DNA of 63,917 bases, counting the filler, from Pelomyxa schiedti (taxonomy: Eukaryota > Protista > Evosea): assembly GCA_020536535.1 (NCBI GenBank). It is 11 parts of 11 records of this genome, joined end to end, with 100 filler letters (N's around TTAATTAATTAA, not from the genome) between each part and the next. Parts side by side here need not be neighbours in the genome. Positions count along the whole stretch, not along the records: positions 43,516 to 50,625 come from JAHLWZ010001376.1; 10 more parts are not named here. The stretch is one strand, 5' to 3'. Position 1 is the stretch's first letter; each line of letters begins with the position of its first letter. Shown piece after piece: positions 1 to 63,917 of the stretch. The position numbers were made by a program, and so were the translations under genes. The notes under the pieces were generated by a model that searched no databases, was not told the DNA's origin, and was given only the letters and a program-made list of their open reading frames with translations.

Positions 1-800
1 ATTGAATCTTCAATGACCTGTGTTGTTGTGAGAACGAGAACAAGAACAAGAACAAGAACAAGAACAAAAACAAAAACAAAAACAAAAACAAAAACAAAAA
101 CAAAAACAAAAACAAAAACAAGACCAGCCAAACGAAATAAAACAAACGAGACAAAGAAAAACAAAGTAACACAAAAAGAACTGTGTGAAGCGTCGCCTCA
201 ACAGTTCGAGAAAAAAAAACCAAAACAAAACCGAGAAACAACAAGGACTGGTGCGATCTCAACATAAAATAAAAAAATTAAAAACAAGCACACTGGGGAA
301 AAAAACTGATACCGATGACTGAACAACCTGTGTCACCAAAATGCGACGTTCTGTCGCACCATCCACCTTTACCCGGCCACCAAATGGCAAAAATTTTTTT
401 TAATGTATTCCTTCTTTGCAATTGAAACGAAAACAACATGTTCCCCGAAACCTCACACACTAAGCACCAAGTCAGATTGTCTTGCTGCAGTCTGCACCAA
501 ATGAGAGGAGACAAGTGCACAAACAATGAACTCAGTTAATTAATCCTGGGTGTGTTGGTCCCTTCCCGGTTGGAGCGAATCGACTTCGCGTCTGACTTAG
601 TGGTATGGAGAGATTCCCCACTGTGGGTTTCCACTACCAACTTGGGCACGAATTCAGCTCTCCAATGTGCATACAAATTGTGTTAAATCTCCCCGATCCC
701 ATCCAAATTGGGGAACGTGGGCACACTTTGGATTCAGGGTGGGCCTCTGTGAAGAGGTATTTTTCCACTGAGTTTAATCCCTTCCAGTGAGCACAATATT
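1..800 (-). pseudogene. Possible decayed copy of the ankyrin-like family
   Basis: Minus-strand fragments such as WKGLNSVEKYLF and RWMVRQN are broken by stops and frameshifts. The acceptor CAG|GTCATTGAA at the window edge matches CAG|GTCATTGAG at 5568-5579. Similarity is weak. Confidence 0.25.
33..120 (+). repeat. Hexamer microsatellite (AGAACA)n grading into (AAAAAC)n
   Basis: Read directly from the sequence. It produces the spurious TR/TK and CF/CS dipeptide ORFs at 10..228 and 13..267. Probably intronic: a minus-strand CAG|GTCATTGAA acceptor at 1-21 resembles the last-exon acceptor of the ankyrin-like genes. Confidence 0.85.
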
Positions 801-917
801 TTCATTTTCCCAAGGTTGTCATCTCCGGTACATCGAAATGGAGAAGAGCTAGGAAAACAAGTCACTGTTCCTTGAGGGAGGTGTTTTGTAACTTCCATCT
901 AAAAAAATTTCCCCTTA

Positions 918-3276
918 TTAAAACCGAACAAGGCACTGTCGATTGTACACACCAAAGAACACCATTGCATCTGCCAGCAATGGAATGCATGACTCCTTTT
1001 GGGCACAGTACTCCCGCAGCTCCTCAAGTGTGATGCCGTTGAAGTGGTGAATTGTGAACAGAGCAATGTGGGGCGAGAGTGTCACAATCGGAATCAGGTG
1101 CTGTCGAATCACACTTGTGTCAATGGCTGGGTAATGGTTCACCAACATCTGCCAGCCTGAAACGTCAAGTCCACTGATTGGACTGCACTTCATGTAAATG
1201 ATCTGTTTCACAAGTGAGGAATATAAGAAAGAAACATGGGAAGAGCCTCACGTCACTCAGAGGGATTTGAAACGATTCAATGAGCCACTGTGCACACATG
1301 TTCTTCCTATGTTCAAGGAGGTGGAACAAGAGGCAATTCTTCTTCAAATTAATGTGGGAGTACTGCAGGTCAAACTGCCGAATTATCCACTTCACCATCT
1401 TGCTGGAGTACACATAAAACTTTCTGGAAGTCAGGCGCTCTGCCAAAAATTCCTTGGAAACCACAGAGGAACTTGCAGAAAATAATAAACGCTGAAGAGG
1501 GTTGATGTCTCCTGAATTCATGTATGCAGTCACAAGTTTTGCAAACAATTGTGGGTGCCTGTGAGGTTCAAATTCTGTGAAGCTTCCCAACAAGATATCA
1601 ACATGGTAACGATGATGGTGACTGAGAGCTGCTGAAATTGCATCCTGAACATACGTAGCACTCACAAGAGGGCACTTGAGGTGCTGAATGAACCACTGCA
1701 ATTCATTACTTCGGCTCTCTGGGTCATCACATATCTCAACGAGTGTGGTTCCGGCGATCACTGGATCGGAATTGGCTGCGTCCATGATGAAAAATCTTTC
1801 ATCCAACCATTCTGCAACCTCGAGGTTGCCACATCGGAGTGCACACTGCAGAGACTTCACCACGTCAGGCTGTGTGAGAGACACCTTCGTTGACAGCCAT
1901 TTCGCCAGTGTTGCACCACATCGCTGTGTGGAGCACGAAGCCACGAATGTGGCTGGTGTTAGAATGAAGTGCTTCTCTGCGCAAAGCCACTCAGTAAATT
2001 CAACCTCTCCAAACTTTTGGCAGAGGCAATTCAAAATTTCGTTGCTTGGGGTGATTGGAGATGCCATAATTACTGACTTGGCGACCTCTATTTTCTCTAT
2101 GTGCTTGAAGGTACTTTCATTGACAATCCCTCCCCCCTCGGTGTTGCTTTCAAGGCCCTGGAAATCTTCCACGGAGCTGTGCGTGTTGCCAAGTAGTGCT
2201 CTTTGAAACTTGGGTGTGTGTGCACAACTCTTGACCACAGGAAATTTCTCAAAACACCACTTGATGTTGCTTGGACATTGACCACTTGCACAGTCTTCCA
2301 CAAGCTTCGTGAGTACGGATGGGTGGAGCTTCACCAAGTCAAACTTGTCAAACAACCAACTGATAACCCCCATATCTCCACTCCCCATTGCACTCTGCAG
2401 TGGGTTTGGGTAAAGAATCCAAGGAGCCTCATCCTTCCCGATTCTGAGGAAAGACACGAGCCACTTGACGAGCTCCAGGTTGCCACTCTCACAACCACTT
2501 TCCAATGCACCTCTACTTATACGGTATGAGCCACACGAAGCCTTCACATATTCTCTCACCTTGTCCCTCAAAGTGGTCCTGATCACCACACTACCCCTTG
2601 CTAAGAGGCATTCATTTCCCAGACAATACACATCACTCCACCCCTCCATGCACCGGCCATCCCACAATGCCGGCAACGTGCCCACGTTTGTTGTCCCACC
2701 ATCTCCAAGAAACATTCTTGCCTCCTCCAAGTGGCGCCCTTTGACAAGCCCAGTCACCGCAGCACTCACCTCCTTGATGGCAACCTGCTCCCGGTGCTTC
2801 GCGTCATCACCATCATCACCACTCACTGTGATGAGCATAGTGCTGCTGCTTGATATGGCCGAACGGGGCGGGCACCATTGTGGGCCCGTGTTAATTCGCC
2901 TGTGCTTGACAATCCACGCGACGCACGAGGGGCACAGTAGCCTCGCAGCATCTGAAATGAGGGAGTACGAACTGGCTCCGAGCAGGAGCAACAGCCTACG
3001 GCAGACGAGGCCAACGAGCGGGAACAATGCTTCGGCCAGCCGCAGCAGCGCGTAGGTGCACCAATCCAGCCACCCGGGCTGCACGACGATGTCCCACACC
3101 ACTCGGGAAACGCGAAGCGTGGGCAGCGCCCTGTCGATGCAGCCACTTGTGGGAGTCGCTTCGGCGATGATGGAACATTGGCGTTTCTGTGTTTGTGTTG
3201 CTGTGGGGATGGTGACACAGAGGGGCATCACCTGCGGGGGCAGTACTGCGACCGATGACGTGTTACCACCCATCAC
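918..3276 (-). CDS. Lineage-specific degenerate ankyrin-repeat-like protein, about 769 aa, 2 exons (3276-1252, 1202-918)
   Basis: Long ORF with recurring CxxG(N/D)L(E/G)V(V/A)(K/E)WL-type helical repeats. A 49-nt GTGAGG...AACAG phase-0 intron (1251-1203) joins it in frame to the 918..1211 ORF. Close paralogue of 3485-5861. Confidence 0.85.
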
Positions 3277-3484
3277 TGTTGGTTTTTTTTTTTATTATTA
3301 TTTGAAGAGGCCCTCAAACGCGGCTCTCGTGTGGCTCCTTCTCGGTGCCAATCCTTCTGGATCTGTGATCACGAAGAGGGAAGGAAGATTCTCGTTTCGA
3401 ACGGAAAACTGAGCTTCTGGGTGGTTTTATAAGAACCACCATCGGAAACGAACGAGTTCCGCCCCAAACATCAAAAGAAAGATC

Positions 3485-5861
3485 ATGGGGGTCAACGCCT
3501 CGTCACCAACAACAGATGTGCCCCCGCAGGCTCGCTCCTCCACTGCACCTGCGTCGTCAACACAACTCACAGAACCTCAACAACGCAGCGGTCCGTCAAC
3601 GGCCACACACACCCCACAGCACCACAGTATCCTCACTCCAACAACCAGTCCTGCTGCTGCTGGTGCTGTTGCTAGTGCCGGCGTGAGGGCTCTGCCGACG
3701 CTCCGCGTCTCGCGGATGGTCTGGGAACTCGTCGTCGTGGCGCCGACGGCCGGGGCGGGCCTGGGTGTCCAGTCGCTGTTCAGGCTGGCCGAGGCGATGT
3801 TCCCGCTGCTGGCCCTCGTGTGCCGCAGGGTCATGGCGCACTCGGGCGACGGCTCGTACCGCCTCATCGCGGTGGCGGCGGGGTCGCGGTGCCCCGCGTG
3901 CGTGGCGTGGATTGTAAGGCACAGGCACTGCAACGCAAACGGAATGGCAAGTGATGGCCACCGCACCATCAGGCACCGGGAGCAGGTTGCCATCAAGGAG
4001 GTGAGTGCTGTGCTGACTGGGCTTGTGTGGAGAAACTCCTTGGAGGAGGCACGAATGTTGCTTGGCGACGGTGGGACAACGAACGTGGGCACGTTGCCGG
4101 CATTGTGGGATGGCCGGTGTGTGGAGGGGTGGAGTGATGTGTATTGTGTGGAGGCTGAATGCAGAACAAGGGGGAATGATGTGGTGATCAGGACCACGTT
4201 GAGGGACAAGGTGAGAGAATACGTGAGGGCCTCGTGTGGGTGCCTGTGGAAAAATGCGTTGGAAAGTGGTTGTGGGAGTGGCAACCTGGAGCTCGTCAAG
4301 TGGCTCGTGTCTTTCCTCAGAATCGGGAAGGATGAGGCTCCTTGGATTCTTTACGAAGACCCACTGCAGAGTGCAATGTGGAGGGGACATCTGGGTGTTG
4401 TAAGCTGGTTGTTTGACAAGTTCGACTTGGTGAACCTCCATCCATCAGTGCTCGCTGATTTTGTGAAAGCTTGTGCAGGGAGTGACTGTCCCAGCAACAT
4501 CAAGTGGTGTTTTGAGAAATTTCCCGTGTGCAAGAGTTGTGTGCAGACATTTACCTTTCAAATTGCCCTCTTGGGCAACACGGACAGCTCTGTGGAAGAT
4601 TGCCAGTGCCTTGAAAGTCACATTCGTGAATGGGGAGTTGCCGATGAATTCGCCTTCAAATGCATCGAAAAAATGGATGTTGCCAAGTGGGTGCTGGCTA
4701 CACAACCAGTCTGTCCAAGCAACACAATTTTGGACTTCCTGTGCCAAAAGTTCGGAGATATGGAATTTGTTGAGTGGCTTTGCACAGAGAAGCACTTCAT
4801 TCCAACACCAGCCACATTCGTGGCAGCGTGTTCCACCGAGAGAGGTGGTGCCACACTGGCGAAATGGATGTCAACGAGGGTGTCTCTCACACAGTCTTAC
4901 GTGGTGAAGTCTCTGCAGTGTGCACTCCGCAATGGCAACATCCAAGTTGCGGAATGGTTGGATGAATCCTTTTTCATCATGGATGCAGCCAATTCCGATC
5001 CAGTGATCGCCGGGACCACACTCGTTGAGATTTGCAATGATAAACACTTTGGGATGGATGTTGTGGGATTGCAGTGGTTCATTCAGCACCTTCGACACCC
5101 CCTTGGAATGAAGTATGTTCACGAGGCACTTTCAACGGCACTTGGCAACTCTTGCTCTCGACATGTTAAGCTCTTGTTGGAGAGATTCTCTGAGTTTGAA
5201 CCTCACAGGCACCCACCACTGTTTTCAGGACTCCTGATCCTGTTTATGGAACTTGGTGATGTATATACTCTTCGGCATCTGTTTTCCGTTGGTTCATCAT
5301 TGCTTACAAAGGAATTTGTGGCAGAGTGCCTGACTTCTAACAAGTTTTATGTGTCCTCCAGCAAGATGGTGAAGTGGATAATTCGGCAGTTTGACCTGCA
5401 GTACTCCCACGTCAGTTCAAACAAGAATTGCCTCTTGTTCCACCTCCTTAAAAAAAGGAAGAACATGTGTGCACAGTGGCTCATTGAATCGTTTCAAATC
5501 CCTCTGAGTGACGTGTGCCATCACCTCCCACCAGTTTATCTCATTCTCGTTTTCCTCACACTTCATTCAGGTCATTGAGATGACGGCCAAGTGGTGCTAT
5601 CCAATCAGTGGACTTGACGTTTCAGGCTGGCAGATGTTGGTGAACCAGTACCCAGACATTAACACGAGTGTGATTCGACGGCACCTGATTCCGATTGTGA
5701 CACTCTCGCCCCACATTGCTCTGTTCACAATTCACCACTTCAACCGAATCACACTCGATGAGCTGCGGGAGTACTGTGCCCAAAAGGCGTCAAGCTTTGA
5801 ATTGCAGTCAGAGGTGAGGGTGTTCTTTGGTGTGTACAATCGACCTAAATGGTCTGAATGA
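3485..5861 (+). CDS. Lineage-specific degenerate ankyrin-repeat-like protein, about 772 aa, 2 exons (3485-5512, 5571-5861)
   Basis: Paralogue of the upstream gene in head-to-head orientation. A 58-nt GT-AG intron (5513-5570) sits at the same position, after IPLSD. Confidence 0.85.
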
Positions 5862-5955
5862 ACGGACTCAGTTGAAAGAGTCCTTCAAAAAAGACTCTTT
5901 CGTTGTTGGTCTTGTCGCGTTTCTCCTTTCTGAGAAAACCAAAAAAACCAAAAAG

Positions 5956-6539
5956 ATGTCGTTTCCCACCAACGGCTGCGACGACGTCGAGGGCGCCGCC
6001 GCGGCCACCACCACGGCGCCTCCGTCCTCCTCATCACCCAGCGTCGACCAACTTGGTGCTTTGGTGGAACTGGGGAACCCGGTGGGGCAGCGCCTGAGGC
6101 TCCTGGACCAACTTGGGGGCGCGGCGGGGGTGGCGTCGGCGGTTGGAAGCGACGCGAGCCGCGGCCTTCCGAGAAGGCGGACGCCCGCGGCCGACGCAGC
6201 GGCCCTCGCCAAGTTGCTATTTGTTTGGTTTTTGTGTTTGTTTGGTCGTATAAATGCTTTATTATTTGTTTCATAGTTCTTCACCCTCTTGTCTGTTTTG
6301 TCTGTCTGTGTTTTGTTTCTTGTGTTTGTTTGTTACTGGGTTTTTTTTAACAAAACAAAACTTTTAAACTCGTTAACAGCAAAGAAGGTACGGCAGGAAC
6401 GTGGTTCCTGAGCAGGATCCGCGATCTTTAGTACTGATGATTTGGGAAGGACTGCACGACAGGATCTTAGTTATCCTGATGATATCAGGTTTTCAAATAT
6501 TTCAACATTTAATTTCTGAGTCACTCTCTGGCAAGCAAC
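5956..6539 (+). CDS. P-type IIB (PMCA-like) Ca2+-ATPase, 5' fragment truncated by a gap
   Basis: LDQLGGAAGVASAVGSDASRGL, then after an intron RRYGRNVVPEQDPRSLVLMIWEGLHDRILVILMIS. This matches the cation-ATPase N-terminal signature (GGxxxLxxxL..GL...RxxxYGxNxxP....xxxWEALxDxxLxIL). Confidence 0.75.
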
Positions 6540-6639
6540 NNNNNNNNNNNNNNNNNNNNNNNNNNNNNNNNNNNNNNNNNNNNNNNNNNNNNNNNNNNNN
6601 NNNNNNNNNNNNNNNNNNNNNNNNNNNNNNNNNNNNNNN
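6540..6639. other. Plain 100-N scaffold gap (also 16983-17082, 18205-18304, 25448-25547)
   Basis: These gaps lack the TTAA core, and each is associated with an exact 121-bp duplicated contig end. Confidence 0.95.
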
Positions 6640-6691
6640 CATCACCTCCCACCAGTTTATCTCATTCTCGTTTTCCTCACACTTCATTCAG

Positions 6692-6985
6692 GTCATTGAG
6701 ATGACGGCCAAGTGGTGCTATCCAATCAGTGGACTTGACGTTTCAGGCTGGCAGATGTTGATGAACAATTACCCAGCCATTGACACAAGTGTGATTCGAC
6801 AGCACCTGATTCCGATTGTGACACTCTCACCCCACATTGCTCTGTTCACAATTCACCACTTCAACCGAATCACACTCGAGGAGCTGCGGGAGTACTGTGC
6901 CCAAAAGGCGTCATGCATTCCATTGCTGGCAGATGCAATGGTGTTCTTTGGTGTGTACAATCGACGTGGCCTTAGTCGGTTGTAA
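6692..6985 (+). CDS. Last exon of a third ankyrin-like paralogue or allele
   Basis: 6640-6760 is identical to 5519-5639 (121 bp). The sequence then diverges, and its C-terminus (SCIPLLADAMVFFGVYNR) resembles the 918-3276 copy. Confidence 0.7.
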   Translation, partial: VIEMTAKWCYPISGLDVSGWQMLMNNYPAIDTSVIRQHLIPIVTLSPHIALFTIHHFNRITLEELREYCAQKASCIPLLADAMVFFGVYNRRGLSRL

Positions 6986-7160
6986 TAAGTCAATGAAGAG
7001 CTAGGAACAGTGACTTGCTCTTTTCAATGTCGATGTACCGGAGATGACAACCTTGGGAAAATGATGCACCCGTGCCCTCATCGCACCCCCAAGACAACTG
7101 AAGCGACGAAAATGACATTTGTGAACCAAACTCAAAAGAAAAGCAAAACCAACCCGGTTG

Positions 7161-9829
7161 ATGGCAACGTCGTCGTCGGAGTGTTTCAACCAGGGCAGCG
7201 GAGCTATAACGGCGTTAGCGTCTGTGTGCCCGTGCTGCTCCAAGCCATACAATGACCCCAGGTTCTGCTTGCTTTGCTTCAGTAATTCCCTCCCTCTCGT
7301 TATTAACCAACGTTCGTTGGGATTCTCCACCCACACAGGTTGTTGCCGTGCCTTCACGGCGTTAACATGTCCTGCATCAAAGTGGTGCCCATCACCACCA
7401 CCACCACACGCCCCGTCACCACCACCGCAGGCGCAGCGTGTGACATCGGTGTCTCTGCTGCTGCGCCGCCGAGTGATTGGGCGGCAGTGTGCCCTGTGTG
7501 TGCTTCGCGGTTTACAATGAGCTCCCTGGGCGTCGCTGCTGAGGTGCCATTGACGGCGGCCTCAGGGAGCGAGGGATTGCGCACTACGGCACTTCCGAGT
7601 GAAGGAGACTGGGTAAAGATGTTGGCCAGCGTGCTCAAAACAGACCCGCTTGCTGTTGTTTCCGAAAACAAGGACCCTGCTGTAAATTGTGGTACGTTGG
7701 TTAAGTCTCTCCTTTTTTTTTTTTTTTTTTATTTATTAACGGCTACAAGATAAGAAAGGGTGCACTCTCCCAGCAGTGATATTTTGTCCACAGTGTGACA
7801 AATATTTATGTAAAACTTGCTCTGACTTCCTCCACGAGTCTTTCTTCCTTGATCATACACCAACTGTATACTTCCCCACTCTTTCTTTTTTTTAAAAAAA
7901 AAATCACAATGCATCTCAGAAAAAACCCACTGCTACTGCCAAGAAGTCATTTAAATGTGTTCATGACAACAGAAAAGCAAAGTTGTACTGCACCTGTTGC
8001 GACACCTTCATTTGTTCATCTTGTCAAATAAATTGGCACAAGGCACGTACTCCAAACACTGTGCCTAGTACTACTGGCAGTCAGAGTGGCACTGCCACAA
8101 CTAATACTACCACAACTTCGAGCGCGCCACACGAAGAACCAACAGAAACTCCCACTGAAAAAGTAAATTCTTTCAAATCTGGAGTAACTTTTTAACTTGA
8201 GACATTTCAGAAAAAAGTCACACCAGAGGCCCAAACAAATAAAACACGCCAATACCTCCCAAACGAGGTACTCAGTGCCCGTTTCCCATTTCAAGGACCA
8301 CCAGAGGGAGAATCAAGCCAACAACAACACACCACACCAACACTGATTCCAGCATTGGGGTGTGTTGTGCTCCCACAACCTGGAAGCAGATTCTGTGAAC
8401 ACCATGGAATCCCTCTCACAATACTCTGCTGGGGCCCAAACCCACCAACTTCAAAGACCTTGCCCCCTCCCACACCACACGCCTCCAACAGTTCCCAGAA
8501 ATCAGCAGCAACTAAGATAGACCATCATCCAAAGATCATCTGCACTGAATGCCTTTTCTCAGGTGAACACGTTGGGCACACCAACCACGAGAACCTGGCA
8601 GTTGCTGAAAAGAGGTTGCGGGGATCCCTGGAGGGAGTGATTGAAATCCTCACCCAGCGGTGTGCCAATGCCTTGAATATGAAATGCAATGCAGAGGCCC
8701 AGCTCTCGGCGTTGCAACGCCAATTAAATGACTGTGACAATGGCATGGAGATTGAAGTTCAACAGCTTGTGAAATCCATCCTTGAGGTACTCAAGGGTTG
8801 CCAAATAAAGCTCAGGAAATTGGTCACAACAAAGGTTGGAAACATACGTTATCTAATAAGTAAAACCAGTAGTGAAACCTCACTATCTAATAAGTGAAAC
8901 CTTCTCACCTTCCTCACGGCACAGAGTCAAAGTTTGGAAAACGTTGTCACACAATCCAGGAATCAGTTTTACGTTCTCTCCAACAACATTGTGCTGGGCA
9001 AACGATTGTGCTCACTGGAAGGAATTAAAGTCGGTGAAACTACATCATCTTCCTTTGGACCATCCTCTGTGAAACGCCCTCCAATACTTGACAACAATAC
9101 AAGCAGCTTTGCTTTCGTGAATGTGTTCTTGCAACTTCAGCCAACCTTGCAGAAAGCCTTCGTGGAGTCATCAACCCAAGCCACCAGTGAACACAATGAT
9201 GCAAATGTGGCCCCAGAAATCAAGGAAGTGATGGACACTATTCATGAAATAACAAGAGAGAAACCTGGTGAAGTAAAGGATCTCCGAGCAAAGTGTGCCC
9301 ACCTGCAGAAAGCTGTTGCTAGATTAGGCACCTTGGCTGTTGGTGAGCTGCTGTTTGACACGCCAGGGGATGAGCACAAAGTGGTTGATGAGCGTCTAGT
9401 TTTTGACACCCCAGGAGAGCACAAAGTGGTTGTGCCGCCAGGAGTGAGTGCGCTGTCATTTGTGGTGGTTGGGGCTGGTGGCGGCGCCGGCTGCCACGAC
9501 CCAGTCGAGGGTGGTGGAGCAGGGGGCGGCGGCGGCGGCTGTGCTTTGGTGCTCGGGCTCGTGGTTGCTGAGGGTGACGCCTTCGTTGTTGTTGGCAGGG
9601 GTGGTGCTGGTGGGCCAAGCATGGGCGAGCAGGGCAAGAGGGGCGGCGACACCACAGTGACACTGTCGGGGATGACACTCGCTTGCGGTGGCGGCGGTGA
9701 TGGCGGGAAAACACACAAAACAGGTGGGAACTACGGCCAACTGGGGGGGCTTGGTGGAGTTGGGTCAGTTGCACTGCCAGGCACGTGCAGCGCCGCAAGG
9801 ACAGGGGCACACAAAGGGGGCAGGGGCGG
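7161..9829 (+). CDS. RBCC/TRIM-like protein: RING, 2-3 B-boxes, coiled coil, C-terminal glycine-rich domain (3' truncated at linker)
   Basis: RING CPCC...DPR|LLPCLH...CI...CPVC across an intron at about 7262-7338. B-box-like CPQCDKYLCKTCSDFLH, YCTCCDTFICSSC...H and CEHH...CTEC..SGEH.GH. Heptad region 8600-8850. C-terminal FDTPGEHKVVVPPGVSALSFVVVGAGGGAG...VVVGRGGAGG. Confidence 0.8.
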
Positions 9830-9929
9830 NNNNNNNNNNNNNNNNNNNNNNNNNNNNNNNNNNNNNNNNNNNNTTAATTAATTAANNNNNNNNNNNNNNN
9901 NNNNNNNNNNNNNNNNNNNNNNNNNNNNN
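9830..9929. other. Artificial scaffold linker N44-TTAATTAATTAA-N44 (also at 16127, 29886, 37472, 40771, 43416, 50626, 51961, 60254, 62771)
   Basis: The same 100-bp construct occurs ten times. The palindromic 12-mer gives stop codons in all six frames. Genes are truncated at its edges. Confidence 0.95.
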
Positions 9930-10436
9930 TCTGAAAAAATCTATATTCGTGGTCTTCAAGGGGGAAATGGAAAAGAGGGGGGCGTGTGGGCGACCAAAGG
10001 GGCGACACGACAAATTTGTTTTTTGTTTTTTGTTTTTACTCTTTGGCGAAAAACGACGAGGTTTGCTCGTGAAACTTGTTAATCAATTTCTGTACAATCT
10101 GTCCACCTCAAAGGGACAGATCCGTTCCTTCTCCAAAAACTTATACAAGAGCACTTTGCGCACCTTCTTCGCCCCTCATTGTCGAAAGCGGCACTTTGTT
10201 CCAGAAGATCAGGCAGGAAACAGACCAAGTTAACAGATATATTAAGAATCGGATCTTTTTAAATTTTCCGTTTTCTGCGTAAAGCCGGTTTACGAGCAAC
10301 ACAGGGTTCATGGCAGAGCCGCTGAGGTTACTAATTTTTGTGACGTGGGGCGCTTTTATATGTCAAAGTCATATTACTTTTTCATTTTTTCATATTAAAC
10401 CAGAACACCCATCTCGAGCAAGCAGAGGTACGAGCC

Positions 10437-13266
10437 ATGTCTTGTTGGACTACATTGTGGATCTCGCTGTTCGTGGTTGTCGTCGTGTGCGATCGCTTTG
10501 CTGGTGCCGCTTCTTCGTCTTCATTTGCTCCTATTTCCTCGTGCATGGGGCAGTCATCGGGGTTCTACTGCCAGAGTGCGACATCGTACGCATGGTGTTA
10601 CGGAGTTTCCTCGCCTGCGACTTACGCTTGTCCCTCGGGATTGACGTGCAAGTGCGCTTATACCACCGAGAACCCTTGCGTTTGGTATTTTCTCCTCTCT
10701 CCTTTGCTACTTAGGCTTTTTCCTTACGTGATACGACAGGCCGTCTACAGAAATGAAATGTGCTGGTATGCGAGCTCTGACAACGCGGCACTATTAACTC
10801 GTGATTTTAGGTGTATCTGACCCCAGCGAATCAGAGTCTCTGATCTCTGGATCTGAAGACAGCGATGGTGGGTTCTTACACCAACTCCTCGTGTTGAGTC
10901 TAATGTCTTTTTCAGTTGAACTTCATATCATGAATCGCAGCACCCACTTGCCACTTGTTGTTAAGCTTGACCAAGCCTCATGGCAAGATCAGTTGCGCAC
11001 TTTAATGGCTTTGCCTTCTTACGATTCGGCAACGACTTATACTCCAACTGGTTCTGACTACCAGTGCTCTTTCCACCCCCCACAAAAGGTACCTGGCACA
11101 ATTACACTATTAACGCACTCCTAACGGCTGTTGTAGTACGATAATAATCCAACACAAATGTGGATAGGTTTACCAAATCCTACATTTTTTCTTTGCTAAT
11201 TTTGAAAAGGACGCCCCAGTTCAACTACAACAATTTCTATGACCCCTGGGGTTACCATTCGCCTTCCTGATAAGTATCTCGGTCTCTTCTTGGCCTATGC
11301 TCTGGATCAATACGGATTGTAGGGACTGCTTACTTTTACAACTTCACTTACCATTTTTTTAGGAACCCAAGTATGCTTCTGTCACTTGCAGCAAAAGAAA
11401 GTTTCATGCCCGTGATATTCAAAGAGCAAGACAACTCCTATTTCATTGTAAACGATCCAAATGCTCACTACGATTGCTATGCCTCTACCAAGTAATATCA
11501 CATCCGTTTTACCCTTCTAATAACTCTTTTTTTCAGGGAAGGTCTCTGTGTGGACAACAATCTTGATGGCCCTTTCCAAGTAGAAACTGGTGGAATGTCC
11601 TCAGATGTCAGTGCTTTCGCATATCGCTTCTACACGGGTTCTGACAGGTAGATGGGCTGTACCTTACAACAATAACGTTCCTTGAAATAGTATCCCCAAG
11701 TCCAGCAGAAGCCCAAGGTACATCACAGATAATGAGGTAATGGTGCTCCCGGGATTCAGAGCTTTCCATGATTCCTACACATTGGATATGGGCCGAGCTG
11801 TTGTTCTAACTGCTTTGGACTTCCATTTCCGGCATAATGTAATGATGACCATGAAAAAGAGTAAGTATTTTAGAATAACTCTCTGGCTTTAAAAAATCTT
11901 CACTAGTTGGATTGTATGATGCACTTTCCCGTAGAACTCTACGCTCAGCCAGAGATTCTCTGGAGTTTGCAGTGTCTATGTATGGTTACAACAGGGGAAT
12001 TTTTGACACCCAAATTACCACAATGCTTTCTGGTTGTGGCCCCACTGCCGATCCAGCTGTGTATGCTCCCTTGAGCTCTACCCTAACATTGATTTGCACA
12101 ATGAAGGGATTGTCATCTCGATGGCTATGGAGGTCATACTGTAAACATACGTGATGCCTGCCGTTTACTCGATTCTGCTCCTGCTAATGAGTTGTATGAC
12201 TCTTATGTGCTCTCATCAGATGTGGCTTTCTTCATAGATGTAGTGCTTCTTTTTTTTTGGATTTCACTGATCTACTGTGAAGAAACTGGCGTCGACCTAT
12301 CCCTATGATAGTGTGCAACCATTCCATGGCCCCATTGATTGGACAGCTATTCGCACAGACGCACAGACAGCGTTTAATCTCCTTCAGGCTCATAGACAAG
12401 CTAAAAATGGTATACTCTCTTTCTCATTAGTGCTCACACCGCTTCAAGGTGACTCCAATTCTGGAATTTCTTTCCGATATGACTGGAGAGCTCTTTTAGC
12501 CGTAATACGAATGCACTTACCCCCAAGAGAGTTCCTTGTTGGGCCTTCTGTTTTGGTAAATCTTTTCCAAGTCTCCACGATCTTCCAATCTACTACAGAA
12601 CTTCGAACAATTCTGGGGAAACACACACAATCCCGAATTGGGACCCATTCAGGCTCCGAGTGCTTTCCCGACGTCGTTCTGCAGCTTAGCTGGGGGTGAG
12701 ACAAATCTGTGTGGGTACGCTATTTACTTTCTACCGATTATTGTCATTCCCCTTTAATCTAGGACTTCTCCGGTTGATGATTCATGCCCTTCTGACCCAT
12801 TCAAGACTACTCCAGGGTTCGTTTTTTCTTCCCCTTCCACACTGTTAAGTCTTGTGTAGGGTCTGTGGCTGTGGAGTACCAGACACCGATACGGACGGAG
12901 ATAAAACCCCTGATTGCCATGATGGTTGCCCCTCAGACCCCAACAAAGTTGCACCAGGTGTTTGCGGCTGCGGAGTTAGTGATTCACTGGCACCAAGTTG
13001 CACATCCGATCCAGCAAGTACAACAATAAGTAATCCCCACCCATGCGAAAATGACCTCCACCTAACTTTCTTCAGCGTGCCTCAGTGGTGCTCTCACCTG
13101 CCACAGTAACATTCTTGCTTGCCTTGAGGATGCCTATTCCAAAGGTCATACCACGTGCAGCTCAGCAGTCCCTGCGTGCGCTAGTGCCTGGGCCTCATGT
13201 GCCACTACTAACTACGGTTGCACAGTCACCCAGTCCCTTGTGGATTCTCTGGTGGGCTGTTGTTGA
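10437..13266 (+). CDS. Secreted multi-exon protein: signal peptide, Cys-rich chitin-binding-like module, lysozyme/SLT-like domain, TSP3-like Ca-binding repeats, Cys-rich tail
   Basis: Hydrophobic N-terminus LWISLFVVVVVC. Module CMGQSSGFYC...YAWC...CPSGLTC. SLT-like motifs in order: NPSMLLSLAAKES (~11364-11402), DGPFQVE (~11566-11586), YGYNRG (~11981-11998). DTDGDKTPDCHDGCPSDPNKVAPGVCGCG (~12890-12970). Ends VGCC-TGA at 13266. Exons were assembled by eye. Confidence 0.65.
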
Positions 13267-13366
13267 GAAGCTTTTGTTTTCCCTTGTTCGTTCTAAAGAA
13301 AAAGAATACTACATTCCCCAAGAATTCTTTTGACTGCACAAGCCATCAATCCATACATACAAAGAA

Positions 13367-13540
13367 TTAGGATTTGTTGGAGTTTTGGGACCCGGCTGGT
13401 TTTGTGACAGTGACACCCTCGGGGCGAGTCCACTGAGTGCACCTCGTGACGCGATTTATGTAGTAGACTCTGCCTGTACTGGCGTCGGTGTGCTCTTCCC
13501 AGGCGTCTGCCGGTTTGACTTGCTGTTCGGTGCTAGACAT
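13367..13540 (-). CDS. WW-domain microprotein (57 aa)
   Basis: MSSTEQQVKPADAWEEHTDASTGRVYYINRVTRCTQWTRP contains a canonical W...G(R/K)xYY.N....TQW..P WW motif. Confidence 0.7.
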   Translation of the reverse strand: MSSTEQQVKPADAWEEHTDASTGRVYYINRVTRCTQWTRPEGVTVTKPAGSQNSNKS

Positions 13541-13665
13541 TATGGGATCTGGTTGTTGTTGGTTGGGACGCGAGGAGAAAGGGGAAGGCACACAACGGTT
13601 CGGGCTCTAAGCGGTGAAAAGAAAGAAAAAAATACCGAAAACGAAACAACAGATTGATCTTCTTA

Positions 13666-14210
13666 ATGATGGACTTGGGTGACGCGGCAGCAGGGAGATT
13701 GGTCCATAGTGTAGGAACAAGTGTGGCCCGTTGCGTGGATCTCAGTAGATCTGCTGGTGTTGCCGGGCACACACGGAGTTCGCCGGCGCATAGACGTTTC
13801 AGTCAATCTTCGCACGGACGCGCCGAGGAGCATACACACACCGGAGAGCACTCTCAGGGCACTAGGGGGAGGAAATTCTTTGGCGCTGCGTCTTGGGCGG
13901 TAGGCGGATCTGTTGCCGCGTGTTTCCTGGCTGGCTTTTATTGCCTGCGCAGAGCGAACGAGGGCGAGGAACTTGGCGACGACCAAGTACTGGGTGTGCA
14001 CGACAAAAAGTGTGTGGAGTTGGGCGACGGCGACGCTCCCAATGGAAAGGATGGCGGCACAAAGGCTGAGCAAAGTGGCCTCGGTGTGGTTGGCGAGGAG
14101 CCTTCCATCCGGGGTCCTGATGCGGAGCGAATTATAGCCACTGCTATGTGGTTGGTTCCTGTAGTACTCTTCACGTCCCCTCTCCTGGTGAGCATTCTAA
14201 CCAGAATTTG

Positions 14211-14254
<44 letters not shown>

Positions 14255-15846
14255 CCCCCCCCTTAGCATAGTTTCTTCTTCCTCTCACGGCTTCAGCTAA
14301 TCCATTCAGCGTCTCTGGACAAAATGTGGTACGAACTTGTTTGTTGGGGAATAGAGCATGCTGGCCCAATTTGGGTGAAATTTGGGCAATGGCTTTCAGT
14401 GCGTTCAGACCTTTTACCCCCGGAACTTTGCAAGTAATCTTTCTTTTATTCAGCTCCTGCTATTAATGATATTCCCTATGCACTAGAACCTTTTGACTCA
14501 ACAACAGGAGCCTCTCGCGGTTGCACTCAAAATGTGCAGAGCACCCATTTGAATACACAAAAAAATCAATTGAACAGGCTTTTGGTGAACCAATTGAGAA
14601 GATATTTTCATCCCTGAGTACAAGTCCAGTGGCCTCTGGTTCTATTGCGCAGGTCAGGTTCCAAAATTATTTCCCTTCCTTTACATATTGCAAGAACAGG
14701 TCCACAAGGGCACACTTCATGCTCACCCGGAATTGGCAGTTGCTGTTAAAGTTCTTCATCCAGGTGTATGTGAGCACCTTATGACAGATCTGCATGTGAT
14801 TCGCTCGGTAGCTCGAGCCATTTCATCTGTTCATGAAGGAGCTGGATGGATTTCTCTTGTTGACATGGTGGACCAATTTTCGAGGTGCATGCTTGCACAT
14901 GCCAACTTACATTTGGAGGCTGATAATTTGAATTCCTTCTGCAACTCCTTTGGGTCTGTATCTGTAATAGGCAAGCACGGGCGTTATAGCTTACCACGAG
15001 TTCGCTTTTCTGATGTTGCATTTCCCCGAGTTATTGGCAATATGGTCAGCAAAGAAGTACTGGTGGAGACTTTCGAGGATGGAGTGCCATTGAATGATAT
15101 GCTTGCTTTGGGGAACACCGAATTAAACCAAAGAATTGCCGAGGTTGGGGCATCAGCATTTTTTGATATGGTTTTCCGTCATCAGTTACTACGTAAGAGA
15201 CTTCCTTGTTTCAAGGTACATACTTACTCCCCAAACAGACATGGACCTCCACCCAGGCAATATACTATTTCGCCCGCATCCAAAAAGGGGCACAATTTTC
15301 TCTAAGATACTCTCAAAGTTTTATTTGGGACAGCGCAAAGACATTCAGCTTGTTTTTCTCGACCCAGGATTAACAACACCCGTGACCGATGAACAAGTAA
15401 CGAACTTGCGCGACCTTTGCCAGTGTGTCTTCTCCTGTTCTTATGGTGAAATTTATTGTTCCAGGGCAGTCATCTTTGGGGATACAGAACTCGGTGCCAG
15501 ACTGATGCTAGAACGCGCACCCCTCAAGCCCAATGATATCAAAAACAACCAAAGGAATGGAGAACAATTCGTTCACTCTATGGCAGGCATATTACAGCAA
15601 GCAAGGCAGCTCACAAGTACAAACCTTGGCTTACTTCCAGTATGGACAATCCTCGGCTCCGCAGTGGAAACATCCAGAAGGCACAGAGTACGTTTGGATA
15701 CAGGACTCACCAATGTAATTCTTGCTGCCGTGGTTCTAGAAGGGCTCGGCAAAAAACTGGATCCCACAATGTGCCTCCTCCCCATAGTCGCCGAGAAAGC
15801 TGCCCAACGGCTCCCAGCGGAACCACTAAGGCCGGAGTGGTCCTGA
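13666..15846 (+). CDS. ADCK2: ABC1/UbiB (AarF-domain) atypical kinase, ADCK2-like, multi-exon
   Basis: GPIWVKFGQWLSVRSDLLPPELC, ASGSIAQV, VAVKVLHP, LHLEADNL, VLVETFEDG, H|MDLHPGNIL and VFLDPGL. N-terminal R/S-rich leader followed by a hydrophobic segment. The ADCK2 subfamily call is from motif recall. Confidence 0.8.
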
Positions 15847-16450
15847 ATTGCTACTAGTCTTCTAAATCTAAACAAACACATACATCAAAAATTAATCGCC
15901 TTAATTCAAAAATAGAAAAAAATAAGACGATGCGGTCGGCAACTGGTTCACCGTCTTTTTTTTTGCCCGTTCGCCCCGTAACTGCCGGAAAGGGGAAGAT
16001 GAACGTACGCAACAAGCGACACCTCCGAAGAGCAAAAGACCAAAAACAACGAAAGATGAGCTGGTCCTTTCCACAACTGAGCTTCCTTAAACTAAACAAT
16101 GGCAAGAAAAGTGAAGTAGAATCTCTNNNNNNNNNNNNNNNNNNNNNNNNNNNNNNNNNNNNNNNNNNNNTTAATTAATTAANNNNNNNNNNNNNNNNNN
16201 NNNNNNNNNNNNNNNNNNNNNNNNNNATTGAAGAAGTACATGAGGATACTACCAAAAAGCCTGAAGGCAAAAGCTGCTGCTGACAAAACAACACAAGCAA
16301 AACAAAACAAAAACAAAATCACAATCCCACAAAGTACACACAGCATCGCTGAGGAATTTGAAATTTCAAGACCCTTCGGCATCGTTTCTTTTAAATTGCG
16401 TTTTTTTTTTCTTTCCCTTGATCAAAGCAGCGGTGTTAATACACACTACC

Positions 16451-16982
16451 ATGGCATCGACGACAAGTGCCGCAACAGCATCCACGACGACGGATCTGAA
16501 GCTAGCTGTCATCGGCCCATCAGGGTGCGCCCTCTGCTTGGTTTTTTGTGGTTTGGTTTTGTTTTGTTTTGTTTTGTGTTCTTGTTTTGTCTCCCACAAT
16601 TGACGTGGGTTTTTTGTGCTTTTAGTTCAGGCAAGACGACGATGATAAGGAGACTGTTGAGGAAGGAAGTGGATGTACCATACAAGGTGTGCTGTTACTT
16701 GTTGAACTTTTTGCATCTTCTTAACTTGGTCACATTAATAACACCAACGATGGTAGCCAACAATAGCAGGTGACTTTTGCTCCGTGCCCTTTGACCATGA
16801 TGGTGTTAAGCGAACGGTTGCCGTTTGGGATACTGCAGGTAATATGACAAATTTATGGCTGTGTGTTGCACTCGACTAATCACATCCTCTTATAAAATAC
16901 TAACATACATGTATGGCAGGCCAAGAGCGCTATGCAAAACTGTCAAGGCTCTACTACAAGGGTACCTTCCCCTTTTCTATGA
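16451..16982 (+). CDS. Rab-family GTPase B, 5' half (continues at 18426-18930)
   Basis: LKLAVIGPSG|SGKTT, YK|PTIAGDF, VWDTAG|QERY across GT-AG introns. The last 121 bp are identical to 18305-18425. Confidence 0.8.
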
Positions 16983-17244
16983 NNNNNNNNNNNNNNNNNN
17001 NNNNNNNNNNNNNNNNNNNNNNNNNNNNNNNNNNNNNNNNNNNNNNNNNNNNNNNNNNNNNNNNNNNNNNNNNNNNNNNNNNTGTGTGTGTTGTTGTTCG
17101 CGTTGGCGTTTGCTTAATCGTAAGATCCCGCTGAGGGACCACACGTCCGATGTAACACGCACGATCATTACTCACTCGCGCACGGCACGCACTTTATCAT
17201 GCGAACGCGAATGTGTTTTTACGTTGGGTGTGTTTTTGTTTTAG

Positions 17245-18140
17245 CGCAGGGAAGACAACCATGGTAAAAAGACTTCAGGGGAAGCCATCCACCGATGTTA
17301 CTTACAAGGTAGGGTAGTATTGCCTCTAGGTTTTTGCCGGCTTAGTCTTACCTACCACTCACACAACGTCCATTGTACAGGCTACAATTGGTGCTGATTT
17401 TTGCACTGTGATGTTTGACCGCGAGGGAATCCGAAAAGCAGTTCAAGTTTGGGATACTGCCGGTATCCTGTGTCCAATGCATATTATTACTAACGATAAT
17501 GGCTAACGAAATTCCCAGGTCAAGAGCAGTACGCGAAGATGACAAGACTTTACTACGCAGGTTTCTTTCATTCACACTGACTCTATGGGCTTATGATTTT
17601 CATTATTCCCTGGAAGGATCTCATGCTGTGCTGCTAGTCTATGATAGATCTGATCGCAATTCATTTGATGGCCTGAGGTCTCACTTTGAGCTTTCGCAAG
17701 AAGTTGTACCTCCAACAGAGGCTGTTTACTTCGTGGTTGGGAACAAAACCGACATCGATAACAATGTGTGTAATTCCCAGCTGATGAAATCCTATGAATC
17801 TCACTCAAAGAGATAGGATGACGAGCACGCGGTTGAGTCTTGGTGTGACGAGCACCAATTCAGGTTCATGCAATGCAGTGCCCTCACAGGGGAAAATGTC
17901 CAGCGAATATTCGACTCCGTCATCATGGAAACAATAACCAGACAATCCCTCACGCCGACAATGGCACCCGCCGCTGACCTCGCAAGCGGAGCAACAACCA
18001 CGACAACAACAACTCAGTATGTACTTTCAAATAGGCAAACAAAATCTAACCCAGCACCAAGGATTGACCCTGATAAAGTTTCCATTGAAGAAGTACATGA
18101 GGATACTACCAAAAAGCCTGAAGGCAAAAGCTGCTGCTGA
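17245..18140 (+). CDS. Rab-family GTPase A (Rab7-like), first exon missing in the gap
   Basis: AGKTT, TYK|ATIGADF (Rab7-type switch I), VWDTAG|QEQY, LLVYD, VVGNKTD, CSA. C-terminal KSCC prenylation motif. Confidence 0.85.
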
Positions 18141-18425
18141 CAAAACAACACAAGCAAAACAAAACAAAAACAAAATCACAATCCCACAAAGTACACACAG
18201 CATCNNNNNNNNNNNNNNNNNNNNNNNNNNNNNNNNNNNNNNNNNNNNNNNNNNNNNNNNNNNNNNNNNNNNNNNNNNNNNNNNNNNNNNNNNNNNNNNN
18301 NNNNTGTGTTGCACTCGACTAATCACATCCTCTTATAAAATACTAACATACATGTATGGCAGGCCAAGAGCGCTATGCAAAACTGTCAAGGCTCTACTAC
18401 AAGGGTACCTTCCCCTTTTCTATGA

Positions 18426-18930
18426 AATACACTTTTTGTCGCTAATTTTACTCTGAAAGATTCCAATGCAGTGTTTTTGGTCTATGATGTGTCTGATCGG
18501 CAGTCGTTTGACGGTTTGAGGCCCTTTTGGGAAGACGCAAAGGAGGTGCTGGACAGAAAATCTGTTGTTTTCTATGTGATTGGGAATAAGACTGACCTTG
18601 GGGAAGCGGTGTGTACTCAATTCCCAACTCCGCTATGCTAATGCGAAGTAGGTGGATCAACACACTGTAGAAGCATGGTGTGATGAAAATGGCTTTACGC
18701 ACATGACATGCTCTGCCAGGACAGGAGACAATCTCCAACGAATTTTCGAGTCCATAATCATGGACACTGTACACAGACAATCCATCCAGGAAGTGAATCT
18801 TTTGAATGACTCCCAAGCGCTGTATGTTAGCAAACACATTTTCCTATGATACTCATACAAAACAAGCCGTGAGCCTCACCTTGTGAGAGTAGAGGAACCA
18901 GTGGAACCGAAAAAGAAAGGTTGTTGCTAA
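18426..18930 (+). CDS. Rab-family GTPase B, 3' half
   Basis: SNAVFLVYDVSDRQSF, VIGNKTD, TCSARTG. Ends KKKGCC-TAA at 18930. Confidence 0.8.
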
Positions 18931-19848
18931 GTAGGACTAAAGCAATTTTCTTTTTTCGTTTTCCATCATTTACCATATTGTTTCTTCCATGTATTGGAGA
19001 TACTCCTTGCCAAATTTAAGAATAAGTTGTTGTTGTTCATGGTGTCTTCTTATCAGGGTTGCGCCAGTGTCAATAATAGAAAGCCAAGTGGCCGTCATCC
19101 TATAGCAAACACAAATTCAAATAAGTCCGATTTTAGGAAGAGAGAAATACCACGCCCCACAAGCCATGGGATAGGTTATGTTCTCCACAATACCGAGAAC
19201 ATATATTGGGTGCCGGAAGTACTTGTAGGGTCCCGTCTTTATTAGTCTATGAAAGTCCATCAGCAAATGTGTTTTTTGTTTGAGTTTTTGGTGATTTAGT
19301 TTAGCATTAGGTACCTGTGCTGGTTTTGAACTATTACATTCACGCTGTAAAATTCTTGTAGCTCTTTAATGCACAGGAACCTGAAGTACCACACAACTGG
19401 TGTGATACACAAGCACGTGACACACAATTGCCAAGGCAGTGTGCTACCAAGCAAACATATTTCCAACAGTATCTAATGCGCAGATAAATAACCAACATAT
19501 ATAAGATGCCGTATACGAACTGAACCAGGCGTCAAGAATCCACACAACATGAACACAACAGAAATAAACTGTGATGACACATCCCCTTTCTTTTCAGTGC
19601 GGTTTTTACTATGCGCATACGCCTCTAAAAACCTAACAAACAACAAATAAATTTTATTCCAATTCCTCTATGTATGTATTTACCCTTTTGCTGTTGCCAA
19701 CACCGCGAAAATGCCAAGAGGCAAAGGGTTAAACTGAAGCTTAATCATTTTTTTCCCGTAATTGTGAGGAAAGACGAGACGAGAGTTTGGTTGGTGCTTG
19801 TTGGAAGTGCAAACAACAGGAAAAAAAACAGACTATGGAATATTTCAT

Positions 19849-22800
19849 TTATAGACAACCCAAGGCACCAGTTGCTAGTTCCTGTACACTCCTGTTTGAG
19901 GTGTGATTCCTCTGTGCTTGTTCTATGTACTCCCTGGCTCCATACTGATTGATTGTAGCTTTGTTTGCTGTGCGGAAATGTTGGGTTACAAATAGGAGGC
20001 ACAGCAAAGTTAACAAACCAGTATTCTGATAGGCCAAACTCCATAGTGCTCCGCATGCATTCTGTTGAACACCAGCATGATTGGGGTGTGCTCTCATTGC
20101 TGACAATACACTCATTATGCCCCCTTCCTCAGCAACTTTGACCTTGTTATCTACAATGACTTAGTTGACGAATTGTTAGAGATTACCATACCTGCGTTGA
20201 TTCCGAGGCTTCGCAGAGCACCGCAGCCGTTCTCCTGAACACCGGTATGCTGCAGGTGGTTGCTCATTGCAGCCATAACAAGGGAAATACCTCCCTCTTT
20301 GGCAATCAGAACTTTGTACTCTGTAGTTGAGTCAGTTATTGGGTATTCTTGAATGGAAGGGGGCAGACCGGCGTAAGAGGCGATGTTCCATAGGGCTCCG
20401 CAACAGTTTTGCTGGACCACAGGGACATTGGTGTGTATTCTCATTGCTGTCATAACAGCTTGAATTCCTCCTTCCTTTACAATTCTTATCTGGTTGGCTA
20501 ATAGGAGTTAGCAGGAAAGTTGCAGTCTTGACGTGGTAAATTACTTGTATTGTTGTAAGCAAGGTCTTTCAGACATTCACTGCCATGCTGCTGAATGGCG
20601 GCGTGTTGTCTGTGAGCTTTCATGACTGCGAGGACTTGTTCTATACCACCCTTGTTAGCAATTGGATTCTGGTTATCTGAAGGAACATTAAGAGGGTTTA
20701 ACGGGGCGACGGAACAAACCGCCATGTGCGCACAGGGCTCGCAAAGCTCCACAAGCCTTTTCAAGTACTACATCATTTTGTACATGCTCCTTCATTGCTG
20801 CCAAGATACAATCGATTCCGCCCTCATTGGCAATTCGTGTCTGGTTAACTGTAGAGTTGTGACATATAGGAAAAACGAAATAAAATAAATACCAACTGTT
20901 ACGGAGAGGTTCCATAGAGTCCAGCATGAATACTGCTGTACGGAAGCATGCTGGGGGTGCGCTTTCATCGCTGCTAAGACACAAGCTATTCCTCCTTCAG
21001 AAGCAATCAAAACCTGGTTTTCTGAAGAAAAGGGTTAAATTCCTATGCTGAAACAGTTTAGAGTACCATTAAGAACTGCCAGATTTTGTAAGCACCCACA
21101 GGCATTATGTTGTACAGGGGCAGCTTGGGGGTGCGTTCTCATAGCCAGCAGAATCAACTGGGCCGCACCCTGAGTTGCAATTTTGGATTTATTTTCTGAG
21201 CATGGTAAGTGTTACAGACAGAAGAGAAGATGTAGCACTACCAGTATTTACAGCAAGACTCCATAATGCGCCACAGGCTTTTTCTTGCACTGTGGCATTG
21301 GAAGGGTGTGCCTTCATTATCGCCGTAATGCAAGCTATACCACCTTCTGCAGCAAACTTGACCTTGTTGTCTTCGATGGAGTTAGAAAGGAGAGAACAAT
21401 GATCACCAGAACCGGAATTTAAAGCGATATTCCACAATGCCATGCAAGCATTTTGGCAAAACGGAGCATTACTTGTGTGTGCCCGCATCGCAGTTATAAC
21501 GGATGTAATGGCTCCTTGTTGTGCAAGTTGCACCTGGTTGTCTATTTCCATGAGGTGATGCTTGAACTTAAAAAGACTAGACCTGCATTCACAGCAAGGT
21601 TCCAAAGAGCTCCACACGCCTTTTCTTGGATAATTGCCACTGATGGGTGTGCTTTCATGGCTGCCAAGACACTTGTGAGCCCTCCAGCACGAGATATGGC
21701 AACTTGATTATCTGCATCCGGGGCAAGGTTCCACAAACTCCAGCAACCGTACTGTTGTACATCTGCACTTTATTGAGATGGAATTAATACTGTAGTTTAG
21801 ACTAACTTGTACTAGTTGGATGGTTTTTCATTGCCGCAATAACCAGAGGAATGCCTCCAGCCTCAGCAATGGCTTTCAGGTTATCTGGGTTTTATAAGGG
21901 GATGACCTCACTCATTTCCCAAAGCAACCTTTGTTAACAGCAAGGTTTTGCATCAAACCACAACAGTTATGTTGAACCGCAGCGTTGTTGGGGAAAGCCT
22001 TCATTGCAGCAATTAAAAGTGCTATTCCGCCATCTTGACCAATCTTTGCTTTGTTTTCTGTATGGGTTTTAGTACTTCAGAAAGGGAAAGAATGGGTAGA
22101 CCTGTATTAACAGCAAGGCTCCAGAGAGCGCCAATTCCTTTCTCTTGTACCACCGAGTTTGAAGGGAAAGACTTAAGAGAAAGCATTACAGAGCTGACTC
22201 CTCCCAATTTGGCAATCTGCACTTGATTTTCTACTCTCATAAGAAAAAGACAAGGATCTCTCTATTGTACCGGAGTTGAGACCAATATTCCACAGTGCTA
22301 AGCAGCCATACTGCTGCACGGCAGCATCATCGACATGAGTCTTCATTGATGCCAGCACGCATTCAATACCACCTTCACGTGCAATTTGAACTTGGTTACC
22401 TAAAGTGCGTGAGTCCAAATAGCCACTTAAGAAAATGTTACTAGTATCAATGGCAAGGTATTGGAAAGCTTCTCCAGCATTTGCTTGGACCCCAGCATTT
22501 TCGAAGTGTGTTCTCATCGCTGTTAGAATGAGACTGATGGCACCTTCACTGGACAGTCGGGTTCTGTTTTCTACGTACTAGTGAATATAACTTGATGTAA
22601 TCACTTAAATAAGGAAGTACCTGCATTTACCCAGCACAAATTCCTTATACAGCCACAACTGTATTGCTGGACAACACCGTTGTGTGGGTGTGCTGTCATT
22701 GCTTGTATTATTAAGTCACACCCACCTTCTCGGCTTAAAAGGGATTGATTGTCTGGTTTTTGGAAATGGTTGGGTTTCGTTTTTTCGCCTTTGTTTCCAA

Positions 22801-24557
22801 ACCTGGGTGACTCTGAGTTGCTGCGTCCAGTACATGGCAAGCTTCACCAGCGATGACAACATTTGAAATGTTACTCTTGAGTACGTGAACGGCACAAGCA
22901 ATTCCACCAGCCTGGGCAAAGGATGTACGGTTCTCTGAAATATAATGAGATTATATGTGGGCTCAAACTTGTACATACCTTTGTTCCAGATAGCAAACAA
23001 CGAATGGAAGATGTGTACCATTTGCTTTTCTGCCTCAGTGGCCTCGGTCGTTGTGGAGGAGGGAGGGCTTGTGGGAGTGGAAGAAAAAGAGGATGAGAAA
23101 GAATTAAGAGCCGCTTCAATGTTTGCAGTGTTAAGCTGTGCCTATTATGAGAAAATGAATTTTCTATTTGCGCCAGAAAGTATTATTTACTTTCACTCCC
23201 ACAGAAGTCATGCTTAAAGTGGCTGCTTTTTCTGAAGAGCTGAGAGGGGCTGTTTGACCCAGTTGCTCGATTTTCATCAAGGTGTCGGCTGCGTTTGTTG
23301 GGTTATTATTCCCTGAAAGACTTTCCAATAACTGGCTAACATAAGTGAGGGGTACAAAGTTTTTAAAAGAAGACCTGTATCTTAGAAGTGAGGCTGGAGG
23401 CTTTGCCAGCTAACGTTTCGACAGCTTCAGTTCGTTTCAGACTAAGTTGCTGAGCTGTTGATCTTATCTTCGCAAAATGATCTGTGACCATTTGGTGTAG
23501 CCTTCACAATAGTCACGTAAAGATAAATATTAAGAAATGAAAAAGTACCTTTGCTCACTTTCATTAACAGCTTCAATGACTTCACCTTCTCCAGCGATTT
23601 GGTTTTTATGGTGTGCTGAGAGAATAGGAAGCAGCTCGTTTACCTGCCCGGAGCAGTGAAGAATCTCCAACATAACTTCCTGCAGTGTTCTGTTTGACGG
23701 TAAGGACATTCAGAAAAAAGACAGGACACACTTTTTTGTTCCAGTGGTAGCATCCTGTGTGGAACTGGTAGTGGTAGCTGGGGTTGGAGATGGTGACTTT
23801 GATGGTGAATCAGTTGTGGCAGAACTTTCTGTTTTACCAGGAGCATCGGTAGAGGCCAGTTTCGTTTGTTCTGTAACAGGAATAAACAAAAAGTACTCAT
23901 AATGGAAAACTGTAAAGTGCCAGTTGGGTAAGACATACTAAGATGGGCAGATGTGGATGCAAAGTCCACAGGTACACCGGCTGGTGATAAGATTAAGTCG
24001 GCCCTGCAAACTGGACACTGAACTGTATCTACACCATCGATTACAGTTCTCTTCAGCAGAGCATTGCACCCAGTGCACAACGAATGACCACACGGAAATT
24101 CCACATCCTAATTCACTTTTCAGTTAAATAACATCTCTACACTCTCCTATCTCGCATCCCATATCCCCCTTTACATTACCCTCACTTATATATATAAAAA
24201 AAATATACTTCTACTCCGCCCCTTCCCCTCCACAACACAATTAGAAAAAGTAACATTGCATGAAATCGAATAAGATCGAGTACAATAAGATAGGATAGAG
24301 TAGACTCGAATGCAATAGGATAGAACAAGAAGATATACCTTGAATGAAACCAAGCACACGGGGCACGAGTTTAGATTGTCGCCCGATGCGGTCGACGACG
24401 ATGCCGACGTGGTACTACCCCCGCTGCTAGTACTGGTACCCCCGCCACTCCCTGTCCCATTATTGCTGCTGTTGTTGCTGCTCGTTGGGTTGATGCTGCT
24501 GTTGCTGTTGGTGCTGCTCGCGCCGCCTGCGTTGCTACTGCCTGTGGTGTCCGACAT
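19849..24557 (-). CDS. RING finger + coiled coil + about 17 armadillo repeats (candidate E3 ligase)
   Basis: CPVCLVSF..|..FPCGHSLCTGC...CPVCR at about 24350-24000. Tandem 42-aa ARM repeats (xNQxxIAxEGGIxxVLxAMKxHPxxxxVQxxACGALWNLA) from about 22750 to 19850. The link between RING and ARM parts through 22800-23900 is inferred from in-frame GT-AG exons. Confidence 0.75.
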
Positions 24558-24868
24558 GTAGGGACCGAAAGTGTGGGAAGCGAGAGTGGGGGTTTTTTTG
24601 TCGGATTGGTTTGTTGGTTGGTTGGGTTTTTTTCGGTTACGAGAGGGGGGTTGTCGCGGGACACTAACAGCAACAACGCCGGGGGACGAAAACAAAAAAA
24701 AGACCAATTGGGGGTGGAATTCGGTTTTGATGTTTATCAACAGTGCAACCCAAAAGAAATTGATTGATGGCGATGATTGGTGGTGTTGTGAGTGACATAG
24801 TGGGTGATTGTGCAGTATGCTTGTTCTGTGTGCTTAAATAGGAATACTGCCCAGAATAGATAGGTATA

Positions 24869-27800
24869 TCACGAGTCGGAGGCAGCAGTGGTGCTCCGGG
24901 CACGTTTGGGGTCCGGCTCTCTGTTTGGTTGTGAGTGGAGATAGTAGGGATTGGGAAGGAATACTTGGGGTTCTCGGAGGCAGATTCCTTATCTGTTGCT
25001 TTTTCTTTATCTTTGTCCCGGTCTTTGGGCTTGCTGTGTTCTTCGTCTTTTTCTTTTTCCCGGTCTTTGTCTTTGTGGTGGGGAGAGGAACGGGAGGATC
25101 GGTGTTTGTGCCTGTGGTGATGCTTGGGCTTCTCTTCGCGTTCTTCCGCAGGTTTTTTATCCACTTCAGGTTGTACGGGTGGGGCTGCTTCTTTGGTAGT
25201 AGAAGATGAATCCTCGGCTTCACCAACGGCAGTAGGTGCTGAAGGAGTTGCAGTTGCATCCAGAGGTATTTCAGCAGGTTTTTCTGTTCCGGGTTCTGTT
25301 GCTGTTGGAGAGTTTTTGGAGGATTTTCTTGAGCTTTTCTCCTTATCGTGCTTTGCTTTATGGTGCTCCCCCTTGCTTCTACTAGTACTTCTGCTCTCCC
25401 TCTTGTGAGCTCCCCTTTTCCGACTTGTTCTGCTCCTACTCCTACTCNNNNNNNNNNNNNNNNNNNNNNNNNNNNNNNNNNNNNNNNNNNNNNNNNNNNN
25501 NNNNNNNNNNNNNNNNNNNNNNNNNNNNNNNNNNNNNNNNNNNNNNNTCTTGAGCTTTTCTCCTTATCGTGCTTTGCTTTATGGTGCTCCCCCTTGCTTC
25601 TACTAGTACTTCTGCTCTCCCTCTTGTGAGCTCCCCTTTTCCGACTTGTTCTGCTCCTACTCCTACTCCTACTCCTACTCTTGCTCTTCCGGCTCTTTTT
25701 TCTCTTGCTGGCACTCCTGCTTCTCGTTTTACTTCTACTCTTACTTTCCCTACTCTTTCTGTGTTTCCTCCCTCTACTTCTACTTGTGTCGCGACTGTGA
25801 CCGCGACTGTGACTTCTCTTTCTGCTTGAGGTTTCTGTTGTTGCCTTTTCCATAGGGGCAGGTTGCTCTGAAGGTACGTTTGGAGTTGCTTTTGGTGAGG
25901 CCGCAGTTGCTGTCACTTCAGGCGTAGTTACATTTGCAGTTGCCGGCGGTGACACCATTGTGCTATCAGCGGTTTTTCCAGTAGTGAGACTGGGTACAGT
26001 TGCTTCTCCCGTGGTTGATTTCGCTTTTCGATCTTGGCTCTTACTATCTTTCCTCTTTTGGCTTCGGCTACGCTCTTTACTTCTGCTTCTTTGTCTTCTA
26101 CTATGAGACCTACTGTGCCGGGCCCTGCTCCTGCTCCTACTACTGCTACTTTTGCTTCTACTCCTACTTCTTGTTCTACTTCTGCTTCTACTCCTGCGGA
26201 ATGTTCGGTACCTATTGCGTGTTAAAAGATAGATAAATCAAATCCTGCATTATAAACCTGTGACTATGTCTCTCTCGGCTTGAACTCCGCTGTCTTGTGG
26301 AACCTATAATATTGTTCTATTAGAAGAGGTTTTGTTTTGGAAGAGGCTTGTTGGGATCGATGTTAATTGTGATGTTCGTCATCAGTGTTCCCCTACACAG
26401 TGCAGGAGGGTGGGGGGGATGTAAAAATGGAAAGAAACAAAAAGTAGAAGGAAAGAAAATAGAGGCAACTCTGTTCCGCACAGCAATAATCTACACGAGA
26501 AAGCAAACACCAACCAAAAGAAAAAAAGAAATAATAAGAGAGAGCTGGTTGTGGAGGTTTGGATTGTTGTATACTATTGATAGAAGTTTCTTTTGGAGAA
26601 ACATACCATCAGAACTTAGACCCAGCTTTCTGTTGATTGACATCAATGCAACCCTTACAGCATCCTGGGCTTCTCTTTCCCTTCTTGGGTCTGGAGGGCG
26701 TGCGATTGGCTTAACGATAGGGTTTTTGGAATGGTTAACCCTGCGTTAGGTTAGAATAAGATTTTACAAATGGAAGACAACTTGATGGGTCTATCAACAA
26801 GGTTCGTCCCATTTAACGCAAGTGCAGCTGTAGCAGCCCCAATTGTCTCGAATTCGATGAAAGCAAACCGAGCCGGATGAGATTCGTCCCCAGCCATCCG
26901 ACAAAATCCTATGGGACCACATGCCTATCATAAGTTAAGTAAAGTGGCTATAGTACTAGTAAAAACCTGAAAAAAGGACATTAACTGTTCAGCAGTAATC
27001 TATGTGGAAAGGAAGTTGTTAAATCTTTATTTAGGCATGTCTCCTATACAACCCCAACAATATAGGAGGGGTGGAAGGGAAAAGTGCGGGGAAGTATTTA
27101 GAAAGTGAAGTGCAGCAGTAAATGTCTTGTATTATAATGTGAAAATGTGGCCCACCTTTCCATTGATGTTTCCGACATATATTGTACGGGCAACTTCGTC
27201 GGCGTTTTGCATATTTCCACCCATACCTGACTATAAAGTGTCAATAAATAATCACAATCAGGAAGCTGTATACCTTTGCTAACGTTCGGTGAGCTTCCTC
27301 TTGAGATTCACCACCTGTTGAACTCGGGGGTGCAACTCCTAGCCTTTGGAGAGCTGCTAACGGATTTGCAGCTGCGGACGCAGCTAGAGTTGCCAACTGA
27401 GGAGGAATAAGGCCTGATCCATTGGATTGTTGTTGGTTAAAACATGGCAAACCCACAGAAAACAGACACCTGACATAAGTATTGGCGGTCCAATCGATGT
27501 AGGCACAACAGAAGGAGAGCTTGTTGCAGATGGCAGAACAGGAATACTAGGTGCGTTTGCTCTATGTCTACGTTTAAAAAAAGAAAGAACAACCAACAGG
27601 AAAAGTGTTTAATTTAGTTATTTATTTCCTTATTTATTTTTTTTTCACAAACACTGTTTGTACCCATCAGCCAGAGTAACAATGATGGCTTTTCCAAGTA
27701 AAGTAGTGCCATTAAGAAGCAACGCGGTGGTGCAGTGCTGCGGTTGCTCGAACACAACCAAATATTGCTTCGTGTCGGTAGTCGGATTGAACCTATGCCG

Positions 27801-28028
27801 TGCTCGTTAATAACAATAACAATAATAAACAACGAGGGGGGGGCGTGCGTACCCCAGAGTTTTCATGCCGACTACGGTCCCGACGTTGCCGAAGAACTGT
27901 TGCAGGATGTCCGGCGTCACTGCCGACGCCACGTTGTGCACGAATATCGCCTTCTTACTCGCTCCCCCAGATCCAGGCCCCCCACCTGGTGGGGCCTTGT
28001 TGCTGCTGCTACCACCATCTCCCTCCAT
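24869..28028 (-). CDS. SR-related splicing regulator with two RRMs and an RS/KE-rich tail (SREK1/SRSF11-like)
   Basis: RRM1 KAIFVHNVASAVTPDILQQFFG. RRM2 ADEVARTIYVGN...CRMAGDESHPARFAFIEF...VNHSKNPIVKP, typical of the SRSF11/SREK1 family. Long RS-dipeptide region interrupted by an assembly gap with a 121-bp duplication. Confidence 0.8.
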
Positions 28029-28173
28029 TTTTTTGATTGGTTTCTGTGTGGGGCACTTCAGCTGATCTGGGTGCTCTCTGGCAGAGAATCGAATAGGGGC
28101 CGCCCCCCAACTGCTCCTCTACTGTACCTCTGGAGTGTGTGTGTTGTCGGGCAGAACGAACTGGAAGTGAAAT

Positions 28174-29885
28174 GTGGAAAACTTAGCCAACGTCTTGGGG
28201 CTTCTTCTAGCCACCACAACAGCACGCACTTCAACCACGTCAACCACGGGGAAACTTGGGACCACCCCCATCTCCACGGTTTCCACCGCGTCGTCGTCGT
28301 CTTCGTCGTCGTGGGTGGCGGTGGTGGGGCACGAGGGGGGGGTTCGTGTCGGCGGCCAAGCAGCGGGACGGGTTCTTCGCTGGGCTCGGGCGTACGCCGG
28401 CCAGGGTGCAGGAGCTCATGGCGGCGACGGGCGGGGCAGCGTCGTCGTGGCTGCCAACTTCAGGCTTGTCGGGGCCATTGCTCATGGGAGCAATGGTGCG
28501 TGTCGCCCACACCTTTTCTTTTTGTCTTGTTTGGTTTTGGTGTTTGTTTGTGGTGTTGCCTTGGCTACACTTGGTAATCTCCAAACAAGGAATTGTGTAT
28601 GAGGTCAAATGCATTGGGAAGGGACACCCTGATTTCTTCAGTAATCACTCTTATGCACTCTATCATTTTACATACAACCGTGGATGGAACCCAGGACAAA
28701 CAAAAGATGCAGGCTTGAACGCCAATCATGATATTAACCACTCATATAAAATCAGGATGGTTGACAATGAAGGCGATTTGTGAAATCCTGAGTGGTCATG
28801 CAATGGAAGACTGCGTTACCACACTGCGTCAGGCATTAGAAGTGGCACCTTTCTTTTCACCTGCCTTACTGGTTCTCTATTATTTATCCTTCAATAAACA
28901 ACATATGAGGACCCTCCATGAAAAGGGAATTCATGCGGCTCTACTGGGAAAGGTGTCACTCACACCCACATATATCGACCTAGCAGTACTGGGTAATGAC
29001 TGCCCCAACAGAGTAACAATCCCAGAATTAGTGTTAAAAATACTGTGGACAAGGCACATATCCTGTGACTTTGTGGCTCATAACCACAACATGCAAGTTC
29101 TATTGGAAAAGAGACAATCTGTAGTCTGCACTCAGCATCTGCAAGCATCTTCGAATTCTGCTCAGTTTTTCTGTAGTGTTATGTACCCACAAATGAGCTG
29201 ATGCTGGCGGCTCTATTTCTGCTGGAGACCCAAAATATTGACACTGCTGTAGCTCTAGTCTCTGAGGTGAAAACTTTTTTTGAGTGCAATAATGGTACAA
29301 ATATGAAAACTATCTCAACTTCTTAACGTAAGAAGCAGGAACAACACAGTTGTGTTACCTTCCAGCATTGCTGTTTCTGTATGGGCTAAGTTTTATTATC
29401 AATGACCACATCACCCTCCATCAACATACCATCAAACTTGCAGGATTTATTTTCTCGTTCCATCTCTGTTGACCTTTCTTCAATGAGACTCTATTGCATG
29501 TCTGTGATCAATGGAGCACAAAAGATTATTTCAAGGGAGTGGGCAGACTTTCTGGCAGCTGTGCAATCACAACAGCTCTCATGGGCCTGCAAATACTTTG
29601 CTGCCTTGTGGAAAATGTTCTGTTCTGAACAAGGAGGTGCAAGTGGTTTCCTTTGGGTGGAATTAAACACAGAACATGCCAGTAATACTGGGGAACAGCC
29701 TTCCATTACCAGTGCTACTGCTACTGTTGGATTACTTCCCACACCTACACCCCTGTGTTATTGGGATGGTGCAGGGGTTGTGACTGACCACAGCAAGGCT
29801 GCATTACTTTTCAAGAAGGCCACTGATTTTTGTGATTACGAGGCAATGAACTGCCTTGCTCTGTGTTATCAAGAAGGACTTGGTG
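28174..29885 (+). CDS. Lineage-specific protein ending in Sel1-like repeats (3' truncated; exon structure uncertain)
   Basis: CYWDGAGVVTDHSKAALLFKKATDFCDYEAMNCLALCYQEGLG is a Sel1/TPR consensus. Upstream exons are only partly resolvable and may include a frameshift near a G-run at about 28340. Confidence 0.5.
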
Positions 29886-29985
29886 NNNNNNNNNNNNNNN
29901 NNNNNNNNNNNNNNNNNNNNNNNNNNNNNTTAATTAATTAANNNNNNNNNNNNNNNNNNNNNNNNNNNNNNNNNNNNNNNNNNNN

Positions 29986-32900
29986 GCAAGTGACACGTTC
30001 GTCATTGATGACGACCTTCTAGCATGTATTGACGAAATGGACAAGTTCGATTCTAAGCCACAATCGACTCCTCTCTCTGCCACAAGGGAACAAAAGGTGA
30101 ACGCACTTCATCACCCACCAATTTCCAAAGGACCTGCGGCTGTAAACAAGCCAAAAATTGATAGCATAACCAATAGACAAGCCAGTGCCCCAAAGATACC
30201 ACACTCCCATGATACAGTAATCCCAGTCATCTCACCTGCACCAAAAAGACCTAGAGTATCCCATCTAGTACACACTCCTCCAGTTCAGGATCTTACTGAT
30301 GGAGACCATTTGACATTTGACAAAAATGCAATTGACACATGGATATACCCAAGTAATTCCTTGTTCTTGAAGAGATTTAATATTGTACCCTTAAGCACCT
30401 TATGCAATGGTGTACAGGTAATGTGTCAAGAAGAACCTATCAAGTTGAAATCGTTCAATCAGCTTTAACAGCAAATACACTTGTTTGTCTTCCAACGGGC
30501 CTTGGGAAAACGTTGATTGCTGCTGTTCTCATGTATAATTACCTCAGATGGTTCCCTGCAGGTATTGCAACACCTAAGTTCATAATTATCCCTAAGTGGA
30601 GAAAGGTAAAGTGGTATTCATGGCTGCATCCAAGATTTTGGTCAATCAGCAAATGATTGCCTGTCAGCAAATTATAGAAAAGGTTCCAAACTGCATGTCA
30701 TCTTGAAAACCAAACCACAATAGGATTTGATGAGTGAAATGACAGGCGCAACCAGCCCAGCCAAACGATCAAATCCATGGCAAGAAAAGAGGCTTTTCTT
30801 CTTGAGTCCCCACGTTTTTGTAAATGATCTCAAAAGTGGTAAATAAACCCATTCTCTCTTAAACTTGCCAAGAAATTAATTTTATTATATTCCAGGAATG
30901 TGTCCAGGTCAAAAAATTGTGTGCATTGTTTTTGATGAAGCGCATAAGGCACAGGGAAATCATGCTTATGTGCAAGTAATGCAGCAGCTTTCAAATATTC
31001 ATAAGAATTTCCGCGTTCTTGCTCTTAGTGCTTCTCCTGGAGGTGAGTCCTCTTTTATTGTAATTGTTGATCTCAATCCTTTTTTGAGGCCAGCCAATTC
31101 AGCGGCGTTACAAAGTCTTGTTAATAATCTTATGATTAATAACATTGAAGTAAGAACGGAGGAACGTGATGATGTAAAAGAATACCTTCATAACAGAGAG
31201 ATTGAAGTGATACCTGTACTTTCTTCCGTTCTACTTCCTGATTTACTCACTGTCTCTCCCAATTAGGTTTCATTAGGCACACTGACGGAAGTGAAAACTG
31301 AACTGGAAGCAGTTTTGCATGGGGCTGTTAACGACCTTGTTAGTTCTGGAGTGTACTATGACCGAAACGTTCAAAAGGGGTCAAAGTATAAGCTCCTTGT
31401 CGCCCGTGATGCTTGGAGGACCAAAATATCTGTTACCAAAGATTACTCTGACCAAAATTTGATTGCCTCTATTGGTATAGAGCTGGATTGAGCTGGATTG
31501 TACCACCGGTGTTCACCTTTTTTCTCAGAAGGGAACTTCGCCATTGGAATGACTTTGTTTCACGCCTACAGTTTGCTGCTCCAACATGGTTTGGAACCTT
31601 TTATTGCCTTTGTCAAGAAGAAAGCGCAGTTGTGTACCGGCATTTCACTAAAGTGTTTCTGACAATATACCCTCACCTCAGAACTACCCGGAACAATAAA
31701 GAAAAAGAGCTCTTCTGCAGTCCCCAATGGAAGAACGTAATGAAATTAGCTGAAAGCCATTACGGCGGCTCTTCGAATCACCCAAAGTTATCAAAACTGG
31801 AAGAGATTGTCAAGGAACACTTCGGTATCTGTGGTGGGAAAATCCAATAATTATCACACAACCCAGAAACGCAGCCAGATAGCAGGGTCATGATATTCAC
31901 TCAGTACCGGGACAGTGTGAAGTACTTTTCCCGGATCAGGTTTCCTTGATTTATTCATGCCAACAATATATTCTTTCAGTGACATAGCATTATTGCTGAA
32001 GAGTTGTGAACCACTTGTACACGTTATGACACTGGTGGGTCAATCAAAAGGTGTATGCTTCGCAGAATTGTGTTGTTGTAACTGAATAAACAGAACGGGG
32101 AGGTCCGGGACTCAGTCAAAAAGAACAAATTCAAATTTTAAATGTGCACCCTGCCAATTCCCTTTTACTCTTACCGTAATTAGGATTTCCGTAAAGGTCT
32201 TTATAATACACTTGTGGCTACCTGTATTGGGGAAGAAGGTCTCGATATAGGTTGACTTTTCCGGCAGTACCTTGCTGTGTGGCTCTTGTTCTCATTTTCC
32301 TCCAGGGGATGTGGATTTGATTGTATGTTTTGATGCCCACTTGTCCCCCACAAGGCTGGTCCAGCGTATGGGAAGGACAGGAAGAAAGCGTGACGGACGA
32401 GTTGGTATAGACAGAATTCCAAAACCCTCTTCTCCCTGACCATCTCAAACAGTTATGCTTGTGACGGAGGGACCAGAACAAGAAACATACTTTAAAAGTA
32501 AACAGCGTGCCAATACTATGTACAAAAGACTGTCAAATACAGCTTCCTTGATGATGTATCCTGATGTACCAAGAATGGTATTACCAGAAAGCATAACCCA
32601 CTGAACCCATGGGGAAAAAAAAGATTCCTGAGGACATTCAGCCGAAACTTGTGGAAACTCCTTTAGGGGAAGAAAGTGTAATAAGAAATGTCAGTGAAAC
32701 GGTTTCATTCCAAGCCCCGAATAGCTGCCGTGCTTCAAAACCTCTCGGCACTGGGGGTCTCACTGAAGACCAGCGAATGTACTTGATCTCAACCTATGGC
32801 TTCACCACTTCACATGAGATTGCACTCTCCAAGAATTCCGCCTCGGCGTGTCATTCTATACCGACCCCTGTGTCAAAGGTTTACTTCAATTTCTCAGATT

Positions 32901-35700
32901 TTATAACTTATGGTAGGTGCCTCACTCCTCGAGGACACTAAGTCTGATTAGACTGAGTAGATTTATTCAAGAAAGGAATGCTTCAGATGACACTTATTCC
33001 ACTCAGGTAATATTAATTCTAAGTAACTCATTTTCTAAAATTCATAAGATGACAGCATTGTACAAGTCAAAAGACTTGCAAGGCAAATATTCCAAAACTC
33101 AAAAAAGTTCAGAGAGTGAGAGTGGAAGTGAAGGGGAGGGGGACATTCCAAGTGAAGGAGAAAGTGAAAACAGATACGATACCCATATCTACAATACATC
33201 ACATACGAACATTCACCCAACCCGACTGGAATCGGCAGCAAAAATTTCAGGCATTTCAAGTACAAAAGAATCCAAAGATGACGCAGCAAATGTACTTGCA
33301 CACCCAAGAAAGTCTTTTCCTAAACCTCTCAACACCGAGTTGCCCACAGGAAATCATAGTAACATCCCCGTAACCCCCATTTCAACAAGTCCGCTTAACT
33401 GCGATATGGCGGAATTTGACCCTTGGAGTGTTGGGGGTGTTGTACACAATTCAACATCTACCTCTACTTCTACATCTACATCTGTGTCTATATCTCCATC
33501 TACCTCTACCTCGAGCAAACTGTGTGAGCCAAGAAATCTGCAGCATAACACAGATAATATAAGCTACCAACACCCGCAACTGGCATCCACAGATTTCTCG
33601 GAGAATGAAAAATCCACCACCAATCACGGCTCCTCAGGTCTTGATTCCAGAGGTTGCGACTCCCCGCAGTTTCCTCAGGTGATTGGAGTGACTGATAATG
33701 AGGACTTGAGTGGCACTAATTCACCTTTTACACTTTCTCCCTCCTGCATCCCTCATAATGGTATGGCGTAACTGACAGCCTTACCTAATATGAAATAGAT
33801 TCACCACCTCTCAGTCCGGTGCTTCCAGTTGATTTGCCGGCAACCCAAGATTTAGAGATTCCATCACCACCAACCAATATCCACAATCTGTCAACCGATT
33901 CTCAAGCAGAACCACCACTATCCCCACATACAGAAAACGGTAGTAAGCCTAATGCATCACCTGCCCCTCTTTTCATCTCTCCCGCCACTGAAAGTAAAAC
34001 GAGCCCAGCAGCCAAGGCACCCCAGCTGACACCCGTTTCCAAACCATTTAGCCGTCGAAGAAGGTCTGGCTTCCCCTCCCAAAGTAAAATAAGGTAACAA
34101 ATACATTCTCCCAGGTTGAAAACACCACCTTCCAGCAGCAAGAGTCCCCAGGAAGAACAACCCCGCAAAAAAGAAAGCTTAGACGCCAACAACAATGACA
34201 CCTATCTCGACGACGAAGCTGTGTATGTAGCACAGCGATGAAACCCTGGTCCGTACCTTACAAAATCCTCTCAGAAACGTTGATAATCCACTCAACGATG
34301 ATGACGAAAGTGAGGAAGAAGAATATGAAGGTGAGACTGATGGCATCATAGCAAACTACTCCTGTTCTTCCCAAGCTACTTCTCCTGCCTCTATGCATGC
34401 TCTCTACCTGTACAGTTTTTTTCCTCAATTTTCTTCTGAATAATATCTAGAAATTCATTGTCCTCACAGAGACTGCCTCGCGGCTTTACCGCCCACAAAA
34501 TACAAAATAAATTCACCAATTCCATGCGACAAGTGGCAGAGAAATTAGAAAGAGAAATGAAAGCCAAAAAAGAAGCCGTCAAGAGTGAGGCCGATAACAG
34601 TAAAGAAGTGGAATCAAGTACAGAAAAAGTTGCGGAAAAACAATTAGGTTCGTGTGCATCCCTTCTTAAGAGTGTGACCCCACCTGCTGATCAACAGTAA
34701 GTTTTTTTCCTTATGTATCTTTTTTCACCAAAGCAAAAGGTGTACAGATGAGAATGCTAGTAACCTGAAAAACCCTGTAGATGCTGACAGCACGGAGGGC
34801 GGCACCCACACTGTGAGTTCTTTGCACCACACCACCAAAGTCTGCACCAGGTCTTCAACAATTTTTGCTGCACAGGAGGAGTTCAGATATGTTGTATGCC
34901 AGTTGACTTTGGAATTATTTTTCATTCATTGCATTTCATAGGACACCCGAAGTGTAGTGAAGTTGCTCTCAGCCATGAGCCACGATTCTGTGGTTGTTAG
35001 TGTGATTTCTTGTTTTGACTGCACACATGGATCAAGTTTTCTGATGGGAACAACCGAATCCCCTATTTGTATTGTCAGACTATTTCCGGTTTGCTAACAT
35101 TTAACGCCACAAAGAACCTAAAATGTGATTTAGAGTGTACTTATCAATTCTCCTTCCCGAGCTGATTCTGTCATAGCACTCACACATAAGTACAACAATA
35201 TACACGTAATCATTGAGAGGGATCGTAGTCAAAACAGGGACACTGGCAGGTACTTTTTCCCCTTTTAAAACAAAAGGTCACAACGCAAACAGAAAGGGAA
35301 CTTCAATTCCAGCACTTCAAGCACTCCAAAATACAGCCGGCATAATATTGCTGGATTCCAACTCCCCAGAAGATACAGCTGACATAATTATGGGAATCGC
35401 TGACCTTGCACCAGAAGAGACCATACCTCCTAAACATACACCATCGTCCATCTCCCAGTTCATCGCCGACCATCATAGCGTATGCTCTAACCCAATGAAA
35501 AGGATAGATAACAGCTAACACACTTCCTTCTGTTCACACACAGGACATCAACCTTCTGCAAGACTGCCCGGTTGTAACCTTCCAGGCCGCTTTACAGATA
35601 CTAGCAAGTGAAGTTGATATAGATTCTGTCCTTCAAGGGTAACGCACTCCTCCATTCATTAATAAAAAAAACCCTCGCAGCCACCACCAAACCCAACCAA
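29986..35700 (+). CDS. FANCM: FANCM/Mph1 DEAH-box helicase/translocase, multi-exon (5' truncated; 3' end approximate)
   Basis: [92 protein letters not shown]|[20 protein letters not shown]. Long acidic/Ser-rich linker with YLDDEA. Confidence 0.9.
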
Positions 35701-36000
35701 TAAAATCAAAATCACTGACCCCACGTATAATATATTTCCAGAAACATGACCGCGGAAGCAATAGCGGAACAATCAGGGGTGCCATTGACAACCGCCCGGC
35801 AAGTCGTGTCATTCTTCCACCCTCTCCTTCCCTCCCAAACTTCTGACTTCTTCTCATGATCCCACACACTCGCAACTTTGGGGCTCAGACTTCCAAACAA
35901 ATTTTGTTCAAAAGGAGTGTTGTGCCAGTCGTTTTCCTCCTCACCAAAACAGCTACGAATCATCTCTTTCCAGGAATCATCAAAGCAATGAAACATAATT

Positions 36001-37119
36001 ATGGCGGACGTAGCAGCAACGGTCCGCATCGAAGATGAGACCGACGCCCGCGATCAATTCATTGCCCTAGGCGTTGGAGTTATTGTGGGACGGTGCGGCC
36101 GCGACAATTGCAGCCCAGTGTGGGTCCTCACTCCCTCGTCGTTATCGTGGATCGGACGAGAATGGGTGGTTTACCCTGCCAGGCTCCTCGTACTGGAGTC
36201 GATGTGTTGGGAGTTCGTCAGGTTCAGCGTGTCGCCGACGCTCGGCCTCGTGCACCGTCCCACAATGATCAACTTTGGGCGCAACCCTGTCAGTTACGTC
36301 TACGGCTGGGTTGGCCCCCAGTCCACAGGCGACAGGTTCGCCCTGACACAGGCCGAGGTCCACGACGCCCAGAAACTGGTCGTGATCGACACGGCCGGGC
36401 GCAGCAAGGACCTGAGGCTGGCCGACTGGCTGGGCCTGAACGGACCCTGGTGCCACAGCAGGCGCTGGGTCGCGGCCATAAAACGGGGGCCCCCGCAGGA
36501 ATCCCTGACACTGTGGAACCTCGACCAAGTCGAGAGAGGCAGGGTAACCAAAGTGGAGGGCGTCGCTCTGCCGTGGCGAGTGGGCAGGGCCTCCTTTGGA
36601 TGCGACGGCTCGCTGGTCGTGTCCCACAGCGGGGGCGGCGTCGCGGCCATCGACCTCGCGGCCTCATTTGCACGGAGCAAGGCTGTTTGGAACCAGGTGC
36701 CGGTCGTGCCTGCTGTTGGCGGGACGTGCGACATGGAATACGTTGCGTGCTGGGATGGAAGGACCTACGCGTTGATCTATGGGAGAGATGGGAGCCCTTG
36801 GCTGCAGTGCCTGACGACCGGCCAGAGGAGCCTGTTGCGGCACACAAAGACACAGCCACTTGGTGGACCTTACATTTCCGTGTGCATCTTCAACAAAGGG
36901 GAGCGTCGGCTTGAGGTGTACAGTGTCCTTGAGCCAACCAAAGTGTGCCGTGTATACAGAGCACAGAGCCGAACTCAAAAGTTGCATTCTGGGCATGAGA
37001 TGGTTATCAGGGAGACTTGTTCTAGTAGGCCACAAGCAAGCACCATCGAGGTCATGGATGCAGGGACAGGCTTCCTTGTCTTCAAAATGGATGTCGAAGC
37101 CTTGCTAGGCATTTCATGA
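36001..37119 (+). CDS. Lineage-specific GVSPTLG-family protein (F-box-like N-terminus, degenerate beta-propeller), intronless, 372 aa
   Basis: DARDQFIALGVGVIVGRCG...REWVV, FSVSPTLGLV, CHSRRWVAA...LTLWNL, IEVMDAGTGFLV. Shares motifs with 52441-53751, 59647-60253, 61818-62384 and 37572-38875. Confidence 0.8.
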   Translation: MADVAATVRIEDETDARDQFIALGVGVIVGRCGRDNCSPVWVLTPSSLSWIGREWVVYPARLLVLESMCWEFVRFSVSPTLGLVHRPTMINFGRNPVSYVYGWVGPQSTGDRFALTQAEVHDAQKLVVIDTAGRSKDLRLADWLGLNGPWCHSRRWVAAIKRGPPQESLTLWNLDQVERGRVTKVEGVALPWRVGRASFGCDGSLVVSHSGGGVAAIDLAASFARSKAVWNQVPVVPAVGGTCDMEYVACWDGRTYALIYGRDGSPWLQCLTTGQRSLLRHTKTQPLGGPYISVCIFNKGERRLEVYSVLEPTKVCRVYRAQSRTQKLHSGHEMVIRETCSSRPQASTIEVMDAGTGFLVFKMDVEALLGIS

Positions 37120-37571
37120 AAAAAAAAATCGAATTGAAGGTGTCTGCGTCGCATACCGACGCACGCGACCGTCATTCTGGGACGGTGCGCAATGTCGTAA
37201 TCCGGGTTTCTGAAACCACCCCCCGGCATCAGGAGTTGCCTCAGCGTGATCATACTGCGAACAGAATAGAACTCGAGTGAATCATGTCAGAGCAGCACTT
37301 GCACTGCCCCAACGCAACCACAACCAATGGAGACATGCAAGAAGGAAGTGGAGAGTACCAGTGAGCCCAAGGCAGAGCCGGCAACTTCTGATGCCTCACC
37401 ATCCAACGCTGAATCAGCATCGGCAGCAAAGGATAATTCCGCTGTAACCGTCCCCAAAGATTCCTCAGCTGNNNNNNNNNNNNNNNNNNNNNNNNNNNNN
37501 NNNNNNNNNNNNNNNTTAATTAATTAANNNNNNNNNNNNNNNNNNNNNNNNNNNNNNNNNNNNNNNNNNNN

Positions 37572-38875
37572 TGCTCCTGCATCCTTTCATGTGCTCCTGG
37601 GACCCCTGGCTCTGGCTACACATGCTGCCCCAGCACCCCACCTCCCAAACTACACCTTACACCCACGCCTAAGGGAACAACAAAAAAAAAAAGGGGAATA
37701 AAAAAGCTAGCACAGACTGGAAGAACCCAAACCGGGGCCACTGTGGACCCCACCAATTTGGACCCCGTGGAAAAAGCTCCAAATTGGCCAAAGCGGGGGT
37801 TTTTTCCACGTTTGGGACACCACCGGTGTACACAGATTGGGCCCCACTCTGGACTCCCACCTCCCAAACTGGGGCCAGTTTGACTTCAGGGTGGTGCTGG
37901 TCCAGGACCCTGGCGATTTGAGTGCTACCTGGGGGGAGGAAAGGGGGTGGTGTCACTGCAGGAAGCACTGGCAACAAGGAGGAGCTGTCTGTTTGTTGTG
38001 GATAGGAATGGCCACTTTGTGAAGAGCCTTGGTTGAATAATATTCGCGAGATTCCAGTACTATGTGGAGCTCACGAGTGGTTGGTCCTTGCCTCAAATTA
38101 CAAATTACTGATGTGGAGGATGGCAGAGAATGGTCTTTGGTTGAGGAAGCCCACTACTATTGACAGTGAGCCATACATACTATGGGGCCTGCGGTTCCCT
38201 CGATTCCAAGGCAACTGTGGTGATGAAGTGGCTGTGTGGGCTAGCCCAAAACACAATGAAGAAATGCCGTGCTTTATTCTCTTTGTGGATTTATTCACAA
38301 GCTTTGAGACCACAACACTGCAGATGGTTACAAGTCCTGTAAAAATTCCAGACCAATGTGCTTCTGTAATCGATATCATGTGGTTATCCCCAGATACAAC
38401 TCTCACACTTAGTGGAAATGCACACAGTGGATGGGTGATCTACAACACAGCATCTGGTGTATTTCACCACTTCCCACATAACATGACACAGAAAACAGTG
38501 CATGTTGCTTTTTTACATCCTGAACATGTGTTGGTTATGACACTGTCAGAAACACCAGTTCAGATCGGAGCCAATTCGTGTCCCTACAATACATGCATTT
38601 ACTCTGCTTTCAACCTGGACACACCATGCTCAAGAACATTCAACCCTGAGTACCACCCCTTTTCAAGGGAGAGGATCATGCTTCGTGGCCGTGATTGTTC
38701 CTATGTGAGCATCACAGATTATGTTGATGGACTTGAGCTGCCAATTCTTCAGCATACAGGACTGTCCACTGAAGCCCATGTTCCCACCAGAAGAGATTCC
38801 AACAACCCACGACCACTGTCCCCACCATGGCCAGCAGCAGCACTTGAGCACAATTCCATTTCACTCCTGGTATGA
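37572..38875 (+). pseudogene. Degenerate or frameshifted member of the GVSPTLG family
   Basis: GVFSTFG fragment upstream and CGAHEWLVLASNYKLLMWRM in the 38033 ORF. The reading frame changes several times between 37800 and 38035 with no clear intron. Confidence 0.45.
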
Positions 38876-39802
38876 CCAATTACTGTCCCCAAGATGGCAA
38901 CCGCCAACGTACATCCCACCCCCCTCGTCACCCCACTCAACGTACTAGGTACCAGAATGGGCACCAGGAATTCACTCCCCATCCTCACCTCACACCTCTC
39001 TGTACAAGCCTTTTTCCGCCCTTAAGTCCTTGGGTCTAAAATCGTGCTACGTTTTTTTAGATCCACATTTTGGAGAGAAGTGGGCGTTGTGGGTACGCAT
39101 GAGAGTGAAAGAGTAAGAAGGGAAATTTGGGCCTGGTTGTGCACCCGTCACAGTAAAGTGTGGTCAGTCCGGTACCTACAACTGTTCAGCAATGACAAAA
39201 AAGGAGACGGATGTACGTCGGTGGTTGTCATGTCAGCAGCGGCAGGCAAGTTGACGACCTAAGTGTAAAAAAAAACCAGTGCTGAAAGAACAGATGGAAT
39301 TTACCTTGCCCGCTGGAATGATAGTATCTACTATGGGAAAAAGAAAACAAAGAAACAAGAAGCCACATACCAGTGGAAGGCTCGGAAATACATTAAAGGG
39401 GTGGTGCGGCAATGCTGTAGGCCTTATTACCTTATTACAAGGCGTAAATGCGTAAAAAATTACTTTTAATTAAATTAATAATAAATTAATTAATAAATAA
39501 AGAATAAAATATATACAAATTAAATTAATTTAATTGATTCAGAAATAAAACAATTAATATTAGATGGCATGGGGTACCGCTTGTTCCTCTTCAGAGCGGC
39601 ATGGTCTCCCCAAACATGCCATTTATGTCAAGGCCGCGGACTGCCTTGCTCACTAAAAAAATTATATGTTTTTCCCACACGACGCCACTTGTGGGAAGCA
39701 GCGCAACTACAACGATCCAATCGCGGCCGAGGATGGCCAGCGACGACGGGGTGAGCGCCGAGCCGCTGCGTCGTCCCACAATCACACCGAGAGATCTCTG
39801 GT

Positions 39803-40390
39803 TAGAGTAGCCGCTTAAAAACCGATACACAAAACTAAAACCCCGAGTCGGAAAAAAAAAACCGAGTCGGAATTTTTAACCCAAGTCGGAACTTTAAACC
39901 CAAGTCGGTATCCTCGGTTTCCGGTAAATACCGGACGGTCCACCACAAAATTTGGCAACATCAAATAACAACAGACCAGAACAGAATTATTTTTTCTTGT
40001 TGTTATGTTCTCAACATAATTAATTAAACGTTCCGTCTACAAACGCGACGGTCTGGTGTTTATTTCTTTATGGCATTTGTTTCTGATCAATAAACAAAAA
40101 AGCCTTTTCTCCACTGTCTTACTGACTTAACCGTCGGCAGTCGGTTGTTTTAAATATTGAAAATGCCTCGGTTCAAACAGAAAAGAAAAAAGAAACAGTG
40201 AGAGGGTACGAGAACGCTCAGGAGACACCTCTTATCTCCGACTTGGGGTCGCTGCCGACGGTGAGTTACTGCTAAAAAGAAAAACAGTGAGAGACGACGA
40301 AAAGAAGGCCGGGCGAATAAAATTTACAAGAAATCTGTTGATACCGACTTGCAAATATTTTTCCGACTTGGGTTTTAAGGGGCTACTCTA
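39803..40390. mobile_element. MITE (non-autonomous DNA transposon), about 584 bp, with TA target-site duplication
   Basis: Left end TA-GAGTAGCCGCTTAAAAACC (39803-39823) and right end GGGTTTTAAGGGGCTACTC-TA (40370-40390) are inverted repeats matching at 19/21. Subterminal (C/G)AGTCGG-type motifs occur x4 on the left (39841-39908) and inverted as CCGACT x3 on the right (~40238, 40344, 40363). No coding capacity. Confidence 0.75.
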
Positions 40391-41039
40391 CAGCAGCGTA
40401 GCACCTTGCGTCGCAGACGGAAGGGTTAACTTTTGGCACACCTTCCTGTTGAACCACAGGGTAATATCTGGAGGCCAGGGGCGGATTTTACACCATGCCA
40501 GAACGTGGCTGTTGGTTGCCTCAATCCTTACAAAGCTCGTGGTTCTCATGGAACTTTAAAAAAAATTTTTTTTTGCCTGATGTCCAAAATGGGCATCAGG
40601 CCAGGGCACAGAGGTGAGGGTAGAGGAGTGTGGAGCGGTGGCACAGAGCACAGATGTGAGATAGAGTGGGGTGTGCAAGGGCAAGAGGGTGGTGGGTGTG
40701 GAGGTGAGGTGGATGTCAGTCCTTCTGGCATCTGTGGAATTGTTGAGTGTGGTGAAGATAAAAGGGGAGANNNNNNNNNNNNNNNNNNNNNNNNNNNNNN
40801 NNNNNNNNNNNNNNTTAATTAATTAANNNNNNNNNNNNNNNNNNNNNNNNNNNNNNNNNNNNNNNNNNNNTTTGCTTCCTTATTTTTTGCATCATTGAGG
40901 ATGATGTTGTGCACCCAAGTTGTCTGTGGCGTTGGCAATCCATTGTAACTGCCAGTTTTTTGACCCACAGTGTCCACACAGCAAAAACTGTTGATCATTT
41001 TTTTGGTAAATTAATTTGACTTTGTTTTTTTTTTTTCCA

Positions 41040-41480
41040 AAACTAAGTCAAAAAAAAGGGGGAAAAAATTGATGATCGATTTTTACCATCAGAGAGTGAC
41101 AAAGCACGATATGAACTGCATCAACGAATTACCAATGACCCAGGCAGTTCAGTGCATTGAATGTTCCACGATTGTGCCACACCTCTCCAAACAGATGACC
41201 AAATGCAGGAATTGTTGAATCACCACCGTGTTGTGGGGTCCCCTGCTCTTCAATCAAAGTAAACCACATTGTCTGGTGCAGTGCATTGCCAGAAACTCGA
41301 AAAATCTGACTTCAAATTTTTTTTTTTCGAAGAATCTTTCTTCAGGTAAAAAAAAACTAAGTCAAAACAAAGGGGATAGATTTTTACCATCAGAGAGTGA
41401 CAAAGCACGATATGAACTGCGTCAACAAATTACCAATGACCCAGGCAGTTCACATGCACCAAATGTTCAACAATTGTGCC
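41040..41480 (+). repeat. Direct repeat of about 140 bp (41040-41180 and 41355-41480)
   Basis: Shared core GATTTTTACCATCAGAGAGTGACAAAGCACGATATGAACTGC...TTACCAATGACCCAGGCAGTTCA at about 41078 and 41379. Confidence 0.85.
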
Positions 41481-41623
41481 AGAGAGCAATGCACTACCAA
41501 TGACCCAAGCAATTCAGCTGTGCTCTGTGGTGTGTCCCTCTTCATGCAAAGGAAAACACTTTGAATGACGTTCCCTGTGTTGAATGGAACATTTTGACAT
41601 GAAGGGCACACTGATAGTGATCT

Positions 41624-41961
41624 GTGCCATTTAGCAAAACACCAAATGGCCTCACAGTACAAAAAAAAATTGTTGTTCTGACAGGCAACTGCTGGTGAAA
41701 TGATGCATCATTTCACAGGTTCGATTGTCACTTCTGAGTGTTTCAAATCTTTTTTTGCTGTGCGCCTATGTGACCTACAATGTTGTCAACCACTTCCCAC
41801 TGTTGCCAGCTTGATTTGATGTGTCCTTAGTACACAAATATCTGACCATCCCTTCAATAAATTCCCAATGTTCACTTAGAAATTCTGTTTTCAAATCGAA
41901 AATATTTTTTGAAGTCGTTTTTTTGTACTGTGAGGCCATTTGGTGTTTTGCTAAATGGCAC
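41624..41961. repeat. Perfect 44-bp inverted repeat with a 250-bp spacer
   Basis: GTGCCATTTAGCAAAACACCAAATGGCCTCACAGTACAAAAAAA at 41624-41667 is the exact reverse complement of 41918-41961. Confidence 0.9.
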
Positions 41962-43766
41962 TCTTTTGTGGGACTTATTCTCGAGCCCACAGAAGCTAAC
42001 ATTTTCAAAAAGTGGGAATGGAAAGATCATGATCGGTTCATCAAAACTTGGCATAAGCTGTTCTTGGGAGAGCATGCGTTTGCCCAATAACAAGTCATGG
42101 TGAGATGAATTACTGACTTGGAAATTCACCATCTTCAGGAATCAAATTTGATTTTTTTTGATTGTTTTCTCTACATATGCAAGGGAGAAAACAATCAAAA
42201 TGTGGGCAACCACCAAAACTGTGCCTTGTCAACAACAACAACAACAACACACAGTGGAGTGACAGCTGTTACCCAGACCCCAAACACACACCTGTTGTCA
42301 CTTGACAGGTGACTTGGCAGTGACCAGGCACCTTGAGTTTTCGAAAAAAACAGGACTGGGTGGTGTCGACACGTCCTCCCTCTAGCAGGCAGAAGACCTC
42401 CTCCCAGAAATTCACCACTGGGTGCTGCCAGTGATGTCACTGAACTTCGACTGCAGAAATGACTGTCTGGCACCAAATCAACGCCATCCTTCAAGAAACA
42501 CCCATTGTGGCACTGTTGCCAACGTTGGTGTCTTGCCACTCAGCCTGGTGGTATGACATTGGCTGTTCTTGTTGTTGTGCAACAGCATAATAAACAACAC
42601 ATCGGGTCTTTTTTTTTTTTCCCTTCAGCTGTCTCTTTTTCTCATCGTCAGGGTTTGAACCTGTTTACCTTGAAAGCGTGCATAAACCACGGCCCCACAC
42701 ACACAACTGGCGTTTGTTTGCACCAGAGTTGTGAACAACAACAGCAACCTGACAGGCACAACACATCTGGCCCAGATCTGCTCAGGTTTCTAGCTTTTTG
42801 CTCTGCTTGTGAAAACAAGGTGAAAACTACTGTGTGGAACTGCTAGAAATTTCAACCAAGCTACCAGCAAAGCTAACTTAAGTCTAAAACCTTTTCTAAA
42901 GGTGATTTCTATCCAATACCTACGCGTTTTGCCACACAGCAAAGGTAATCACTTGACTGATAATCCATTTGAACATCACAGCCTTTCCCCCAATTGCATT
43001 TTACACACTCCCTTTACAACAACAAGAACAAACAAGAGAACTCCTTATTCTCTTCACTCTCTCATTTTCTTCCTCTGTGGTACTTATTCTCAAGCCGACA
43101 TAATCTAACAATGGGCTTGGTTTCAAATGAAATCAAATAAATAATAGACCATACTTTCTGTAAATAACCTTAAAGGTTGTTAACCACATTGTAAAGAATG
43201 TAGTAAGAAGGGGAAACCACCCAAAAGTGGTTCACCATGCTCACACACTTTTGGGTGGGCAAAAAAAATAACATACAAGATCAGACTCTATCATAACATA
43301 CAGTAATAAGATAACAGTTCCTGCAATTACTGTGGAGGGTACTGCTCTGGGGTGAGCAAATGATGCCACTGCCCAGCAATGGAAATAGGATGGGACACCA
43401 TCTGTGCAACACTGCNNNNNNNNNNNNNNNNNNNNNNNNNNNNNNNNNNNNNNNNNNNNTTAATTAATTAANNNNNNNNNNNNNNNNNNNNNNNNNNNNN
43501 NNNNNNNNNNNNNNNGCAAGCACTGGTTTCTCCTTATAGTGTGCATCATTTTCCTTTCCCACCGTATTCCATCCTCTAAACATTCAAGACATATTCGCCA
43601 CTGTGTTGGAAATTGCCGGATTTGACATTCCTACTACCTAGTACCCAATTCGTGCCTGTCTGCTGGTATCCCTCAACACCTTTGCCTGTGTGAGGTTCCA
43701 TTTTATTAGCACTAACCAATCTGGTGCCTCTGTGATAACTCGTGAAATTTCAAAAAAATAAAGTTT

Positions 43767-46700
43767 TCACAACAAGGAAGAGAAACTGTGGAATTGGAGC
43801 GTGACAGTTACGTACTTGGATAGCCTGGGAGGCGGGGCGGCAGGGGGGGGGTCAGTAGAAACGAGTACGAAGTTGCAACCTATCGTGTAGTTGGTTTGGT
43901 GATTGCTTTTGGGTGTTTACCTGGTGGTGTGAGGAGCTCCGCTTCTGTCAAAACAAACCAAGAAAAGCCGGTGATGTCATACGCAAGGGGTGAACGAACT
44001 TCCAACAGCAATCCCTTCTGTCCTTGCATTGCAGTAAACGCCACCGCCACCGCCCTGTTCCTTGAAATGCTTGAGAATCCATACCAGCATATATTGGTTG
44101 AGCGGTTTGGTGACAAGTTGGTCTCCCACGACTCCGGCAGTGTTCCAAACCCGCGGTAGGCTACAACGTCAGTCACAGGCTTGAGCTTCGCGAGTGCCGT
44201 GAGGAGCAGCTTTGTGTATGGCTTCCATGGAGCCAATGATGCATTCGTTCTGTGTGGATCCCTCAGTGCCCAGTTCAGTGCTGCAAATACTTTTGGCTTA
44301 TTTTTCGTGTAAAGAACAATGGCTGCAGCTTCTTCCGTTGTCATTGGCTCCCCAACAAAGGAACCATTTCCAGATGCCCTAGTGACAAGGCCCTCATCTA
44401 TGACCTTGGTCCTGCAAAGAGCCACAGCTTCTGCGAGGCACTCTGCTGTGCACCCAACTTCAGAGTGCAAACCGAACAATGCAGCGTCGAGGGAAACTGT
44501 GGGCACACCCTGCAGAAGGTTCACAAGTGGCGGAATAGCGATGGCATCACTAAGACCGACATCAATCATGATGGCGTCGAGCGGTGGGGCCTGAAGCTGC
44601 TCACTTATCTCTGGACTGCAAACGATAAAAATGGAGCCATCACAGTGGTCCTTCACAATGTCAAAAGATGGGTCTGTATCAATACGACTCATGCAAAGTT
44701 GTGTCAGGATGCTTTTAAGCACTGATTGTGATTCATCATATCCTTTGAACCTACCAAAAACGTTGTGAGGCAAGGAGTTATTTAGAGTAAAAAAAAACAC
44801 TTGTTGAGCTTCTTTGCGTGAACATGGACACCCCTCCACACAGCGTCAAATGTTTCCCCATAAAAATCAGAGTAAACATGGCCCTTCAACTCTGGGATTC
44901 CATAAAGAAACCCATTCGCACTCCCCAACCCAAGGAGTTTGCTTGATACAGAAACTGCCAGAGAATACGTGCTTGTGGGTTGTGTTGGATTCCACCTTTT
45001 GAGTATCATTGCAAGTTGAGCCGTTTTTGCTTTCACAAGAATATTGGCATTCTCAATGAGCTTTCTGGCAAGTTCCTTTCCCACCCTGTTGCCTTCTTTC
45101 ACGGGGTCGATGCACCTAAGGCACTCTTTGGAGTGTGACTCCTTCCAGTCGGTGTCATAGGAGCACACAGCTTCTCTGATCGTATTGGCAGCAGGGAATA
45201 CCACAAAACCAACATACAGCGCCAGGGGTATCACAATCTGCCATATTGGGAATCTTGATTCATCACACGAGATGCAGTCAACCAGGTTGTTGTTGACCAG
45301 ACGAAGGTGCCTCGATATGGGTTTGAAGAAATTGGAAACGAACTGTCTCCACATCGGCTTCAGAGTGGCCCACAGGTGTTGGTTGAACGCAAACTCGGTG
45401 CTCCTTTCCACAGTCTGAGGCCAACTGAGCAGAATGCCCTTGCTTTGGCTTGCATTGAAGACAGCCTCCTTGGCAATGGCATCGAGTTTGACCAAAGTGT
45501 CTCTCGTTGCCTGCTGCACCAAATTCGAGCATTGGTGTTTTATCTCTTCTTCCCCTCTTTTCAGTTGCTGTACGAAACATTGGCACGTGGCGATTCCGTG
45601 TTGAAGTTCTCCAAAAGAGATCATTGCGTCAGCATACATTCCGCAGGGACCGCAGATCCCCTCACAGCCTCTCAAAATAATGGTGTCCAGTGTTCTTCCA
45701 ATCAGTCCTTGCAATCTTCTTTCAAAAATTTGGGACAGATCTGCGTACTTTGGTAGGTCTTTGACTGCTTTCCCGCAACGTATTTTGAGGAAACGAAGGG
45801 CAGACAGTTCAGCCCAATAAGGGGAGGTTTCCCTCTTGGGGTAGTGTCCCAGAATATCTGGGGCAAGAGCTTGCAGTTGAGAATAAAATGCATTAAGCAC
45901 TTCATCAGGAGTTTCTTGGTGTTCCTCCACTTCTTCTTCAAAAAGGAGGTCCGCCTTATTCCCAACGAAAAGAATGGGCACTGACTTGTGAATCCCAGTC
46001 TTGAGCAGAGTCTTGATGGCGTCAACGTCCTCCCGTTTTACGGCCCCAGAGTGGACATCAAGAATGTAAATTGCACCAGCAACGCCTTTCAAGGCGTTCA
46101 TAACCACCGCATCCAACTCCTTGCTCTCACCAAGGCCCGGAAGGTCAATGAAATCAAATCCTGAAACTGGAAGCTTTGTTTGACCAGCATCTTCTTTGCC
46201 AATGGCATTCGTTTCTACAGGAGGGGGGAGGTGCACTTCCACAATTGATGAGGCACCACTTACCTTTTGGTCCTCAGTCAATACCACGGCATTATATGGC
46301 AGTTCTCTGTTGAATTGGATTGGACCCTCGGTGACTGTTCCATCAGGGTTTTTGATGGTGTATTCCATTGTGTCTCCTGCCTTGATGACGGTTACGCGAC
46401 CTGTGCACTGCAGCTTCCGCGAAGGCAGCACGATATCTCCCAATATCGCATTGCAGAGCGTGCTTTTCCCAGCCTTCATATCACCAAGAACTGGATTAGC
46501 AATTAGAGGTTCCAGAATCTTTTCACTTGATTTTACATACTGGCAATAGCAGTGGATGGCCAAGGATACTCAGCAGGTTCACTCTTTTTTGTGTGAGTAT
46601 AGTTGGGGGAAAAAAAGAGGTACATTGCACAGAACACGTGTATCAGAGTGTATTTTTGTCAGCTCGGCTTTGGTCTGTGCAAAGTTTTTGATTGTTTTTT

Positions 46701-48130
46701 CTAGGGACACCTTCTTCTCTGGTGCTTCGTCATTGTATGGCATCACTGCCTGCCTTCTTTCCGCTCCTAAATCTGTTGCTGTTGTCACTCTTGGATCGAA
46801 GACTTCCTTTTTTAGTTCCTTGAACCTCTTGAGCCACTCTGAGGTCTCTTGCTCAGACGTTGATTGGAAGTCCCAGATGCCTTTTAAGAATGAGTACAGA
46901 CGAAATCAAATAACGTGACACTGGCAGACCATTTTTTGTTGTGATGTAAAACCCATTGAGTTTGTATGTGGTGAACTCCGCAGCCAATCCAACAGAGATC
47001 ATTTCCTCCACGGGTATTTCTCCCTGAAATATGTGTCACCACATTCTTTCTTTGCTTGATTTTTTTTTTTTTTTTTTTTAAGAAGGGGAAATGGATACGA
47101 GACGCCAAAGGAGTGCAACATCACTCAACGTTGTAAACAAAGGCATTCGGCCAGTTGCTGCTATGTACCCTGAAGTATTGTGAGCATTACATAGTGGAAA
47201 CAATAAAAAAAACCTGAGAAAAAGAATGTTCTGTTGCAGGCAGTATTGCTTGTTGCTGAAGCGGCAATGCCAATTTCTTCTGAAACATCTCTCTCCGTTT
47301 CATTAGAACTCTGAATAGGACCTCCCATCTCGGCTTCCGCATTGGAAGTGGTAGGGGTGCCTTGTTCAAACACTCCCAAAAAAGAAGTTTTATCAGGTAT
47401 AACCACTTGTCGCATCTTCATTCTCTTTCAGGCAATGGAATAACAGAAAAAAAGGTTCCAACCACTCCTTTCCACAAGAAGCCTCTCTCTGGGTGGTAAA
47501 TGGCGAACTGAAGCAGATATGTGTCACGATACAACATGTGTTTGCCAGAAAAACAGTTTCCACCCCTGCAAGAAAATAAGTAGTGCATAAAGTACAAGTT
47601 AAACTTCACGTGTGTCTCGATAGTGGGTATAGCCTCCACAGTGGTTTCCCATCCGGTCTGAGGAAAGCCGCCTGCCTCAAAGTCATTTGGCTAGTAGTCC
47701 TGCGAACAACCAAGGCCAATACGATTTCACCCGGAGCAAGTGTGAATGTTGTGGCGTCGAACTCGAATGTAACTGCCTTCGCCATCGGAGCTCAACTTAG
47801 GGGTTACCTAATTTTTCGTCTCTTGTGTTTGTTATCACCTCTTACCTGTCGAAAACCAACTTTGAAAACAAATTAAATTGGTTTTTCCCAGTTTGTGTCT
47901 GGCCATAATTAGTTGGCCAACTTGTCTCACCATGATTCCCTGAATCCTTCGCCCACTCCACAGCGCGTCTATCCTCTTCAACCTGTCATTTTGAACGCTC
48001 AATTCTCCGATCATTTGCACTCCGGTGTACACTTGCAATGAGAACAACCAAGTTGGTTTGTCGAGGGTTGCCTTGACTTTGTCGTGTAAAGCAGGTCAAA
48101 ATTTGGGTCTTTGGATCTTGCCATGTGATG
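43767..48130 (-). CDS. Multidomain protein: unknown N-terminal domain, PH domain, dynamin-like GTPase with helical bundle, kinase N-lobe relic, and ADP-ribosyltransferase (R-S-E, ExE type)
   Basis: PH-like IWDFQSTSEQETSEWLKRFK (~46800-46880). G1 LGDMKAGKST (~46460-46490), G2 CT, G3 FIDLPG (~46135-46152), G4 NKAD (~45950). Hydrophobic IWQIVIPLALYVGFVVF. FYGETFDAVWRGVHVHAKKL. A 50-nt GT-AG phase-2 intron (44800-44751) links it in frame to AIVLYT...ALNWALR...YRG...FSSIS...EAELLTPPG. A final intron (~43920-43880) gives a last exon ending TGA at 43767. The 5' boundary is uncertain. Confidence 0.8.
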
Positions 48131-48275
48131 CTCCTCAGACGCTGGAAAGACCACGAAACTTTAGAACGTGTCTGGTCCCGATGTGGTCCAGACATTTCAG
48201 AATTTTCACTTCACAGGGTACAGAGAACCAGGACCTTTTCTGCCCCGTTGATGCCAAAAAGTGTGAGTCCCAAAA

Positions 48276-50625
48276 TTAAGTACGCTTTTTTGTGGGAGCA
48301 GGAAGAAAACCACTAAGAAGAGTGGTGAGGGGACCTGGTTGTCCTTGTTGGAATTGAAATGACTGTATAAGGTCCTCATAAATGCCTCTGCTTGCGTTTC
48401 CTCCGGTTGATTGTGCACTGAATGACGTGGAGTTGCGAACCGCTTCCAATTCCTGAAGTGCTTCAAGGTACTCCTCGTCGTCATCACCTCCTTCCGCTTC
48501 ATCCTGACTGACACCTTCACCTCCCATTTCATCATCCTCATCATCTTCACCTTATTGATGGCAAGTTAGTGCTGGGAAAGAACGATGAACGGTGCTGTTC
48601 GACATACCTTTGAGTACTCTTTCTAGTATTTTCTTCACTCGGTCTGCATTGATATCGTCACTGCCGTTGGACCTGTGTGTAAAGACACCACAAAAAAGAG
48701 GAACAAACACGAAAAAAATCCAATTTTAACTGAAGGCACAATGTAAATAAATAAAGGAAAAGCAGAGGGGGCATACTGCTTTTGGGAGTCAGTATCTGCG
48801 CTGCGCTCATCCTCATTGTCCTCGCTATCACTCCCTCCACCGATTCCCTGAAAGTCGGACTTGGAATTCAAAAATCTGCTCAGTGAAGATTCCAGGGAAG
48901 ATGCTGGTTCGGCAGCACTCTCAGCAGTATGATCTTTCATCTGGAATTGTGCCAGATCTCGTTCAAGGTTGGAGAACATTGCAGCTGGTTCGGATTCCAA
49001 CCATTCATCACTGTTATATCATGTTGTTATTTTTGACTGGAAATTATGACTGGGTGGTTACCTGTCAGGTTGTGGTAATGAGTCTACAGGAGGAAAACTT
49101 TCAAGGCTTATATCAGGGTTTGTTGAGCAGATAGCGTCAACTTCAGAGGCAAAAGTACTGGCAATGTGCCGAGCTAGCAGCCTGGGAATGATCAAATCTG
49201 ACATGGGCTGAGAGGGGAAAATACGTGGGGCTTGTGGGTGGAGAGGTCCTGGCTGTGGATCTCCTGCTGCACTGGTACGCAAGCTCAAAACCACATGCCT
49301 TCAGGAACTGATAAGCATAAAAGACTTTAGTGGAAGTGCTTACCAGTTTACATCCAAGGATTGCTGAGGTGAATAGAATATCATCAGGAGCTGGTAACTG
49401 GCCAAAAGGCGCAGGCCGCACGATCCGCTGACCGTGTAACATTGCGTAGTGACTGTGTGTCATACCAATACGAACAACCACCTCACGTCCACTACTCTTA
49501 TTATTGTCCCCTCCAGCAGGAAGAAACCTCTCCATCAGGGTGCACACCTATTTTTCGTTGAATATAGGGAACTTGCTTTGATAACGTACTCTCCACTCCT
49601 CTGGCGTATGCTCGCACAGAGCGTGTATGGCAAGAGATATAAACTGTGGGTCACGTCGAAGTACAAGAGCACAGTGTACAGGGAGAAGGGCATTGGTACA
49701 ATGTAAACTCTGTCTGAAAGTGATTGGAGATTGAGTTTCTGGGGATTGTTGTCGATTGGGGGTGCAGAAACATTCTAGGCGTGAAGAGATTGCAGCCTGA
49801 ATGGGTGGTGAGGCTCTCGTGTCGACTGGTTGGGTGCAAAGAATTCTGAGTGCAGTACTAACAGTAAGTACTGAGGGAATGACAGGCAGGAGGGCAGGAG
49901 TGTGCGGTAAAGGAATTAGGTGAATCATGCCATTCCTTATGAATACCTGCACATTGTCTTCAATTTTTTACAGTTTATTCCGAACTAAGAAAACAGTGCA
50001 CATACTCTGTTCTCAATCAAGCCTGATGGGGCCTCTTCAACCCACTGGGGCAGAACTTCAGCCGCCTCAATCAACATAAACTCACCATCTCCATCCTGCA
50101 CACTTATGGGATATTAGCTCCAAAGAAAGAAAAAAAAACAGGAAAAAGGTTGGGAACAAGGGCAAAGGGGGGGGGAGAACCACAAGGGAGAACGGAGTTC
50201 ATACGTGGCAGCCACGACCACGTCGGGCATTTCCATAGTCAACCGCCGGACGACGTGAACAACGAACCACTCGTCGTCGGGGCACTCCCCGAACGACACG
50301 CACCCCTCCACCGTCCCCCACTCCCAGTCCCCTTCCCCTTCCCCCTCGCCCTCGCCCTCGCCCTCGCCCCGCTGTGTCTCCCTCTCCCTCTCCCTCTCCT
50401 TCCTCCCGCGGTCTCCCCCCTGGTCCCCGCCGGCCTCGCCCCCGGTGCTGGTGGGGCTCGCAGGAGGGGCAGGGCGGGGGGAGGGTGCGAGCAGGGCGAG
50501 GGTTGGCGGCTCCTTGTGCCACAGGTACCCTCCCCACAGGCTCTCCAGGTGGCTGGCGACGGCCTCCGCCCGGCTCCTCCGCTGCTGGGCTTCGGATGCA
50601 GAGGAGGAGCCGGGGCCCTGCTGTT
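48276..50625 (-). CDS. ECD: Ecdysoneless/SGT1-family protein (5' truncated at linker)
   Basis: YLWHKEPPTL, CVSFGECPDDEWFVVHVVRRLT, DGDGEFMLIEAAEVLPQW...ENRV|FIRNGMIHLIP, YAMLHGQR, and C-terminal LIQSFQFQQGQPGPLTTLL, all matching the ECD family. Confidence 0.85.
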
Positions 50626-50725
50626 NNNNNNNNNNNNNNNNNNNNNNNNNNNNNNNNNNNNNNNNNNNNTTAATTAATTAANNNNNNNNNNNNNNNNNNN
50701 NNNNNNNNNNNNNNNNNNNNNNNNN

Positions 50726-51960
50726 TCCTTTCACACACCCTCACAAGGAGTTTCCCAGCAGCCGTGGCTCCCTGATGGCGATCCAAGATGTGGTGGGAAT
50801 CTTCCAACCATGATGCAATCGATGTGTTGCTGTTGGCCAACGCAGCAACAAATGAGTTGTCAAAATCCTCTTGTGAAAGCAACACTCTCGTTGACAACCA
50901 CTTCACCAGCTGCGTGTCATCTTCGAAGGTCCTGCACGCTGCAATGAACAGTGCTGGTGTCGCTGTGACCAGGTTTCCTTCCACAAAGAACTTGATGAAC
51001 TCAAGTCCTTCCATTCGTCTGCAGAAGTTCTCTGCCATTTCATTTGTGGGAACAATACTGAATTCAGACATCATCCACTTCAAAACATCAAGCCTTTTGA
51101 CGTAGTCAATCTCCGTGTCTCCAGGAGGGTGCTGTAACTCAAGGTGTTTCCTCACATACTGACAGATTTCAAGACAGCTGCTGGTCTTGCCTGCAATGCA
51201 GCTCATGAAAGTAAAGGATGAAGAAGCCACAGTCAATTGAGGAAACATTTCAAAGCACCACTTGACAACATCCAGGTTCTCACTCCTGCATGCCTTTGCG
51301 TGCAACTCAACATAGCTGTATCTCCGGAACCTCTCCACCAAACCAAATGTGTCAACCATCCACTGCGCCAACTCCAAGTGGCCCCCAGCCAGTGCACTCT
51401 CAAGTGGCTGCAGAAACTCCGACGGATCCCTGATCCCAAACCTCTGGACCAGCCACTTGGCCACGTCAGTCCATCCCCTCCGACACACACCCAACAGTAT
51501 CCCGGATGCCCTCACATGGTCACGCAAATCTTGCTCTCCCCAATAACTCCCACTCCCGCTCCCGCAACCGACGACATCGACATCAACACCCATCCACGTG
51601 AGGCCAGGCCAGCCCCCTCCAACGAGCCTCTGGGCCTCCCCCAGGTGCCCGCCCACACACAGCCCCCCGAGCACGCACATGAACTCCTTGTTCTCCCTCC
51701 TCCTCCTCTGCATCCTCTCCGTGATGGCCCTCTGCTGCTGAGGTGCACCACCATCACCATCACCATCACCCTCTCGCTCTGCCTCCCCCTCCCCCTCCTC
51801 CTCGTTGCCTCTCGCGGCCGTACTCCTCCTCCTCGCCGTGATGAGCCAGTCCACGCACGAGGTGCTCCCTGCCTCGGCCGCCGCGAGCAGGGCCGCGTGC
51901 CACTTGTGGGTGTGTGCCACGAGGGCCCTGCGCACGAGTCCCCTCAGCGGGAACAGCGCC
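50726..51960 (-). CDS. Ankyrin-like family member, both ends truncated by linkers
   Basis: ALFPLRGLVRRAL N-terminal motif, CVGGHLGEAQRL, SALAGGHLELAQWMV, ACRSENLDVVKWCF and LVKWLSTRV, homologous to 918-3276 and 3485-5861. Confidence 0.8.
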
Positions 51961-52440
51961 NNNNNNNNNNNNNNNNNNNNNNNNNNNNNNNNNNNNNNNN
52001 NNNNTTAATTAATTAANNNNNNNNNNNNNNNNNNNNNNNNNNNNNNNNNNNNNNNNNNNNCGGAAAGCTAAACGGCGTTGACAGCATTGCCCTGCGTGCC
52101 ACGCGTTTAAACGCACTTGATCTTTGTAACCAAAGAGGGGAAAAAATAATTTGTTTTTGTTCATAATAGTTCACTATTTTAGATCATTCAGCTTCACAAG
52201 TCTCCTCAGGGAGGGACTGCCGCACTCCTAGGATCCTAGGAGTCATTGTCATGAAAGATAATGAGGAGGCAAAGAATGGGTTTTTTATTTTTACTTGTAT
52301 TTGGTGAAAGTGGTGTTGCTTCAAAGCCCCAATTCCCTATTCTGTGGATGCAATGCACAGCATCAGGTGTCATGGAATTCCTGGAAGTTGTCCTACTTCT
52401 GAGGGTTGCTCAGGGCCGAAAATACGGGGTAATTGTCTCT

Positions 52441-53751
52441 TCAGAAAGAGAATGTGGGTAGGAGGGTGTTGGGGAAGATATAACTCCATTTGGGGAAAAC
52501 CCCTGTGAGAACTCTGAACTCGGAGAGTGCATCCAAAACCACAATAGTGCTCTTGAGCACTGTTATGACACAGAATGACTCTGCCACGGTTACACGGTTA
52601 TCTGGTTCAGGAAATCGAACAGCTTTCAGTGGCTTGGCTGGTCCTGTGCTGTCCTCCTGACAATCCCACACTTCATAATCAGGTTCACCTTCATCAGCGC
52701 CACTGCAACAAACGATGAACTTGGAACCAGCCAACCAAGACAGTCGAATTTCTGCTGTAGAAGAAGAAGTGGGAAGCACTTGCTTTTTCCCACTGTCTGC
52801 CACCTTCCAAACTTGCCACAGCATCATCTCTTCTGGGCTAGGATCAGAGTTCTTTGGGCGGACTTGAGCTACGAAAACCCCACTGCCAGATTGCTGGTTA
52901 CTCCCCTTGATGTGAAAGGCATTTTCCACCCATTGCTCCTCTTCAATGTTGCAGAGCGAGGAGATTATAACAACAAGGCTCCTCGTCGAGTATGTCATTA
53001 TTGTGTCAATCAGCACAAAGATGGTGGTGTGTGGCTGGGGGGACAGAACCAGGATAAGCTCATCTTCGGCCGCGCTATTGCATGCCACCATGAAGAATCT
53101 GTCGTCCGAGGCTACGTACGGCAGCGGGATAGCCGCAACACCACCCGGCTCCCCATCAAGTGCCGGCATAATGGCCATAAACAAGGACTCGTCGTCATTG
53201 CGGCCACACTGCACCGCCCACCTCCTGTTGCCGCAGTGGCCCTTGCCAAAGTATCCGGGCTCCCGCACATTGCCATCGGGGTCCAGCCTCGAGAGCATCC
53301 TTTCGCCGGTGCCACGGCTGTCTTCCAGGTCACACAGCTCCACCGGGAGGTCCGCCTGCCCGCCGCATGACAGGTTCATGCAGCGGGGCCCCGTGAGCCA
53401 CTGGGTGCCGGACACCCTCGACGCCACCGCCCTGGCCTTGGGGCGCCCGACGAGCCCGAGCAGCGAGGGCGACACGCCGAACAGCGCGTGCGCGGTGCCC
53501 CTGTCGCCGTCCAGGTTGACGACCACGCGCAGCTGGGTCGCCAGGACGTGCGACCACACCAGCCACGCCACCGTGCGGGGCCCGCCGCTGTCGCCGCCGC
53601 CGCCGCACGGGGTCGCCCAGGCCCAGCACTGCGTGCCCGCGCGGCAGCGGGGCACAGACGCGCACGCCAGCGCGCCAACTTGGGCCCGCGCGGAGAGAGT
53701 CCCCTGTATGGTGCAGCTGTTGACTTCTACGTCGGGAACACAGACGTTCAT
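52441..53751 (-). CDS. GVSPTLG-family protein, intronless, about 436 aa
   Basis: SARAQVGALACASVPRC, FGVSPSLLGLV, CGNRRWAV, YEVWDC...PLKAV, IVVLDALS. Confidence 0.8.
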   Translation of the reverse strand: MNVCVPDVEVNSCTIQGTLSARAQVGALACASVPRCRAGTQCWAWATPCGGGGDSGGPRTVAWLVWSHVLATQLRVVVNLDGDRGTAHALFGVSPSLLGLVGRPKARAVASRVSGTQWLTGPRCMNLSCGGQADLPVELCDLEDSRGTGERMLSRLDPDGNVREPGYFGKGHCGNRRWAVQCGRNDDESLFMAIMPALDGEPGGVAAIPLPYVASDDRFFMVACNSAAEDELILVLSPQPHTTIFVLIDTIMTYSTRSLVVIISSLCNIEEEQWVENAFHIKGSNQQSGSGVFVAQVRPKNSDPSPEEMMLWQVWKVADSGKKQVLPTSSSTAEIRLSWLAGSKFIVCCSGADEGEPDYEVWDCQEDSTGPAKPLKAVRFPEPDNRVTVAESFCVITVLKSTIVVLDALSEFRVLTGVFPKWSYIFPNTLLPTFSF

Positions 53752-54050
53752 CAGGGGAAAACTTTGGTGCTGAGGAAAGACTGAGAACCACATAAGTCCC
53801 TCCCACTGGTGCACTTTCCTATCTCAAACTAAGTCTACAATTCTACGTGTGGTGTGACGTGGACACCTGTAGGGTAGTTTGCCATCAAAGCCTGTGTTGC
53901 CAGAAAATGCGACAGCCAAAGGGCACAAGTATTATTTTCTGTTGTGTACATAGACAAGGAACAGAAAATACTAAATATTGTGAAATGCCTGCAGTAGTTT
54001 GTTGTTATTTGACAAGGAAATTGAAAGTACAGAAGGGGGGGGTGTTGTGA

Positions 54051-54734
54051 TCATGAAGAGGAAGTTCTTGATGTCAAGGTTGTGCTTACAGCGGGTGTGG
54101 ATTTACTTCTTGTTGTGTTGTGATTTCTCACCACAGCAGTAAGTTTTTCTTCAAACTTTTCACATCTTGTTGGTTGTTAACAGAAGTGTTCCGCAAATAT
54201 ATAATATATGTTTTAAAAACCTGATTGGCATTTCCAATTCGTAAAATGGGTTCTTCAGTGCATAGTCCGCATATGTCTGGTATATCTCAATGAGTGTTTC
54301 ATCTGGCCCAATGTCCGTTGTGTCTGTGACCAGTACGAATTTGACTCCAGTGGGAGATTGGAAGCAATGAAGGGTAAAGGTATCTCCATCAAGAGACTTA
54401 AGTACAAAGATATAAAAAAACCTCTACTATCTATCTGGTGGAACTGGTGTGGCACACCATAATTCCGGATGACTGAGCAGCAAGGTGCGGGTCTATTTGA
54501 CTTGCGATAACGTAAACAGAAAAAAACACTGAGCCAACTCTCAGGTACTCGTTTGAGTCCAACTGGGGCCGCCCGTCATAGTCCTAGGAGACTGCACATT
54601 AAAAAACATTTTGGCCCCCCGCCACCTCAACCTTGATTTAGAAGTTGTGAAGTGAAAAACAAAACGTAGCGACGCACTTGATGGTAGATGAGACCACCTG
54701 CCTTGTTGATCACGTATATAGACTGCACTCCCAT
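54051..54734 (-). CDS. TRAPPC4: TRAPP complex subunit 4 (Trs23, sybindin family), 4-5 exons
   Basis: MGVQSIYVINKAGGLIYHQ|...LDSNEYLRVGSVFFSVYVIASQI...TFTLHCFQSPTGVKFVLVTD...IYQTYADYALKNPFYELEMPIR|CEKFE. Confidence 0.9.
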
Positions 54735-54837
54735 CCCATAATTACTGGCCAACACCTTGTAGGTGGCACTTGACTGCAATCAAATACGGAAAACAGGGAG
54801 CAGGAAAAAATGATTGTTTCGATGAATTTTTTTTTGC

Positions 54838-57800
54838 TCAGCCAAATTTTAGCAGCACTATGGGTTCCTTCTTGTCCTTTTTGTCCTTCTTGGTCTTCTT
54901 GCCACTTGGGTCCTTGGCCGGTGACGATGACCTGGCCACCGCTGCCGACGACGGCGACAGCGACCTGGTTGGTGACATCATTCCCCTGGCCAGAGTAGGC
55001 GACGACGACCTCTGCGTCCACACAGTCGGCGCCTCGTCGCCCGGCGGCGCCGGCGATATCGACGACGACGACGAAGAAGATGAAGCTCCCAGGAGGCTGG
55101 GGAAGTCGCTGTCCTGCAGCTGCTGCTGTTGCTTCTTGTTCTTTTTCTTCTTGGCCGGCGCGACGGCCTCTGCCATGGTCTTGGCGGGCGTGACCGTGGC
55201 GGCCGGCTTGTTGCCGCCGGCGCCGTCTGCGAAGTAGCACGAGACAGTGACTGCTGTGTTCTGTATGGCCTCAGCATGCGCGCGGGAGAACTGCTGCGCC
55301 GAACTTGTTCCGGTTGCTGTGGCTGATGATGACGATGAACAAGGTCCGTTGGATTGTGGCGGTGGTGGTGGTGTTGTGGCCCGGGGGTTGAGGACGGGGA
55401 AGTCCCCCGGCTGTAGAATTGGTTTGGATGGGGGTTCTGGTGGTGATGTTTGCGGAACTGTGGGCTGCGTTGGTGGCTTCTTGCGCTTGCCGACTGGTGA
55501 AGGTGGGTTGGGTGTTGCCGCTGTTGGTGTGCCGGAGGAGGAGGAGGAGGAGGAATTGGTGTTGGGGCGCGGTTGTTTCCGCTTACTGAGGAGTTGCTGC
55601 AGCTGCTGTTGCTTCTGTTGTTGCGATGTGGTGTGGAGTGCCCACAGGTCGTTTCGCTTTCCACTGTCGGGAAGTGTCGCTACAAGTTGCGTGAACATCT
55701 GCTCGGATTTCGGAGTGGTGCCAAATAGGGCGAAGAAGGTTGTGTGGTAGGTGGTCGTGTCAATGGTGTTGTGCTTGAACTGTGACGAAAATTTCTTGAA
55801 TTCCACTAGGCCCTCTTCGCCAATAATTTCTCTCATAGATTGCAGAAGCTGTGCATTCATCCTTAATCGAAAAGTCAGTTTCAAACTAGCGAAGACATTG
55901 GCGCATACTCTTCTCGAGTTTTGGCATCGACTACAGGAAGTTCAGGTATTTTTCGCCCCTGTGTGGTTACTGGGGGTTGTTGTACTTGAGGAACTGTCGA
56001 TTGAGGTTGAACCTGCGGTTGTGCTTGCGGGAGTAGTGGTAGCGGTTGCATAACTGTTGAAGGCATTTGAGTTTGGGGCTGGGTTGGCTGTGACGGAGGT
56101 TGCTGGCGGGCATTATGAATTGCTGTGCCAGAAGCAGAGATGCCTTTTGATTTCTTCTTATCCTTGGCTTTTTCGGTGGGAGTGGTGGCTGTTTGTTCAA
56201 CTGGTGAGGTTGAAGAAGTGTTGGTCATATTGACCGATGCTGATGCCTGTACTGGAGGTGGAGCAGGTTGTACTGAATATTGCGATGCAGGACTTGTGGA
56301 AGGGGGCGGCACATTAGCACTTGTCTCAGTGGCAGGAGAGTAGAAGTCCTCATATGTGTCCCTGTGGTAGTCTTCACGTCTTCGACCTTCCTTTACTTGC
56401 TCCACATAGGGTCGGGTCTCATTCAATCCCTCACCAAATCGTCCAACACGTCTGATCTAAATAGTTTATGTTAATACCATCCCAAAAAGTTTCAACACAC
56501 CGAAAAGTTCAGAGCCAGTTGTGTGTTCTTTACTGAGTGCTCTGAAATCTGTGTTCCGTGGGAAAGGGGTACTCTCTAACGAGAAATTACCTGATGTGCC
56601 TTTAGGTCTACTTGAGAGGCAAAAACGATATGTTTCTGCTCTAAACATGACTTTTCTTCACATAAAAAGTGTACCTCCCGGTAATGTCTTTCAAGCTATA
56701 TGGATTAAAAATAACTTTGTCAAGATACATGACATACCTCCTGATAGTTGCAATAGAATTCCCAGTAGATATCATTACCTTCACATATGGGACAGGTTGT
56801 GTGGTTGGCATGCAAGTGGTGATAAAGCGCATCTCCGTTATACACTCTGGCGCCGCAGAACCCGCATTGTGGGTGCCCTTGCAGGAGTTCTAAATGAGAG
56901 GTTAGATTAGTACTTCTCTACCACTATTCATACGTTTAGCTTCAGGAGTCCAATTAGCTCGCTTGTGTGCCTTGGGTCTAGAGGATATTTTCTTTTTTCT
57001 TCGTCAATAGAGTAGTATATTCTTCTCAGTTACTTACAGATTTGAGGGTATCACTTATTCCACCATCCCATGTTTCATTGTGCGCTGCTACTTCCTCTGC
57101 CTTGAGCAGCACTTGTTCAAAGAGAAACACATGTCTGTCGGTGAGGCAGATATCACAATAATTTACTCTGTGCTGCTGCCACAAGTGCCCTCTCAAAGCG
57201 TAATTTGTTTGGAAAACCACCGGGGCAGGTGTAGCCGAAGGTACAAATGCAGGTGCCGTGGGATTGAGGTTGCTGGGTGCTTTTGGGTCCTTGTAGGTTG
57301 TCATTACAGTTATGTGCGCACTCGTGGTCACAATGGTTGTTGTGGTGCTGGCTGGAGTTGTTGCGACAGCACTTGGAGCAGCACCAGGAGGTTCTGGGGT
57401 TAACAGATGCTCTTTGTCTAATGGTGAGCAGATAGGGCAACGTTGTGACAGCAAGTCCCATGTCTTATTGTCATTGGTTGGCATGTACGACTACAGTTGC
57501 AAAACAAACCTGATTTCGGAGGTGTACACTGGAAAAGTAGATGTTGTGGACTGGGTCATGAGGCAGCGCCGCCAAAGGAACGTACTGCTGAAAAGTTTTC
57601 CCCCGTACACTGGTAATAACAAGGCATTTTTGTGGTTCCTTGAATAATAATGCTTAGTATAGGGTAAAAAAAAAAAAAAAAAACACAAAAACAAACAAGA
57701 TACTTTGCACGCCAACAAGCAAACACACACATAAGTTATTAGGTATTATATTGGATAGTTCCCCGGGTGGGGGGTAGGTACCTTGCACATGCAACACTCC

Positions 57801-58090
57801 CTTTGGTTGTATAGCAGCCACAGCTTGAGGGAGCACAGGGCGCACACGGCGGGGTGGTTGCACGTGCCCACCGACCACACGTCCATCCTCTCCTCGCAGC
57901 ATATCACACAACTCCCCACCTCGCTCCCCCCGCCGCTGCTGCTACTACTACTACTAGTGCTCGTGGCGGTCGTCGAGGAAGTGTCGGGCGGCGGGGCGGG
58001 AGCCGCGTCCGCCGCGGGTTTGCTGGATACTGCTGGCGCCGAAGTAGCGAGGATGGGCGTGGTTTGCTGAGAGCCCGACGTGCTTGACAT
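54838..58090 (-). CDS. ZNF598: ZNF598/Hel2 RING E3 ligase (ribosome quality control), multi-exon
   Basis: N-terminal CVICCE....WSVGTCNHPAVCALCSLKLWLLYNQRECCMCK RING, C2H2 fingers (CDICLTDRHVFLFEQ), low-complexity middle and C-terminal FKKFSSQFK...Y...FFALFG helical domain. Confidence 0.85.
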
Positions 58091-58327
58091 CTCGTGCGGC
58101 TCGACTTTGTTTTTTTGGTTTTTTTTTGTTTCTTCGGGTGTCTTTTTTCTCTGTTTCGAATCATCATTCTTTATCTTTCAGGAAACTGGTACTGGTGAGT
58201 TGTTATGTACTTGCGAAAGAGGGAACGGGGAACTACAGAGAGGCTAATCCTACAGATACCTCATTCCTTGTCAGTGAGAAATTCCTCGGTTTCCAGGAAG
58301 GACCTGAGGAAAAAGGAGTTGGTTGGA

Positions 58328-59450
58328 TGAGTGGCAATTTCCTGGTGGTAGAAGGGCTTCGCACACTTCGAGACGACAAAGTATGCCAAGGAAATGGGTG
58401 TTTCTGGTGTACTATTTTTTGGGTGGTGGCCCTGTTTGGTACATTTTTGGGGGTTGGCATTTGGGCTGTGATGTACGATGATCGCTCTGCTGATATCCAA
58501 TGGGTACCTGCACAGTCCCAAACAACCAACCTACTCTTGAGTAGTGCACTAAGCACTGACCCTCCAGAGATTGGAGGTTATCAGAAATCTGCTCTTTTTT
58601 TTTTTCCTTTTGAAAAACCGCTTATGGTGCCGTGGATGCCATCAACAAGGTGGTGACTGAAAGCTGTGTTGTTTATTGATTTAATATTAGGGGGAAGTCA
58701 GGCGCCCTGTTAAGTGTTCTTGTACCCAAAAGGGTCGATGTAGTATCTGTCGTTCTCTTGAGCACAATAAGACACAATGCCCTGAAAACCCTGCAAACCA
58801 AGTGCAACCACAATGCACTCAAACTTCATCTCAGCTTTTTCTTGATTTGATTGAAACTCTTGCTGGCAAACTCTGGGTACCAGCAACATATATTGCCATT
58901 CTTCTTAACGGATTTGCAAAGGGTATCATGTTTTGGCTAACTGTGCTTCTAGTTGCCCACATTTATTATGGACCCAGTGTCTCCATCAAGGAATTGGAAA
59001 ATGGCAAACTAAAGTGCTTTATCAAAAAAAAGTGTCATCTCCCCTCAAAGTTTGATAAGAGATTTTCACAGGCAGCACACCTGATGGCTCTTTCATATTA
59101 TGCCAAAGTTGCAGTAAATTGAAAGAAGAAGATCATTAACATCCTCACAAATATCCCAAATTTAACCACAAGAACTACTCATCTGGTTTGGAATGCAATA
59201 TCAGGTGGCACTGTGCTCAGAAACAGCTCCTAATTGGGATCTCTGTGCTGCCAGCAAAGAATCCTCCTCCTCCATCTCCACAAAGGCAGCAACTTACACA
59301 CACATCCTCTGCGGCTGGCTCCATAGGTTCAACCAATGCACACTCTCTTTGATCCTGATTGGTGCTCCACTTTGCGTTTTTCACGGCTGTCACAGCTTTT
59401 TTCGCCGGATTTGATCAAATCTGATCACTGTCACCCAGGGCCTGTCTTCC
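58328..59450 (+). CDS. Hypothetical membrane protein or pseudogene
   Basis: Hydrophobic segments CFWCTIFWVVALFGTFLGVGIWAVM and IAILLNGFAKGIMFWLTVLLVAH lie in separate ORFs. Exon joins are unresolved and no family was recognised. Confidence 0.3.
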
Positions 59451-59646
59451 CCTGCTTTGCTACACTACAGCAGTGTGTTTAAAGAAAAGCCTGGGCCTCC
59501 CCACAATGATCACCCCCACTCATCCACTTATGAGTTTCACAGCAACCAGGTCCATTGAATGTATGTATGGGATAATAATAAGACTTTTATTTATTTGAAA
59601 AAAAGAGGAAGAGCTGTTGTACTCCTATTAGTTTGTTTGGGTAGTA

Positions 59647-60253
59647 CTATTCCAAAAGAGAAAGTGCATTCACGATGAGGAACTCAGTTGCAGTGGGAAC
59701 GTCAACAGACACATCCAAGACGGCCACAGTTGCACCAGTGAATGCCTCCAGCACAACAACCTTCCCGCCAACAACCCCAAGCAGGTATCCCCTCCCACCG
59801 ACAACCTGTGAGAACATGTACCCACTGTTGATTGCCCTCAGTGGCTGGCTCACGTCGTTGCAGTCCCACAATTCGAACGACCTCGCTGGCTGCGGGTGCC
59901 AGGCGCAGAACACAGAGGAACTGACCTGCGTGATCACACTGCAGTCGCCTGTCACTCGCTTGGGCACCACAACTTCTGATGCTGCTGGATCAATCAAAAC
60001 AACATCCCTGTCTCTCCCTATTCTCCTGGCAACGAAAACTACAGCACCACTGCGGAGCCTCATCACCCTCACGTCATCTAGTGGTTGATCAACATTAGGC
60101 ACCACGACGGATGTGATGACTGAAAGGCTCCCAGTCTTGTGCGTGAGGTTGACATCAAACAAAATGAGCTCGACAGTCAGCCTGTTGTAGAAGTGCAGAA
60201 TGGCCTGGTCATCGACCACCTTGTTGAAGGAAATGCCGGGATCTGACTTTTTT
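59647..60253 (-). CDS. 3' part of a GVSPTLG-family protein (5' truncated by linker)
   Basis: SSSVFCAW...FELWDCNDVSQPLRAI...VVGGRGYLLGVVGGKVVVLEAFTGATVAVL matches the C-termini of 36001-37119 and 52441-53751. Confidence 0.7.
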
Positions 60254-60353
60254 NNNNNNNNNNNNNNNNNNNNNNNNNNNNNNNNNNNNNNNNNNNNTTA
60301 ATTAATTAANNNNNNNNNNNNNNNNNNNNNNNNNNNNNNNNNNNNNNNNNNNN

Positions 60354-61318
60354 TCTTGCGGATTTCGGGAAGTTTTTTCTCGATGGCAAGTTGAAGTCTT
60401 GTCTCTAGGGTGTTGTTGCAAGAGACACGGCCGCCATTGGCTGTAAGTACAACGCCACCGCAGCTGTGAATAAGGGTTAGTGAGTGTTGTTGCTGGTTTT
60501 GATGCAGTAAATTAGTAGGCAATTCAACGCGGGGTTTAGTAGGCATTGACTATTTGGAGTGGGTTTGTACCAATCGGCGGGGAGGGGTCGCTTCACATTG
60601 ATGGCAAGAGACGTCAATGTGGCTGATGCAGCAGCTTCATAGGCTTGCTTTGCGGGTACAAGAACAGACTCGACAAGAGTTCGGTCCTCCTCTCTGCAAA
60701 TAACCTATAAGCTAGCCTTAGTACATTTAATTTTTCAAACAAGAACGCACCATGACTTCGGTCTCCCTCATAATAAGGAGGCACTATGGAAGTTAGATAC
60801 GTAAGGAGTAGAAGCGTACATGATACCTGCACAATAAGTTTTTGGAGGAGAATTCTGTACTTCTCGGGGTTCCTGGACACCAAAGCGAGTTGTTTGCGAG
60901 CATGATCGGATACTGTTTGGATGCAATCGTCCTGAGCTTTGAGTATTTCAATACGGGAATGGTTGAACTCCTGAGAGATGGCACTAAGAAGAGGGAGTGA
61001 GAAACTTGAGGAGTCAGTTACACGTAAAATACATTCGCTTTGCGACGGCGGCTTGCTTCTCCTTTCGGTCATAGTCCAGAGCCATTTTTTTCTTCTCGTT
61101 CATGACGATCTTGGCCTTATCTACGTTGTACTCCTCGTGAGCCTTGGCAAGGATCATGTCTCTATTCTCTTCGGCCTCCTATTACACATAAAAGCATTAA
61201 CATTTTAATGCTATGTGGCGAAATAAATTTTTTTAAAAAAAAAAAAAACAGCACAACGAACCCTCAAAATGAAGTTCTTCATTTGAGTAATGTGATGTCG
61301 TGCTTGTGCCTCGTTCAT
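60354..61318 (-). CDS. ATP6V1E: V-type H+-ATPase subunit E, multi-exon (last codons cut by linker)
   Basis: MNEAQARHHITQMKNFILR|EAEENRDMILAKAHEEYNVDKAKIV..., LLQKLIVQ, CREEDRTLV, CGGVVLTANGGRVSCNNTLETRL. Confidence 0.92.
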
Positions 61319-61817
61319 TTTTGTGTGTCGCTAATCCGGCGGAGTACAAGGGAAAAAAAGCGTCGCGTGCACCACCACTTCGGTGTTGATCTTTTGTTTT
61401 TTTTTTCTGGAAGCATTTTTTCGTGTGCATGTGCGAATCAAATCTCTGAGGAAGCTTCCACAGAACAACCAACCCAATGCTCCAAACCCAGTCCCCTCTG
61501 TTTCCGTCGTCCTTATTTGTTGCTTTGAAATGTTGTTGGGGAGGTTAGGAGCCTTTTTGATTGTGTTGGTTGTTGTGATGAAGAGGTGTACGTGGACATA
61601 GACATCTTCATGTCTCAGCCGCCAAGTGCCACTAATATTTCTCAACGACTACCCAGGCAAAATAGTATTTTGCTTGCTTCGTACCCATAGGCACTTGGTG
61701 ACGAGCCCACAGACTATTTCTTTCTTTGCATAGGTAAAAGAAAATACAAAATACAATCAGTGGGAAGGAAAAAAGACAACAGAATGGGTTTTTTTATCGA
61801 TAAAATACGAAAAAAAT

Positions 61818-62384
61818 TCAATTGGGTGAACCCTCCAGTAAGCCGTTCTTCTGGTTCAGCCTCCATATCTTGAGTTTTGCCTCCTCAAATATAACAACAA
61901 GCCACTTTGAGCTGTATGCCACACACCTCCACAAACCATCAGAAATCAATTCAACGGCAGAGCGACTGCTTTCACCACCACTGAGGTCAGTCACCATCAG
62001 TGATGCCCCATAGCATGACAGCACAGCAGTCTGGCTGAGGAACCCAAGAACAACCTCCCAAGTCATTCCATGCCATGTCACTGATGGCCCTTGTGTGATT
62101 CCCAGGGTGAACGACACCCCAATCACAACAAACATGGTCACGAACCGTTGTTTTCTGCGAACGACATCCTCGTCGTGCTCTTTGTTGTTTATGACGAGGA
62201 CAACACGCCGGTTGGTGGGCAGCACCCAGTTCCGAACGAAATCGCGAAGTATCGATTGTGGGACAACGCGCAGTGGTGTGGGACAAAGGAACTGGGGTCG
62301 ATTGCAACAGCACAACAATGCAAGTGCTTGTTGTTGTGCTGTCACTGGGCACGTCCCGCCATCACGCCCCATCACACTGATCAT
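61818..62384 (-). CDS. Short or truncated GVSPTLG-family member
   Basis: TAQQQALALLCCCNRP...FVRNWVLPTNRRVVL, IGVSFTLGIT, YSSKWLVVI...LKIWRL. Only about 188 aa, lacking the family C-terminus unless it is spliced further. Confidence 0.6.
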   Translation of the reverse strand: MISVMGRDGGTCPVTAQQQALALLCCCNRPQFLCPTPLRVVPQSILRDFVRNWVLPTNRRVVLVINNKEHDEDVVRRKQRFVTMFVVIGVSFTLGITQGPSVTWHGMTWEVVLGFLSQTAVLSCYGASLMVTDLSGGESSRSAVELISDGLWRCVAYSSKWLVVIFEEAKLKIWRLNQKNGLLEGSPN

Positions 62385-63229
62385 TTCGTTTTCCACGAAT
62401 AGCCTTCGCCAAAATGGCAAACAAGCACCGTGATGATGACATCTGGAACACGCTGGCATCTCCCCAGTGCCTGCCTGCGTTGCCCACCTATTCCCTCACA
62501 ATCTCGTTTGCAGCTGGATTCCCCCTATCATTCACACCTTTCACAGCTGAAAAAACAATTGTCCAGTGTGCAAGGGAAAAAAGACACAGGAGTAACAAAG
62601 ATGGATTTTCTTTTGGTTGATAAAGCTATGTGCAGGGGAGTGATGCCAGACAGAGATTTGACAGCTTCACGAGATTGAAAAAGGGTGCAAAACTGTTTTG
62701 AAGTTGTTGGAACACACAAAGAATGAAACAATGTGGATTCCAGAGAGTGCCTCACTGCACGTTATCATCCNNNNNNNNNNNNNNNNNNNNNNNNNNNNNN
62801 NNNNNNNNNNNNNNTTAATTAATTAANNNNNNNNNNNNNNNNNNNNNNNNNNNNNNNNNNNNNNNNNNNNAGCTTCGTACTTACCCCAAAGATACATACA
62901 GGTTTATTTTCTCCTTCTCAGTCCTTTTGCTCTTCTCCCTCTTGTGTTTGCTTGAAATTTCACTATCCAACGACAACCTAGCTTTGATTGGGTTCATTTT
63001 GTTTTTGTGTTTTGCGTTGTGTTACTTTTCTTGTTTATATGCACAGTTTTCTAGTTTTATTTGATATTGATAAAGTGTATCTGAATTGCGTGTGGCTTTG
63101 GCATTTTCCCTGCTTTTATTATTATTATTATTATTATTCTGTGAATGTAATTGACTGCCTACTCACTTTCTTTAACAAAACTTGCTCCGGGTGTGCCCTG
63201 CAGTTATGGCAACCATTGGGTCACCACTG

Positions 63230-63917
63230 ACACTGTTCTCACAATTGTGTGATCGCATTCAGTTTGGTGGAAATACGGCAGGCAAGGGAGAAGCTTCATT
63301 CAAAACGCAAGTTGGAGCAAGATATGTACTTGGTCAACAAGTTGCAGGGGTTTGCTTTACATAGTTACAAGTTTAAAGGTTTCCTTGTTTTTTTTTCTTC
63401 TCGTTTATTTGTTGTTTTTTCTTCTTCTCGGTTATTATGGTAGAACCTCTCATGTCTTTCTAGTCTTGCTTAAATGAAGTCTTAGGAAAGACAGTGTGTA
63501 GAGCCGCATTTTGCTGGCTATATGGGATTGGGCATGAGCACCTTAGTAACTTACATTTATTTATCACTGGGGCTAGGTCTTTTACTACATTATAATCACT
63601 ACCCTATAAACTGACACACCAATAGAGATGCCACTGACTATCACTGCTACAGTTACTCCTGTGAATCTGGCAAGCAGAAGACTGTTGTTGAGTGGATTAC
63701 CTCCCGTGTCATTGAGTCCCATTTGTGTGATCGTGATGGTAATCAGAGGGTTATGCTGCCGGCATCTGAGACACTTATTGATCTATTTTCAAGGAGGACT
63801 TGTGGATGACCTCCTTGATGAGAAAATGCCAGCAGAGAGAGTACGATTTAATTGCTCCTATTTTCTCTAAGATGCCATCAGATTCCCAGCCTTCGGACTT
63901 TCTATAGAGTTCTACAG
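63230..63917 (+). mobile_element. Decayed DNA-transposon-like ORF (Sola-type transposase N-terminal region, by recall)
   Basis: CSHNCVIAFSLVEIRQAREKLHSKRKLEQDMYL, GKTVCRAAFCWLYGIG....L....TG..SL.H.N, VVEWI...LCDRDG...VMLP and PSLRTFYRVL. Contains an in-frame TGA and frameshifts. Confidence 0.4.

Follow-up and report, generated by a model that had tools for sequence, protein, structure and literature searches.

The stretch of DNA analysed here (the window: 63,917 nucleotides, filler included) comes from the anaerobic archamoeba Pelomyxa schiedti, and carries an expressed nuclear gene of 10 exons in which a GTPase of the BDLP/mitofusin class is joined to an R-S-ExE ADP-ribosyltransferase (ART) in one product of 1192 amino acids (Table 1). 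The gene model was assembled from the splice joints of RNA contigs (runs X1 and X4); the spliced frame is open across the 1192 codons, and remains so from the GTPase into the ART, while the product is collinear over its full length with Pelo_3836 (86% identity) and Pelo_3837 (68%). Eight of the nine introns are removed in the RNA contigs, and for the ninth (47566-47609) the choice, made from GT-AG pairs that leave the reading frame begun at the ATG uninterrupted, fell on the one whose product is collinear with these same two proteins. A preliminary description, made from the sequence alone, had proposed a fusion in one spliced gene: the fusion is confirmed, but not its extent, as the gene starts at 47785 and not near 46900 and contains eight introns more than the one then recognised, and that outline of the protein missed some 300 N-terminal residues and a module resembling the N-lobe of kinases. 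In the deposited annotation, the gene is buried in a mis-merged “ecdysoneless protein.”

Table 1. Features of the fusion gene and of its product, in positions of the window.
Feature	Position	Strand	Details
Coding sequence (complete)	47785-43767	minus	10 exons, 1192 aa; ATG 47785-47783, stop TGA 43769-43767
N-terminal beta-rich region	47395..47785	minus	aa 1-100; fold without assignment
Intron	47566..47609	minus	44 nt, GT-AG; from homology, junction shared by deposited annotation
Intron	47416..47462	minus	47 nt, GT-AG; skipped in X4 contig
Probable PH-like segment	46807..47247	minus	aa ~150-240, ...FYITTKNGIWDFQSTSEQETSEWLKRFKELKK; from Atlas clusters
Intron	47170..47213	minus	44 nt, GT-AG; skipped in X4 contig
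Intron	47024..47098	minus	75 nt, GT-AG; 22-base homopolymer run inside; X4 record continuous 47022 to 47098
Intron	46881..46929	minus	49 nt, GT-AG; skipped in X4 contig
Intron	46584..46623	minus	40 nt, GT-AG; skipped in X1 and X4
Dynamin-superfamily GTPase, BDLP/mitofusin type	45877..46574	minus	aa ~305-520; G1-G4; Pfam Dynamin_N
Intron	46491..46540	minus	50 nt, GT-AG; immediately upstream of P-loop; skipped in X1 and X4
G1	46485-46459	minus	GDMKAGKST
G2	46407-46396	minus	CT(G)R
G3	46146-46135	minus	DLPG
G4	45960-45949	minus	NKAD
Helical stalk (neck and trunk)	44902..45876	minus	aa ~521-845; long helices, pLDDT 80-96
Hydrophobic paddle/transmembrane-like segment	45252-45187	minus	aa 729-750, 22 aa, FPIWQIVIPLALYVGFVVFPAA
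Kinase-N-lobe-like module	44591..44901	minus	aa ~846-932; three strands, helix, two strands; no C-lobe after
Intron	44751..44800	minus	50 nt, GT-AG; inside N-lobe-like module; skipped in X1 and X4 contigs
Predicted R-S-ExE mono-ADP-ribosyltransferase domain	43770..44359	minus	aa ~1010-1192; helical N-terminal part from ~aa 936
Catalytic Arg	44161-44150	minus	AYRG, R1078; invariant in 52-sequence alignment A3; aligned to yRG of Vis and Tre1
S-x-S motif	44080-44063	minus	GFSSIS, S1105/S1106; Ser invariant in A3; aligned to F-S-s of solved ARTs
ExE motif	43948-43931	minus	TEAELL, E1148/E1150; each Glu at least 90% in A3; aligned to EaEvl of Vis and Tre1
Intron	43880..43920	minus	41 nt, GT-AG; directly after ExE motif; skipped in X1 and X4

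Two of the introns touch the enzymatic domains directly: the beta1/P-loop strand AIAILGDMKAGKST reads correctly only with intron 46491-46540 removed, and the last exon, beyond intron 43880-43920, encodes the final beta-strands of the ART, the C-terminus after splicing (CNFVLVS...KYVTVTLQFH) agreeing with all the homologues. On the canonical 50-nt intron at 44751-44800, which the preliminary description had already held to place the ART in frame, depends whether there is one product or two, as the unspliced message would meet a stop at 44782-44784. All the RNA contigs that cover this junction are spliced, with a shorter flank of 41 nt in the X1 contig and of 255 nt in that of X4, which passes through it without a gap over 3.5 kb (this spliced X4 contig, of 3577 nt, reaches from the last exon back to exon 2), and the splice sites are kept at the Pelo_3836 locus. 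This evidence consists of short-read contigs, not of single molecules spanning the whole gene, and one cDNA end of run X1, with a tag like a template-switch oligo, falls 39 nt before the intron, at 44839, so that a transcript of the ART alone could start there. If so, the gene would give a GTPase-only protein (intron retained, ending at 44782), an ART-only protein from ~44839, or both, and the fusion reading frame would be minor or artefactual; it is also the case that positions 44840-45033 are not bridged by any X1 contig, and that for the Pelomyxa sp. JSP gene EukProt gives several Trinity isoforms that are shorter. However, another X1 contig spans a similar tagged end within the gene, at 45900, hence such ends look like the result of fragmentation; a start at 44839 would, in addition, halve the N-lobe-like fold, the first in-frame ATG after it falling within the helix of that module, and the collinear frame is kept in four genes with identity descending to 37%. 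We therefore regard two separate products as scarcely credible. In the predicted fold, the intron lies within one folded module and is not a boundary of two separable genes.

The N-terminal part of the protein is the least defined. For residues 1-100 there was no match in Pfam or among PDB profiles, and only a weak lead in Atlas to CBM20/48 (score 0.79; AF2 pLDDT <35). For the following PH-like segment, the top named Atlas clusters are all PH domains, although the best score, 0.87, is to be taken as a lead only, Pfam gives no match, and AF2 does not resolve it; in the AF2 model, both the N-terminal 260 residues and the paddle are of low confidence. The GTPase, modelled in a paralogue with pLDDT 80-96, is on the contrary recognized by Pfam Dynamin_N (E 2.2e-13, 51 bits, over a curated cutoff of 27); by phmmer its closest solved sequence is BDLP (2J68, 2.4e-5), where LGDMKAGKST aligns with LGDMKRGKST, and Foldseek likewise ranks BDLP first (2J69, E 6e-13 across 682 columns), with IniA, MFN1/2, and Cj-DLP next. 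The bacterial-dynamin/mitofusin assignment previously suggested is thus upheld. Motifs G1-G4, almost invariant in 30 sequences, were all located, as was the paddle-like segment that the preliminary description had noticed, which is the hydropathy maximum of the protein (Kyte-Doolittle 19-aa mean 2.04), and all the homologues have a hydrophobic stretch at that position.

Between the stalk and the ART, the structural alignment (VIA-align, model residues 2-88) has, in every row from 22 to 50, the N-lobe of a protein kinase or pseudokinase (Z of 8.5 for CDK9, 8.1 for JAK2 JH2, and 8.0 for MLKL), and the pattern G..TF.A.WR.V.VH.K.L is conserved, but neither Pfam nor hhalign gave a kinase signal. 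The ART domain exceeds the Pfam cutoff (PF01129, E 3.5e-7, 30.2 bits; cutoff 22.3), and does so in the four Pelomyxa proteins; its profile matches, among PDB entries, Vis (5e-9), Tre1 (2.6e-7), ART2.2 (5e-6), and HopU1 (1e-5). Its AF2 pLDDT is 84-97, and with the confident model (pLDDT 80), the Z values by VIA were 17.9 for ART2.2, 17.6 for HopU1, 17.4 for Tre1, and 14.0 for Vis, the structurally closest ARTs also including the effector XopAI. In other words, the full R-S-E signature announced for this domain is present and the modelled domain folds as an ART, so that motifs and fold predict a mono-ADP-ribosyltransferase of the arginine type.

With BDLP of Nostoc punctiforme (2J68/2J69) the Pelomyxa protein shares Dynamin_N, a long helical neck and trunk, a hydrophobic paddle, and a P-loop block that is nearly identical (LGDMKAGKSTLCNAILG in one, LGDMKRGKSTFLNALIG in the other), whereas outside the P-loop identity is 14–15%, and BDLP has neither the ~300 extra N-terminal residues nor the N-lobe-like module nor the ART; the gene, moreover, is a eukaryotic one with nine introns, and its distribution is limited to Pelomyxa. 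With rat ecto-ART ART2.2 (1GXY), HopU1 of Pseudomonas syringae (3U0J), Tre1 of Serratia (6DRH), and Vis of Vibrio (4XZJ), all arginine-specific, the fold is shared and the R, S-x-S, and ExE elements align, at 17–21% identity; here, however, the ART is the C-terminal domain of a large GTPase predicted to be cytosolic, and is neither secreted nor injected nor held by a GPI anchor. Outside Pelomyxa, some of the best matches to the GTPase domain are invertebrate “DSTYK-like” proteins (Nematostella XP_032222785, E 4.5e-9; Saccoglossus XP_002739349, 6e-8), which follow a similar logic, a dynamin-like GTPase and stalk and then an enzyme (Dynamin_N plus PK_Tyr_Ser-Thr); past the GTPase, no similarity of sequence or profile to them was detectable, and where they carry a complete C-terminal kinase-like domain, Pelomyxa has an N-lobe-like remnant and then the ART.

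Metagenomic eukaryote-like ARTs (28–39% identity) form one subfamily with that of Pelomyxa, with the common pattern DEAAAI.LYT...LN.ALR...KLLLTAL...RG...FSS...E.E..L.PG, and are also joined to an oligomerising NTPase or a sensor module: NACHT (L020), LRR (LRR_6; L015, L041, L027, L010, and L037), or AIG1 GTPase (L053). Unlike in Pelomyxa, the ART is N-terminal in them, and in place of a dynamin-like protein it has a STAND NTPase, an LRR, or a GIMAP-type GTPase as partner. As for Mx, GBP, and IRG proteins, they too belong to the dynamin superfamily, and their nucleotide-driven assembly on membranes or pathogens offers a plausible functional analogy; to our knowledge, they have no enzymatic effector domain. 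By Foldseek, MxA and MxB appear at ranks 30-47, far below BDLP, IniA, and mitofusin, and there is no GBP among the top 50. The GTPase falls, then, outside the Mx and GBP families, and of the likeness to them initially drawn the analogy of function stands, while membership of the family does not.

In a search of 1.84 billion representative proteins, the matches beyond the GTPase domain were Pelomyxa sequences only, and as far as these searches reach, the architecture is found only in this genus. Pelo_3836 and Pelo_3837 have it in collinear form, as does a transcript of Pelomyxa sp. JSP that was assembled independently, and G1-G4 together with R, S, and ExE of the catalytic site are kept in all three, including the JSP homologue at 37% identity. 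In full-text searches of the literature no description of such an architecture was found, as the preliminary description had supposed, and the terms “dynamin” and “ADP-ribos” are absent from both papers on P. schiedti. PADLOC and NCBIfam gave weak generic matches only. The dN/dS against Pelo_3836 is 0.35 overall, 0.28 in the GTPase, and 0.25 in the ART, which shows constraint and no strong positive selection. Finally, of two contigs that are 88–91% identical, one carries an inverted tandem duplicate at the locus and the other lacks it.

What could such a protein do? Proteins of the BDLP/mitofusin class are machines of fusion and fission, and R-S-E ARTs commonly modify themselves, some acting on actin or Rho. 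One could thus suppose a housekeeping role, in which the dynamin-like part would fuse or divide an endomembrane or organelle, and the ART would tune it in cis or the machinery nearby (the protein itself, actin, or small GTPases), rather than attack. The best structural matches and the purifying selection on all domains agree with this; however, core membrane machinery is usually single-copy and widespread, whereas this family is confined to one genus and its copy number differs between contigs, and the partners of the ART relatives are of the conflict type, making such a role, in our opinion, unlikely. R-S-E ARTs without an acceptor show NADase activity, and NACHT and LRR modules typically trigger effectors of death or dormancy; in view of the relatives joined to such modules, assembly might activate the domain mainly as an NAD+ glycohydrolase, with local or cell-wide depletion in the manner of an abortive infection. 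Against this, the full ExE and the ARTT-loop region are conserved, which is typical of protein-arginine transferases, the closest solved relatives all modify proteins, and in a giant multinucleate cell the loss of NAD+ throughout would be an improbable strategy; we consider it very unlikely.

We are somewhat inclined to a third reading, by analogy with the systems described: a GTP-driven assembly on membranes that would deliver ART activity, most probably in conflict with intracellular microbes or in their control. Support for an effector role is indirect, and comes from (i) the NACHT, LRR, and AIG1-GTPase modules fused to the nearest ART relatives; (ii) the duplicate that varies between contigs; and (iii) the host itself, since Pelomyxa houses bacteria and archaea in vacuoles and cytosol (PMC10579272). 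A specific case would be that of cell-autonomous immunity or symbiont control, where the protein, like GBPs, would coat the microbes or the vacuoles containing them and ADP-ribosylate a target in the microbe or the vacuole. Tre1, an ART that acts on FtsZ, illustrates the sort of target through which microbial growth or division could be limited, and it is this interbacterial toxin, with the effectors HopU1 and XopAI, that is found among the structurally closest ARTs; the immune-type, NLR-like company of the relatives, the restriction to one lineage, the variable duplicate, and a cell packed with prokaryotes point the same way. However, immune effectors are often under strong positive selection and here there is no sign of an arms race, the GTPase is not of GBP, Mx, or IRG type, and the domain neighbors of such distant relatives are a weak guide to function, making this specific case possible but doubtful.

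The favored mechanism, that of GTP-driven delivery, would have the following steps. GTP binding and dimerisation of the G domains would open the stalk, as in BDLP and mitofusins, and this opening would lead to self-assembly on a membrane into which the paddle is inserted, the PH-like segment perhaps aiding recruitment. Once assembled, the protein would have its C-terminal ART concentrated or set free, with the N-lobe-like module coupling stalk to enzyme, and the ART, using NAD+, would then ADP-ribosylate protein arginines at that membrane. The most probable setting for this in the life of Pelomyxa would be the conflict with, or the control of, the microbes within the cell.

The GTPase and the ADP-ribosyltransferase (ART) belong to a single spliced gene, located on the minus strand within a piece of 7110 bp (43516-50625), a contig from the nuclear genome of Pelomyxa schiedti, an anaerobic amoeba of the Archamoebae. 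In the raw, unspliced sequence they appear in two frames: a 593-aa ORF (44782-46563) matching Pfam Dynamin_N (E 2.2e-13, 51 bits against a cutoff of 27), and a 319-aa ORF (43880-44839) matching Pfam ART, PF01129 (E 3.5e-7, 30.2 bits against a cutoff of 22.3). Public P. schiedti sequencing runs were aligned on 43516-47500 and the spliced contigs compared with the genomic: run X2 gave an unspliced genomic contig of the locus, and every stretch that the contigs of runs X1 (RNA) and X4 skip has GT-AG ends when read on the minus strand. The X4 contig, of 3577 nt, runs without a break from 43757 past 47463 and lacks eight introns, and the joined exons give a single open frame. Comparison with the paralogues shows, as far as alignment can, that the true start would be ATG 47785 (MAKAVTFEFDATTF...) and that a ninth predicted intron is needed for the gene model. 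The final model has 10 exons, 1192 aa and a stop TGA at 43769-43767, so that of the extent proposed in the preliminary description (43767-46900) the 3′ end stands and the 5′ end falls some 900 bp short.

Coordinates of the introns of the GTPase-ART gene, of its neighbour and of metagenomic ART fusions (L-numbers are contigs; LRR_6, NACHT and AIG1 are the partner domains)
Feature	Position	Length	Strand	Basis or remark
Intron	43880-43920	41 nt	minus	skipped in X1 and X4
Intron of the preliminary description	44751-44800	50 nt	minus	skipped in X1 and X4
Intron	46491-46540	50 nt	minus	skipped in X1 and X4
Intron	46584-46623	40 nt	minus	skipped in X1 and X4
Intron	46881-46929	49 nt	minus	skipped in X4 only
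Intron	47024-47098	75 nt	minus	skipped in X4 only
Intron	47170-47213	44 nt	minus	skipped in X4 only
Intron	47416-47462	47 nt	minus	skipped in X4 only
Ninth intron (predicted)	47566-47609	44 nt	minus	GT-AG; homology with paralogues; same junction in deposited annotation
SGT1/ecdysoneless homologue	48276-50625+		minus	upstream of the GTPase-ART gene; Pfam SGT1 1.5e-17
ART + NACHT	L020:2803-4569			longest ORF around ART relative
ART + LRR_6	L015:2752-4296			metagenomic
ART + LRR_6	L041:772-2295			metagenomic
ART + LRR_6	L027:46-1542			metagenomic
ART + LRR_6	L010:620-2089			metagenomic
ART + LRR_6	L037:2776-4221			metagenomic
ART + AIG1/GIMAP-type GTPase	L053:97-1644			metagenomic

When the intron at 46491-46540 is removed, the '...ANPVLGDMKAGKST' of the raw ORF becomes the beta1 strand plus P-loop 'AIAILGDMKAGKST', and the removal of that at 43880-43920 gains the last two ART strands (CNFVLVS..., KYVTVTLQF), common to all homologues. 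The 50-nt intron that had been proposed to bring the ART into frame is borne out by the transcripts, since every RNA contig covering 44751-44800 is spliced and the frame runs on across the junction. Two X1 contigs break off within the gene, one at 44839 and one at 45900, where CCCATGTACTCTGCG(TTGATACC) follows; we take this to be the reverse complement of the Smart-seq template-switch oligo, and these positions therefore mark cDNA 5′ ends. Another X1 contig spans the end at 45900, and thus such ends look like RNA fragmentation; that at 44839 is bridged by the X4 contig only, so that the two ends reflect either fragmentation or a minor internal start. If the latter, a minor ART-only transcript could exist, and the GTPase and the ART could be made as separate products; however, such a transcript would begin mid-fold and the 44751-44800 junction is always found spliced, for which reasons we give this reading hardly any credence. 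The intron itself interrupts a folded module, after the third strand and before the helix, and does not separate two units. The evidence, then, is that GTPase and ART form one gene, as the preliminary description held, the full-length transcript being a putative one, reconstructed from short-read contigs. In the last coding exon, the homopolymer at 43843-43851 has 10 G in the X2 genomic contig as against 9 in the window; the longer version would shift the frame ahead of the final ART strand. The window's reading is shared by the spliced X4 contig and by all homologues, and the extra G of X2 is therefore probably an error of amplification or assembly, or else a rare variant.

Three further genes encode the same collinear protein: Pelo_3836 (1173 aa, 86% identical) and Pelo_3837 (1163 aa, 68%), both of P. 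schiedti, and a gene of Pelomyxa sp. JSP known from a Trinity transcript that was assembled independently (925/946 aa, 37%). In the Pelo_3836 locus the splice sites of seven of the nine introns align as conserved, and between Pelo_3836 and the window copy dN/dS is 0.35 overall, 0.28 for the GTPase and 0.25 for the ART, and therefore both halves are under constraint. P. schiedti has three members of the family, namely Pelo_3836, Pelo_3837 as the inverted tandem duplicate of the former, and the window copy. At the DNA level the piece shares 88% identity with part of JAHLWZ010000291.1 (GCA_020536535.1), the contig that carries Pelo_3836 and Pelo_3837, and the neighbouring SGT1/ecdysoneless gene is 91% identical. 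The window contig is without the segment of about 4.5 kb that carries Pelo_3837 (window 47789-48270 against 4804-9338 of that contig, with 88-91% identity on both sides), which is why the GTPase-ART gene lies directly downstream of SGT1. Contigs of run X3 are 90-95% identical to the window, and hence the locus occurs within one sample in two divergent versions; these may be divergent haplotypes, nuclei or strains. The SGT1/ecdysoneless homologue continues past the edge of the piece, and its 5′ part (about 50300-50625) is very GC-rich and encodes low-complexity sequence rich in Gly, Glu, Arg and Pro.

The public annotation presents this locus in another form. The window sequence is contained in an NCBI entry of 1725 aa, 'ecdysoneless protein [Pelomyxa schiedti]', a deposited model in which the SGT1/ecdysoneless gene and the GTPase-ART gene have been merged by splicing around the SGT1 stop (48276-48278) and taking an intergenic ORF (about 47900-48065) as an exon. 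This model skips ATG 47785, omits 14 residues from the hydrophobic paddle (YVGFVVFPAANTIR) and has another sequence in place of the conserved last beta-strand. We reject it, firstly, because the stop at 48276-48278 is conserved with a separate 489-aa gene of the main assembly, and also because the bridging exon has no homology support and the start, the paddle residues and the last strand are lost. The deposited model of Pelo_3836 (780-4800 of JAHLWZ010000291.1) omits some 13-16 residues (…ASSIVEVHLPPPV…) between G2 and G3; it probably contains a spurious intron, since the RNA-supported model of the window has these residues and the DNA aligns throughout the region.

In the GTPase half, the dynamin-type motifs GDMKAGKST (G1), CTGR (G2, noted earlier as CT), DLPG (G3) and NKAD (G4) lie on the minus strand where they had been described, in a domain that exceeds the Dynamin_N cutoff, and an alignment of 30 sequences shows almost no variation at the residues G, K, S, D, P, G and N. 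The closest solved sequence is the bacterial dynamin-like protein (BDLP) of Nostoc (2J68, E 2.4e-5), whose P-loop and switch-1 block is nearly identical. The structure was explored on the paralogue Pelo_3837 (68% identical), modelled at full length with AlphaFold2 from the 30-sequence alignment: pLDDT is 80-96 at residues 260-680 and 740-900, which comprise the G domain and a long helical stalk, with poor confidence at residues 1-260 and in the paddle. Foldseek with this model ranks BDLP 2J69 first (E 6e-13, 682 aligned columns), followed by IniA, mitofusin 1/2 and the Campylobacter DLP pair, with Mx, Drp1, OPA1 and dynamin far lower. From this ranking the GTPase half is, as modelled, a dynamin-like protein of the BDLP/mitofusin class, with a predicted helical neck and trunk of that class. 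The 22-aa hydrophobic segment FPIWQIVIPLALYVGFVVFPAA, which the preliminary description had also noticed, has the highest mean hydropathy of the protein (2.04) and sits in all four homologues where BDLP has its paddle and mitofusin its membrane anchor, in a low-confidence part of the model. Among immune dynamins, Mx appears only at Foldseek ranks 30-47, GBP is absent from the best 50, and neither a Pfam GBP family nor IIGP is among the Pfam matches listed for the family, so the GTPase does not group with Mx/GBP/IRG. With the PADLOC and NCBIfam models of the prokaryotic defence dynamins LeoA/LeoBC and DynA only weak, generic and partial matches were obtained (LeoBC, E about 1e-3; LeoA, 9.5e-5 in the JSP homologue; DynA, 21 bits against a cutoff of 1600). 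Given its class, the protein could be a housekeeping membrane remodeller with a regulatory ART, a reading that we regard as improbable.

At the C-terminus, the R-S-E triad is found as R1078 (AYRG), S1105/S1106 (FSS, within GFSSIS) and E1148/E1150 (EAE, within TEAELL), the motifs that had been read from the sequence, and Pfam ART is above its cutoff at the C-termini of all four Pelomyxa proteins. A phmmer search of PDB with the ART exon alone gave no significant match, for which reason a five-sequence family profile was needed; with it, solved R-S-E enzymes were reached with their motifs in register, namely the Vis toxin (5e-9), Tre1 (2.6e-7), XopAI (6e-7), rat ART2.2 (5e-6) and HopU1 (1e-5), the R, S and ExE being aligned to the same motifs of Vis and Tre1. 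In an alignment of 52 sequences, built with 45 of the 258 relatives (28-39% identity) that a metagenome scan provided, the catalytic Arg and Ser do not vary, and each Glu of ExE reaches at least 90% conservation. The structure was modelled on residues 820-1173 of Pelo_3836, a region 91-93% identical to the window (ART 93%), with a mean pLDDT of 80 and of 84-97 in the ART core. In the structural search VIA this model matches ART2.2 (Z 17.9; 209 aa, 3.1 A), HopU1 (Z 17.6) and Tre1 (Z 17.4; all 185 residues), and also XopAI, Vis, ExoS and SpvB; with Foldseek the E-values of XopAI, C3 and Tre1 are about 2e-7. The suspicion that this domain might not fold as an ART is thus not upheld, and in the model the C-terminal domain has the ART fold. 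The acceptor would be arginine, to which the ExE (as against QxE) and the arginine-specific nearest solved relatives point. An NADase triggered by assembly is a further reading of this half, and one that we hold to be very improbable. The vertebrate ecto-ARTs share their Pfam family with the Pelomyxa ART, but this is not an ecto-ART, because it is the C-terminal domain of a 1192-aa protein behind a cytosolic-type GTPase; the ectoenzymes ART1-5 have an N-terminal signal peptide, are secreted or GPI-anchored and consist of a stand-alone domain of about 30 kDa.

Stalk and ART are separated by residues ~846-932, which form three strands followed by a helix and two more strands. In the exhaustive VIA search, rows 22-50 are all protein kinases or pseudokinases aligned to the N-lobe only, with Z from 7 to 8.5 over about 80 residues at 2.3-3.7 A (CDK9 8.5, JAK2 JH2 8.1, MLKL 8.0, CTR1 7.9). 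The motif G-(E/D)-T-F-x-A-x-W-R-x-V-x-V-H-x-K-x-L is conserved down to the homologue with 37% identity, and includes a conserved Lys at the beta3 position and one Gly kept from the Gly-rich loop. This is not a bilobal kinase: the N-lobe-like unit is of about 85 aa, with neither a C-lobe nor a Gly-rich loop, and the helical region of the ART follows directly. Sequence homology of this linker to kinases was considered and rejected, since Pfam was empty at E up to 10, hhalign gave a probability of 0.1, and a BLASTP comparison with the kinase region of Nematostella gave nothing better than E 0.2; fold similarity alone stands. We call it an orphan kinase-N-lobe-like module; the Z values of the modelled structure come close to what a mere resemblance of folds could give. 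The N-terminal ~300 aa have no Pfam match, nothing below E 0.1 with a PDB profile, and an AlphaFold2 pLDDT below 35. Within them, the segment of aa ~150-240 ends in a Trp-containing helix (SEQETSEWLKRFKELKK), and its top named Atlas clusters are all PH domains (best 0.87, below the reliable range), which makes a PH-like segment a lead; the first 100 residues look beta-rich, with a weak Atlas lead to CBM20/48 (0.79).

The combination is confined to Pelomyxa among the sequences searched. A HMMER search with the 562-aa exon of GTPase and stalk, run through all 1.84 billion representative proteins, gave two proteins below 1e-30, both from Pelomyxa, and one 389-aa metagenomic fragment at 1.7e-14; the remaining matches, with E above 1e-9, cover the G domain only, the best being invertebrate 'DSTYK-like' proteins with Dynamin_N and a kinase (Nematostella, Saccoglossus) and cyanobacterial dynamins. 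In those of Nematostella (P0004) and Saccoglossus (P0006, P0131), named 'dual serine/threonine and tyrosine protein kinase', Dynamin_N (E 4e-22) lies ahead of the kinase, and no paper was found that links DSTYK with a dynamin-like domain. A word-indexed protein search with the 593-aa ORF gave no match within a range of lengths that did not admit the full-length relatives. For the ART, a scan of GTDB bacterial and archaeal genomes gave 37 pattern matches, none of which was confirmed. In the metagenomic fusions (table) the ART is N-terminal and its partner an oligomerising sensor or NTPase; their contigs have a GC content of 27-39%, some reach 204 kb, and Atlas taxa hint at Rotifera and Haptophyta. 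They look like an NLR-like repertoire with ART effectors, and these architectures suggest that the ART subfamily has been used repeatedly as an effector module. A full-text literature search gave nothing relevant on a dynamin-like GTPase combined with an ART domain. Within the proteins and papers searched, the interpretation in the preliminary description is supported in part, as to the architecture and its novelty, the function that it proposed being putative.

Beyond the composition, splicing, expression, conservation and folds of the fusion protein, which have been demonstrated, its mode of action can be proposed by analogy: (i) GTP-driven dimerisation of the G domain would open the stalk, as in the biology of BDLP and the mitofusins; (ii) the paddle, perhaps together with the PH-like segment, would anchor the oligomer on a membrane; (iii) the N-lobe-like module would couple assembly to catalysis; (iv) and finally, the C-terminal ART would transfer ADP-ribose from NAD+ to an arginine of proteins at the membrane site, as R-S-E enzymes do. 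Towards this general mechanism, a membrane-assembled dynamin-like GTPase with an arginine ART payload, we lean slightly.

Within it, a role in defence or in the control of symbionts is conceivable, though we doubt it. The cytosol and vacuoles of P. schiedti house Ca. Methanoregula, Ca. Syntrophus and Ca. Vesiculincola (PMC10579272); dynamin and ADP-ribosylation are absent from the text of that paper and from that of the genome paper (PMC8887013). A more elaborate proposal, which we think unlikely, is that of an undescribed cell-autonomous effector of Pelomyxa, a dynamin-like coat that would assemble on the membranes of symbionts or pathogens and then ADP-ribosylate microbial or vacuolar arginines, resulting in a GTP-gated control of the growth of the bacteria and archaea within the cell; in this proposal the orphan N-lobe is what would remain of an ancestral dynamin-kinase effector whose catalytic lobe was swapped for an ART.

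Proteins of the dynamin superfamily are generally regarded as mechanochemical scaffolds without an enzymatic payload, and R-S-E ARTs are best known as secreted toxins, injected effectors and ecto-enzymes. We rate the fusion as a dynamin-like protein with an enzymatic payload, with parallels in the dynamin-kinase proteins and in the fusions of ART with NACHT, LRR and AIG1. The gene had been hidden in a 1725-aa 'ecdysoneless protein', an annotation that is corrected here, and the kinase-N-lobe-like module between stalk and ART is newly revealed. That a GTPase-ART fusion is conserved and expressed suggests that membrane-templated assembly of a GTPase can place, or switch on, a protein-modifying enzyme, a design principle that would be the same in the invertebrate dynamin-like GTPases with a kinase and in the metagenomic ART fusions; and because obligate intracellular bacteria and archaea share its host cell, the protein is a concrete candidate for studies of how a protist polices or manages its endosymbionts.
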